This document shows positions 1 through 38,728 of a stretch of 38,728 bases of DNA, piece after piece. The DNA is from an uncultured Candidatus Saccharibacteria bacterium (GTDB taxonomy: Bacteria; Patescibacteriota; Minisyncoccia; Minisyncoccales; JAGGSE01). The translations under genes were made by a program, and so were the position numbers. The first letter of the stretch is position 1. Each line of letters starts with the position of its first letter. The notes beneath the pieces are model-generated. The model saw only the letters and a list, made by a program, of their open reading frames with translations, was not told the DNA's origin and did not search any database. Location of the stretch: positions 1-38,728 of the forward strand of contig CAZPZY010000002.1 of NCBI GenBank assembly GCA_964591195.1. Direction: 5' to 3'.

Positions 1-742
1 TTTTGGCAATTCTTGCCGAGTTTTCAATTTTTTTCCTCAAAAACTTATCAAACAAGTATCTTTGAACCTGAAAAAGGTGCCAAGGGTATTTCAAGGAAAG
101 CGTCTCTTTCTCCGACTTTTTTAAAATCTTAATTCTTACATAATTTTTTTTCACATAATCGGATAAGGCATCCTCAAAATCATACTGGCTCTTTTTTACC
201 TTCTGATAAAAATTGAAAAACCTTGGCTCCAAAAGATAAACCCCGATAATCTTTATGTTAGACGGTTCTTTTCCTTTCTTTGGCTTTTCAACAATCCCCA
301 AGATTCTATCTCCCTTAATTCTCGCTATTCCATACAATTGAGGATTTTCTGTCTTCTGTCCAAACAATAAGCCCTTAAGACCTGACACCTGGGATTTGAG
401 ATTTGAGATAATTTCTTCAATATCTACCCTTTCCGCGTTTAGGACCAAAAACCGCCCCTTAATTAAATTTCTTGCCTGCCACAGAGCATTTCCCATTCCT
501 TTGGGCCTTGCCTGAACAACATATTGAATTTTTAAACCTGCCAATTTATATTTTTTCAACTCTTCCTCAACCTCTCTTTTGGCTCCCTGAACAACAATAA
601 CCTCCTTTATCCCCAGTTTTCTCAACCCCTCAATCGTATAGAAAATCAGGGGCTTGCCCATTATTTTCAAAAGGGTCTTGTGCCTTTTATTTAGGGGCCA
701 AAACCTTGAACACCTTCCTCCGGCTAAAACTACTGCCTGCAT
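1..742 (-). CDS. sugar-1-phosphate nucleotidyltransferase (GlmU/RmlA-like NTP-transferase domain); 3' end cut by window edge
   Basis: Absent from the ORF track because it runs off the edge. Hand translation from ATG at 742: MQAVVLAGGRCSRFWPLNKRHKTLLKIMGKPLIFYTIEGLRKLGIKEVIVV... Frame checked codon by codon and open to position 2. LAGGxxxRFxP motif of sugar nucleotidyltransferases; the tail (LKYPWHLFQVQRYLF) resembles the linker preceding a left-handed beta-helix domain. 13-nt overlap with the upstream gene stop. Confidence 0.75.
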   Translation of the reverse strand, partial: MQAVVLAGGRCSRFWPLNKRHKTLLKIMGKPLIFYTIEGLRKLGIKEVIVVQGAKREVEEELKKYKLAGLKIQYVVQARPKGMGNALWQARNLIKGRFLVLNAERVDIEEIISNLKSQVSGLKGLLFGQKTENPQLYGIARIKGDRILGIVEKPKKGKEPSNIKIIGVYLLEPRFFNFYQKVKKSQYDFEDALSDYVKKNYVRIKILKKSEKETLSLKYPWHLFQVQRYLFDKFLRKKIENSARIAK

Positions 743-1728
743 AATTCCAAAATTAACCTAACAACCCTGTTAGGGTTATATTCAATCGGACCTTTATCAA
801 GTAATAGATTTCTTCCAATAAATTTATCTTTTTTCAAATTTTTATCAATTTTAGGCGGGTCTAAAACAAACTCCTTCCCCTTTTTCTTTTTGTATCTTTC
901 AATTCTATCCTTTGGTAAATTATTATTATAAACCACAAAGTCCAAATCTTTACCAATATATTTTTCCATTTCATCAGAAAAATTCCTTACTGAAAAATTC
1001 TGGGTCTCTCCTAATTTTGTCATTGCTGGACAAATAAAAACCTTTTTTGCTTTTGATTTCCCAATTGCTTCCTTTATTCCTTTTGGCAAAAAACAAGGAA
1101 CCAAACTTGAATAAAAATCGCCCGGACCAATAATAATGATATCTGCCCTTTCAATCTCTCTTAAGGTTTTTCCAAAGGCAACTGCCTCTGGCTTCAAAAA
1201 AACCTTTTTTATCTTTAGAGTTCGGTTGTGATTTTGGCCCAGGTCAATCTCAGATTCTCCTTCAATAACCTTATCATTTTCCAGTTGGGCAAACAAAATG
1301 GCCTTGTCTGTGGTAGCGGGAAGACAGCGACCTTTCACATTCAAAAACCGGTGAGAAATTTCTAAGGCCTTTTCAAAGCCGAGGTTAACCTCTAATCCCG
1401 CTAAAAAAACATTGCCAAAATTATGGCCAAAATGGCCTGGGGAAATTTCAATATCTTTGGCAAATCTAAAGTTCCAGAGTTTTTCTTTCCATTTTTCTTC
1501 TTTCGGCAGGTCTGCCAAAGCCAAAAGGTGACGCCTAATATCCCCGGCCGGCAGAACATCAAACTCCTTTCTCAATGCCCCGGCCGAACCGCCGTCGTCA
1601 ACCATTGAGGTAATAGAGGTAATTTCTAAGGGATATTTTTTAAGTTCTTTCAAAACAACCTGAGGCAAGGCATTCCCTCCCCCAAAACAAACGACCCTAG
1701 GTCTCAATGCTCTTTTCGTATCTTTCAT
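730..1728 (-). CDS. yvcK: YvcK/CofD-family protein (UPF0052, gluconeogenesis-factor-like)
   Basis: 332 aa. VVCFGGGNALPQVV...ITSMVDDGGSAGALR...LPAGDIRRHLLALA matches the GGGTG / DDGGSSG / PxGDIR signature blocks of the YvcK/CofD family. Confidence 0.75.
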   Translation of the reverse strand: MKDTKRALRPRVVCFGGGNALPQVVLKELKKYPLEITSITSMVDDGGSAGALRKEFDVLPAGDIRRHLLALADLPKEEKWKEKLWNFRFAKDIEISPGHFGHNFGNVFLAGLEVNLGFEKALEISHRFLNVKGRCLPATTDKAILFAQLENDKVIEGESEIDLGQNHNRTLKIKKVFLKPEAVAFGKTLREIERADIIIIGPGDFYSSLVPCFLPKGIKEAIGKSKAKKVFICPAMTKLGETQNFSVRNFSDEMEKYIGKDLDFVVYNNNLPKDRIERYKKKKGKEFVLDPPKIDKNLKKDKFIGRNLLLDKGPIEYNPNRVVRLILELCRQ

Positions 1729-2647
1729 ATGCCCATCTCAAACGCTCCTTGTCTGTGCGGTAAACCTGCTTGACCATATCTTGGGCTTCAATTGAAGAAT
1801 CACCAAGATGGCACAAAATCGCCTCAACTGGCCAGGCATCCTTAAATTTTCTCCATAGTTCCTGCTTTGTCTGGTTGGTAGCCGGCACCCCTGTCTCGCT
1901 CAACAACAAGTCCCCCGGAAGAAAAAATCTATAGCCCAGTATCTGGCTAAGAACCCGTCTTCGCTTAAAAAACCTCTCTGATTTGTGCCATTTCAAAAAT
2001 CTAAATGTCCTTTCCATTAGTGGGAAAACCTTGCGAGAAGCCAACTGCTTCCTTATCTCATCTGCCCAGGCAGAATCATTGTAAATCAAACCTATACTTA
2101 CCACCCCCCAATTTTCCTTAAACTCCGCTGCTCTTTTCAAAAAATCCCTTGCCCTTTCTGACTTTATGCCAGCAGTAGTGGCAATTATCTTTCTATTTCT
2201 TTCTGCTTCCTCCTCTCTTAACCGCCATGCCTCTTCCCTGTCATCTAAAATCAGGTCATCAAATCTTATTAACTCATCGCTGGAAAGCCCCACAAACTCC
2301 TTTATCCTGTCAAAAATTAGATTTTTTTTCTTTTCTCTTTCTTCTTTAGCTTGGGCCACCTTCTGCCGCGCCTTCTCTAATTCTTCTTGTAGTTCCTCTT
2401 TGGTCTTTAATTCCTCCTTTCTCCATCCCTCTTCAATTTCTTTTAATCCCTCCCAATCTTTTTCCGATTCTTTGCTCTCCGGCGCTTCAGGCGCTTTCGG
2501 TATTTTCTCCCTCTTTTCAGCGCCTTTTGAAATTTCCTGCTCCGGCCCTTCAATTTTTGATTCTTTTGGTTTTATCATATGTACTAACCAATTTAGTAAT
2601 AATTCTTGATGATTTCCTTGCTGAGGCATCTTGTTGAGGTGGAGCAT
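1697..2647 (-). CDS. hypothetical protein with E/K-rich coiled-coil-like N-terminal half
   Basis: 316-aa ORF with no family recognisable by eye. Overlaps the yvcK start by 32 nt. The first two AUGs (2647, 2629) lie inside predicted helices of the upstream GC-rich element; an alternative start is ATG 2578 (MIKPKESK...). Confidence 0.5.
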   Translation of the reverse strand: MLHLNKMPQQGNHQELLLNWLVHMIKPKESKIEGPEQEISKGAEKREKIPKAPEAPESKESEKDWEGLKEIEEGWRKEELKTKEELQEELEKARQKVAQAKEEREKKKNLIFDRIKEFVGLSSDELIRFDDLILDDREEAWRLREEEAERNRKIIATTAGIKSERARDFLKRAAEFKENWGVVSIGLIYNDSAWADEIRKQLASRKVFPLMERTFRFLKWHKSERFFKRRRVLSQILGYRFFLPGDLLLSETGVPATNQTKQELWRKFKDAWPVEAILCHLGDSSIEAQDMVKQVYRTDKERLRWAYERYEKSIET

Positions 2648-2786
2648 ATCGCAGCCGAGCCCCAGAGGAGAATTGCGCTTCAGAAAAGGTATGAACGGCT
2701 CGGCGAGATATAGAAGCGCCTGGAAATAAATCTCTTCCTACTGCTTACGGCGACTTCGTGCTCCCCGAGGCAAGATGCCTCAGCAA
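2618..2786 (-). ncRNA. candidate structured cis-regulatory leader or small RNA (unclassified)
   Basis: GC-rich island in AT-rich DNA. Perfect 16-bp inverted repeat 2618-2633 / 2771-2786. Further helix 2641-2646 / 2759-2764. Interleaved stems 2654-2661/2697-2704 and 2675-2681/2713-2719 give pseudoknot topology. Strand assigned only from the flanking genes. Confidence 0.35.
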
Positions 2787-2832
2787 ACTTGCTACCAAGG
2801 TGGTTAGCAACTACATGCAATATCAATCTAAT

Positions 2833-3618
2833 TCAACCAATCAGTTCATCAAAACTTGGCTTTTCTACCTTATAAAACAGACCTATAGGGATTTTATTTT
2901 TGCCGTTTCTATAATCCCATTCCTTGATCTTCTCCTCTGCCTTTGCTTTTGAAAGAGGACCCTTTAGTTCGTAAATCCTTTCTTGATAAAACTGACGATT
3001 GTCAAAGAAGGTAATACAGGGCTGAAGAATTTCCAAAAAAGAAAATCCCTTATGCAAAATTGCCTTTTTGATAAGGTCTTTAAGGTGTTCAACCATTAGG
3101 GCGTATCCCCGGGCAATAAAGGTGGCGCCTGATGCCATCATCAACTCCAACGGGTTAAACGGCTCCTCAACGCTCCCCCCGGGGGTAGAACTTCCCTTAA
3201 ATCCCTTGGGAGAGGTAGCAGTAAATTGAGAAACAGTCAGGGCAAAGTTTCTATTATCGTGGACAAAGACAGCAATATCAGCATTCCGCTTTGCCGCATG
3301 AATTAAATGAGAAATTCCCTCGTCATAAATATCGCCGTCGCCGACAAAGGAAAAAACCCTTAGTTTTGGATTCGCCAGTTTTATCCCCTGAGCCAGAGGC
3401 AATGCCCGGCCATGCAATCCGTAGAAAGAATTCAGATTCAAATAATCAAACATTTTGGCATGGCAACCAATGCCAACAGTAAAAGCAAGGGCTTCTCTTT
3501 TAACTCCTTCTTTTTCCAATTCCAAAACCGCCCTCTTTACTGCCTCCAAAATAGCAAAATTTGTGCACCCCGGGCACCATGTCTTCTCACAATATGTTTC
3601 TAACTGCTTTTTTTTCAT
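2833..3618 (-). CDS. 2-oxoacid:ferredoxin oxidoreductase, beta (TPP-binding) subunit
   Basis: 261 aa. WCPGCTNFAIL..., FVGDGDIYDEG (GDG TPP-binding motif), HDNRNFALT; typical KorB/PorB-type beta subunit. 4-nt overlap with the alpha gene. Substrate not assignable by eye. Confidence 0.85.
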   Translation of the reverse strand: MKKKQLETYCEKTWCPGCTNFAILEAVKRAVLELEKEGVKREALAFTVGIGCHAKMFDYLNLNSFYGLHGRALPLAQGIKLANPKLRVFSFVGDGDIYDEGISHLIHAAKRNADIAVFVHDNRNFALTVSQFTATSPKGFKGSSTPGGSVEEPFNPLELMMASGATFIARGYALMVEHLKDLIKKAILHKGFSFLEILQPCITFFDNRQFYQERIYELKGPLSKAKAEEKIKEWDYRNGKNKIPIGLFYKVEKPSFDELIG

Positions 3619-5264
3619 ACTGTTAATTTTTCTATAATTTCTTGAGCGAAAAACGGCCTGCCATCGTATTTTAGAATACTGCCAGCGGTTTTTATTCCAT
3701 TTTGGGCAAGCAGTTTTGCCAATTGGCCTGTGGCGTTCAATTCTACCGTGAAGATTTTTCTAACCCCGCTAAGAGCCTCTTTCATCTTCTTCTGAGGAAA
3801 CGGCTCCAAAATTATGGGCTGGATTACCTTTATCCCCAGACTCTCTGCTGCCTCCACTGCCGCACCCTTTGAGATACCAAAAGAGACAAGGGCTATCTCT
3901 GAGTTCCTATTGCCGTAAACAGCAAGGGAGGGCAATTTCTCCACCTCTTTTTTCATTCTCTCCATCTTCCTTCGCCTCTTTTCCTGCATCGCCTTAGCCA
4001 ATTCTGCCTTTTCAATTGTAATCCCGTATTCATCGTGTTCGTATGAGGTGTTTTTTACCACAACACCCCTTTGACCGGGGAAAGCCAAGGGAGATATACC
4101 GTTTTTCGCAAACTGATATCTCTTATACTCCCCTTTTTTATTCCAAAGAAGAGGCCTTTCAATTTTAATCTTTTCAAAAACCTTCTGGTCAAGGGTGAAG
4201 GTATTTTCAGAAATATCTTTGTCCAAAAGAAGGATAACCGGGGTTTGATACTTCCAAGCCAAATTTATACCCAAGCCAGCATAAAAACCGGATTGCTCGG
4301 CGTCGCCCGGGGCTATAACAAATCTGGGAATATCACCATGGCCAGCAGATAAAACAAAGAGGAGGTCTCCTTGGGAATTATATGTAGGCATTCCCGTGGC
4401 TGGGGCTCCTCTCTGGCTTTCAATAATCAAAATCGGAGTTTCTGACTGGCCAGCCAAACTTAATGCCTCTACCATCAAGGCAAATCCCCCTCCTGAGGTC
4501 CCCACAGCCACTCTCTTTCCTCCAAAGGCAATTCCCAAAGCCATATTAATAACCGAAATCTCGTTTTCCGGTTGGACAACCCTTACCCCGAGGTCTTCCC
4601 TTCTGGCTAAGGTATTCATTATTGAGGTAGATGGGGTCATTGGATAGGCAACATAAAAATCCAAGCCGGCTCTTGCCATTCCATAGGCAACCGCCTCGTT
4701 TCCGGTAAGCAAGAGAGATGTTCTTTTTCTTTTGTATCTTTTAATTTTTATTAGAGAATCGCACTGCCTGAAGGCATATCTTGCAATTTTTAGATTAAGG
4801 TCAATCTGGTGCCTTATCTCCTTTTTCAAAACCGCCTTCAGAACATCCCAATCAACACCAAGGATTTTGGCAAAGGAAGAAACCAGGGCTGTGTTTGCCA
4901 TTATAGGCCTGCCACCTGCTTCTTTGACAATTCTCTCAATCTTAATCCCCAAGCCCTTTTCTGAATCAATCCTGTCAGCGTTGAAAATCAGGGTCCCGGT
5001 TTTCTTTAGTTCGCCTTGGTGCAAATCAATTGTTCTTTTGTCCAAAGCCAAAAGAAAGTCAATCTCCTTTTTTCTTGCCTCCTCTCCCTTTATTGTTGCT
5101 CGGATTTGAGAAAAATTATGACCACCGCGAATTAGAGAGCCGTATGCCTCAAAAACATAAACCCTGTATCCTAAAAAGTTAAAAATCTCGCCAATAAGCC
5201 GAGCAGCCATTCTTGAGCCCTGTCCAGCACCCCCGCCAATCAAGATTGAAAAGTCCTTTGACAT
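3615..5264 (-). CDS. 2-oxoacid:ferredoxin oxidoreductase, fused gamma-alpha subunit
   Basis: 549 aa. N-terminal gamma-like domain (ILIGGGAGQGSRMAARLIGE...GSLIRGGHNFSQIRA) followed by the alpha domain (LLTGNEAVAYGMARAGLDFYVAYPMTPSTSI). Confidence 0.85.
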   Translation of the reverse strand: MSKDFSILIGGGAGQGSRMAARLIGEIFNFLGYRVYVFEAYGSLIRGGHNFSQIRATIKGEEARKKEIDFLLALDKRTIDLHQGELKKTGTLIFNADRIDSEKGLGIKIERIVKEAGGRPIMANTALVSSFAKILGVDWDVLKAVLKKEIRHQIDLNLKIARYAFRQCDSLIKIKRYKRKRTSLLLTGNEAVAYGMARAGLDFYVAYPMTPSTSIMNTLARREDLGVRVVQPENEISVINMALGIAFGGKRVAVGTSGGGFALMVEALSLAGQSETPILIIESQRGAPATGMPTYNSQGDLLFVLSAGHGDIPRFVIAPGDAEQSGFYAGLGINLAWKYQTPVILLLDKDISENTFTLDQKVFEKIKIERPLLWNKKGEYKRYQFAKNGISPLAFPGQRGVVVKNTSYEHDEYGITIEKAELAKAMQEKRRRKMERMKKEVEKLPSLAVYGNRNSEIALVSFGISKGAAVEAAESLGIKVIQPIILEPFPQKKMKEALSGVRKIFTVELNATGQLAKLLAQNGIKTAGSILKYDGRPFFAQEIIEKLTV

Positions 5265-7400
5265 TTAATCAGTTTTCTTAAAAATTTTGTCTATATCCTC
5301 TTTCCAGGCAGGGTTGATTTTTAATGCTTCTTCTGCCTTTTTCTGAGCCAACTCCTTTTCTCCTATCCATTGAGCAATCTGAATGAGGATAAGGTGGGAT
5401 CTTTCCAGTTCCGGCTCCAGTTTTACTGCCGCTTCAGCAAGGGAAAGGGCTTGATTTGGTTTGCCCTGTCCTATTCGGGTTTGAGCCAGATACCAATATC
5501 CCTGTTGGTTGTTGGGACTGACTTCTATTGCCTTTTCCAAAACCTTCTCTGCTTCGGCAAGCTTCACTTTTCTTATTTTAGCATCTCCGGGATAGACATT
5601 CAAGAGCTGACCCAATCTCAGATAGGAACGGTAGTTCATTGGATTTTCTTTAATATCCTTTCTCAACTCCTTTTCTAAAAAATCAAAGCCCTTTAAGACC
5701 CCTTGGTTAACGCTCTGCTTTCTCAAAGAGCCAAGAAAGGAATTGGCAAAAAAATCCCTAATCTGGTGTCTGCCGACCGGCGAGGAATAAATGGCTTTTT
5801 TGTAAAATGAAAGTTGCTCCTCTGAAAACGCCGGGCTCTTAAGGGCTGAGATAACAAATGCGTCTGAACGGAGGGGCTTAATGACAAAATAGATTTGGCA
5901 GGCAAAAAAGGCAAGCCCTAAAATGAAAAACAGAGGATAAAATAGAGACAAACGAAATGAGGGAGAAAACACCTCCTTATCAATATCTTTTTGGGCAATA
6001 AAAGAAAAAACCAAAAAGAGCATCATATAACTGTTGACCATATCGAAGACAGTCAGATTTTGAATGAAATAAGCGAAAAGAAGGACGCTAAAAACGCCCG
6101 GTATCCAAAAATTAAACCGCTTTTGGAAATAATTCCTCCAGGAATAATAAAAAACAAAAAGAAAAAGCAAAAGATAGAAAAAAAGACCAATAGCCCCGTT
6201 TGCCACTAATGTGTCAAAAATTATATTATGGGCGCGGTCAAACCATATCTCCCCCCCGCACCTTGGGGTACCCATACAGGGATTGTAGTATTTGTCAAAG
6301 GCAAACTCAAAATTTTCAGGACCCCAGCCAAGATAGGGTCTTTCCAAGAATCCCTGCCAGGCCGTGTTCCAGACCGCTGTTCTCGCTCCAATAGCGCCAC
6401 CGAAAAGCCGCATCGCTTCTTTGTGAACAATATTGCCCGGTTTCAAACTAAAGTAAATCAAAAACCCACCAGTTATCAGGGAAGCAATCAACAGAAAAAT
6501 ACCAACAAGGCGAAATCGCTTTTTTCCTTCAAATATCAGCCAGAAAAAAGAAAGAAGAACTAAGCCCCCCAAGAAGCAAATCTTGGCAGCCCGGGCTCCG
6601 GCCCCAAACAGAACAAGAAAGACCTGAAAAATCCCTTTATGGTCTTTTAGGGCATTACCTGCGGAAACAAGCCCGTAAGAGCCCCCAACCAAGAGGACAA
6701 AAGCCATTATAAGAAAGCAGACCGACGAGTAGATCCGCAACTCTTTTTTTGATGTTAAAATCAGATAAAGGGAAATAAAAAGATTAAAAAGAAGATATGT
6801 GCCCAAGAAGGAGTCATTGCCAATAGTGGCGCCATTGCGCATTGACGGCTCCCGGGACAAAAGAGCAATTAAAGCAATAAAGACCCCTACGAAGATTGAA
6901 ACGCTAAAAACCTTTTTCCAATCTTCTTTGTCAAATGTTGAAGAAAGGACAAGAAATAGGGCAAAAAGATGAAAAAACATCAAGATGCCGGTCATCCTCT
7001 CAAATTTTGACCAAAAACTATAAGAGGGGTCAACCCCAAAGATTCCGGAAAGAACAAAAACAACCAAAAACAAAAGCAAGCCCAGAAAAACCAAATTAAA
7101 TTTCGGATAAAACCTCCTGTCCAAAAGAATTAGCGCCAGCCAGGAAAAAAAAGCCACTTCTACCAAAGCCATAAAGTAGATGCTCTTGGGACCGACAAAG
7201 GGAAAGAAAAAGCCGCTGGTAAAAGGCGGCCCAATAAGAGGGGTAAACAAAGCCAAGAAAACAGAACCCAAGATAAGCCCCTTCAAGACAAAAATCGGCC
7301 TTGCTATCGGCTTTCTCATCCACCTTCCTCTTTTTTCTTCCCTAACATCCCTTTGAGCCAATTCTCTCCTCTGGCGCTTTTCCCTTGACCTTCTTCCCAT
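5265..7400 (-). CDS. O-antigen ligase/polymerase-like (Wzy_C-type) polytopic membrane protein with C-terminal TPR repeats
   Basis: 711 aa, many hydrophobic segments, then LGWGPENFEFAF. C-terminal TPR-like repeats (EKAIEVSPNNQQGYWYLAQTRIGQGKPNQALSLAEAAVKLEPE). The architecture resembles O-antigen-ligase/TPR fusions. Confidence 0.65.
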   Translation of the reverse strand: MGRRSREKRQRRELAQRDVREEKRGRWMRKPIARPIFVLKGLILGSVFLALFTPLIGPPFTSGFFFPFVGPKSIYFMALVEVAFFSWLALILLDRRFYPKFNLVFLGLLLFLVVFVLSGIFGVDPSYSFWSKFERMTGILMFFHLFALFLVLSSTFDKEDWKKVFSVSIFVGVFIALIALLSREPSMRNGATIGNDSFLGTYLLFNLFISLYLILTSKKELRIYSSVCFLIMAFVLLVGGSYGLVSAGNALKDHKGIFQVFLVLFGAGARAAKICFLGGLVLLSFFWLIFEGKKRFRLVGIFLLIASLITGGFLIYFSLKPGNIVHKEAMRLFGGAIGARTAVWNTAWQGFLERPYLGWGPENFEFAFDKYYNPCMGTPRCGGEIWFDRAHNIIFDTLVANGAIGLFFYLLLFLFVFYYSWRNYFQKRFNFWIPGVFSVLLFAYFIQNLTVFDMVNSYMMLFLVFSFIAQKDIDKEVFSPSFRLSLFYPLFFILGLAFFACQIYFVIKPLRSDAFVISALKSPAFSEEQLSFYKKAIYSSPVGRHQIRDFFANSFLGSLRKQSVNQGVLKGFDFLEKELRKDIKENPMNYRSYLRLGQLLNVYPGDAKIRKVKLAEAEKVLEKAIEVSPNNQQGYWYLAQTRIGQGKPNQALSLAEAAVKLEPELERSHLILIQIAQWIGEKELAQKKAEEALKINPAWKEDIDKIFKKTD

Positions 7401-7409
7401 AATAGTAGT

Positions 7410-7442
7410 TTGTATTTTACAATATTTTTATTTAAAATACAA
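7410..7442. promoter_or_regulatory. palindromic candidate bidirectional sigma70-like promoter in the divergent spacer
   Basis: TTGTATTTTA (7410-7419) and TAAAATACAA (7433-7442) are perfect reverse complements. Read on either strand this gives TTGTAT-N17-TAAAAT. The -10 elements end 7 nt before ATG 7446 (+) and 13 nt before ATG 7400 (-). Confidence 0.3.
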
Positions 7443-7445
7443 TTG

Positions 7446-8765
7446 ATGACAAACACTCTTTTTTTCCGAAAACTGCTTCTCGTTATTGGAGACATCCTTC
7501 TTCTTTATCTTTCTCTGCTTTTAGCCTTGGTTATCCGTTCTTTTGGACATCTACAACCAGGGTTTTTCTTTCAGCATCTTCTCCCTTTCACGATTTTATA
7601 TCTTCTTTGGCTGGCAATCTTCTATATTTTAGGACTTTACGACTTTTCTCTCTTCCAAGAACTATCCGCTTTTTCCGCCCGGATTTGCCTTGGACTTGGA
7701 TTGACTCTGGCAACAGGAACAAGTTTCTTTTATTTAATACCCTCTTTGGGAATCAGCCCAAAGACAACCTTGTTCCTAAACATCCTTGTGTTCGGCATAC
7801 TGATTTTCGCCTGGAGAAGATTTTTTTATTTTATCTTCTCCTCCCACTTTCAAACACGGGTGGCAATAATTGGAAAAAACGCTTCTTCAGAAGAACTGGC
7901 AGAAAGCATCCAGAAAAACCCCCATTTTGGCTATAAACTAACTGCCTTTCTTGACCCAAAAAAGGACATCTTAAAACAAATCCGGGAAAACAAAATTGAC
8001 ACCGTCATTTTGGCTGAAAACCTTGAACTCAATTCTTCCTTGGCAAAAAAACTCTATCAGTGCCTTCCCCTAAAACTAAACATCATTGACCTGCCCCGCG
8101 CCTACGAAATGATTTTTGAAAAAATCCCCGTATCTTCTGTCTCTCAAGTATGGTTTTTAGAAAACATAAAAGAAAAAAACAAGAACTCCTACGAAAAAAT
8201 GAAAAAGGTAATTGACCTTGTCTTATCTTCTTTTCTTCTCCTTGCCACCCTTCCCCTCTGGCTTGTCATTGCCCTGCTTATTAAATTAGAGGACAAAGGA
8301 CCTGTTTTTTACAAGCAAAAAAGGGTAGGCAAAAACAAGAAAGAATTTTACCTCTGGAAGTTCCGCTCGATGACAACCGAGGCAGAAAAGAAGACAGGGG
8401 CTGTCTGGGCGAAAGAAAAGGACCCGAGAATAACAAAAATTGGAGGGCTTTTAAGACAAACCCACCTTGACGAACTTCCCCAAATGCTCAACATCATCAA
8501 GGGAGACATCAGCCTGGTTGGACCCCGTCCGGAGAGACCGGAATTTGTTAAAAAATTAGAAAAAGAAATTCCCTATTATCACCTGCGGCACCTAATAAAG
8601 CCGGGATTTACCGGCTGGGCTCAAATAAAATTCAGATATGCCAGGTCGGTAATAGATAGTTTTGAAAAATTCCAATACGACCTATATTACCTCAAAAACC
8701 GCTCCCTCTTTTTGGACCTCAAAATCCTCCTCAAAACCCTGCAACTGTTTTTCAAGAGAGAATAA
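7446..8765 (+). CDS. polyprenyl-phosphate sugar phosphotransferase (WbaP/PglC-type 'bacterial sugar transferase'), initiating enzyme
   Basis: C-terminal KRVGKNKKEFYLWKFRSM...DPRITKIGGLLRQTHLDELPQMLNIIKGDISLVGPRPERPEF is the hallmark of the bacterial sugar transferase family. N-terminal TM segments. The track start is TTG 7410, inside the promoter palindrome; ATG 7446 (MTNTLFF) is preferred. Confidence 0.85.
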   Translation: MTNTLFFRKLLLVIGDILLLYLSLLLALVIRSFGHLQPGFFFQHLLPFTILYLLWLAIFYILGLYDFSLFQELSAFSARICLGLGLTLATGTSFFYLIPSLGISPKTTLFLNILVFGILIFAWRRFFYFIFSSHFQTRVAIIGKNASSEELAESIQKNPHFGYKLTAFLDPKKDILKQIRENKIDTVILAENLELNSSLAKKLYQCLPLKLNIIDLPRAYEMIFEKIPVSSVSQVWFLENIKEKNKNSYEKMKKVIDLVLSSFLLLATLPLWLVIALLIKLEDKGPVFYKQKRVGKNKKEFYLWKFRSMTTEAEKKTGAVWAKEKDPRITKIGGLLRQTHLDELPQMLNIIKGDISLVGPRPERPEFVKKLEKEIPYYHLRHLIKPGFTGWAQIKFRYARSVIDSFEKFQYDLYYLKNRSLFLDLKILLKTLQLFFKRE

Positions 8766-8835
8766 CTTCTCTATAAACCTTTTCTGTTCCTTTGAGCATT
8801 CTATCTAAAGAAAACCTTCTCTTTAACTCTTTTCT
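8721..8835. repeat. left copy of an approx. 115-bp imperfect direct repeat (convergent gene junction)
   Basis: Aligns base for base with 9437-9550, roughly 85% identical in the first 90 nt by hand count. Contains the true 3' end of the sugar transferase gene plus a relic glycosyltransferase 3' end. Confidence 0.75.
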
Positions 8836-8880
8836 CCTACAATCAAATACCTCGGAAATTTTATTCCAATGTTCTTGAGA
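8752..8880 (-). pseudogene. 3'-terminal relic of a GT4 glycosyltransferase gene
   Basis: Minus-strand frame reads ...NKISEVFDCRRKELKRRFSLDRMLKGTEKVYREVILS*. This parallels the C-terminus of the intact GT4 at 9468..10583 (...KLAEEFSKNAKKRVKENFSLDKMLKETEGVYREIVLF*). No upstream catalytic domain; hicA occupies that space. Confidence 0.55.
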
Positions 8881-8900
8881 ACATTTGAATTTCCACTCTG

Positions 8901-9131
8901 TTATAGTAATTTTAAAAATTGCTCGCGAGAAAGTTCAGCCTGTTTTAATATACTGTTAACTACAGAAGGAGGGAGGTCAAATTTAGTATGATACGGAACT
9001 GTTATTCTCAAATTCAATTTTTGATAATGACGGAGATGAATATGAGAGCCTCTTTGAGAATGAATATAAAAACCAGCTCTTAAAAGAGCTTTTACTAACT
9101 TCTTTGAACTAAGAGATGGCAGTTTTTTCAT
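8901..9131 (-). CDS. hicA: HicA-family mRNA interferase toxin
   Basis: 76 aa. LSSKKLVKALLRAGFYIHSQRGSHIHLRH...ITVPYH...SILKQAELS matches the HicA (YcfA-like) pattern GSHxxxxH ... VPxH ... ILKQAGL. Confidence 0.85.
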   Translation of the reverse strand: MKKLPSLSSKKLVKALLRAGFYIHSQRGSHIHLRHYQKLNLRITVPYHTKFDLPPSVVNSILKQAELSREQFLKLL

Positions 9132-9136
9132 CCAAA

Positions 9137-9394
9137 TTACAAAGTGAAGGTTACTTTTTCTTGCACCAACGCTTTTTCTGAAGGAATTTCCTCTTTCTCT
9201 TTCTTCAAAGCCTCAAGATGACACAAAATGGCATCCCGAGCCATTTTTCTTGCTTCTTCAAAATCCCGGCCGTAAGTGACAACTCCTGGTAACAACGGAA
9301 TAGCAACCTCATACCCACCTTCTTTAACTGGCCTATAAATCACCGTGAAAGAATATTCTTTTGTTTCGACAGCCCTTTTTGCCATATCACCCAT
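9137..9394 (-). CDS. hicB: HicB-family antitoxin (UPF0150 fold)
   Basis: YSFTVIYRPVKEGGYEVAIPLLPGVVTYGRDFEEARKMARDAILCHLEAL is typical of HicB. The track ORF extends to 9481, but residues 1-29 are antisense translation of the duplicated sugar-transferase 3' end. Start at M30 (9394) or M33 (9385) is preferred. Confidence 0.7.
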   Translation of the reverse strand: MGDMAKRAVETKEYSFTVIYRPVKEGGYEVAIPLLPGVVTYGRDFEEARKMARDAILCHLEALKKEKEEIPSEKALVQEKVTFTL

Positions 9395-9436
9395 AAATTT
9401 ATCAACTTTTCTTCCTGCTGTCAAATTCTCTCGTTT

Positions 9437-9550
9437 AAAATCCTCCTCAAAACCCTGCAGTTGTTTTTCAAAAAAGGACAATCTCTCTATAAACCCCTTC
9501 TGTTTCTTTGAGCATTTTATCTAAAGAAAAATTTTCTTTGACTCTTTTTT
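9437..9550. repeat. right copy of the approx. 115-bp imperfect direct repeat
   Basis: Contains the true 3' end of GT4 9468..10583 plus a relic of a sugar-transferase 3' end. In the + frame it reads KILLKTLQLFFKKGQ versus the genuine KILLKTLQLFFKRE*; the differences within KILLKTLQLFF are synonymous. Confidence 0.75.
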
Positions 9551-10583
9551 TGGCATTTTTACTAAATTCTTCAGCTAATTTTTTGTTTTCTAAAATTTTA
9601 TTAATTACTTTAGCTAAAGACCTTGAATCTTTTGGAGGTACTACAAAGCCAGTTTTTTCATTGATGTTTATCCAACTTGTTCCGGTGCCCAATTCGGTAG
9701 AAACCACTGGTTTCCCGCAAACCATTGCTTCAATTAACACTATCCCAAATGCCTCTGATTTAAAAATGGATGGCAAGACAAAAACCTCCGAAGCCCCATA
9801 AAAATTAATCAATTTTTCTCGAGGCTGGTGGGATAAAAAGAAAACCCTATCCCCTAACTTTAATCTTTCAACTTTTAACTTTAATCTTTCCTTTTCTTTG
9901 CCCTCTCCTATTACCACTAAGTTAGCACCAATATCTTTCATTGCTTCGATTAAATAATCTACTCCTTTGTAATAATTCAATCTTCCAACAAATAAAACGA
10001 ACCTTCCATATTTTTCTTTTATTTTTCTCTGTTCTTGTTCACTTAAAGAATTTTCAATCTCTTTTAAATCCACTCCGAAAGAAATAATCTGGCACTTTTG
10101 TTTAAATTTTCTTAAGCAAGAGGAGCTTTCAATTAAATTGGGATTAGAAACAATTATTTTTTCTGCTTTTTTTAAAGTATTTAAAATAAAGGGGTTAATT
10201 AAAAAACTTAATGCTTTTTGGCGGACAATATCTGAATGATAATGAACAATTAATTTAGCTTTCGGCCTAAATAAAAAAATGGCTAAATCCCCCAAAGGAA
10301 AAGGGTGATGGAAATCAATAATGTCTACCTTCTGAGAAAGTTTTTTGAATAACCTGAAAAAATCAAGAGAAATGGGAAGCCCCCAAAAAATCCCAAAACT
10401 TGACGCGTGGTAAACTTTTACTCCATTTATTTTTTCTTCCTTTCCTTTTTTGTTATGGTCGCAACACAAAACCTCTATTTTAAAGTTATTTTTCTCATTT
10501 AATCCTTCAGTAATTTGCTGAACAATTCTCTCCACCCCTCCTATCCAAGGCGAGTAGAATTTGTTAACTTGAAGAATTTTCAT
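9468..10583 (-). CDS. GT4-family glycosyltransferase (GT-B fold, Glycos_transf_1)
   Basis: 371 aa. N-terminal MKILQVNKFYSPWIGGVE. C-terminal VFVLPSIFKSEAFGIVLIEAMVCGKPVVSTELG (E-x7-E-type GT4 motif). Confidence 0.8.
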   Translation of the reverse strand: MKILQVNKFYSPWIGGVERIVQQITEGLNEKNNFKIEVLCCDHNKKGKEEKINGVKVYHASSFGIFWGLPISLDFFRLFKKLSQKVDIIDFHHPFPLGDLAIFLFRPKAKLIVHYHSDIVRQKALSFLINPFILNTLKKAEKIIVSNPNLIESSSCLRKFKQKCQIISFGVDLKEIENSLSEQEQRKIKEKYGRFVLFVGRLNYYKGVDYLIEAMKDIGANLVVIGEGKEKERLKLKVERLKLGDRVFFLSHQPREKLINFYGASEVFVLPSIFKSEAFGIVLIEAMVCGKPVVSTELGTGTSWININEKTGFVVPPKDSRSLAKVINKILENKKLAEEFSKNAKKRVKENFSLDKMLKETEGVYREIVLF

Positions 10584-11520
10584 AGGACAGTGTTCTAATT
10601 TTTCGATAAGTTTTTAATAAAGTATTATAAAACTCAGCGCCAAAAAGAGAGATTAAAAAAAATAAAAAATAACTAAGGGAAAAAGGGTAAGTTTTAACAG
10701 CCTTGAGAAAAAATTTTCTTCCTAAAAAAGTATTTCCGTTAACACAAAGGCGTTTACCTAAAATATAATAATGGCGAGAAATAAGTTTTTTTTGTTTTCT
10801 TAAGGGCCAAGAATAAATTTCTTTTTTGATTTTCTCTAAAATCTGATTTTCTGCCGATATCTGTTTTTTAAAATCAGTAGAGGTAATTCTGTTCGTATCT
10901 CTATCTAAGTATATCTTCACCAAAGGTTCTTTAATAAAATCGAAATAAAAATATTTAGAAATCCTTAACCACATATCATAATCTTGCCTAACTGGCAAAT
11001 TTTCATCAAAGCCTCCTACCCTTTCAAAACACTCTTTTTTTACCAAAACGCAAGAGGTAGGAGTTATCCAGTCTTCAAAAAGTTCATCTTCAAAAATATC
11101 ACCCCGTTTTTGAGGTTCTTTACTTAAAAATTTTTTATTGTTTTGTAAAATCCAATATCGGGTGTAAATCACCCCTACCTTTTCATTACTTTCTTTAATT
11201 TTTTTAACTTGTTTTTCTAATTTTTCTGGTAACCATTCATCGTCGCTGTCTAAAAAAGCAATATATTTTCCTTGAGCTATTTTTATTCCTGTATTCCTGG
11301 CTGCACTTCCTCCTTTGTTTACTTGGTGTTTGATATATTTTATTCTAGAGTCATTAAAACTTTGAATAACTTCTTTAGTATTATCAGCAGAAGCATCATC
11401 TATTACAATAATCTCAAAATTCTGATGGGTTTGCTTCAAAACACTTTGAATTGCTCGAGCGATTAAATTTCCTCTATTATAAGTTGGAATAATCACACTA
11501 ACTTCAGGGTTTTTATTCAT
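10564..11520 (-). CDS. GT2-family glycosyltransferase
   Basis: 318 aa. VSVIIPTYNRGNLIARAIQSVLKQTHQNFEIIVIDDASADNT and FLDSDDEW (DxD) motifs. Confidence 0.85.
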   Translation of the reverse strand: MNKNPEVSVIIPTYNRGNLIARAIQSVLKQTHQNFEIIVIDDASADNTKEVIQSFNDSRIKYIKHQVNKGGSAARNTGIKIAQGKYIAFLDSDDEWLPEKLEKQVKKIKESNEKVGVIYTRYWILQNNKKFLSKEPQKRGDIFEDELFEDWITPTSCVLVKKECFERVGGFDENLPVRQDYDMWLRISKYFYFDFIKEPLVKIYLDRDTNRITSTDFKKQISAENQILEKIKKEIYSWPLRKQKKLISRHYYILGKRLCVNGNTFLGRKFFLKAVKTYPFSLSYFLFFLISLFGAEFYNTLLKTYRKIRTLSYENSSS

Positions 11521-12676
11521 ACTTCTTCCTTTCTAAAACTTTCCTGTAAACTTGTAAAGTTTTTTTGGCAACTTCATCCCAAGAGTATTTCTCGGCAGTA
11601 TTTCTAGCATTTTTACTTATTTGATTTTTTAAATCTTTGTTTCTTATTAAAGCATTAACTTTCTGTCTTATATCTTCTGGATCTCTTTTAATGAAAAATC
11701 CATTCTTACCTTCCCTTATCATATCTTCTACTCCATTTACTTTGGATACTAAAACAGGTAATCCACAAGCCATCGCTTCCAAAACTACTAAACCAAAAGA
11801 TTCATAGTATGTCGGAAATACAAAAATATCTGAAGCCTGATAATAATTTTCTATATTTTTACTTACAGTCCCAGTAAAAATAATTCTATTTTCTACTCCT
11901 AACTTAGAAGCCAATTTTATATAAGGTGCTGGATTATCTCCTCCTACAACTAAAAGTTTAACCTCTTTACTCAATTTAGACAAAGCTTCAATCACGAATT
12001 TCAAACCTTTCCCTCTAAAATTATGCCCACAAAACATTAATAGTTTTTCATTTGTCTTAATATTGTATTTGTTTCTTATTTCTTGTCTTTTTGATGGATT
12101 TGGTTTAAATTTTTCTAAATCTACTCCGTTTGGAATTACAACAATTTTCTCGGGGGGAACTTTATAATTTTCTAAAATCTCTCTTTTGACTTCTTTAGAA
12201 ACAGCAATGATTTTTTTGCTGCCTTTTTCTATTACTCTTTTTTCAATAGATAAAACTACTCTGTTTAAGGGCCAAAACCATCTAACAATTTTGAAAAAAA
12301 AATATTTAGGAAAAGAACATTCTCCTTTAAAAATTTCATTATGTTTTTTTATAGAAGCCCTATGACAACTATGGGCTGTGAGTACATCACAGTTTAAAGA
12401 TTCAGCACCTTGAGAATGAATTATGTCAATATCAAATTTCTTCTTGATGTTTTTAGAGTATTTTGTGTTGTAATAGGCATTCAACAAAATTTGAAACCAA
12501 AAAGGTTTTCTTACCATTGGTTTTTTGTGAACAATTAAATTTGGAATCTCGTAGTCATAATTTGTGGTAAGTAAATGAACCTCGTAGTTTTTAACAAATC
12601 GCTCAGCTAACTCTGCCGTGTATCTTGAAATTCCTCCTTTCTTATTAAAGCTTCTTAAAACTAAAAGTATTTTCAT
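11513..12676 (-). CDS. GT4-family glycosyltransferase
   Basis: 387 aa. MKILLVLRSFNKKGGISRYTAELA; C-terminal IFVFPTYYESFGLVVLEAMACGLPVLVSKVNG. Confidence 0.8.
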   Translation of the reverse strand: MKILLVLRSFNKKGGISRYTAELAERFVKNYEVHLLTTNYDYEIPNLIVHKKPMVRKPFWFQILLNAYYNTKYSKNIKKKFDIDIIHSQGAESLNCDVLTAHSCHRASIKKHNEIFKGECSFPKYFFFKIVRWFWPLNRVVLSIEKRVIEKGSKKIIAVSKEVKREILENYKVPPEKIVVIPNGVDLEKFKPNPSKRQEIRNKYNIKTNEKLLMFCGHNFRGKGLKFVIEALSKLSKEVKLLVVGGDNPAPYIKLASKLGVENRIIFTGTVSKNIENYYQASDIFVFPTYYESFGLVVLEAMACGLPVLVSKVNGVEDMIREGKNGFFIKRDPEDIRQKVNALIRNKDLKNQISKNARNTAEKYSWDEVAKKTLQVYRKVLERKKYE

Positions 12677-12681
12677 TGCTT

Positions 12682-12800
12682 TTAAGGTTTTTCAATATTT
12701 GTTTTCCTCATAGCGTAGAGAATGTCAAGATTAGATGAAGGGTTTGGGCAAATTCCTTGGCAACCATTTTTCTTTAAATTAATCACACTTACCTCCATTT
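12682..12800 (-). pseudogene. 3'-terminal relic of an FkbM-family methyltransferase gene
   Basis: Minus frame ...NGCQGICPNPSSNLDILYAMRKTNIEKP* parallels the intact methyltransferase C-terminus ERNGFSVVCLKPLSNLGMLYARRRNTLR*. The DNA aligns with 13700-13800 at roughly 70-75% by eye. No upstream ORF. Confidence 0.5.
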
Positions 12801-12861
12801 CCGAATAAATAAAAAGTTTTTTTCTCTCCTCCTTACCTCCCTCACCTAAAAGGTATTAATT

Positions 12862-13665
12862 CTAGGAAGAATATTCGTTGTTTGTATCCTCTTCTTTCTT
12901 TAGAGGTTTTCTTCTCATAGCAAAATATTCGGGTCGGAATGGACCAATGATAAAATAATAGGCGAGCTTAAATTTTCTTTTAATTAAAAAACCAATAATA
13001 TGCCGAGAAAAGAAAAGGAGAAATGTGAATAAACTAATTTTTTTGTCCCTAAAATATCTAAACCAAGATTGAGAATGCCATATCACTGTTTCTCCGGTTC
13101 TGTCGTGCTCTGCGATGTGGAGATGTTCTTTCGGGCTCACTAAGGTAACCAGCCATTTATATCCTTTTTTGATAACATGTATAGATAAAAACCAATCTTC
13201 AAATGCCTGGCAATCTTCTATAGGAGCATCCAAGACAAGTTTTCTCCTAATTAAGGTAGCTCCGGTAAAGGCTCGCGTATATCTTGGGCTAAACGGATTT
13301 GGAGAAAGAAAATAGGGACAATTAGGGTTTTTCTCTTCTGATTTTATTTGAATTGCCCCTATGGAATTATTATTGCAATAATTAAACATTTTTTGCCAAT
13401 CTTTATTAATAATTATATCACTATCAACAAAAGCTATCCATTCTGTTTGGGCTTTTTGGGCGCCTATTATCCTACATTTGCCCAAGGTAGCATTAGTTTG
13501 AATAATTTTACAATTGTAAGCTCGAGCAATTTTTATGGTTTCATCTTCGGAAAATTTATCAATAATAAAGATATTATGGGGATTCCCATATTTTTTAATT
13601 GCTGCCAAACATTTATCTAAACAATAGCCAGAATTATAGGTTGGAATTACATAATCAACCCTCAT
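12862..13665 (-). CDS. GT2-like glycosyltransferase
   Basis: 267 aa. MRVDYVIPTYNSGYCLDKCLAAI...FIIDKFSEDET...IAFVDSDIII (DxD). Hydrophobic C-terminal tail. Confidence 0.65.
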   Translation of the reverse strand: MRVDYVIPTYNSGYCLDKCLAAIKKYGNPHNIFIIDKFSEDETIKIARAYNCKIIQTNATLGKCRIIGAQKAQTEWIAFVDSDIIINKDWQKMFNYCNNNSIGAIQIKSEEKNPNCPYFLSPNPFSPRYTRAFTGATLIRRKLVLDAPIEDCQAFEDWFLSIHVIKKGYKWLVTLVSPKEHLHIAEHDRTGETVIWHSQSWFRYFRDKKISLFTFLLFFSRHIIGFLIKRKFKLAYYFIIGPFRPEYFAMRRKPLKKEEDTNNEYSS

Positions 13666-13694
13666 TTTGGCCTCTTTATATTTTAATTGCCGAA

Positions 13695-14504
13695 TTATCT
13701 TAAAGTATTCCTCCTTCTAGCATAGAGCATGCCGAGATTGGATAAGGGCTTTAGACAAACTACTGAAAATCCATTCCTTTCCAAAAATTCTTCTAATCCT
13801 TTAACTCCTTGATGATATTCAAGAACAATATTTTTAATCTTGCATAGATAGTCTGGGGGTGTATTAAAAAGAATTTCATATTCAGCCCCTTCACAATCTA
13901 TTTTTAAAACATCGCAGCCCTCTATCTTGTTATCTTCGAAAATACTTTGAAGAGTGACAACTTTAATCTTAACAAAATCTTTTGGATTAGGTACATACTC
14001 TTGATACAGAGAATCTGCGATACTTCGATTAGGATAAAGAAACAATCTCCTTTCCTCATCTTTCTCTGACACCCCTAAATTAAATGGCTTGATAGATTCT
14101 GTGAGATTGTTAAGTTCAATATTTCTAACCAATCGTGAAAATGTGTCAGGGTTGGGTTCATAAGCATAAACCTTAACATTTTTAGCAGAAGTGGCAGCAA
14201 AAAGAGAAAAAGCACCAATATTAGCCCCAATATCAATAACGATATAATTATCTAAAATCCTTGGCTGTCTTGAGTGTTCTCTCTTAGCAAAAATCTCTTT
14301 GAAAGGAAAGAGTTCTTTACCTTTATCAGCCGCCAAAACTTTTAAGCCGTTCCTGAAGTTAAAAATTTCCTCCTTGTTTTTTGAAAGACCAAAACGAAAT
14401 TTCAACCACAATGGCCAATTCTCAATAGTAGCAATAATCCAAATCAAGGATTTTAACTTAGAAGAAATATTATCCATACATAAATAAGTTTTGTAAAATT
14501 TCAA
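13695..14504 (-). CDS. FkbM-family SAM-dependent methyltransferase
   Basis: 269 aa. VIDIGANIGAFSLFAA...VYAYEPNPDTFSRLVRNIELN...LKIDCEGAEYEIL are the FkbM family blocks. Confidence 0.8.
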   Translation of the reverse strand: MKFYKTYLCMDNISSKLKSLIWIIATIENWPLWLKFRFGLSKNKEEIFNFRNGLKVLAADKGKELFPFKEIFAKREHSRQPRILDNYIVIDIGANIGAFSLFAATSAKNVKVYAYEPNPDTFSRLVRNIELNNLTESIKPFNLGVSEKDEERRLFLYPNRSIADSLYQEYVPNPKDFVKIKVVTLQSIFEDNKIEGCDVLKIDCEGAEYEILFNTPPDYLCKIKNIVLEYHQGVKGLEEFLERNGFSVVCLKPLSNLGMLYARRRNTLR

Positions 14505-14507
14505 TTT

Positions 14508-15674
14508 CTACTTTTCGTATAAAACTTCATCTATTAACACTTTCCATTTTTTAGCAATCTCCTTCCACTTATATTTTTTAGCCTCCTCTAAACAACTCTT
14601 CTGCATTTTTTTGTAAAGATGCTCATTATTTAATAACTCTAAAATAGCTGCTTTCTGACCTTCTTCGGTATTCCTTAAAAATCCAGTTACCCCATCTTTA
14701 ACAACATATTGAACTGCTGAATTCTTCATAGCAACAACTGGGGTCCCTGAAGCCATTGCCTCAACAAAAACTCCGCCAAAAGTTTCTCCTTTACTTGGCA
14801 TATAATATATTTTTGCTTTTCTATACAACTCTTGTAAATCCTTACCCATTTTAACTCCAGTAAACCTTACATACTTGTCTAAATTTAAATCTTTAATTAA
14901 CCCCATTATTTTTTTTTCATATTCTTCTCCGCTTTGCCAACCTTCTTTGGCCTGCGTTCTATATCTGCCCTTTAAAAATTTTCCAACAATAAAAAGTTTG
15001 CAGGGCTTTTGTTTTATCACTTCCGAGAACACTCTCAAAATCGTATGTAAATTCTTTCTATCCTCCCACCATTTTGAAACGGTTAAGATATAATTTTCTT
15101 TCTTTTCAGTTCCTATTTGAAACTTTGTACCCCAAGGAATTATGGAATATTTACTCTTAGGAATCTTTTTTATTTGCGAAAGAGCATCAATTCCATGCTT
15201 TGTAAAAACAACAATTTTATTAACTAAACTGAGATGAAGTAAAATTAGAATCCATCTTAAAAAATCTTTAAGGGTTAGTGAAATAGACCTATGAAATCGA
15301 GGAATACCATATTCATTAATATCTGGTTGAGATATCGTTTTAATGCCCAAAAATTTAGAACAAAGAAGTAAAAAATGGGCTAAAGGATTACAAAAATGAT
15401 GATGAAAAACAATAACATCCGGCTTAATCTTCCTGAGCGTTTTAAAGATAGCTACTATATTCTTACCTTGAATTATCTCTGGTGTTTTATAAGAAAAGTC
15501 TGACAGGCTGGGTTTTGTAAAATTTTTTGTCAATAAAATATAGTTTTTATAATCTGGATAGTTTTCTAAATATAACGGAATAAAATATGAAAGAGAGGGA
15601 ATTCCATCGTTATCAGCGCAATTTCTCATAATATGCAAAATTATCTTTTTTTTGTTATCTCTTTTCTGTCTCAT
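14508..15674 (-). CDS. GT4-family glycosyltransferase
   Basis: 388 aa. C-terminal KIYYMPSKGETFGGVFVEAMASGTPVVAMKNSAVQYVVKDGVTGF. Confidence 0.75.
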   Translation of the reverse strand: MRQKRDNKKKIILHIMRNCADNDGIPSLSYFIPLYLENYPDYKNYILLTKNFTKPSLSDFSYKTPEIIQGKNIVAIFKTLRKIKPDVIVFHHHFCNPLAHFLLLCSKFLGIKTISQPDINEYGIPRFHRSISLTLKDFLRWILILLHLSLVNKIVVFTKHGIDALSQIKKIPKSKYSIIPWGTKFQIGTEKKENYILTVSKWWEDRKNLHTILRVFSEVIKQKPCKLFIVGKFLKGRYRTQAKEGWQSGEEYEKKIMGLIKDLNLDKYVRFTGVKMGKDLQELYRKAKIYYMPSKGETFGGVFVEAMASGTPVVAMKNSAVQYVVKDGVTGFLRNTEEGQKAAILELLNNEHLYKKMQKSCLEEAKKYKWKEIAKKWKVLIDEVLYEK

Positions 15675-16620
15675 AAAGATTTTGCCATAAGATCGTTTTA
15701 TTTCTGATTAGTTTAGATAATTCTCTTACATCTTCGAAGTTATTCTTGGCTTCATAAGACCAATGAAGTGTTATAGGAACAATAATATCTTCTTCAATCT
15801 CTAATGACTTTATAAAATTAACTATCTCTTTACAACTCCCATAAACTGGAGGATAAGAAGGTATATATAATGCTCCTTTAAAGTAACAAGGTGTTATCTT
15901 AAATCCTAGAGTTTTAATGCTTTCTGGACCACCGGTAATAATTTTAAAATATCTTTTCAAGATTTCATAATTTTTTTCATCTATTGCATTAAATGGAGGA
16001 ATGAATATATGGGATTCAATATTATATTTTGCTAATTCCTTGATACCATTTACTACTCTATTCTCAATTTCTTGAGAGGAAAGTCCGATAAATTCAGAAC
16101 GCTTCCACCTTTTGTTTAGAATTGTTTGATGAGTTAAACCGTGTAATCCTACCGTTATTATGGGCTCCTTTAAAAGATCGGCTTCATTTGTTGTTAAACT
16201 TCTAAATTTTTTATTTTTAGGATCTAAGACATTAAGGCTTAATAATGGGGTCACCCCAAGTAAATATGGAATCTTATACTTTTTAAATATTTCATGGAAA
16301 TTTAAAAAGTTGTTAAAACTATTATCCCATCTGGGGAAATCATCAACTCTAACTAAATATTTGACTTCTCCTCTTTTTTTAACGCCTTTCCATTTTTTAA
16401 AGAGCTTTCGAATATTTATTATTTCATTTAAAACAATTTTGTAGTAATTTATTTTTCTTCTTTTTAGATAGTGATAAAATGCCTTTTTGAAAATAGAGGG
16501 CTTTTGAAATTCCAATTTTATTTGCGGAAATCTTCTCAAAAATTCCTCTATCTCGCCACTATCTTCAATTATACCCCTAAGCATCAAAGCAACTGTCTTT
16601 AGAATATCTTTTTTATTCAT
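15655..16620 (-). CDS. DUF2334 / polysaccharide-deacetylase-like protein (tentative)
   Basis: 321 aa. YLVRVDDFPRWDN...VGLHGLTHQT...IFIPPFNAID resembles the RxDD..P / LHGxxH / PPxN blocks of DUF2334-type deacetylase-fold proteins. Assignment by eye only. Confidence 0.45.
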   Translation of the reverse strand: MNKKDILKTVALMLRGIIEDSGEIEEFLRRFPQIKLEFQKPSIFKKAFYHYLKRRKINYYKIVLNEIINIRKLFKKWKGVKKRGEVKYLVRVDDFPRWDNSFNNFLNFHEIFKKYKIPYLLGVTPLLSLNVLDPKNKKFRSLTTNEADLLKEPIITVGLHGLTHQTILNKRWKRSEFIGLSSQEIENRVVNGIKELAKYNIESHIFIPPFNAIDEKNYEILKRYFKIITGGPESIKTLGFKITPCYFKGALYIPSYPPVYGSCKEIVNFIKSLEIEEDIIVPITLHWSYEAKNNFEDVRELSKLIRNKTILWQNLYETEKR

Positions 16621-17789
16621 TGGGTTAGTTCTTGGTAAACCTTTACTGTATCATCAACCATTTTGTCTAAACTAAATTTTCCTATTGCCTTTTGGCGAGC
16701 ATTTTTCTTTAATTTTTTTGATAGACCTTCATCTCTTAAGACCTCTAAAATCTTTTCTTTTAGTTCTTTTAAATTCCCTGGTTCAATTAAGATTCCATCT
16801 CTATAATTCTCTACCGCAGTTGGAATTCCTCCTATTTTTGAAGCAATAACTGGTCTTCCACAGGCCATCGCCTCTATAACGACCAAAGGGAAAGCCTCTT
16901 TTAAAAGAGTAACAAAGACAAAAATGTCAGCTAAATTATAATAAATAGGTAATTTTTCATGGGGAATGCTTCCTATAAATAAAACTTTATCCGCCACTTT
17001 GTATTGAATGGACATTCTCTTTAAGTTTTCTAAATAAGGTCCGGTTCCTATGATTATTAATTTCACTTTCTGTTTTCTTGAAATCTCTGGCAAAATCTTT
17101 ATCAACAAATGGAACCCTTTTTGTTTCCGAATTGTACCACAGGAGACTATTACCTTCTCATCTTTTATATTAAGTTTTTCTTTTAAATCGCTTATGTCCA
17201 ACGGCTTAAATTTATTTGTATCCACTCCATTGGGAATTACAATTAATTTCTCTTCTGGAATTTTGTGTTGAATCTTAATATCTTCCTCTAACTCTTTACT
17301 TACCGTAATTATTTTATCTGCCTTCCCAAAAAGAATTGGTTCATCTATCAGACGAGTTTTTAAATAAAAAGGAAGCATCAAAAAAAATCTTGATAAGGAC
17401 TTGGGTTTCAGCAGACTTTTAATATCGTTTAGGGAAGTGCCATGTAAAGTTACAACTATAGGGATTTTCTTCTTGCAATATTTCGCATAACCACAAGCAA
17501 GGGTGCTTTGGCTATGGACTATGTCAAATTTTTCTTGCTTATTTATCTTCTCAAACAACTCTGCCGACTCCTTATAAAATTTTTCCCTCAGATATTTCGG
17601 TTTACTTTTTAAATAATATATTGTCAAATTCTCTTTTTCTTCTTTTTTAATCCCTTCGGGATGAGGAGCTGTAATAATTGTTACTTTATGACCTCTTTTG
17701 ACTAAACCATTAACTAAATCTTGAATATGGATCTCCATCCCTCCTCTCAGATGAATTGGTAAGTTTTTAGCAAAAATACAAATTTTCAT
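16617..17789 (-). CDS. GT4-family glycosyltransferase
   Basis: 390 aa. MKICIFAKNLPIHLRGGMEIHIQDL; C-terminal IFVFVTLLKEAFPLVVIEAMACGRPVIASKIGGIP. Confidence 0.85.
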   Translation of the reverse strand: MKICIFAKNLPIHLRGGMEIHIQDLVNGLVKRGHKVTIITAPHPEGIKKEEKENLTIYYLKSKPKYLREKFYKESAELFEKINKQEKFDIVHSQSTLACGYAKYCKKKIPIVVTLHGTSLNDIKSLLKPKSLSRFFLMLPFYLKTRLIDEPILFGKADKIITVSKELEEDIKIQHKIPEEKLIVIPNGVDTNKFKPLDISDLKEKLNIKDEKVIVSCGTIRKQKGFHLLIKILPEISRKQKVKLIIIGTGPYLENLKRMSIQYKVADKVLFIGSIPHEKLPIYYNLADIFVFVTLLKEAFPLVVIEAMACGRPVIASKIGGIPTAVENYRDGILIEPGNLKELKEKILEVLRDEGLSKKLKKNARQKAIGKFSLDKMVDDTVKVYQELTQ

Positions 17790-18646
17790 TTTTTAATACG
17801 GTATTTTAAAATCCCATAAACCCTGCCAAGGTAAGTAAAAAAATCATATGTAAAGCCAAAGGGGATTAAAACCAAAGGATATCTTATAAAAACTACAAGT
17901 GGTAATAAAATAACTCCTCCTAATTTTATAATTTCTCTGATAACCGGTATGCCTCTTTTTTCCCTTAATTTTATCCCTTCTTTACCATGAATAAATCCTC
18001 TTTTGAAAACTCCTTTCCAAGTTTGAGAATGACAATGCAAGACTTTTATAGTAGGGTCATAAAATATTTTATAACCTCTATCTCTTATCCGGTAACATAG
18101 ATCATAATCTTCAGATGAAGCAAATCTAAAAGACTCATCAAATCCGTTAATTTCTTCAAGTACTTTTCTTCTAACAGCCAAATTACAAGCAGGAAGAGTA
18201 TCTGTGAATCTTTTTTTATTTCCGTATAATTTATTTCTTCTATATTGCTCAAATTTCTCGCTTAATCCTTCTAAAGAAAATGCTTCAATTCCTCCGCCAA
18301 CAGCGGCTACCTTTTTATCCTCAAAATAAGGTAATGTTTTAATAATCCAATCTTGACTAACTATGACATCAGAATCTGTAAAAAAAATAATTCCTCCTTT
18401 TGAATTTCTCCAGCCTTTATTTCTTGCTGCTGATGGGCCTTTGTGTCTTTGAAAAAGTAATTTTATTTTTTTAGGGTGTCTTTCAGTATAATTTAAAATA
18501 ATCTTTCTGCTCTTATCTTTAGACCCGTCATCCACAAATATAGCCTCAAGGCCTTTATATTGAAGATTAAGAATAGAATTTAGACATCCTTGTAAAGTAT
18601 TTTCCGCATTATATACAGGAATAACAATTGAAACTTTATTTTCCAT
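17786..18646 (-). CDS. GT2-family glycosyltransferase
   Basis: VSIVIPVYNAENTLQGCLNSILNLQYKGLEAIFVDDGSKDKS and FTDSDV (DxD). The track ORF starts at 18706; ATG 18646 (MENKVSIVIP) gives the usual GT2 N-terminus and cuts the overlap with the upstream gene from 71 to 11 nt. Confidence 0.8.
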   Translation of the reverse strand: MENKVSIVIPVYNAENTLQGCLNSILNLQYKGLEAIFVDDGSKDKSRKIILNYTERHPKKIKLLFQRHKGPSAARNKGWRNSKGGIIFFTDSDVIVSQDWIIKTLPYFEDKKVAAVGGGIEAFSLEGLSEKFEQYRRNKLYGNKKRFTDTLPACNLAVRRKVLEEINGFDESFRFASSEDYDLCYRIRDRGYKIFYDPTIKVLHCHSQTWKGVFKRGFIHGKEGIKLREKRGIPVIREIIKLGGVILLPLVVFIRYPLVLIPFGFTYDFFTYLGRVYGILKYRIKK

Positions 18647-19718
18647 ATTCAAAATCTGAATAGAAATCCTTTCTGAAATATAATGGATCAATAATCTTTT
18701 CTCCATCAGCCGGTTTTAGTTCGCTATCTCCAAATATCTTAAAATAGGATTTTTCTAAACCTGGACAAATCTTATTAAATTTACATTTTTTACATTTCTC
18801 TGATTTAAAATAACTTCTAATCCTCATTGAAACACAAATATCTTCCAAGTAATCCTTGGAAAGTTTAATTTTGGGATGAGATTTTAGAAATCCATAAAAA
18901 AAATATCCTAAATATTTCCAGGTTGGAGTAACCTTCTTTGCTGTCAATTTTATAAGCATTCTCTGAGACCACTCAAAAGGATCAAATATTTTTTGTGGAT
19001 AGTGACATATATACTTTTCATATCCTCTCATAAAACAAAATGGGATATACCTTAAATTAATATAAGGCACCCTGCCTTTTAAAATATCCACTGCCTTTTT
19101 TATATAGGAAGAAGCTATAGAGTATTTTACTGAAAATTGATTAGCTAATTGATCTGCCAACTCAAAATCATTAAACAATATAAAATTGACCTGCCTTGGT
19201 TCTAATTTGTTGTAAAGTTTTGCATGTTTTTCTAAATTTCTATAATTTATATTTGTCACCGTACAGTTAATTCTAAATGGAATGCTATATTTTTTGAGAT
19301 TTTCAACAGATCTAATAATTTTTTCAAAAGAACCGGGAACTTGAGTTATATAATCATGTTCTTGAGAGTTATGTCCATGAATAGAAAAAAGAACATCATT
19401 TATACCGTTTTCAACCATCTCTTTTACAAAGTTTTCATCTGCCATTCTTAAACCATTTGTTAAGGTACAAATAGTTTTAAACCCTTTAGATTTGGCGTAT
19501 TTAATGAGTTCTATAAAATCAGGATGAATAGTAGGTTCTCCTCCCGAAAAATCAATTGCCTTCATTCCTGCTTTCCAAGCGATATCCATTTCTTTCATTA
19601 TCACTTCTTTGGGCCAAAATCCTTTTAATTCAGCAAGATAATAATAACAAAATCTACATCTTGCATTACAACCCATGCCTGTAAAAATCCTTGCTCTTTT
19701 AGTATAAGTATCACTCAT
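18636..19718 (-). CDS. radical SAM protein with Cys-rich SPASM/twitch-like C-terminal region
   Basis: 360 aa. GMGCNARCRFCYY (CxxxCxxC), FSGGEPTIHPDF, then CFMRGYEKYIC and CKKCKFNKICPG near the C-terminus. Confidence 0.8.
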   Translation of the reverse strand: MSDTYTKRARIFTGMGCNARCRFCYYYLAELKGFWPKEVIMKEMDIAWKAGMKAIDFSGGEPTIHPDFIELIKYAKSKGFKTICTLTNGLRMADENFVKEMVENGINDVLFSIHGHNSQEHDYITQVPGSFEKIIRSVENLKKYSIPFRINCTVTNINYRNLEKHAKLYNKLEPRQVNFILFNDFELADQLANQFSVKYSIASSYIKKAVDILKGRVPYINLRYIPFCFMRGYEKYICHYPQKIFDPFEWSQRMLIKLTAKKVTPTWKYLGYFFYGFLKSHPKIKLSKDYLEDICVSMRIRSYFKSEKCKKCKFNKICPGLEKSYFKIFGDSELKPADGEKIIDPLYFRKDFYSDFEYGK

Positions 19719-21153
19719 GACTTTTTAATTTTGATATTAGTCTTTTAATATCCCGATATATAAGTTCATAATCATTAAAGTCATTTTTGGTGTAAGCAGT
19801 AAATACATCTGCCTTAATTGTATTTTTGAAATAAGAGATAATAAACCGGCGGTTTACCTGTTTTAAATTGTTTAGAATGGGAGGATTTTCCAAATCAATT
19901 TTTATTCTCTCTGCTAATTCTTCAAAATTGTCTACTTTTTTACACAAAGGGTGATAAGAATAAAAAACTTTTCCTAAAACATAAACTGGTTTTCCAGATA
20001 AAGCTGCTTCCATTCCTACAGTGCTAGTTAGGGTTATAACTCCTTTTGATTTTTTTATCAAATTCTCTACATTCTCATAAGGAGAAAGTAAAACTACGTT
20101 AGGTATTTTTTTGAGTGTTTTGTAGAAAACTCCTGGGCGAGTTCCTACTGCTACCGGATGTTCTTTAACATATAACCTATAAGAAAAAGGTAAACTAAAG
20201 GCTATGTTTTTTATAGTAGTTAACTGGTCAGAAAAATAGGTTGCTAAAACTGATGTTGAAGCCTCGGGTTGAAGTTGAAGAGGAAAAAGAAAAAAAATGT
20301 CATCGTCATTTGGTGAGTTATAAATATTTTTTTGAAAAAGAATTCTTAATTTCCTTTTTATATCTTTATATGGGAGCAAAAAAGTAGCCCACATTATCCC
20401 TTCGCTTTCATGATCAAATTCTTTAAACTTTTTTCTATTCAATAAGTATTTAATCCGAGATTGGAATTTTGTTTTATCTGTCCAATGTCTCAAGAAGCCT
20501 TTTATTCCGTAATAATATTTCTTGCCCATATAAGAAGGTAATTGCTGATGGGCTATAAACTTTTTTTCAAAGTCCTGAACTTCTTCTTTTTCGTCCTCTT
20601 TTAGAATATCAATGTGAGGATTTTCTCTAAAATCCTTTTCATATACAGAACAAGTGTACTCTAAATCATAAATATCTATCCGGTCCTTAAATCTCGAAGG
20701 AATTATACCAAGATAAAGTATATTATTTCTTTTAGAAATACGATAAGCAATTTGGGTAAATACATTAGCGGGGGGCTCACTAATTACTACATCCGGTTTT
20801 TCTTTTTGAAATAAAGAGTTGAAGAACTGATAAAACTGAGAAATTATTTCGACGGAATTTTTATAATTGAAATCAATATTATCATCTCTTGTTTTCCGAT
20901 CAAAAGTAGAAAAAAAATCCCTCCACGAGAGACCAGGAAATTCTCGCCAATCTTTCTTGTAATTTTCAATGCACCAATCAACTTTTGATAAAAACTTTAT
21001 ATCTTTGGGAAATTTTTTCCTCATATTATATTCCAATATTTTCCCCACACCAACCACAATACACTCATCACTCTCTTTTATCATTTGATGAGTAAGTTTT
21101 GCTAAAAAATGTATTAAATATGGTGATCCATCTGCAAGAAGACAATATTTCAT
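19711..21153 (-). CDS. KpsS/KpsC/LpsZ-like 'capsule polysaccharide biosynthesis' family protein (candidate ulosonic-acid transferase)
   Basis: FFLFPLQLQPEASTSV...YRLYVKEHPVAVGTRPG...NVVLLSPYENVENLIKKSKGVITLTSTVGMEAALSGKPVYVLGKVFY fits the Capsule_synth pattern (LQ..D, K.HP, StvG.EA...GkPV...G). Start at ATG 21153 (MKYCLLADG) is preferred over 21207. Confidence 0.6.
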   Translation of the reverse strand: MKYCLLADGSPYLIHFLAKLTHQMIKESDECIVVGVGKILEYNMRKKFPKDIKFLSKVDWCIENYKKDWREFPGLSWRDFFSTFDRKTRDDNIDFNYKNSVEIISQFYQFFNSLFQKEKPDVVISEPPANVFTQIAYRISKRNNILYLGIIPSRFKDRIDIYDLEYTCSVYEKDFRENPHIDILKEDEKEEVQDFEKKFIAHQQLPSYMGKKYYYGIKGFLRHWTDKTKFQSRIKYLLNRKKFKEFDHESEGIMWATFLLPYKDIKRKLRILFQKNIYNSPNDDDIFFLFPLQLQPEASTSVLATYFSDQLTTIKNIAFSLPFSYRLYVKEHPVAVGTRPGVFYKTLKKIPNVVLLSPYENVENLIKKSKGVITLTSTVGMEAALSGKPVYVLGKVFYSYHPLCKKVDNFEELAERIKIDLENPPILNNLKQVNRRFIISYFKNTIKADVFTAYTKNDFNDYELIYRDIKRLISKLKSHE

Positions 21154-21274
21154 ATAAAATGTATATAGTAAAATACTATTATACCACAAAAAGCAAATAT
21201 TACTCAATGTAGGATTGTTTGAAAAACAAAGTTAGCATCTAACAAAATTAACTAGGCAAATACTGCTATCTTAT

Positions 21275-22324
21275 CTATTTTCCAATAAAATGCCAACTTA
21301 TTGGAGTGCCTTTTTTAATATCTTGAGTAGCTTGCTTGTTTAAGATATCTTTTAAATATTTTGGATGCAAACCGTAGCCAGGTCTTATAGAACGAATATT
21401 TTTTTCGGTAAAAACCTCACCCGCTTTTATATCTTTTACTACAAATAAAGAACGAGAGAACTCTCTACTCTTTTTCATTTTTTCTGTCAGCTCGTAGGAT
21501 ACTTCTCCCAAAGCCTTTTCTACTTCTCTTACTGAGTTTACCATTGCTTTGAATTCGGAGGGTTCTAACGAAAATGCAGCATCTGGTCCACCTAATGACC
21601 TATCTAATGTTAGATGTTTTTCTATTATAGAAGCACCTAAGGCAACAGAGGCAATGGGGACCGAAACGCCCAAGGTATGGTCAGATAAACCTACTACAGT
21701 TTTAAAAGTGTCTGCTAAATTGGGAATAGTCCTTAAATTTACATCTTCTAAAGGCGCAGGATAAGCACTGGTGCATTTAAGTAAAGCTATTTGGTTATTT
21801 CCCATTCTTTTGCAGGCACTTACTGCTTCTTCAATATCAGAAAGAATAGCGATTCCTGTGGAAATAATTACAGGTTTTCCCTTTGAAGCTACATACTCAA
21901 TAAGCGGAATATCGGTTATTTCAAAAGATGCAATCTTGTAAGCAGGAACATCTATTTCTTCTAAAAAATCTACTGCTGATTTATCAAAAACAGATGAAAA
22001 ACATATTAAACCTTCGCTTTCTGCAATTTCTTTTAATTTTGGCTGCCACTCCCAAGGAGTATAGGCTTCTTTATAAAGTTGATAAAAAGTCTTGCCATCC
22101 CATAAAGTTCCCTGTTTTATCCGAAAGTATTCATTATTACAATCAATGGTCATGGTATCTGGTGTGTAAGTTTGTAGTTTAACGGCATCGGCACCTGCTT
22201 CCTTTGCTTCTTTTATAAGTTTTACAGCATAATCAAATTTTTGAAGATGATTTGCTGAAAGCTCAGCTATTATGAAAACAGGAAAATTCTTCCCTATTTT
22301 TTTATTCTTTATTTCTAAATACAT
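21275..22324 (-). CDS. pseI: NeuB-family nonulosonate synthase; pseudaminic acid synthase by context
   Basis: 349 aa. FIIAELSANHLQKFDYAVKLIKEAKEAGADAVKLQTYTPDTMT and a C-terminal SAF-like domain (VVKDIKAGEVFTEKNIRSIRPG). Called PseI rather than NeuB/LegI because of the adjacent pseB/C/G genes. Confidence 0.8.
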   Translation of the reverse strand: MYLEIKNKKIGKNFPVFIIAELSANHLQKFDYAVKLIKEAKEAGADAVKLQTYTPDTMTIDCNNEYFRIKQGTLWDGKTFYQLYKEAYTPWEWQPKLKEIAESEGLICFSSVFDKSAVDFLEEIDVPAYKIASFEITDIPLIEYVASKGKPVIISTGIAILSDIEEAVSACKRMGNNQIALLKCTSAYPAPLEDVNLRTIPNLADTFKTVVGLSDHTLGVSVPIASVALGASIIEKHLTLDRSLGGPDAAFSLEPSEFKAMVNSVREVEKALGEVSYELTEKMKKSREFSRSLFVVKDIKAGEVFTEKNIRSIRPGYGLHPKYLKDILNKQATQDIKKGTPISWHFIGK

Positions 22325-22336
22325 CTTGATACCCCC

Positions 22337-22987
22337 TTATTCATCCGCTTTATAAATTTTTATAATATACTTGTGACCTTTATGATAAAAAAAAGCTGGA
22401 AAATTTTCATTGTTAACTATTCTTAAAAGATTAAACTGTTCTTTTATTGTCTTATTAATATCTAATTCACTATCAGCAGGAGTCCTTCTTCTATAAAAAG
22501 TCGATTTTCCTCTCTGCTTTTTAGGTTTTAATTTTTCGTAGTCATCAATAAAACGCAAGCATAATTCTATTGTTTTTTTTGCCTGCTTTTCTCGGATTTC
22601 ATCGTATAACTCATGACCCTCAAATATTAAAAAGTCCTTAAGATAAATATCACCATCATCTACATTTTCAGAAGCCTCAAATAGAACTATAGGGATTTTA
22701 TTTTTACCCTCTAAAATTTGCCAAAATAAAGGAGCCCAACCCTTACCTTTTGGTAAATCGCTTTCATGAACCACGATATTATGTCTATGCATTAACAGAA
22801 ATTTAGGTGGTATTATTTTAAAATAACTAAGAATAAATACAACTTCGAATTCTTCTGAAATATTTTTATAATCAAAAAATAACTTAGCTAATACCCCCTT
22901 TTTTCTTAAAATTTTACTTAATTGTCTTGCGTAAGGTACAAACCAACTAGTTTCAGAAGTTAATATAGCTAATTTTCTAAAATTCAT
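22337..22987 (-). CDS. formyltransferase-like protein (Formyl_trans_N fold), paralog 2
   Basis: 216 aa. NIVVHESDLPKGKGWAPLFWQILEG and ENVDDGDIYL resemble the HxSLLPxxRG and DxGxI blocks of Fmt/PurN/ArnA-type enzymes. C-terminal part is similar to that of ORF 23666..24367. Confidence 0.6.
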   Translation of the reverse strand: MNFRKLAILTSETSWFVPYARQLSKILRKKGVLAKLFFDYKNISEEFEVVFILSYFKIIPPKFLLMHRHNIVVHESDLPKGKGWAPLFWQILEGKNKIPIVLFEASENVDDGDIYLKDFLIFEGHELYDEIREKQAKKTIELCLRFIDDYEKLKPKKQRGKSTFYRRRTPADSELDINKTIKEQFNLLRIVNNENFPAFFYHKGHKYIIKIYKADE

Positions 22988-23679
22988 TTTAATATTCTTA
23001 CAACTTTAAAAGCCTCTGCGTATTCCAAGCCAACCTTAATTCCCCAATTCTTTGCAATAAGTTTCACTCCTTCTAAAGACCGCGGATGAGGATATTTTCT
23101 TAACTCAGTTTTATATTTTTCAAGTGCCCTAATTTTAATATCTATAGTTGTGGAGATATCAAAAAATATATCAGGCGAAAAATTTAAAGGATATCGCCAT
23201 TCAGTAGAAGACGGAATTTCGAAAGAACATATTTCTTTTACAGTTTCTCCTTTTAATGGTCTTGTTGCTGTTATCACAGCTCTATATGCAATTTGATGGT
23301 CAACATTTAAGTCCCTCTCATAATGAGTAAAAATTATCTCTGGATTAATGCTATTTTTTACCTTCTCAACAACTTTTACAATATCTAAAAATGGAACTGT
23401 ATCGAATCTATTGTCAGGAAAATCATAAAAGAAAACTTCTTTAACCCCCAATATCTTATTTGCCTCTTTAGCTTCTCCTTTTAACTCTGTAATTTCTTCC
23501 TCTCTCCTTTTTCTATCCCTCATGTTATCTCTTGAGGTAATTCCTTCACCTAAAATTAGCGTATAAACCTCAAAACCTTCTTTAATCAATCTTGCAATTG
23601 TTCCACCACATCCTAAGACCTCATCATCAGGATGGGCAGCGACTATTAGAATTGTCTTATTTTCTTTAATTTTCTTCAT
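22984..23679 (-). CDS. PIG-L/LmbE-family N-deacetylase
   Basis: 231 aa. ILIVAAHPDDEVLGCGGTIARL (AHPDDE motif) and NVDHQIAYRAV (HxDH-like). Confidence 0.85.
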   Translation of the reverse strand: MKKIKENKTILIVAAHPDDEVLGCGGTIARLIKEGFEVYTLILGEGITSRDNMRDRKRREEEITELKGEAKEANKILGVKEVFFYDFPDNRFDTVPFLDIVKVVEKVKNSINPEIIFTHYERDLNVDHQIAYRAVITATRPLKGETVKEICSFEIPSSTEWRYPLNFSPDIFFDISTTIDIKIRALEKYKTELRKYPHPRSLEGVKLIAKNWGIKVGLEYAEAFKVVRILK

Positions 23680-24367
23680 AAACTACCTCAAAACGACCTA
23701 CTAATTTATTTGATTTCTTATGAACCTCGGAAAATTCAATTTTTAAATTATTTATTTTAAAAAAAGCTTTAGGATATCCTTCTGCATCTAACATTCGGAC
23801 AAAATCATAAAAATCATCCAAATTTTTTATCTCTGCTTTCTGTAAATTGCTTTCTTTGGGTTTTCTTCTTTTAAAAACTATCACTTCTCCTTCTTGTGTC
23901 TGAGGGATAGGTTTGTTTTCTAAAATATAAGGAATCATATCAAAAAAGATAATTTGAGAAGCAGCAATAAAAATTTCTTCTGCACTTCCTATCCCAATAT
24001 AAAAATCTTTTTTCAAATAAATCTTCCCTGTATCAATCCCTTCTTCTGCTTGAATTGCTGAGATTTTAGTATGATAGATTTTACGTTGAATTAAATTTTG
24101 AAGCGGACTTCCTCCTCTACCAAAAGGAAGATCTGTGATGTGAAAAACAACACAGGTATACTTTTCATAAAGTTCCGGCGGTATTATCCATGACCAATGT
24201 GGGAGAAATATCCATTCAGGGTTAATCCCTGTGATATTTTTTTCATTCAATTCTCTCTTGTCTGTAATTACTAAAACCTCATATTTATCCTTATATAATT
24301 CTTTAAATTTATACGCATTCCTGATATTCCAAGATTTTATTGTAGCTATAACTATTTTTTTCTTCAT
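23666..24367 (-). CDS. formyltransferase-like protein (Formyl_trans_N fold), paralog 1
   Basis: 233 aa. CVVFHITDLPFGRGGSPLQNLI and EGIDTGKIYL. C-terminal FKRRKPKESNL...FYDFVRMLDAEGYPKAFF parallels FYRRRTPADSEL...FNLLRIVNNENFPAFF in ORF 22337..22987. Confidence 0.6.
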   Translation of the reverse strand: MKKKIVIATIKSWNIRNAYKFKELYKDKYEVLVITDKRELNEKNITGINPEWIFLPHWSWIIPPELYEKYTCVVFHITDLPFGRGGSPLQNLIQRKIYHTKISAIQAEEGIDTGKIYLKKDFYIGIGSAEEIFIAASQIIFFDMIPYILENKPIPQTQEGEVIVFKRRKPKESNLQKAEIKNLDDFYDFVRMLDAEGYPKAFFKINNLKIEFSEVHKKSNKLVGRFEVVYEEN

Positions 24368-24372
24368 GGTGA

Positions 24373-25368
24373 TTATTCTATTATTACTTTTATTACCCTA
24401 TCAACTATCCTTAAACTACCTTTTCCATCAACAATTTTTTTGGCTATTTTAGATCTACTTTTTCTTATTTTTATACCTTTTATGTATTCTACTGCATCTT
24501 TAGTTTTCTCAAGTATATCATTTTTATTATACCACCCAACATACTCTAAAAATCCTATTCTTTCCCATCCTCTTACATTTCTTAATTGATTTTCTGCTAC
24601 GCAAATCCCTACTGTAGGAACTCCAACCCTTGCAAGTTCGTATAAAGTCTGTCCTCCTGCAGATATTGCGATATCTGATTCCAACATAACTTTTTTCATT
24701 TTATTTGCATCTGGATAATAAATCAAGTCAGTATTTTTATCTGCATTCTTTTTGATTTCATCTATATTTTGAAAAGCTTTTCCTACTATGACATTCTTTT
24801 TCAAATCAGGATAGTTTTCTCTTAAAAATTTTAGAACTTTTGGTGTCATATTTCGCATATCATCCCCACCAAAAGTAATCATTATGCTTTCAATCTTTTC
24901 TTTTATTTTCTTTTCTGGTACTTCCCAAAATTCTTTCCTAAGAGGAATATATTTAGTTCCTAATAAATACTTAACTCCCTCTTTTTTAGGATAATTTAAT
25001 TCTTCAGCATAGATGTTCCCATTTACTACAACTCCCTTTGGATAATCCAATCTTTTATTATCGTCTATATATACAGCTAATTTTACTAAATCAGATAAAG
25101 TATTATAGAAAGAAATATCTGCTAAATAGGAATCTATAACAGCAATATCAGCATCTTTCACTTTTTCAAATAACCTACCTCTTTCCTCAAGCCAGTTAAA
25201 CATTTGATAATTTATGTCTTTTAATAACTCACTAATACTACCATCTCCATTTATTATAAACTCTGGAATTATTTTTCTTTCTTCAAAGGCCTGATACAAA
25301 GAAATACATCTTGTTATATGGCCAAAACCTATATTCTTACTACCTTCGGTAATAATGAAAACTTTCAT
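24373..25368 (-). CDS. pseG: PseG-type UDP-2,4-diacetamido-2,4,6-trideoxy-beta-L-altropyranose hydrolase
   Basis: 331 aa. N-terminal MKVFIITEGSKNIGFGHITRCISLYQAF (xGxGHxxRC motif of PseG/SpsG). GT-B-like C-terminal half (ISAGGQTLYELARVGVP). ATGA overlap with the upstream gene. Confidence 0.75.
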   Translation of the reverse strand: MKVFIITEGSKNIGFGHITRCISLYQAFEERKIIPEFIINGDGSISELLKDINYQMFNWLEERGRLFEKVKDADIAVIDSYLADISFYNTLSDLVKLAVYIDDNKRLDYPKGVVVNGNIYAEELNYPKKEGVKYLLGTKYIPLRKEFWEVPEKKIKEKIESIMITFGGDDMRNMTPKVLKFLRENYPDLKKNVIVGKAFQNIDEIKKNADKNTDLIYYPDANKMKKVMLESDIAISAGGQTLYELARVGVPTVGICVAENQLRNVRGWERIGFLEYVGWYNKNDILEKTKDAVEYIKGIKIRKSRSKIAKKIVDGKGSLRIVDRVIKVIIE

Positions 25369-26228
25369 TTTGGTAAATTCTTTTGCAAAAAATCTCTGGC
25401 TCTTTTTAAATCCTGCAAATCTAATACCTTTATCGCTTCTTTAATTTCTTCTTCTAAAGTATTTAATATCTTCTTTTGAACAACTTTTTTATTTATTAAT
25501 TTTAACCAGGGTTTTTCTTTAAAAAGATTCACTATATCATAAGTATCGAAATACTTATTTTTTGGATATAAATGGTCAAACACTGCACAAAGCAGAACAT
25601 AGTCCTCTTCTGTATCCAGGGTAATTCTTATATCAGGAGCATGAAGCTCTTCCGGTGCTTTTATTTCATTTATTTTAAATATTTGAGGATTTTTATAAAT
25701 ATAAGGCGTAACATGTTCCTTTTCATAATCTTTGTTGGCTTTTCTATAAACTTCTTCCAAGGTACTAAAATTAAAAACTTCCACATCAAGACCATATGGG
25801 TAAGTCCTTGTTAAAGTGTTAGATGTATAATCTGCCATTTTATTTATATGAGCATCAATTGCTAAATCTGTAATATCGGGATCTACACAAGGACAATCAC
25901 TTGTAATTCTAACAATTATATCAATATTATTTTCTTTTGCTGCAAAATAATACCTAGATAACACATTTTCCTTACTGCCTCTGAAATATTTTACATCTTC
26001 CTTTTTGGCAATTTCTACAATATTATCATCTTCTTTCCCTTCTGTGGTAGCAATAATAATATCATTTAATTTTTTAGATTTTTTCAGTCTCCTAATAACC
26101 TGTTCCAAGCAAGTAATGCCACTATTGAAAGGAAGCTCTTTTAAAACTTTCCCGGGCAATCTTGTGGAAGATATTCTTGCTTGAATTATCGCTGCTATTT
26201 TTAGCCCATTTTTTTTATCTTTTCTCAT
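25365..26228 (-). CDS. SpsF/COG1861-type cytidylyltransferase; presumed CMP-pseudaminic acid synthetase role
   Basis: 287 aa. IAAIIQARISSTRLPGKVLKEL is the SpsF-type cytidylyltransferase N-terminus. It sits between pseC and pseG. The PseF role is inferred from context only. Confidence 0.65.
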   Translation of the reverse strand: MRKDKKNGLKIAAIIQARISSTRLPGKVLKELPFNSGITCLEQVIRRLKKSKKLNDIIIATTEGKEDDNIVEIAKKEDVKYFRGSKENVLSRYYFAAKENNIDIIVRITSDCPCVDPDITDLAIDAHINKMADYTSNTLTRTYPYGLDVEVFNFSTLEEVYRKANKDYEKEHVTPYIYKNPQIFKINEIKAPEELHAPDIRITLDTEEDYVLLCAVFDHLYPKNKYFDTYDIVNLFKEKPWLKLINKKVVQKKILNTLEEEIKEAIKVLDLQDLKRARDFLQKNLPK

Positions 26229-26296
26229 TATCTCTATACTTTCACTTCTTTAGAGGTTTAAAAAATAGTCAAAGTGTACTTTCAAACTCTCTTACT

Positions 26297-26318
26297 ATTA
26301 CTTTTCTTGAAAAGTAAT
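26297..26318. promoter_or_regulatory. perfect palindrome/hairpin in the pseC-cytidylyltransferase spacer
   Basis: ATTACTTTTC tt GAAAAGTAAT (26297-26306 / 26309-26318), 6 nt downstream of the pseC stop. No directly adjacent U-tract, so it is not a clear intrinsic terminator. Confidence 0.25.
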
Positions 26319-26323
26319 TCTCT

Positions 26324-27466
26324 TCATTTTTTATAAAAATTGATTACTTTTTTAACTGTTTTAATCACTCTATTAACGTCTCCATTTGTCATTTTTGGAA
26401 AGAGAGGGAGGGTGATAGCCCTTTGATAATATCTTTCAGCTATTGGAAAATCTCCTTTTTTATAGCCAAACTCTTTTTTATAAAAAGGTTGAAGGTGAAG
26501 CGGAATATAATGAACTTGAACGCCAATTCCTGCTTTTTGTAATCCTTCAAATATCTTCTTCCTGCCGGCTTTTAATCTTTCTAAGTTTAATTGGATTGGA
26601 TAAATATGCCAGGCTGATTTCACATAGCTCCTCTCGATGGGAGTAGTAATTTCTTTAATACTCTTAAAAGCCCTATTATATTCAGCAACAATCTCTCGTC
26701 GTCTTTTAATGAATTTATCTATTTTTTTAAGCTGACTTAAACCCAAAGTGCATTGGAAATCAGTTAAGCGATAATTATAACCAGGCTTCTCTATCTCATA
26801 ATACCAACCACCTTTTTCTGGTTTTTTTACTATACCATGATGTCTAAAAATTTTTAATTTTTTGTAAAAATTCTTATTATTCGTTAAAACCATTCCGCCT
26901 TCTCCGGTAGTAATATGTTTTACTGGATGAAAACTTAAAATAATCATATCAGCAAAACTGCCAACTTTCTTCCCTCGATATTCGGAACCCAAAGCATGGG
27001 ATGCATCTTCTATTATTAATAGCTTATATTTTCTGGCTATTTTTCCAATCTCATCATAGTCACAGGGATGACCGCCAAAATCAACCGGAGCTATAGCCTT
27101 AGTTCTAGTGGTTATCTTCTTCTCAATATTCTCCGGGCTAATGTTGCAAGTATCTTCCTGTACATCAACAAACACCGGTTTTCCTCCACAATGAACTACT
27201 GTATTGGCAGTCGCAGCGAAAGTTAAAGGAGTAGTGATTACTTCATCTCCCGGCCCAATCCCAGCCGCATTATAAGCAATGTGTAAAGCTGCCGTTCCTG
27301 AAGAAACTGCTACCGCATACTTTGCTTCACAATATTTAGCAACTGCTTTCTCAAATTCTTCAATTTTTGGTCCTTGGGTTATCCAATCACTTCTTAAAAC
27401 TTTAACAACTTCTTTAATATCATTGTCATCTATCCAGTGATGACCATAAGGAATAAATTTTTTCAT
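26324..27466 (-). CDS. pseC: DegT/DnrJ/EryC1-family PLP aminotransferase, PseC-type
   Basis: IPYGHHWIDDNDIKEVVKVLRSDWITQGPKIEEFEKAVAKYCEAKYAVAVSSGTAALHIA; SFHPVKHITTGEGG (PLP lysine region). ATG 27466 forms an ATGA overlap with the pseB stop (tcat at 27463-27466); the track start 27520 is less likely. Confidence 0.85.
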   Translation of the reverse strand: MKKFIPYGHHWIDDNDIKEVVKVLRSDWITQGPKIEEFEKAVAKYCEAKYAVAVSSGTAALHIAYNAAGIGPGDEVITTPLTFAATANTVVHCGGKPVFVDVQEDTCNISPENIEKKITTRTKAIAPVDFGGHPCDYDEIGKIARKYKLLIIEDASHALGSEYRGKKVGSFADMIILSFHPVKHITTGEGGMVLTNNKNFYKKLKIFRHHGIVKKPEKGGWYYEIEKPGYNYRLTDFQCTLGLSQLKKIDKFIKRRREIVAEYNRAFKSIKEITTPIERSYVKSAWHIYPIQLNLERLKAGRKKIFEGLQKAGIGVQVHYIPLHLQPFYKKEFGYKKGDFPIAERYYQRAITLPLFPKMTNGDVNRVIKTVKKVINFYKK

Positions 27467-28449
27467 TCTTCTATTTCTATTTTTTTTAACATTTTTCTTA
27501 TTTGTTTTTTGGTAAGCCATTTCTTGTTGGTACCACTTGTGTATTTGAACCCTTCTGGAAGTGCTTTTCCTCCTTTAAGGTTCTTTCTTCTCCAAAAAGG
27601 AAATTCCGGTTCTACCACAAAATACCTATCGAATTCTTTTGAATGCCTGGCTTCTTCAGTGGACAAAAGAATTTCATGAATTTTTTCTCCGGGACGAATG
27701 CCAGTTATTTTTATCTTGGCTTTAGGAGCAATAACTTTGGCTAGATTTATTATTCTTAAGCTAGGAATTTTAGGAATAAAAATCTCTCCTCCTTTCATTA
27801 ATCTAATACAATTAATAACAAAATGAACTCCTTCTTCTAATGTAATCCAAAATCTTGTCATTCTTTTATCGGTAATAGTTAATATCCCCCTTCTTTTTTG
27901 TTCAAGGAATAATGGAACTACACTTCCTCGGCTTCCCATCACATTACCGTAACGGGTACAACTAAATTTTGTCTTCCTTGTTCCAACATAAGAATTAGCC
28001 TGGATAAAAAGCTTTTCAGCACACAACTTTGAGGCTCCATAAAGATTTACAGGATTCACTGCCTTGTCAGTACTTAAGTTTATTACTTTCTCCACATCAT
28101 TATCTATAGCAGCGTCAATCACATTTTGACTCCCAATAATATTCGTCTTAACCGCTTCAAATGGATTATATTCACAAGCCGGAACTTCCTTTAAGGCAGC
28201 AGCATGTACTACAATATCTGCTCCATTCATGGCTCGATAAACTCTATCTTTATCTCTAACATCTCCTATAAAATATCTTAATCTTTTGTCCTCTTTAAAT
28301 TTTTGTTGCATTTGAAACTGTTCAAACTCATTATTAGAAAAAATTCGAATCACTTTCGGCTTATAATACCTCAATACTATTTCGGTGAATTTCATACCAA
28401 AAGAACCGCTACCACCGGTAACCAAAATAGTTTTATTATTGAGACCCAT
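27463..28449 (-). CDS. pseB: UDP-N-acetylglucosamine 4,6-dehydratase (inverting), PseB/FlaA1-type
   Basis: NNKTILVTGGSGSFGMKF..., YGASKLCAEKLF (YxxxK), about 330 aa, polysaccharide-synthesis SDR. The track start 28491 is TTG; ATG 28449 (MGLNNKTILVTGG) is preferred. Confidence 0.85.
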   Translation of the reverse strand: MGLNNKTILVTGGSGSFGMKFTEIVLRYYKPKVIRIFSNNEFEQFQMQQKFKEDKRLRYFIGDVRDKDRVYRAMNGADIVVHAAALKEVPACEYNPFEAVKTNIIGSQNVIDAAIDNDVEKVINLSTDKAVNPVNLYGASKLCAEKLFIQANSYVGTRKTKFSCTRYGNVMGSRGSVVPLFLEQKRRGILTITDKRMTRFWITLEEGVHFVINCIRLMKGGEIFIPKIPSLRIINLAKVIAPKAKIKITGIRPGEKIHEILLSTEEARHSKEFDRYFVVEPEFPFWRRKNLKGGKALPEGFKYTSGTNKKWLTKKQIRKMLKKIEIEE

Positions 28450-28564
28450 ACTTTTAATGTTATTTGTACTATCTAACCACCTCGGCAACAAAATGGTTAG
28501 AAGTAATTTTTAATTTTCTCTCAACTATTCCACCTTCAGTTGAGAGATTTCAACCTTTATTCTC

Positions 28565-28928
28565 TTCTAATTGAATTTTAGATAATTTTTGAGAAGGAGT
28601 CAAATAACTTACTTAGGCCTCCATACCTCCTTTCGTTATTATATTGATAAAGTTTGAGGTTAAACTCTCTCTTAATCTTTGAAAAAGTATTTGGTCAAAA
28701 ATCCTCTTTTAATTATTTTCCAGAAGGCTTCTACCTTACCATTGGTTTGAGGTTTATAAGGCCTAGTGTAAAGATGAACTTTCCAATCTTTTCATCTCTT
28801 TCTCAAAGGAATGATATTTTCTTCCTTGACCTTTTTAAAGTGCTTTGACTTTTTCTTTTTGATTTTTCATATTCAAGGACTAAAGTTAGCCTTTCTTGGA
28901 TGAATAACTTTTTGGTATAATTAGTCAT
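28565..28928 (-). pseudogene. decayed IS481-like (rve/DDE integrase-type) transposase remnant
   Basis: Minus strand: a short N-terminal ORF (MTNYTKKLFIQERLTLVLEYEKSK...*). In another frame KDWKVHLYTRPYKPQTNGKVEAFWKIIKRGFLTKYFFKD*. In a third frame YQYNNERRYGGLSK. TRPY(R/K)PQTNGKVE(R/A)F is the conserved C-terminal rve motif. The catalytic core is missing and there are several frameshifts. Confidence 0.6.
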
Positions 28929-29019
28929 GGTAACGGCCCTTAGTTAGTATTGGATCAACCTTTACTACTAACATTCTACCAAACCGTTACCAAATTGGTT
29001 AGCAATTACAAATAAGATA

Positions 29020-30264
29020 ATGGAAATTAAGCAAAAAATCTACAACCTTCTTCGGTGGTCTCAAAGATATACTCAGACAGATATGGTTTATTTGGCTAAA
29101 GGAGGATTCTGGTTAACTTTGGGGAAAATTATTACTTCTGTTTTGACATTTATCTTAGCTATAGCCTTTGCTAATCTCGTGCCAAAAGAGACATATGGCA
29201 CATATAAATATATTTTATCTATGGGAGGAATTTTGGGTATTTTCTCTCTCCCTGGTATCGACACTGCTCTGATTCGAGCAATAGCCCGAGGATACGAAGG
29301 CTCACTCCTCGTCTGTGTTAAAACTAAGCTTCGCTGGGGGATTTTAACCGGAATAGCTAGTTTAGGAGGGGCTGGATATTACCTCTTACAAGGGAATATT
29401 ACTTTAACTATTTGTTTTCTAATCGGTGCTATTTTCTTTCCTTTAATGAGCGCCTTTATACTTTATGAGAGTTTTTGGACAGGGAAAAAATCATTCAAAA
29501 TCCTTATTAAATATCAGGTCCTCATTCAGCTCCTTGTGGTTTCTATATTAATTCCCGTTTTATTTTTAACTGATAACCTATTTTTAATTCTCTTCACCTG
29601 GTTTAGTACCTATACTGCTTTTTATCTTATTGCTTTCTATCTTACCTTTAAAAAGGGGGCTCCTAATAAGAAAGAAGATCCAAAGGTAGTTTCTTATGGG
29701 AAACACTTAACATTGATGGAGATTTTAGGAATTATCGCTGCTCGACTGGATAGAATTCTTATTTGGCATTTTTTAGGAGCTACCTCTGTAGCAATCTATT
29801 ATTTTGCGACCATTCCTCCACAGCAAATTGAAGAATTTTTAGGTAAGATAAATGTTTTAGCTTTTCCAAAATTAGTTCAAAAAGACAAACAAGAAATCAA
29901 ATCAACTCTTCCAGTAAAAATGTTTAAACTTTTGATTCTAATAATTCCTATTGTAGTAGTCTATATTCTATTGGCTCCCTATATCTTCAAGCTATTTTTT
30001 CCTCAATATTTAGAGGCCATAATTTATTCTCAATTGTTTGCTTTAACTTTGTTATTTTATCCACGAATAATTTTGAAGACTGCTCTAACTGCTTATGCTC
30101 AAACGAAAAAACTTTATTGGCTCAGAATAACTACTCCTATCGTCCAAATATTATTCCTAATAACATTAACTCCTGTTTATGGAGTATACGGAGTAATAGC
30201 AGCACTTCTTGGAACTCAACTCTACGCCACCATTTTCTCATTCTGGTTATTTAAGAGAATATAA
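29020..30264 (+). CDS. wzx: Wzx-like oligosaccharide/polysaccharide flippase (MOP superfamily)
   Basis: 414 aa, hydrophobic throughout with about 12 predicted TM segments. N-terminal YLAKGGFWLTLGKIITSVLTFILAIAFANL is typical of the polysaccharide biosynthesis protein family. 3' end overlaps the convergent gene by 14 nt. Confidence 0.65.
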   Translation: MEIKQKIYNLLRWSQRYTQTDMVYLAKGGFWLTLGKIITSVLTFILAIAFANLVPKETYGTYKYILSMGGILGIFSLPGIDTALIRAIARGYEGSLLVCVKTKLRWGILTGIASLGGAGYYLLQGNITLTICFLIGAIFFPLMSAFILYESFWTGKKSFKILIKYQVLIQLLVVSILIPVLFLTDNLFLILFTWFSTYTAFYLIAFYLTFKKGAPNKKEDPKVVSYGKHLTLMEILGIIAARLDRILIWHFLGATSVAIYYFATIPPQQIEEFLGKINVLAFPKLVQKDKQEIKSTLPVKMFKLLILIIPIVVVYILLAPYIFKLFFPQYLEAIIYSQLFALTLLFYPRIILKTALTAYAQTKKLYWLRITTPIVQILFLITLTPVYGVYGVIAALLGTQLYATIFSFWLFKRI

Positions 30265-31183
30265 CTCCCTTGAACCAATTCACTGCCTTTTCTAACCCTT
30301 CTTCTAAACCGATATTTGGCTCCCACTTTAAAATCTCTTTTGCTCTTGTTATATTGGGACATCTCCTTATAGGATCATCTTTGGGCAATTCCTTAAACAC
30401 AAATTCTGATTTTGAATTTGTTAGTTTTTTGATTCTCTCTGCTAGTTCTAAAATTGTAATTTCTTTGGGATTTCCTATATTTACAGGGCCTACATAATCA
30501 GAGTCCATTAATTTTATTAAACCCTCTATAGTATCAGAAATATAACAAAAACTTCTAGTTTGTTTACCATCTCCGTATATAGTTATTGGTTCGTTTTTCA
30601 AAGCCTGTTTAATAAAATTTGGAACTACCCTGCCGTCATTTAAATTCATTTTTGGACCGTAGGTATTGAATATTCTCGCAATTCTTATTTCCACGCCATA
30701 CTCTCTGTGAAAATCCATCATTAATGTCTCTCCAATCCTTTTACTCTCGTCATAACAACTCCTCACGCCAATAGGATTAACATTTCCCCAATATTCTTCC
30801 TTTTGAGGATGCTGTAAAGGATTTCCATATACTTCAGAGCTAGAAGTAAATAAAATTTTAGAGTTGAATTCTTTGGCTAAAAGTAATAAATTATAGGTTC
30901 CTAAAGAATTTGTCAAAATCGTCTCAATAGGATATTTTTGATAAAAAACCGGTGAAGCCAGAGAGGCCAAGTGATAAATTTCGTCAAATTCTAAAAAGGG
31001 AATTTTTTGCGAGATATCAGCTTTTATTATTTTCACCTTTAATTCTTTCAAATTTTCTTTTTTCCCAGAAAGAAAATTATCTAAAATTGTAACCTCATTT
31101 CCTTCTTTGACTAGTCTTTCAGTCAAATGAGAACCAATAAATCCTGCTCCTCCAGTAATTAAAATTTTTTTATTTCTTTTCAT
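30251..31183 (-). CDS. UDP-glucuronate decarboxylase (UDP-xylose synthase), extended SDR
   Basis: 310 aa. KILITGGAGFIGSHL, CYDESKRIGETLMMDFHREYGVEIRIARIFNTYGPKM, DGRVVPNFIKQALKNEPITIYGDGKQTRSFCYISD closely follow UXS/ArnA-decarboxylase-type blocks. Confidence 0.8.
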   Translation of the reverse strand: MKRNKKILITGGAGFIGSHLTERLVKEGNEVTILDNFLSGKKENLKELKVKIIKADISQKIPFLEFDEIYHLASLASPVFYQKYPIETILTNSLGTYNLLLLAKEFNSKILFTSSSEVYGNPLQHPQKEEYWGNVNPIGVRSCYDESKRIGETLMMDFHREYGVEIRIARIFNTYGPKMNLNDGRVVPNFIKQALKNEPITIYGDGKQTRSFCYISDTIEGLIKLMDSDYVGPVNIGNPKEITILELAERIKKLTNSKSEFVFKELPKDDPIRRCPNITRAKEILKWEPNIGLEEGLEKAVNWFKGVIFS

Positions 31184-32021
31184 TTTTTCGATGGCTATAA
31201 TTTAAGAAATATTCTTCTCTTAAGCCACTTTTTTTTAGTAATTTTCGATTAATTTTTCGCATTGCTTTTAAAAGAGGTAAAGCAACTTTTTTAGAATTTG
31301 CAAATTGAATCAAAGAATTTATATCTTTTGGGAAACAAGAACCTCCGTACCCCTGATAATTATCAGTAAAAATATCAAAATGAGAAGGGCCAATCCTCTT
31401 GTCTCTTCCTACTCCCGCTTTTACTTCTTCATAGTTTATTCCCAATTTTTGACAAAGCTCATAAAATTCGTTGGCAAATACCACCTTCATTGCCAAAAAA
31501 GAGTTAGCCATAAATTTTATCATTTCTGCTTCTTTGGCTGGCATTATTTTTTGCCAAGGAGCTGAAGGTAAAATTTTCATAATTTTTTTTGCCAAATTTT
31601 CACTTTCTTGAGTATATCCAACAATTTGCCTATCTGGATGTAAAAAATCCTCCAAGGCATGATTTTCTCTTAAAAATTCGGGATTAAACAAAATTTTGTG
31701 TTGAGGAAATTTTTTTTGGAATTTTTCAGTTGAACCGGGCAAAACCGTTGATTTGATCACTACTATCTTTTTGTCTGAAAGATTTTTTAATGATTCCCAA
31801 ACCATTGAATCGTCATAGCCTCTTTCTTTATGATAAGGAGTGGGAACGCAAATAAAGATAATATCGGCCTGATTAACCTCCTCTGGAGAACCAAGATTTC
31901 TGCCTTTGTCGTATAAAAAAAGTTTAAATCCTTTTTTCTCAAAATATCTTTGGAGGGCGCCACCGACCATACCTACTCCCACGATACCAATTTTTAAATC
32001 CTTTAATGATTTTTCTTGCAT
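31170..32021 (-). CDS. UDP-glucose/GDP-mannose dehydrogenase-family protein, short form lacking the C-terminal UDP-binding domain
   Basis: KIGIVGVGMVGGAL (Rossmann), FNPEFLREN, YGGSCFPKDINSLI (catalytic Cys block). The protein ends about 45 aa after the Cys block. The track start is TTG 32048; ATG 32021 is preferred. Confidence 0.65.
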   Translation of the reverse strand: MQEKSLKDLKIGIVGVGMVGGALQRYFEKKGFKLFLYDKGRNLGSPEEVNQADIIFICVPTPYHKERGYDDSMVWESLKNLSDKKIVVIKSTVLPGSTEKFQKKFPQHKILFNPEFLRENHALEDFLHPDRQIVGYTQESENLAKKIMKILPSAPWQKIMPAKEAEMIKFMANSFLAMKVVFANEFYELCQKLGINYEEVKAGVGRDKRIGPSHFDIFTDNYQGYGGSCFPKDINSLIQFANSKKVALPLLKAMRKINRKLLKKSGLREEYFLNYSHRKNEKK

Positions 32022-32025
32022 ATTC

Positions 32026-32184
32026 TTAATTTTTAATCTTTGTTTCAAACCACTCTTGGACCTTTTTTAAACCTTCTTCAAAAGGAACTTTTGGTTGCCA
32101 ATTTAGAAGGTTTTTTGCTAAAGCGATGTCGGCTTTAGTATGCAAGACATCCCCAATTTTAACATAACTATTTTTAACGTCAAA
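32026..32184 (-). pseudogene. 3'-terminal relic of an NAD-dependent sugar epimerase/dehydratase gene
   Basis: Minus frame (checked triplet by triplet): ...SYVKIGDVLHTKADIALAKNLLNWQPKVPFEEGLKKVQEWFETKIKN*. Compare the GalE-like C-terminus KAKKELNWQPKYNLEEGLKETVKWF. An in-frame stop lies just upstream at 32185-32187. Confidence 0.6.
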
Positions 32185-32191
32185 TTAAGTA

Positions 32192-32333
32192 CAATACCTA
32201 ATATCAAGGTAACCCCTTCGGCTACAGCTAGCCAAAAAGTGTTTTTGGCTATAGTTTGCTTGACACCCAAATTCTTCAGAAAAAAAACCTGAGGATTGGA
32301 AATAATGTTTCTGAGTATCGTCCTAAAATTCAT
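32192..32333 (-). pseudogene. 5'-terminal relic of a Wzx-like flippase gene, fused out of frame to the epimerase relic
   Basis: Track ORF 32118..32333 begins MNFRTILRNIISNPQVFFLKNLGVKQTIAKNTFWLAVAEGVTLILGIV (flippase-like N-terminus). It then reads through the epimerase relic in the wrong frame and stops. Confidence 0.4.
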
Positions 32334-32889
32334 TTTTTAGAAATTAATTTTTCAAAGATATCAAGGTAATAAATTTTCTTCTCATCAATTAAAAATGGTG
32401 CTAATCTCCTTTTCAGGTTTTTAAGATTTGGTTTTACCTTTTTTTGATAAAGCCTGGCCAACTTTTTGAAAAGTTCCTTTTCGTTTTTTACTTTCAATTC
32501 AGGAAAAAGAAGTGGCGATGGTTTTACATTATGGCTTAAAAACCAAACTATATCATAAAGATCTCTCGGTTGGAGGTCCTTTCTTTTTAGGGTTGCTCTT
32601 ATTTTTTGAGAAAAAAGAAATTCCAATGTATTGGTAACAACGCTTTGAACAATTCCAAATCTGCTCAAAACAACAATTTCCGTCTCTGGCTTTATTTTTG
32701 GGCTGGTGTAATCTGTCTTGATTGCTAAATCTTCTGAAAATCTATCTAAATCTCTCAAAAGTCGCAAACTGGTGCCTCCAATAAAAAAAGAAGTTTAGAA
32801 GATTTGCTTTTGGGAAAAACTTAAAAACATCTTCTAATTTAAAAAGGGGGTAACTTTTAAATCTATTTTTCAGTTCGTTGAAAGTCATT
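32330..32889 (-). pseudogene. AbiEii/AbiGii-family nucleotidyltransferase toxin gene, frameshifted
   Basis: Frame B: (F)IGGTSLRLLRDLDRFSEDL... and ...QKIRATLKRKDLQPRDLYDIVWFL match the AbiEii blocks (GGTAL, R.SxDlD, RDlYD). The N-terminal 37 codons (LSNELKNRFKSYPLFKLEDVFKFFPKANLLNFFF) are in another frame. The shift is at an A7 run at 32783-32789; ATG 32889 is in a third frame. Confidence 0.55.
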
Positions 32890-32964
32890 TATTTCCAAAA
32901 ATAATACCTTTTTGTTATTATAAGAAATATATTATATCTAATCAATAGCGTGCTTAATCAAAAA

Positions 32965-33882
32965 TTAAGGGAGATAGCCCCTAAACCATTTTACTGTTTC
33001 CTTTAATCCTTCCTCTAAATTGTATTTTGGCTGCCAGTTAAGTTCTTTTTTTGCTTTGGAATAATCAACTCTCGATTTTATAATTTCTCCTTGACGCAAA
33101 GATTGAAAAATCGGTTTTACTTTTACTTTTAAAATTTTGGAAAGCAACTCTAAGAGATCATTTATGGTAATTTCTTTATTGGTTCCTACATTGTAAATTG
33201 AACTAGATGGAGCATTTAGAGCTAAAATTGCTGCCTTTACTGCATCATCAACATATAAAAAATCTCGCGTTTGTTCTCCATTTCCAAAAATAATCGGTCT
33301 TTCTCCTTTTAAAATTTTATCAATAAAAATTGCCACCACTCCCCCTTCTCCGCCGCTCGATTGCCTTGGTCCATAAATATTGGAATACCTTAAAGAAAGG
33401 AAATCTAAACCCTGGGTTTGAAAATAATTAAGATATTTTTCAATAGCTAATTTAGTAACTGGATAAGGAGCAATTGGATTTAAAGGGTGATTTTCTTTTA
33501 CTGGTAGAGTTTTTGGTTCACCATAAACCCCAACCGAGGAAGCAAAGATAAACTTTTTTACTTTGTATTTTTTACAATTACCTAAAAGATTCAAAGACCC
33601 TAAAATATTGACTTTAGCGTCAGACATCGGATCTTTGACGGATTTTCGGACATCAATCTGAGCAGCAAAATGAAAAACAACCTCTGGCTTTTCTTTTTGA
33701 AAAATTTGAGGAATTTCTGGGTCTTGAATATCAATCTGGTAAAACCTGGCTTTTGGGTTAAGGTTTTCTTTTTTTCCGGTGGACAAATTATCAATAACCA
33801 CAACTTTATGGTCTTCTTTAATTAATCTATCAACTAAATGGCTTCCTATAAACCCTGCCCCACCAGTTACAAGTACTTTCAT
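32965..33882 (-). CDS. NAD-dependent sugar epimerase (GalE-like UDP-hexose 4-epimerase family)
   Basis: 305 aa. MKVLVTGGAGFIGSHLVDRL, SSVGVYG, YPVTKLAIEKYLNYF (YxxxK), GNGEQTRDFLYVDD. Confidence 0.8.
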   Translation of the reverse strand: MKVLVTGGAGFIGSHLVDRLIKEDHKVVVIDNLSTGKKENLNPKARFYQIDIQDPEIPQIFQKEKPEVVFHFAAQIDVRKSVKDPMSDAKVNILGSLNLLGNCKKYKVKKFIFASSVGVYGEPKTLPVKENHPLNPIAPYPVTKLAIEKYLNYFQTQGLDFLSLRYSNIYGPRQSSGGEGGVVAIFIDKILKGERPIIFGNGEQTRDFLYVDDAVKAAILALNAPSSSIYNVGTNKEITINDLLELLSKILKVKVKPIFQSLRQGEIIKSRVDYSKAKKELNWQPKYNLEEGLKETVKWFRGYLP

Positions 33883-33905
33883 ATTTTTAATATTAATTTT
33901 TTATA

Positions 33906-34268
33906 TTAACGAGAACCTACCCGCCCGCCACCTGCCCGCTCGTGCCTTGCAATAGCAGACGGGCGCGAGCCAGCGAGTCGGCTTCTAAGAAATCTCCGAC
34001 CAAAACCAGTTTTGAAATATTTCTCTCTTTTTATTGCCGCCTCTTTAGATAAACAAGCTTCATAATAAATAAGCTTGACAGGTAATCGGTATTTTGTAGA
34101 AAATACCTTACCAGTCTGATGTTCTTTAATTCTTTGCTCAAGATTATTAGTCCAACCAATGTATAACTTCCTATCTTTAAGACTTTCCAATACGTAGGTA
34201 TAGTAGAATTTGGCTCGCTGGCGAGGCGGGCGGGTAAAGCCACATCCACCTGTTACCAATATCCTCAT
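33906..34268 (-). CDS. GIY-YIG nuclease-domain protein (YhbQ/UPF0213-like) translated from an epimerase-type start and flanked by GC-rich inverted repeats
   Basis: Core FYYTYVLESLKDRKLYIGWTNNLEQRIKEHQTGKVFSTKYRLPVKLIYYEACLSKEAAIKREKYFKTGFGRRFL is a GIY-YIG domain. N-terminal MRILVTGGCGF mimics an SDR epimerase start. P/R/G/A-rich ends are translations of the GC-rich repeats 33918-33929/34225-34236 and 33969-33977/34214-34222. Confidence 0.75.
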   Translation of the reverse strand: MRILVTGGCGFTRPPRQRAKFYYTYVLESLKDRKLYIGWTNNLEQRIKEHQTGKVFSTKYRLPVKLIYYEACLSKEAAIKREKYFKTGFGRRFLRSRLAGSRPSAIARHERAGGGRVGSR

Positions 34269-34349
34269 ATTTCACCTAAATAAGGGAAGTTGGTCTAAGA
34301 CAGAAGAGAGACAGGAAATTGCCTAAAGGATAATCAATATCTTCTGATA

Positions 34350-34422
34350 TGCCGGGGCGCAGAATCGAACTGCGACCTTTGCTTTTTCAGAGCAACGTGC
34401 ACACCGTGTACACCACCCCGGC
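34350..34422 (-). tRNA. tRNA-Phe (anticodon GAA), no encoded CCA
   Basis: Hand-folded cloverleaf: acceptor GCCGGGG/CCCCGGC; D-arm GTGT/GCAC with GG in the loop; anticodon stem TTGCT/AGCAA with loop CTGAAAA; T-arm CGCAG-TTCGATT-CTGCG; discriminator A. Confidence 0.9.
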
Positions 34423-34534
34423 CTAATACCCTAACTTCAAATTCTCCCTAATCCTACCAAATTTACTCCATCAGAGCAAGCCCTTGTATAAGCCCACAAC
34501 ATAGCATCTTTTCCTGCACCTCTTTGAGAAACAA

Positions 34535-34588
34535 CCCCTCCCCAATCCCCCCCTCTCAAAGAGAAGGGGGGAGAAAAGAGGAGGGGGT
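34535..34588 (-). terminator. candidate intrinsic terminator: long polypyrimidine/polypurine hairpin downstream of ORF 34638..35579
   Basis: Minus strand: CCCCUCC...CCCCCCUUCUC-UUU-GAGAGGGGGG...GGAGGGG followed by UUGUUUCUC. It lies between the DUF4349-like gene stop and tRNA-Phe. Confidence 0.4.
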
Positions 34589-34637
34589 GAGATTATGTTT
34601 CAACAGATCCGAGTCTGGTTGGTTGTCACTCTCTTCT

Positions 34638-35579
34638 TCATTTAATAAGCCGTCTAAACAATCCCTTCCCCAACCGATAGGACACAAGCACTACTATTCC
34701 TATGATAAAAAGATACACCACTATCTGGACAGTCCTAAAGAACAATTCTATACTCCCTCCAATCAGGTCTTTCAAAATGTCAATCACATTCTCCAACGCT
34801 CTTCTTATTCGGTCCTTGAATTGATCCAAAATATTTTCAGGCAAGATTCTGGGAGACTTCTTTTGCTTAATGCCAATCTGTAAGGTAGCATACTCTCCCC
34901 TTCTTTCCTGAGAAGAAATTTCTCTTTGATAGGTTTTCTCCTTCCTTTTTAACTCTAACTCCTTCTCGGTTACCCTCATTAGCAATTCTATTTTATCTTT
35001 TCCTACAGCCATCTCCCTAATTTCCTCTCTTATTTTTTCGTAATCAGACAAACTCGTTTTTAAAATCTCAAACTCATCCAGCTCTCTTTCAATTGAAATC
35101 CGATAATTTCTTATATTGTAGGATTTTACCTCAAACTTCTTTTTTAACTCCTCAACCAAATCAAGCAGTTTTTCCGAGGGGACCCTTAAGGTCAAATTTA
35201 TCCGGGTATACAAATTAGTGCTTGACTTAGAACTTCTTTCAATATATCCCTGATAGTCTTTAACCAGAGATTTAATTTCAGCAGAATCACCTTCAGCATT
35301 TTTAGATTTTATCTCCACTGAGCCCTCTTTCACCTGTATTTCTCCTCTCCCGCCTGTTTCCCCTTCCTGAAGCCAAGGAGCCCTCAATCCCTTTCCTAAA
35401 GAGGGTGCCATTGGAGTTTCTAAAAACCTACCTGAAGAACGAGGATTCATTATCACGCCTCTTCTGCTTGCCGAAAAAGAACCGATGAAAGTATAAACAA
35501 TCAGGCCTACTATCACTACCCCTATTACAATGCCAACAAAGGCAATTTTATGGGTTTTTATCCATTCTTTTATTCTCAT
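34638..35579 (-). CDS. membrane-anchored coiled-coil protein, DUF4349-like (tentative)
   Basis: 313 aa. N-terminal TM (IAFVGIVIGVVIVGLIVYTFI), central region ...YQGYIERSSKSS...INLTLRVPSEKLLDLVEELKK...YNIRNYRISIE, coiled coil, C-terminal TM (IVVYLFIIGIVVLV). This layout resembles DUF4349. Confidence 0.45.
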   Translation of the reverse strand: MRIKEWIKTHKIAFVGIVIGVVIVGLIVYTFIGSFSASRRGVIMNPRSSGRFLETPMAPSLGKGLRAPWLQEGETGGRGEIQVKEGSVEIKSKNAEGDSAEIKSLVKDYQGYIERSSKSSTNLYTRINLTLRVPSEKLLDLVEELKKKFEVKSYNIRNYRISIERELDEFEILKTSLSDYEKIREEIREMAVGKDKIELLMRVTEKELELKRKEKTYQREISSQERRGEYATLQIGIKQKKSPRILPENILDQFKDRIRRALENVIDILKDLIGGSIELFFRTVQIVVYLFIIGIVVLVSYRLGKGLFRRLIK

Positions 35580-35628
35580 ACTTTTATAAAGCGAAAAATT
35601 TTTGACCTTTATTTATTTGAAAAAAGGA

Positions 35629-36036
35629 TTAGTTTTTATTCCCGCCGATTATCTCTACTATTACCCTTCTTTCTCTAGGCCCATCAAACTCAGCAAGAAA
35701 TATCTGTTGCCAGGTTCCTCTAATAATTCTGCTATCCTTTATCGGCAAAACCCTTCCCTGTCCAATCAATCCTGAAAGGATATGAGAGTCAGCATTGTTA
35801 TCAATTTTATTATGCTCAAAATCAATCCCGGAGGTCAATTTTTTAAAAATCTCAAGCCAGTCATTTTTCAATCCTCTTTCATTTTCAGTTAAAACAATCC
35901 CGGCGGTAGAATGGGGCACAAAAACCAAAGCCAAGCCGTTTTTAATACCGCTTTCCCCAATTATCCTTTCCACTTCTTCTGTAATATCTACCAACTGATA
36001 CCTATTTTCGGTTGAGATATTAAGTTCTGCAAACAT
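35629..36036 (-). CDS. yjbQ: YjbQ/UPF0047-family protein (secondary thiamine-phosphate synthase-like)
   Basis: 135 aa. DITEEVERII...NGLALVFVPHSTAGIVLTENE...DFEHN...NADSHILSGLIGQ...PIKDSRIIRGTWQQIFLAEFDGPRERRV matches the family throughout. Confidence 0.85.
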   Translation of the reverse strand: MFAELNISTENRYQLVDITEEVERIIGESGIKNGLALVFVPHSTAGIVLTENERGLKNDWLEIFKKLTSGIDFEHNKIDNNADSHILSGLIGQGRVLPIKDSRIIRGTWQQIFLAEFDGPRERRVIVEIIGGNKN

Positions 36037-36158
36037 GTTTTGGCTATTTTTAAGTTTCTAATCCGCTTATCTTGTTATATCAATGATTATGAGCAATGTG
36101 CAAAATTTATCTCCTTTAAACTCTGTCAAGGAATAGTATAACACAGACATTCGGGGCG

Positions 36159-36527
36159 TTAATCATCAAGATCAAATCGATCCTTTTTTACAGCTTCTTC
36201 ATCAAAAGGTTCAAGAAATAGTGTTTCCTCAATAGCCTTTATTTCATGATATACAAACGGATTTATCTTTATAATTTTTGGAGCTTCAATGATAACTTTT
36301 TCAGTTTTGCCTGATTTCAAATCTCTCAGATAATACTCAACTTTACCCTTTAGAATAATATTGATTTCTGGATTTTTTGAAGCGACTAAACCTTTATGAT
36401 AATGTTCTCCAGCAACACCACCTTTTTTCAGGATTAAATAAATCCATTTGTCTCCACTTACTGAATAACGATAAACAATCTTTTCAGGCTTATCTTTCCA
36501 TTTCTCTAATTCTTCAATTTGATACAT
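36159..36527 (-). CDS. cupin-fold protein (WxcM/CapF-C-terminal-like, tentative)
   Basis: 122 aa. GGVAGEHYHKG...INIILKGKVEYYL...INPFVYHEIKAIEETLFLE has the two cupin motif blocks (G.HxH...E, P.G..H). Confidence 0.5.
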   Translation of the reverse strand: MYQIEELEKWKDKPEKIVYRYSVSGDKWIYLILKKGGVAGEHYHKGLVASKNPEINIILKGKVEYYLRDLKSGKTEKVIIEAPKIIKINPFVYHEIKAIEETLFLEPFDEEAVKKDRFDLDD

Positions 36528-36627
36528 AATAACCTGTTTAGCTTACGATTAAAGAGTTGGAGTTTCTCAAAAAGTTCTGTCTGGGCCATATTTAACAGCG
36601 TAAGTTGAGCATCTCTCTGGTTATTAT
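36526..36627 (-). promoter_or_regulatory. long-range inverted repeat in the cupin-gene leader overlapping its start codon
   Basis: ATAATAACC (36526-36534, overlaps ATG 36525-36527) is the exact complement of GGTTATTAT (36619-36627). It is extended imperfectly by tgtttagcttacg / cgtaagttgagca (10 of 13 by hand). Confidence 0.25.
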
Positions 36628-36638
36628 AGCATAATTTT

Positions 36639-37409
36639 TTAAGGTTTTGGTCTTTTTCTTTTTTGAACTTCTTTTATATCTAAGGGCAGAACCTTAGGTT
36701 TTTTTGCCTCATAAACAGAAATGACATTTTTAAAACCAGAGAATTCTTTCTTAATCTCTGCAATTTCTTTTCTGGCCAAGGGTTTTACCCTACAAGGTCT
36801 TAAAGGAGTATTAATTTGAATTTCGTCAGGATTTATTTCTTTGGCAATTTCTGCCATCTCTCTAGCAAAATCTTTATTTTCTTTGATAAACATAATTTGA
36901 AGAGCAAATTTGCCAGCAAAATCTTTTCTAAAAGATTTTATTCCTTCAATATATTTTTTAAATGAAATTCCTCTGGCAGGATTGTTTATTATTCTAAAAG
37001 ATTTCTCATCAAAGGCATCCAGTTTTGCCACTACAATGTCTAATTTCTTCAAGGTATTTTTTACTTCCCTTTTACCCAACAAACTGGAATTGGTCAAAAC
37101 AGCCAAGGGCAAATTGGTATTTTTTCTTAAAAACTCAACAATTTCTAAAAGGTTTTCAGCCAAGGTTGGCTCCCCTGTTCCTGAAAAAGTAATCACATCT
37201 GCTTTAACCTTGGGCAAAGCTTCACTTAGATCTTTTAAAATTCTTTCTGTTTTTACATAAACCTTTCTTTTGAGGGTCTTTTCTCTTGTTTTTCCTAATT
37301 GACAATAAATGCAATCAAAAGAACAGACCTTTTTGCTTTTACAAATCAAATCTATTCCGAAAGACCTTCCCAACCTCCAAGAAGAAACTGGCCCATAAAC
37401 TGTTTTCAT
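36639..37409 (-). CDS. radical SAM protein (small, COG0731-like)
   Basis: 256 aa. YGPVSSWRLGRSFGIDLICKSKKVCSFDCIYCQLG (CxxxCxxC), FSGTGEPTL, LTNSSLL. Confidence 0.8.
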   Translation of the reverse strand: MKTVYGPVSSWRLGRSFGIDLICKSKKVCSFDCIYCQLGKTREKTLKRKVYVKTERILKDLSEALPKVKADVITFSGTGEPTLAENLLEIVEFLRKNTNLPLAVLTNSSLLGKREVKNTLKKLDIVVAKLDAFDEKSFRIINNPARGISFKKYIEGIKSFRKDFAGKFALQIMFIKENKDFAREMAEIAKEINPDEIQINTPLRPCRVKPLARKEIAEIKKEFSGFKNVISVYEAKKPKVLPLDIKEVQKRKRPKP

Positions 37410-37448
37410 ATAATCCTCCTCTCTTTTTCTCTAACACTTCTTTCGCTT

Positions 37449-37949
37449 CTATTGGTAAGAGACCAATTCCTCTAAATTCTTTTTATCCTTTGGTCTGGAA
37501 AAATCTGCCGCGTAACCAACCGGCATTAAAGCAACTATTTTGTATTCTTTGGGTAGTCCAAGAATCTCTTTTGCCTTTTCTTGAGAGAAAGCCCCAATCC
37601 AACAAATACCCAGCCCTTCAGCCGTGGCTTGAAGAGCAATATGCTCCATGGCAATTCCCAAATCAACTGCATAGGCCGGCACACCGCTTCTCAATACCTC
37701 TTCCGGCTCTAAGGCAACACCGGCAATAACAATCGGCGCTTGGGCAATAAAGCCCTGGCCAGCAGATTCAGCCAATTTCTCTCTTTTCTCTCTATCTCTA
37801 ATCACGATAAATTTATAGGACTGACGATTATGAGCCGAAGGCGCCAGTTGGGCCGCTTCAAGAATGCTTCTCAATTTTTCCTCCGGCACTGGTTTGTCCT
37901 GATAACTCCGACAACTACATCTTTTTTGAAATACCTCTTTTATATCCAT
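37449..37949 (-). CDS. nitroreductase-family protein
   Basis: 166 aa. RCSCRSYQDKPVPEEKLRSILEAAQLAPSAHNRQSYKFIVI and CWIGAF are typical of FMN nitroreductases. Confidence 0.85.
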   Translation of the reverse strand: MDIKEVFQKRCSCRSYQDKPVPEEKLRSILEAAQLAPSAHNRQSYKFIVIRDREKREKLAESAGQGFIAQAPIVIAGVALEPEEVLRSGVPAYAVDLGIAMEHIALQATAEGLGICWIGAFSQEKAKEILGLPKEYKIVALMPVGYAADFSRPKDKKNLEELVSYQ

Positions 37950-38030
37950 AATTTTTTAAAATATCTAAATTGATTCAAGTTCGACCTTTTTAAAAAGATA
38001 CCTAATTTAGTTTAACTTGAATTCAAAATC

Positions 38031-38728
38031 TTACCAACCGCCACCGCCACCGCCACCGGCGCCACCGCCAACACCTCCAGCGCCTCCCACTCCGCTACCG
38101 GACGAAGACATATTGGCGGCAATTGCCGAAGACAAAGCGTTAAGATTTGAGGAAAAACCTTTGGCGTCAAAGGATCTGCTAGTGCCCACATACCAGCAAG
38201 GAGCATATCTGGCAAAATACTCCTCTCCATAAATTTGCTTTATTCTTTTTATCCAGATATCAGTAATTCCAAAAACAATGGCATAAGGCAAAAGTTTTTC
38301 AAAGATATTTTCTTTTTCATAAAATTTAGCTCTGTCCTTATCAACGGTTTCCATAAACATTTTAAATCCTTTAATCTTCCATAAGGTTTCGGCTCCTTTT
38401 AATGTCCGGCAGGGCATCACGCGGCTAAAAATAAGAACAATTACAAAAGATAAAATCAAAGATATCATAGCGGTTGAAGAAAATGGAATCCATCTGTCCA
38501 AAAAATTAAATAAAAGCAGTAAAATAAAGGATAAAACAATACCTAAAGTCCATAATTTTTTACTCAAATTAATTCCCTTCCTTGTTATTAGTTTCTTCTC
38601 AATCAAACTCTCTCTGGCTTTTTTCTGAATAATTTTTACATTCTTATAGAACTTATTTCTTAAGGAGGACAGTTTTATTTTGTCTCCTTTTTCAAAAATT
38701 TTCTCTAAGATAAACTTTTGGGTTAAGG
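38031..38728 (-). CDS. DUF2207-like membrane protein, C-terminal part; 5' end beyond window edge
   Basis: The track ORF starts at TTG 38606, but the same frame has no stop up to 38728 (checked triplet by triplet). TM segments, then ...YGEEYFARYAPCWYVGTS... and a Gly-rich tail ending GGGGGGGW, as in DUF2207 proteins. Confidence 0.55.
   Translation of the reverse strand, partial: LTQKFILEKIFEKGDKIKLSSLRNKFYKNVKIIQKKARESLIEKKLITRKGINLSKKLWTLGIVLSFILLLLFNFLDRWIPFSSTAMISLILSFVIVLIFSRVMPCRTLKGAETLWKIKGFKMFMETVDKDRAKFYEKENIFEKLLPYAIVFGITDIWIKRIKQIYGEEYFARYAPCWYVGTSRSFDAKGFSSNLNALSSAIAANMSSSGSGVGGAGGVGGGAGGGGGGGW

Follow-up and report, generated by a model that had tools for sequence, protein, structure and literature searches.

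A pseudaminic acid operon with two formyltransferase-fold paralogs, a deacetylase and no recognizable acetyltransferase: a possible route to 5,7-di-N-formyl-pseudaminic acid

Introduction

How does a pseudaminic acid (Pse) operon acylate its sugar if it carries no gene for PseH, the N-acetyltransferase of the pathway? Pse decorates flagella, capsules and lipopolysaccharides. How antibodies, and possibly phages, recognize it depends on its N-acyl groups (PMC13576459; bioRxiv 10.64898/2026.04.20.719630), and the enzymes that install non-acetyl N-substituents have been called "largely unknown" (PMC11040635).

The question is raised by a locus in the 38.7-kb stretch of DNA analyzed here in its entirety ("the window"). 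According to the original prediction, three genes between pseG and pseI occupy the slot of the acetyltransferase: two formyltransferase-like paralogs, here called FT-A and FT-B, and an LmbE/PIG-L N-deacetylase, here called DAC. One paralog would replace PseH on the 4-amino group, while DAC and the other paralog would exchange the acyl group on the 2-N. We follow up this prediction with profile searches, structural comparisons and a gene-neighbourhood comparison of 160 related loci.

Results and discussion

A single Pse operon with three extra genes

All genes described here lie on the minus strand. The first, pseB (27463..28491), encodes the inverting UDP-GlcNAc 4,6-dehydratase and matches TIGR03589 with 496.5 bits (cut-off 407.75) as well as Polysacc_synt_2. 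It is followed by pseC (26324..27520; TIGR03588, 515.5 bits, cut-off 423.5), encoding the aminotransferase that is the source of the 4-amino group, the future N7. The PseC profile match begins at residue 22, and the true start is probably Met19 at 27466, which would create an ATGA overlap with pseB. A cytidylyltransferase of the CTP_transf_3 family (25365..26228; PF02348, 115 bits) and the UDP-sugar hydrolase gene pseG (24373..25368; TIGR03590, 175.8 bits, cut-off 153.55) come next, and beyond the three genes of interest lies pseI for pseudaminic acid synthase (21275..22324; TIGR03586, 521 bits, cut-off 340). PseB, PseC, PseG and PseI all pass their NCBIfam equivalog cut-offs, and the NCBIfam and Pfam matches thus bear out the claim that pseB, pseC, a cytidylyltransferase, pseG and pseI form one block. 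The cytidylyltransferase scores 16.2 bits against the PseF equivalog TIGR03584 (cut-off 205.7) and belongs to another CTP_transf_3 subfamily than PseF. It is presumably the CMP-Pse synthetase, and related loci keep a CTP_transf_3 cytidylyltransferase between pseC and pseG.

The three genes are placed as predicted: FT-A (23666..24367, 233 aa) overlaps DAC (22984..23679, 231 aa) by 14 nt (23666-23679), DAC overlaps FT-B (22337..22987, 216 aa) by 4 nt (22984-22987), and the gaps to the neighbouring genes are only 5 nt (pseG/FT-A) and 12 nt (FT-B/pseI). The locus is a single Pse operon. Compared with the canonical PseB-PseC-PseH-PseG-PseI-PseF pathway of Campylobacter and Helicobacter, four enzymes are present above their cut-offs, whereas PseH is absent from the window, the cytidylyltransferase is of a different subfamily, and three putative N-editing genes are added. 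Downstream of pseI, a KpsS/BFO_1060-like protein (19711..21207; Capsule_synth, 52 bits; BFO_1060_trans, 37.5 bits, under its cut-off) is a candidate transferase for the CMP-nonulosonate, and a homologue is found 3' of pseI in three related loci.

Based on these family assignments, PseB and PseC would convert UDP-GlcNAc to UDP-4-amino-4,6-dideoxy-beta-L-AltNAc. FT-B, at the usual position of PseH, would formylate the 4-amino group, presumably with N10-formyl-tetrahydrofolate as donor. DAC would strip the 2-N-acetyl group inherited from GlcNAc (the future N5), and FT-A would acylate the amine thereby freed, formyl being the simplest case. PseG, PseI and the cytidylyltransferase would finish the pathway, and the product, CMP-5,7-di-N-formyl-Pse, would be passed to the KpsS-like transferase and the glycosyltransferases of the surrounding polysaccharide locus. 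We consider the chances about even that this one operon re-decorates both ring nitrogens without any acetyltransferase and makes CMP-5,7-di-N-formyl-pseudaminic acid. Since the window encodes a pair of formyltransferase paralogs and a single deacetylase but no acetyltransferase, a diformyl product is expected whichever paralog serves which nitrogen. In the literature searched we found no report of 5-N-formyl or diformyl Pse.

Two paralogs with a formyltransferase fold but without its asparagine

Profile and structural comparisons place neither paralog outside the formyltransferase fold, in agreement with the prediction. FT-B scores 39.1 bits with Formyl_trans_N (PF00551; gathering score 26.1), and its AlphaFold2 model (pLDDT 89.8) retrieves 1ZGH, Fmt, ArnA-N, VioF and WbkC in Foldseek (E ~1e-11, TM 0.62-0.78), with 1ZGH as the best structural match (TM 0.75). 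FT-A, with 21.7 bits, stays under the PF00551 gathering score; its membership follows from 65% full-length identity to PDB 1ZGH (E 6.6e-81) and from alignment to FT-B with an hhalign probability of 98.6%. It belongs to the 1ZGH/PF21553 family (Formyl_trans_C_2, 63 bits), and its homologues form more than 7,800 clusters.

The sequence motifs listed in the prediction are all present, both in the paralogs (CVVFH-ITDLPFGRG and IDTGKIY in FT-A, NIVVH-ESDLPKGKG and VDDGDIY in FT-B) and in DAC (AHPDDE). The His and Asp of the formyltransferases are strictly kept: H76 and D112 in 120 of 120 FT-A homologues, H74 and D110 in all 121 FT-B sequences (the window protein and 120 homologues). In Fmt, ArnA, PurN and the sugar formyltransferases, the Asn of N-x-H is regarded as catalytic. 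The caveat that this Asn is missing from both paralogs was correct, and it extends to both families: the 120 FT-A homologues have V, L, G or I at position 74, the 121 FT-B sequences have V, I or A at position 72, and none has Asn there. In an alignment with Bacillus anthracis Fmt, these positions line up with the Asn of INVH. An Asn four residues ahead of the His (N70) is invariant in FT-B, and FT-A has an invariant PHWSW where Fmt has AYGLI, one of several family-specific invariant motifs (ATIKSWN, PHWSW, TDLP and GRGGSPLQN). Because the N-x-H Asn is absent, and because of PHWSW in FT-A, the donor or the chemistry may differ from those of the known enzymes.

One could then suppose that one or both paralogs, FT-A especially, do not use the usual formyl donor, and instead transfer another group, use another cofactor or bind and present the substrate, so that the product bears either an unmodified N5 amine or a substituent other than formyl, e.g., the Pse5N7Fo proposed for Candidatus Kuenenia stuttgartiensis. 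The missing Asn in every member examined, the sub-threshold Formyl_trans_N score of FT-A and its family-specific motifs all point this way, as do the CMP-nonulosonates with one formyl group and one free amine that have been detected in Kuenenia by mass spectrometry and linked to a cluster with a deacetylase and a formyltransferase (SugarBase preprint, bioRxiv 10.64898/2026.04.20.719630). However, the His and Asp are retained along with the D-T-G loop and the [ST]-x-L-P-x-G-[RK]-G motif, the closest solved relatives are all N10-formyl-tetrahydrofolate enzymes, and the sequences stay 45-65% identical from one bacterial phylum to another and in archaea, a sign of strong purifying selection, which argues for an enzyme. 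None of the compared loci encodes a dedicated acyl-donor supply, and no conserved neighbouring gene would provide an unusual donor, as expected if the donor is a common metabolite. We therefore regard a non-formyl role as rather unlikely. Both paralogs look like formyltransferases, judged from their sequences, which keep the His and Asp as well as the D-x-G loop, and from the FT-B model, which has the corresponding fold.

DAC looks like an active LmbE/PIG-L deacetylase

The assignment of DAC to the LmbE/PIG-L N-deacetylases was also well founded. It scores 102 bits with PF02585 (gathering score 28.2), carries AHPDDE, and keeps each of the residues H16, D18, D19, D127 and H128 at 97% or more across the window protein and 93 orthologues. 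With the LmbE zinc ligands and the general-base Asp retained, DAC looks active from its sequence. Its relatives in the PDB are GlcNAc-type deacetylases, which de-N-acetylate 2-acetamido sugars. It shares the PIG-L domain, AHPDDE and the zinc ligands with MshB, BshB and diacetylchitobiose deacetylase, but falls far under every NCBIfam equivalog cut-off of this class (BshB1, 79 bits against 182.5). Where H-x-D-H begins with His, DAC has an invariant Asn (N-x-D-H), and its gene sits in a Pse operon and not in a context of thiol biosynthesis or chitin breakdown.

Related loci separate the three genes into two units

FT-A, DAC and FT-B are found together in approximately 30 independent loci from many phyla. 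Such recurrence shows that the arrangement is not due to chance. It is widespread and not particular to the window. The neighbourhoods also show that the apparent triad is two units, an FT-A+DAC pair and FT-B. Specifically, DAC adjoins FT-A in 50 of 55 loci and lies within 3 kb in 53 of them, while the corresponding figure for FT-B is 14 of 30. This indicates that FT-A depends on DAC. The pair occurs in the Pse clusters of at least 549 species, archaea included, usually beside a genuine PseH. Cultured organisms with FT-A, DAC and PseH include Methanohalophilus profundi, Clostridium sporogenes LCP25S3_F4 and Halanaerobium kushneri, for which the proposed scheme would predict Pse5Fo7Ac. We rejected FT-A as the PseH substitute in the main reading, since it is tied to DAC and usually coexists with PseH.

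The gene immediately 5' of pseI is a GNAT in 22 of the FT-A-anchored loci and FT-B in 11; of the 47 FT-B-anchored loci, 40 have FT-B there. The GNATs in this position are PseH, with 107-179 bits in TIGR03585 (cut-off 93). Thus the claim that the triad occupies the acetyltransferase slot holds for FT-B, which takes the position before pseI, but not for FT-A and DAC, a separate module normally found beside a genuine PseH. FT-B and GNATs are negatively associated (Fisher p = 0.003-0.01). FT-B also occurs without GNAT, DAC or FT-A, in minimal pseB-pseC-pseF-pseG-FTB-pseI islands beside flagellin and fliS; the minimal clusters L116, L118, L137 and L139 are all free of GNATs. The sole free amine in these islands is thus that of the PseC product.

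Other combinations bear on DAC. A SAM methyltransferase adjoins it in three loci that lack FT-A, and in three others that have neither GNAT nor FT-B (L012, L032 and L064), an arrangement compatible with DAC freeing an amine that the neighbour modifies. In four complete loci FT-A and DAC are present with neither GNAT nor FT-B. There are also DAC-GNAT fusions; one locus has FT-B joined to a PseH-grade GNAT (144.6 bits), and in two more FT-B is fused to other GNATs; and Helicobacter loci combine FT-A, a DAC-GNAT fusion, FT-B and further GNATs. These cases show that FT-B and PseH are not strict alternatives, and N5 may be the target of some PseH-like GNATs. A rule of strict mutual exclusion between FT-B and PseH had to be abandoned for the same reason, despite the negative association.

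The mixed loci could also be read with the two roles swapped: FT-A would formylate the 4-amino group, FT-B would acylate the N5 amine freed by DAC, and the GNAT of the common loci with FT-A, DAC and GNAT would be the N5 acyltransferase. The DAC-GNAT fusions would then tie the GNAT directly to the deacetylase, the FT-B-GNAT fusions and one locus with FT-B, GNAT and DAC together (L134) would fall into place, and a GNAT acting on N5 would mirror the Pse5(3-hydroxybutyryl)7Fo of Pseudomonas aeruginosa (PMC11040635). Furthermore, the loci where FT-A and DAC are joined by a methyltransferase and no other acyltransferase (L032 and L064) are read most easily with FT-A acting on N4. However, an FT-A acting on the PseC product would need no DAC, yet DAC is nearly always its neighbour, while FT-B often does without DAC. 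As the sole acyltransferase of the minimal clusters, FT-B must work on N4 there, and most of the GNATs beside FT-A and DAC score far above the PseH equivalog cut-off. A swap of roles is therefore distinctly unlikely. The core logic of the original prediction, with one paralog acting for PseH on the 4-amino group and DAC and the other paralog acting on the 2-N, fits the comparative genomics, with FT-B and FT-A respectively in these two roles.

The prediction also stated that the cluster contains no GNAT or hexapeptide acetyltransferase. A Pfam scan of main-strand open reading frames of at least 100 aa, from 730 to 38606, found neither, and two PseH HMMs built from the related loci gave no match at E<=10 in any open reading frame of at least 40 aa in the 38.7-kb window, so that this statement stands. 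Pse genes are scattered in some organisms, e.g., Helicobacter pylori and Campylobacter jejuni. This scattering, the presence of both FT-B and PseH in some loci and the fact that the window covers 38.7 kb of the genome would allow a genuine pseH elsewhere, with Pse5Ac7Ac still being made and the three genes modifying only a fraction of the Pse or some other amino sugar in the same polysaccharide, but this is improbable given that the three genes lie inside the operon from pseG to pseI with overlapping junctions, that FT-B sits at the exact syntenic position of pseH, and that the same PseH-less layout recurs in many phyla with GNAT-free flanks of at least 2.5 kb.

Comparison with characterized systems

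The closest functional precedent for FT-B is PseJ, a formyltransferase of Anoxybacillus kamchatkensis that replaces PseH and gives 7-formamido-CMP-Pse (Reimer et al., 2018, ACS Chem Biol 13:3161, as cited in PMC11040635; PDB 6CI2/6CI4). Like PseJ, FT-B is a formyltransferase-fold protein of a Pse cluster that is predicted to take the PseH step, and FT-B, but not FT-A, is encoded in the place of PseH in a complete Pse cluster. However, profile scores rule out that either paralog is a PseJ orthologue: PseJ reaches 20.8 bits with the FT-B profile (E 0.003, rank ~37th, where 1ZGH scores 59 bits and Fmt 49), and the FT-A profile does not match it at E<=10. PseJ is also shorter, with approximately 190 aa, and FT-A and FT-B have an extra C-terminal domain of the PF21553 type. 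To our knowledge, the PseJ pathway includes neither a deacetylase nor a second transferase. The statement that no defined enzyme set of this composition was known must be divided: a PseH-less route to 7-formamido-Pse was already defined by PseJ, while the FT-A and FT-B families and the N5-editing module are uncharacterized.

With the sugar N-formyltransferases of the ArnA N-terminal domain, VioF, WbkC, WbtJ and WlaRD class, both paralogs have the fold, the His and Asp and [ST]-x-L-P-x-G-[RK]-G in common, and likewise occur in a nucleotide-sugar setting; in place of the Asn of N-x-H, FT-A and FT-B have V, I, L, G or A, and identity is only 16-23%. The structure 1ZGH, deposited in 2005 by structural genomics as a "methionyl-tRNA formyltransferase" of Clostridium thermocellum, is of the same family as FT-A. 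Because this family is consistently found in Pse clusters beside a deacetylase, the deposited name is almost certainly wrong. On the function of 1ZGH or of an LmbE/formyltransferase pair, the literature searched gave only genome-comparison remarks.

The Kuenenia cluster resembles the present locus in that a deacetylase and a formyltransferase lie in a nonulosonate cluster, and its sugars match what would be expected of FT-B and DAC without FT-A. It differs in having one formyltransferase instead of two and in being described as legionaminic-like, and it was compared with FT-A, FT-B and DAC by description only. Halorubrum's 5-N-formyl-legionaminic acid was discarded as a precedent for a deacetylase plus a formyltransferase: its gene is full-length and Fmt-like (~950 bp), and no deacetylase is described.

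Implications

We tentatively propose, at somewhat less than even chances, that FT-A and DAC form a widespread and unrecognized N5-editing module, that together with FT-B, a PseH replacement independent of PseJ, this module makes 5,7-di-N-formyl-Pse, and that both paralogs belong to an Asn-less clade of sugar formyltransferases. If true, such a clade would be of mechanistic interest. More generally, this locus and the related loci suggest a modular code, where N7 is set by PseH or FT-B, and N5 by DAC in combination with FT-A, with a methyltransferase or with a GNAT. If this code is correct, a function would be assigned both to the orphan structure 1ZGH and to a very large family that is now named "methionyl-tRNA formyltransferase", enzymes would become available for the chemoenzymatic synthesis of N5-modified Pse, and the Pse variant of an organism would be predictable from its sequence.

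The three-gene set of the Pse operon

The original prediction placed three genes between pseG and pseI; they lie on the minus strand, and their positions and overlaps are confirmed. FT-A and FT-B, two formyltransferase-like paralogs (23666-24367, 233 aa and 22337-22987, 216 aa), flank DAC, a PIG-L/LmbE deacetylase (22984-23679, 231 aa). FT-A overlaps DAC by 14 nt and DAC overlaps FT-B by 4 nt, with gaps of 5 nt to the upstream gene and 12 nt to the downstream gene. The neighboring PseB, PseC, PseG and PseI all exceed their NCBIfam equivalog cut-offs; the cytidylyltransferase of the operon is a CTP_transf_3 protein (Pfam) and not a PseF equivalog (NCBIfam). As called, the pseC ORF (26324-27520, minus strand) shares 58 nt with pseB and matches the PseC model from residue 22; with a start at the internal Met19 (27466) instead, the overlap would shrink to 4 nt (ATGA), resembling the other operon junctions.

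The predicted absence of an acetyltransferase is borne out within the window: Pfam scans of main-strand ORFs of at least 100 aa (730-38606) detected no GNAT or hexapeptide acetyltransferase, and two HMMs for PseH, the usual GNAT of the pathway, built from related loci, had no match at E ≤ 10 among all window ORFs of at least 40 aa.

Fold and motifs of FT-A and FT-B

Profile and structure comparisons support a formyltransferase fold for the paralogs. FT-B passes the gathering score of Pfam Formyl_trans_N (PF00551) with 39.1 bits against 26.1, while FT-A matches Formyl_trans_C_2 (PF21553) with 63 bits and Formyl_trans_N with only 21.7 bits, under the gathering score. FT-A is 65% identical over the full length (E 6.6e-81) to PDB 1ZGH, a Clostridium thermocellum protein solved by structural genomics in 2005 under the name "methionyl-tRNA formyltransferase", for which our literature search found no functional paper. 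The same entry is the best solved relative of FT-B, followed by Fmt, ArnA-N, VioF, WbkC and WbtJ, and the fold of FT-B is supported because its AlphaFold2 model (pLDDT 89.8) superposes on 1ZGH and other formyltransferase structures with TM 0.62–0.78. The paralogy spans the entire length, including the C-terminal domain (hhalign 98.6% probability, 26% identity). NCBIfam holds no specific model for either protein.

Conservation was assessed in the 120 best homologues of each paralog, plus the FT-B of the window. No sequence deviates at the catalytic His (H76 in FT-A, H74 in FT-B) or at the catalytic Asp (D112 in FT-A, D110 in FT-B). The caveat that the canonical N-x-H Asn is absent holds true for both families: the position is V/L/G/I in FT-A and V/I/A in FT-B, and Asn in none of these homologues. 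An Asn four residues N-terminal to the catalytic His is invariant in FT-B, and FT-A has the invariant motifs PHWSW, TDLP and GRGGSPLQN. On sequence grounds, both families may use a different acyl donor or mechanism.

Gene neighborhoods and the probable roles

The decisive evidence for who fills which role comes from gene neighborhoods, compared in 160 loci (80 from genomes, anchored on FT-A, and 80 from metagenomes, anchored on FT-B) annotated with the window proteins and HMMs as queries. DAC directly follows FT-A, mostly with an overlap, in 50 of the 55 loci with enough flank, and is at most 3 kb away in 53; these pairs are located within pseB/pseC/pseG/pseI clusters. The majority of FT-A/DAC loci also have a GNAT of 140-190 aa in a slot with pseI on one side and DAC or the cytidylyltransferase on the other, and the clearest cases are PseH by TIGR03585 (107-179 bits, cut-off 93). 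FT-A is thus probably not the PseH substitute, since most FT-A/DAC loci also encode PseH.

FT-B behaves differently. In loci of the window type it occupies the very slot of that GNAT. Among FT-A-anchored loci, pseI is immediately preceded by a GNAT in 22 cases and by FT-B in 11; among FT-B-anchored loci, FT-B immediately precedes it in 40 of 47. The presence of FT-B is negatively associated with that of a GNAT (Fisher p = 0.003-0.01), and DAC lies within 3 kb of FT-B in only 14 of 30 loci. FT-B also occurs by itself in minimal islands (pseB-pseC-pseF-pseG-FTB-pseI) adjoining flagellin and fliS, with no GNAT, DAC or FT-A and no acetyltransferase among the flanking ORFs tested; the sole free amine there is that of the PseC product. 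The formyl/deacetylase reading of the operon thus largely agrees with synteny, except that FT-B alone, upstream of pseI, fills the acetyltransferase slot, whereas FT-A and DAC are a separate, very widespread module, probably for editing N5 of Pse, usually found alongside PseH.

In FT-A/DAC loci without a detected pseG near FT-A, the usual place of pseG, directly upstream of FT-A, encodes a protein of ∼260 aa (L001:9190-10005, L007:1961-2743, L029:3326-4144 and L064:9114-10001 among the comparison loci). For the L007 copy the match is to AP_endonuc_2 (53 bits), a xylose-isomerase-like TIM barrel family; its three counterparts look similar by eye. The protein may be a non-orthologous replacement or an additional step.

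The complete set of FT-A, DAC and FT-B recurs in Spirochaetia, Bacteroidales, Cloacimonadota, Omnitrophota, Planctomycetota, Oligoflexia, Helicobacter, Clostridia, Flavobacteriales and Margulisiibacteriota, and on a dozen metagenome contigs, one of which (L081) has the same gene order and an FT-B 100% identical to that of the window. Homologues of FT-A at E < 1e-5 form more than 7,800 clusters, with 45-65% identity even between distant phyla and archaea, and a GTDB scan with each species represented by one genome yielded relatives in at least 549 genomes; where sources name FT-A at all, it is "methionyl-tRNA formyltransferase". FT-B has about 2,160 homologue clusters.

The deacetylase and its partners

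DAC matches Pfam PIG-L with 102 bits, and both AHPDDE and, in the second motif, D-H are kept in the window protein and 93 orthologues. Residues of these motifs are the zinc ligands and general base of MshB and BshB. Because solved relatives de-N-acetylate 2-acetamido sugars, the most likely target of DAC is the 2-N-acetyl inherited from GlcNAc, later N5 of Pse. A SAM methyltransferase of ∼260 aa adjoins DAC in loci with FT-B but no FT-A (L085:5353-6153, L132:6515-7324, L144:8626-9420), and a SAM methyltransferase does so too in FT-A/DAC loci with neither GNAT nor FT-B (L012:762-1544, L032:11365-12153, L064:11375-12160). This fits a scheme where DAC frees an amine and its neighbor modifies it, and suggests N-methylation in these cases.

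Proposed pathway

The pathway would begin with UDP-4-amino-4,6-dideoxy-L-AltNAc from PseB and PseC. FT-B would formylate N4 (later N7), DAC would take off the 2-N-acetyl, and FT-A would acylate the freed amine, with formyl as the simplest group; PseG, PseI and the cytidylyltransferase would then lead to CMP-Pse5Fo7Fo (Fo, formyl). We infer these three middle steps, as well as the acyl donor and the order of reactions.

Alternatively, the roles of the paralogs may be swapped, with FT-A acting on N7 and FT-B on N5. The assignment is complicated by true gene fusions without an intervening stop codon: GNAT-FTA (5, in Lachnospiraceae and others), DAC-GNAT (5, in Helicobacter, Campylobacter and one Omnitrophota) and FTB-GNAT (3), including L057:9527-10690, L074:5272-6633, L051:10623-11858, L055:3431-4558, L155:1158-2327 and L140:333-1484. 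The FT-B-fused GNAT of L155 (144.6 bits) and the GNAT domain of the L051 fusion exceed the PseH equivalog cut-off, and Helicobacter loci combine FT-A, a DAC-GNAT fusion, FT-B and extra GNATs. Given these fusions and mixed loci, some PseH-like GNATs may acylate N5, as a sugar of the Pse5(3-hydroxybutyryl)7Fo type would need. We retain FT-B on N7 and FT-A on N5 from the neighborhoods, and since two paralogs and a single deacetylase, but no acetyltransferase, were found in the window, CMP-Pse5Fo7Fo is the predicted product whichever paralog acts on which nitrogen.

The surrounding glycan locus

GC content is 0.39-0.44 in 1-9000, a housekeeping-like region (CofD, pyruvate:ferredoxin oxidoreductase subunits, a Wzy_C/TPR protein, Bac_transf), versus 0.29-0.33 in the glycan locus (10000-33000). 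The latter has mobile or defense-type remnants (HicB-like antitoxin 9137-9481, AbiEii fragment 32330-32767, GIY-YIG protein 33906-34268), which together with the low GC would fit a glycan island that was acquired horizontally or is hypervariable. A UDP-glucose/GDP-mannose dehydrogenase ORF (31170-32048, minus strand) is short (292 aa), matches the N-terminal domain from profile position 72 and leaves the C-terminal domain unmatched, which may reflect truncation or a pseudogene. Immediately after the Pse block, a radical SAM gene (18636-19718, minus strand; Radical_SAM 87 bits, closest NCBIfam models HxsC4/AhbD-like, far under cut-offs) overlaps the end of a KpsS-like gene; homologues with 29-33% identity also adjoin Pse/FT clusters in loci L028 and L050. 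Farther along, still downstream of the Pse genes, a group of five GT1/GT2 glycosyltransferases is interspersed with a DUF2334 protein (15655-16620, minus strand) and an FkbM-type methyltransferase (13695-14504, minus strand). The final polymer is probably modified further.

Comparison with known systems

The general idea of formylation in place of PseH has a precedent in Anoxybacillus kamchatkensis, whose PseJ is described as a formyltransferase replacing PseH and giving 7-formamido-CMP-Pse (Reimer et al., 2018, as cited in PMC11040635). Against PseJ structures, FT-B gives no more than a remote match (20.8 bits) and FT-A none, and by these comparisons our paralogs and PseJ fall in different branches of the formyltransferase superfamily. 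Candidatus Kuenenia stuttgartiensis is reported in a 2026 preprint to make CMP-nonulosonates with one formyl group and one free amine, in which a deacetylase and formyltransferase cluster is implicated (bioRxiv 10.64898/2026.04.20.719630); such a product is what our model would predict for FT-B and DAC without FT-A. Pse clusters without pseH and with formyltransferase genes in Geobacillus (PMC5109656), and deacetylases in Aeromonas Pse islands (PMC7874193), were noted in genome comparisons without function assignment. Neither 5-N-formyl Pse nor diformyl Pse turned up in our literature search. New here are two previously uncharacterized formyltransferase families that lack the canonical Asn, the placing of the orphan structure 1ZGH in a functional context, a proposed modular rule governing the N-substituents of Pse, and a predicted, so far undescribed, diformyl sugar.

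Follow-up and report, generated by a model that had tools for sequence, protein, structure and literature searches.

The 38,728-nt stretch of DNA analysed here (hereafter the window) carries on its minus strand a tRNA-Phe gene, an ORF for a GIY-YIG nuclease and an intact SDR gene encoding an NAD-dependent epimerase (Pfam Epimerase match at 2.3e-67), in this order (Table 1). The nuclease ORF is chimeric. It starts with the codons of an epimerase-like MRILVTGGCGF, runs through a GC-rich arm into the GIY-YIG core and leaves through a matching arm. By hand count, 22 of its first 33 nt agree with the opening 33 nt of the adjacent SDR gene (MKVLVTGGAGF). Since in-frame ATG, GTG and TTG codons are all absent between the left arm and the nuclease core, the borrowed ATG, with a Shine-Dalgarno sequence (AGGTGA) 5 nt upstream, is the only usable start, apart from a TTG four codons after it that is also possible. 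The nuclease has no ATG of its own and is translated from a captured SDR ribosome-binding site and start codon.

In the arms the GC content reaches 0.55-0.65, whereas the window as a whole averages 0.34. Elsewhere, GC-rich stretches at 6566 and 38031 are ordinary coding sequence. Only one repeat-nuclease unit is present in these 38.7 kb, and a further SDR gene, at about 31156, carries no insertion and has its GGAGFIGS-coding site intact.

Table 1. Features of the nuclease locus, numbered by window position
Feature	Position	Strand	Remarks
tRNA-Phe	34422..34350	minus	followed by an 81-nt gap, then the nuclease ORF
GIY-YIG ORF, 120 aa	34268..33906	minus	start codon from an SDR-like 5' fragment
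Upstream SDR 5' fragment, first part (Xa)	34235..34268	minus	ATG and codons 1-11 (MRILVTGGCGF), base 1 of codon 12
Unit proper, 315 nt, CCCGCCCGCC...GGCGGGCGGG	33920..34234	minus	left arm, GIY-YIG core, right arm
Left arm	34214..34234	minus	outer CCCGCCCGCC 34225-34234, inner GCCAGCGAG 34214-34222; translates as TRPPRQRA
GIY-YIG catalytic core, 77-78 aa (YYTYVL...RSRL)	33975..34205	minus	Pfam, alignment invariants, tblastn, AlphaFold
Right arm, inner part CTCGCTGGCTCGCG	33964..33977	minus	pairs with the left inner arm
Nested 33-nt mini-hairpin CCCGTCTGCTATTGCAAGGCACGAGCGGGCAGG in the right arm	33931..33963	minus	missing from most relatives
Right arm, outer part GGCGGGCGGG	33920..33929	minus	exact inverted repeat
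Upstream SDR 5' fragment, second part (Xb) TAGGTTCTCGTTAATATAAAAAATTAATATTAAAAAT	33883..33919	minus	decayed SDR codons 12 to about 24
Intact SDR/epimerase gene, 305 aa	33882..32965	minus	preserved copy of the target; 23-nt gap after the nuclease ORF

Residues 22-89 of the nuclease match Pfam GIY-YIG (PF01541) at 56.5 bits against a cut-off of 22.6 (E=3.6e-15), and the seven residues invariant in 38 relatives (Y25, Y36, G38, R46, H50, E70 and E82) are all kept. AlphaFold models core residues 21-101 with pLDDT above 95 in an E-E-H-E-H-H (beta-beta-alpha-beta-alpha-alpha) topology. The tails encoded by the SDR start and the arms stay below pLDDT 65, and the arm-encoded tails are predicted to be unstructured. 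No DNA-binding domain besides the catalytic core was found in the 120-aa protein by Pfam or AlphaFold. The nearest structures in Foldseek are the GIY-YIG domains of UPF0213 BH0048 and Slx1, I-TevI being far weaker (E about 0.75).

Anatomy of the inserted unit and the partial SDR duplicate

The bases at the junctions track the local SDR codon. They read TTTA/TAGG in the window, where the intact gene (hereafter copy 2) reads TTTATAGG, and TTTC/TTGG and TTTT/TCGGGCAC in the related loci L005 and L003, respectively. Because the junction bases match the local SDR codon, they are excluded from the unit proper, which is delimited as in Table 1. The flanks of the unit lack a target-site duplication both at the SDR site of the window and at the tRNA-type loci described below, and the target positions N and N+1 are contiguous. 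The stop codon of the nuclease ORF (33906-33908) falls inside the second part of the upstream SDR fragment.

Between the unit and the true ATG of the epimerase gene lie 37 nt that look like an AT-rich spacer, yet align with SDR codons 12-24 of an orthologue with an empty site (L211, TAGGTTCTCATCTAGTAGATAGATTAATTAAAGAAGG). In two other loci (L058 and L110) the stretch following the unit likewise aligns with the SDR gene of that locus. SDR bases about -5 to +70 are thus present twice in tandem: copy 1 is decayed and carries the unit at +34, and copy 2 is the working gene. As this intact gene starts 37 nt past the unit, the insertion entails no loss to the host.

Over the 28 nt before the junction, copy 1 agrees with the local SDR gene at 19 positions, which is no better than its agreement with unrelated SDR genes (mean 19.6/28). 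These bases therefore identify the start of an SDR gene, but not demonstrably a copy of the adjacent one, and the local origin of copy 1 is inferred from the 37-nt stretch after the unit and from the orthologues. Young insertions have near-identical copies (28/28 in L074, 26/28 in L058 and 24/28 in L001). A closer similarity of copy 1 to the local gene than to other SDR genes holds for such young insertions only and fails for the window. The window copy is old, given the 11 differences in 33 nt between its two SDR starts and its presence also in a lineage with 94% identical SDR, and it may have stopped moving.

The arms constitute two nested inverted repeats, an outer one of 12 bp (33918-33929 / 34225-34236) and an inner one of 9 bp (33969-33977 / 34214-34222), both exact. 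In the window the outer 12-mer occurs at the two arm sites only, with 0.36 occurrences expected even if 2 mismatches are allowed. Folded as single-stranded DNA, the whole unit forms a long-range stem that encloses the ORF (z=-4.5), and mini-constructs and solo hairpins fold better than shuffles (folding z-scores -2.5 to -5.8). One pair of the inner repeat varies among loci: the window shares A-T with four others, L003 has T-A, L074 has C-G, and two loci show an A.C mismatch. Among 48 distinct complete hairpins no covariation was seen in the naive 9-bp pairing register; in a register shifted by 4 nt, T-A replaces C-G at two pairs. Given the relatedness of the sequences and the possible misorientation of some hairpins, we interpret the covariation as suggestive only and not as proof of pairing. 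The mini-hairpin nested in the right arm has a sub-stem of its own and is identical at 31 of 33 positions to a solo hairpin at position 2692 of locus L178 (L178:2692). Nested hairpins are found at the same spot in L201, L204 and L205.

Most of what the original prediction, made from sequence alone, had claimed for this locus is upheld. The missing start, the MRILVTGGCGF opening with its 22/33 match and the core of about 80 aa held, as did the nested inverted repeats (with exact coordinates), the jump in GC content and, according to the folding, the position of the gene in the loop of a stem. The opening as a copy of the adjacent galE-like gene held only in part, as the 28 nt alone show nothing more than an SDR start. 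Insertion at the Rossmann-coding site of an SDR gene is correct as to the site, but the inserted copy is the decayed tandem duplicate and not the working gene. The borrowed epimerase start likewise held, but it is one variant, many relatives having their own ATG in another frame.

Recurrence of the unit in Patescibacteria

One orthologous site is found in three states: with the ORF, with the hairpin only, and empty. The ORF of 120 aa is present in L210, whose SDR is 98% identical to that of the window and which has tRNA-Phe upstream. In L209 (GCA_053938825.1; SDR 94% identical, flanks about 95%) the site holds only a hairpin of 50 nt, the ORF and the nested hairpin being missing. This genome keeps the partial start, which is frameshifted, as well as the 37-nt remnant, and has a different upstream neighbour. 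The site is empty in L211 (SDR 78% identical), where the SDR gene directly follows the previous gene. A further hairpin-only site lies in a different SDR gene (L110). The adjacency of tRNA-Phe, to which the original prediction had drawn attention, is correct in position (upstream) but probably incidental, because this tRNA gene is absent in the 94% orthologue.

Outside this lineage, a protein search retrieved about 25 independent protein clusters at 65-75% identity from Patescibacteria metagenomes, which share the pattern M..(I/L)(L/V)VTGGAGF - TRP(H/P)RQRA - core - RLAGSRGGRVG(SN..). In 11 sequenced loci of the SDR type the unit follows the same GGAG(F/Y) codon. The host SDRs of these loci are only 23-54% identical, which implies different subfamilies, and their nuclease cores are 57-77% identical. 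Insertion after the same codon in such diverged hosts implies that this codon was colonised many times. All SDR-type contigs that were examined have, within 10-40 nt downstream, an epimerase gene that keeps a start of its own. The nuclease has its own ATG, in a frame other than that of the captured SDR start, in L048, L074, L120 and L127, and the fused, start-less ORF of the window is one recurrent variant. A scan of the genome collection with a 20-mer of the right arm gave mostly chance matches in high-GC genomes (Streptomyces and others), with about 8 of 120 loci relevant.

The usual partner in the wider family is a tRNA gene downstream of the nuclease. From over 529 relatives we sampled 80 loci, with the nuclease core as the only criterion. 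A same-strand tRNA gene lies within 200 nt downstream of the nuclease stop codon in 49 of the 80, usually within 20 nt. In about 30 of these 49 a partial 5' copy of the tRNA is split cleanly in two by the hairpin, with positions N and N+1 contiguous across the insertion. Insertion points range from position 6 to position 23, with several different points per tRNA species. The order in this type is hairpin, 12-40 nt more, nuclease ORF and intact tRNA, and both orientations of the hairpin relative to the ORF occur. The general plan is accordingly a partial 5' gene copy bisected by a hairpin, a nuclease ORF in the hairpin loop or just past the copy, and the intact gene.

Other targets are likewise used. 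In L128 the unit occupies the start of a GT4 glycosyltransferase gene, with copies identical at 50 of 53 positions. In L178, L186-L188 and L205 it lies at the codons of E-x-K and other motifs of GxxExxY/PD-(D/E)XK-type genes, as a simple insertion without a duplicate. Perhaps, in essential genes, only insertions accompanied by a duplicate survive.

Hairpins in the sampled loci were located by a regex that tolerates imperfect stems, and 62 of 69 are no more than 260 nt away from a nuclease ORF. Some proteins contain a solo hairpin in frame (L007, L132 and L163), and L171 has tandem units. At 50% clustering the family numbers 7749 cluster representatives. Carriage by phages is confined to one protein relative and one DNA match among 2.9 million viral contigs. 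The window region is thus a member of a large, apparently undescribed family of selfish elements of Patescibacteria, each consisting of a single-domain GIY-YIG gene and its cognate GC-rich hairpin.

These comparisons bear on the remaining claims of the original prediction. Its compact selfish unit of a nuclease and inverted repeats is supported across loci. It had named beforehand, as grounds for refutation, a single-copy unit without a target-site pattern; the unit instead recurs with a clear pattern, and other SDR genes with an insertion at the same codon were found in many different paralogues. The suggested mobility is supported by this recurrence and by the three states of the site, while the manner of spread is inferred and not shown. 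The suggestion that the repeats are the nuclease's own element is supported by the concentration of hairpins near nuclease genes, recognition itself being inferred.

Relation to described systems

Among described systems the closest is Ssn, a single-domain GIY-YIG nuclease with hairpin repeats on both sides of its gene (Chenal et al., Nat Commun 2025, PMC11893778). Ssn binds a hairpin in single-stranded DNA and cuts beside it, and a hairpin split over two strands works as well. The locus was likened to an insertion sequence by its authors, and Ssn/NTS influences transformation in Neisseria (PMC11893778). Both systems have a single-domain GIY-YIG protein of about 80-95 aa without an extra DNA-binding domain, and in both GC-rich hairpin-forming repeats flank the gene and are found as solo copies too. 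These flanks are the two arms of one stem in the window; complete hairpins upstream and/or downstream of the nuclease gene are seen in its relatives. The hairpin from two half-sites accepted by the Ssn enzyme has the geometry of the two arms of the window. By contrast, the window gene lies inside one hairpin, whereas the Ssn gene lies between two complete ones. Units of the window type sit at conserved 5' ends of genes with a partial duplicate of the target, which is unreported for Ssn, and some of their ORFs are fused to a host start codon.

Sequence comparison does not settle this relationship. With an SRM-flanked Sinorhizobium homologue as a stand-in for SsnA, the family profile aligns in hhalign at 97.8% probability (E=1e-12), but the similarity to UPF0213 is equally strong (B. 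subtilis YazA, 48 bits versus 45; BH0048). In a regex search the published SRM consensus (HGTCWY..YYVSBRH..WNVSBRG..RNCYNB) had no match in the window and did match the Sinorhizobium control locus. A mode of action like that of Ssn is hence proposed by analogy only; membership in the cd10448 clade, as opposed to UPF0213 (cd10456) or other small GIY-YIG groups, remains open and the cutting of single-stranded DNA is inferred.

Free-standing GIY-YIG homing endonuclease genes (T4 Seg, fungal mitochondrial ORFs) likewise show recurrent insertion at conserved sites, with filled and empty alleles, and in-frame fusion with a host gene end beside a displaced partial copy of that end. T4 SegB is active in a tRNA gene cluster (PMC2330249), and fungal mitochondrial GIY-YIG ORFs are reported to continue the reading frame of host genes, next to gene ends present in duplicate (Paquin et al. 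1994). However, homing endonucleases have a DNA-binding domain and a recognition site that is destroyed by the insertion, and the window unit has neither; the match of its protein to TIGR01453 is far under the cut-off (19 versus 56 bits). The unit also differs in duplicating the 5' end and not the 3' end of its target and in carrying a terminal hairpin.

Rickettsia palindromic elements and REP/BIME with RAYT or IS200/IS605 are similar in being short GC-rich palindromes in an AT-rich genome, some of them in frame in proteins. In this group the hairpins are likewise tied to a dedicated nuclease gene and insert without target-site duplication. The window enzyme, however, is a hydrolytic GIY-YIG nuclease and not an HUH/Y1 transposase, and the hairpins of its family are concentrated at the nuclease gene and not dispersed as in palindromic repeat elements. 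Islands in tRNA genes and phage 21 in icd similarly keep a full working copy of the target with a partial direct repeat on the opposite side, but the window unit is without an integrase, duplicates the 5' and not the 3' end, and is only about 0.3 kb long. With TIR transposons and MITEs it shares the terminal inverted repeats (12-bp outer and 9-bp inner arms), but it shows no target-site duplication and encodes no transposase, its only ORF being the GIY-YIG nuclease.

A group I or group II intron or another known RNA can be rejected, as an Rfam scan of 33600-34700 returned only the tRNA-Phe and chance matches to miRNA models; the flanks, whose match to a known RNA or intron family would have spoken against the selfish unit, thus have no such explanation. 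A 2024 survey recorded that CPR rRNA genes contain insertions other than introns that encode GIY-YIG proteins, but did not analyse them further (PMC11270868). In the literature searched, we found no description of a repeat-nuclease architecture at the 5' ends of genes.

Proposed mode of spread and rival explanations

We consider it likely that the locus is best explained overall by a selfish nuclease-hairpin unit, residing in a decayed SDR duplicate and spreading via host recombination, the mechanism being entirely inferred. On the model of Ssn and Slx1-type enzymes, the nuclease would recognise the stem formed by the two arms in single-stranded DNA and nick the base of this stem. GIY-YIG enzymes are hydrolytic and cannot join strands, which leaves strand transfer to the host. 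Because a direct copy of a conserved host sequence would lie on either side of the break, host recombination could excise, copy or integrate the unit, which may by this means reach the corresponding motif of paralogues or of other genomes. In particular, recombination between the two SDR copies would excise a circle of the unit, the remnant and the 5' segment, and a single crossover in the conserved motif would reinsert this circle at the same motif elsewhere; in an equivalent route the unit would be copied, with the two SDR copies providing the homology. A junction of copy 2 with the left arm (ATGAAAGTACTTGTAACTGGTGGGGCAGGGTTTA joined to CCCGCCCGCC) would mark a circle or a tandem unit, and a hybrid empty site would read as the start of copy 1 joined to ATAGGAAGCCAT. 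Such a spread may be likened to Campbell-type integration or to homing, with flanking homology in place of a DNA-binding domain that reads sequence. Expression of the nuclease would rely on the host promoter and ribosome-binding site, and in the window also on the host start codon, and the solo hairpins would be ORF-less derivatives of nuclease units.

Against this explanation it must be said that cleavage, excision and the circle are all unobserved, and that the variable orientation of the hairpin at tRNA-type loci fits poorly with an Ssn-like cut that is strand-specific and has a fixed role. Also unfavourable are the age of the window copy, the presence of a single unit in 38.7 kb beside a second SDR gene without insertion, and the lack of a match to the published SRM consensus. 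The explanation accounts neither for the first duplication at a new target nor for this variable orientation.

A bolder reading is conceivable, in which the family represents a new class of mobile elements whose homing is guided by structure and not by sequence. Filled and empty strands of a conserved gene would pair, perhaps after DNA uptake or during recombination, and the insert would be extruded as a stem closed by the arms. The Slx1/Ssn-like nuclease would recognise and nick the stem junction, and repair would convert the empty site. If true, this would account for the occurrence of one 78-aa enzyme at dozens of unrelated targets (tRNAs, Rossmann codons and codons of catalytic motifs), and the partial 5' duplicate would be the surviving form of insertions in essential genes.

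Of the rival explanations, a classical free-standing homing endonuclease survives best, but we regard it as unlikely. Such an enzyme would cut the double-stranded Rossmann-coding sequence GGNGGNGCNGGNTTYATHGG in empty alleles and be copied in by break repair, with the partial SDR copy as a by-product of co-conversion or one-sided repair. It is favoured by the recurrence at the same codon in diverged SDR paralogues and also at the catalytic-motif codons of GxxExxY genes, and by the occurrence of both filled and empty states. GIY-YIG is moreover the classic fold of homing endonucleases, with the mitochondrial in-frame ORFs and T4 SegB in its tRNA gene cluster (PMC2330249) as parallels. However, an intact target lies only 60 nt from the nuclease gene (copy 2) and another in the second SDR gene of the window, so that an enzyme specific for this sequence would attack the genome that carries it. 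The protein consists of only the catalytic domain of about 78 aa, without a DNA-binding domain, and is structurally nearer to Slx1/UPF0213 than to I-TevI. Furthermore, nucleases 60-77% identical are found at unrelated targets (tRNAs, SDR, GT4 and GxxExxY genes).

Still less probable is a domesticated Ssn-type system, kept by the cell to modulate the uptake or recombination of single-stranded DNA like SsnA/NTS in Neisseria. The SDR fragment would then be the fossil of an old insertion without present mobility. The age of the window copy, which is vertically common to close relatives, the strong conservation of the core, the very large family (7749 cluster representatives) and the effect of Ssn/NTS on transformation in Neisseria (PMC11893778) would fit. 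Against it, the ORF was lost in the 94% sister lineage without replacement. The repeated independent colonisation of targets, the tandem units (L171) and the nested hairpins point to ongoing spread, and the hairpins cluster at the nuclease gene and not around other genes.

An element acting at the RNA level, with the arms as an RNase III-type processing stem that frees the nuclease mRNA or with an intron-like or bypassed insert, is very unlikely: the transcript of the ORF does include the arms, whose stem is strong, and GIY-YIG-encoding non-intron insertions do occur in CPR rRNA genes (PMC11270868), where stems are typically processed, but no Rfam family or group I or II intron matches, nothing needs splicing because the host gene has its complete own start downstream, and hairpins occur in both orientations relative to transcription and in frame inside proteins.

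We therefore retain the selfish nuclease-hairpin unit as the preferred reading. Hairpin-associated single-domain GIY-YIG nucleases of the Ssn type were recognised only in 2025, and the mobility of their loci was left as a hypothesis. The Patescibacteria family, with its defined sites, its filled, solo-hairpin and empty alleles and its nested and tandem copies, is a natural test of this insertion-sequence-like hypothesis. Its units produce chimeric ORFs, partial fragments of tRNAs and other genes and in-frame GC-rich inserts, all easily mis-annotated in Patescibacteria, and the nuclease/hairpin pairs are candidate programmable tools for single-stranded DNA. The family shows a recurrent way to colonise essential genes without killing them, and possibly a way of moving without a transposase or integrase, by means of a minimal nuclease and a stem, with conserved host sequence as the homology.

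Insertion of the nuclease unit

In four relatives of the window's nuclease (L178, L186, L187 and L188, around the core match), the hairpin-wrapped nuclease unit splits genes of the GxxExxY/PD-(D/E)XK type precisely at the codons of the E-x-K motif, where the junction ..ATTG/TAGAGATCAAAGCC encodes IIVEIKA, and no duplicated target is present. The unit of another relative, L205, is located in the same gene type at HKALG/PGLLES.

Two complete units, each consisting of partial tRNA, hairpin and nuclease ORF, stand in tandem at the related locus L171, with a repeat of 93/93 nt. Unequal crossover would be expected to produce such an arrangement, and so would insertion of the unit more than once into the intact copy. 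A single relative of the nuclease with 70% identity was found in 2.9 million viral contigs (L214, IMGVR_UViG_3300027819_000412); it is possible that this contig, which was not inspected, is a CPR contig misclassified as viral.

Surroundings of the nuclease gene in the window

The window's second SDR gene (MKRNKKILITGGAGFIGSHLTERL...) is separated from the nuclease gene by 2.7 kb and retains an intact Rossmann-coding site without insertion. The sequence shared between the window and L209, the 94% orthologue with the hairpin-only site, begins at CAACTTCCCTTATTTAGG, where an 88-aa ORF of L209 has its 3' end. The window carries tRNA-Phe in place of the remainder of this ORF; a rearrangement breakpoint therefore lies upstream of the captured start codon, at a distance of about 25 nt.

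An 18-nt direct repeat (14/18 matching) is shared by the tRNA-Phe anticodon arm and the segment immediately upstream of tRNA-Phe, and may represent a small tRNA fragment. If real, this fragment is of interest because the nuclease family commonly leaves partial tRNA copies. Directly downstream of the 313-aa gene lies a long purine/pyrimidine-rich hairpin (CCCCTCCCC...GGAGGGGG), for which Rfam returned only weak, sub-threshold matches to miRNA models; it is likely a terminator-like stem without relation to the GC-rich arms of the nuclease unit.

Positions of the features discussed in the window and the compared loci
Feature	Locus	Position	Strand	Length
Second SDR gene	window	~31100-31160	-	
Start of shared sequence	window	34275-34310		
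Start of shared sequence	L209	1340-1380		
Direct repeat	window	34462-34479, 34378-34395		18 nt
Purine/pyrimidine-rich hairpin	window	34530-34591		
313-aa gene	window	34638..35579	-	313 aa
Tandem units	L171	~2870-3330		
Nuclease relative	L214	147-377		
In-frame solo hairpins (3)	L007	2772-2960, 3968-4012		
In-frame solo hairpin	L132	2236		45 nt
In-frame solo hairpin	L163	4240		36 nt

Solo hairpins and pairing registers

Solo GC-rich hairpins lie in frame within two neighbouring GT4 glycosyltransferase genes of L007, one of them translated as VIYPP[ATRASSLAMRAGPP]VQN, and recall the Rickettsia palindromic elements.

In the alignment of 48 hairpins from L127-L206 (A2), the variants CCCGCCTGC...GCGGGCAGG stay Watson-Crick paired only if the register is shifted by 4 nt. 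Tandem CCCG units make up the arms, and the stem may for this reason slip between pairing registers.
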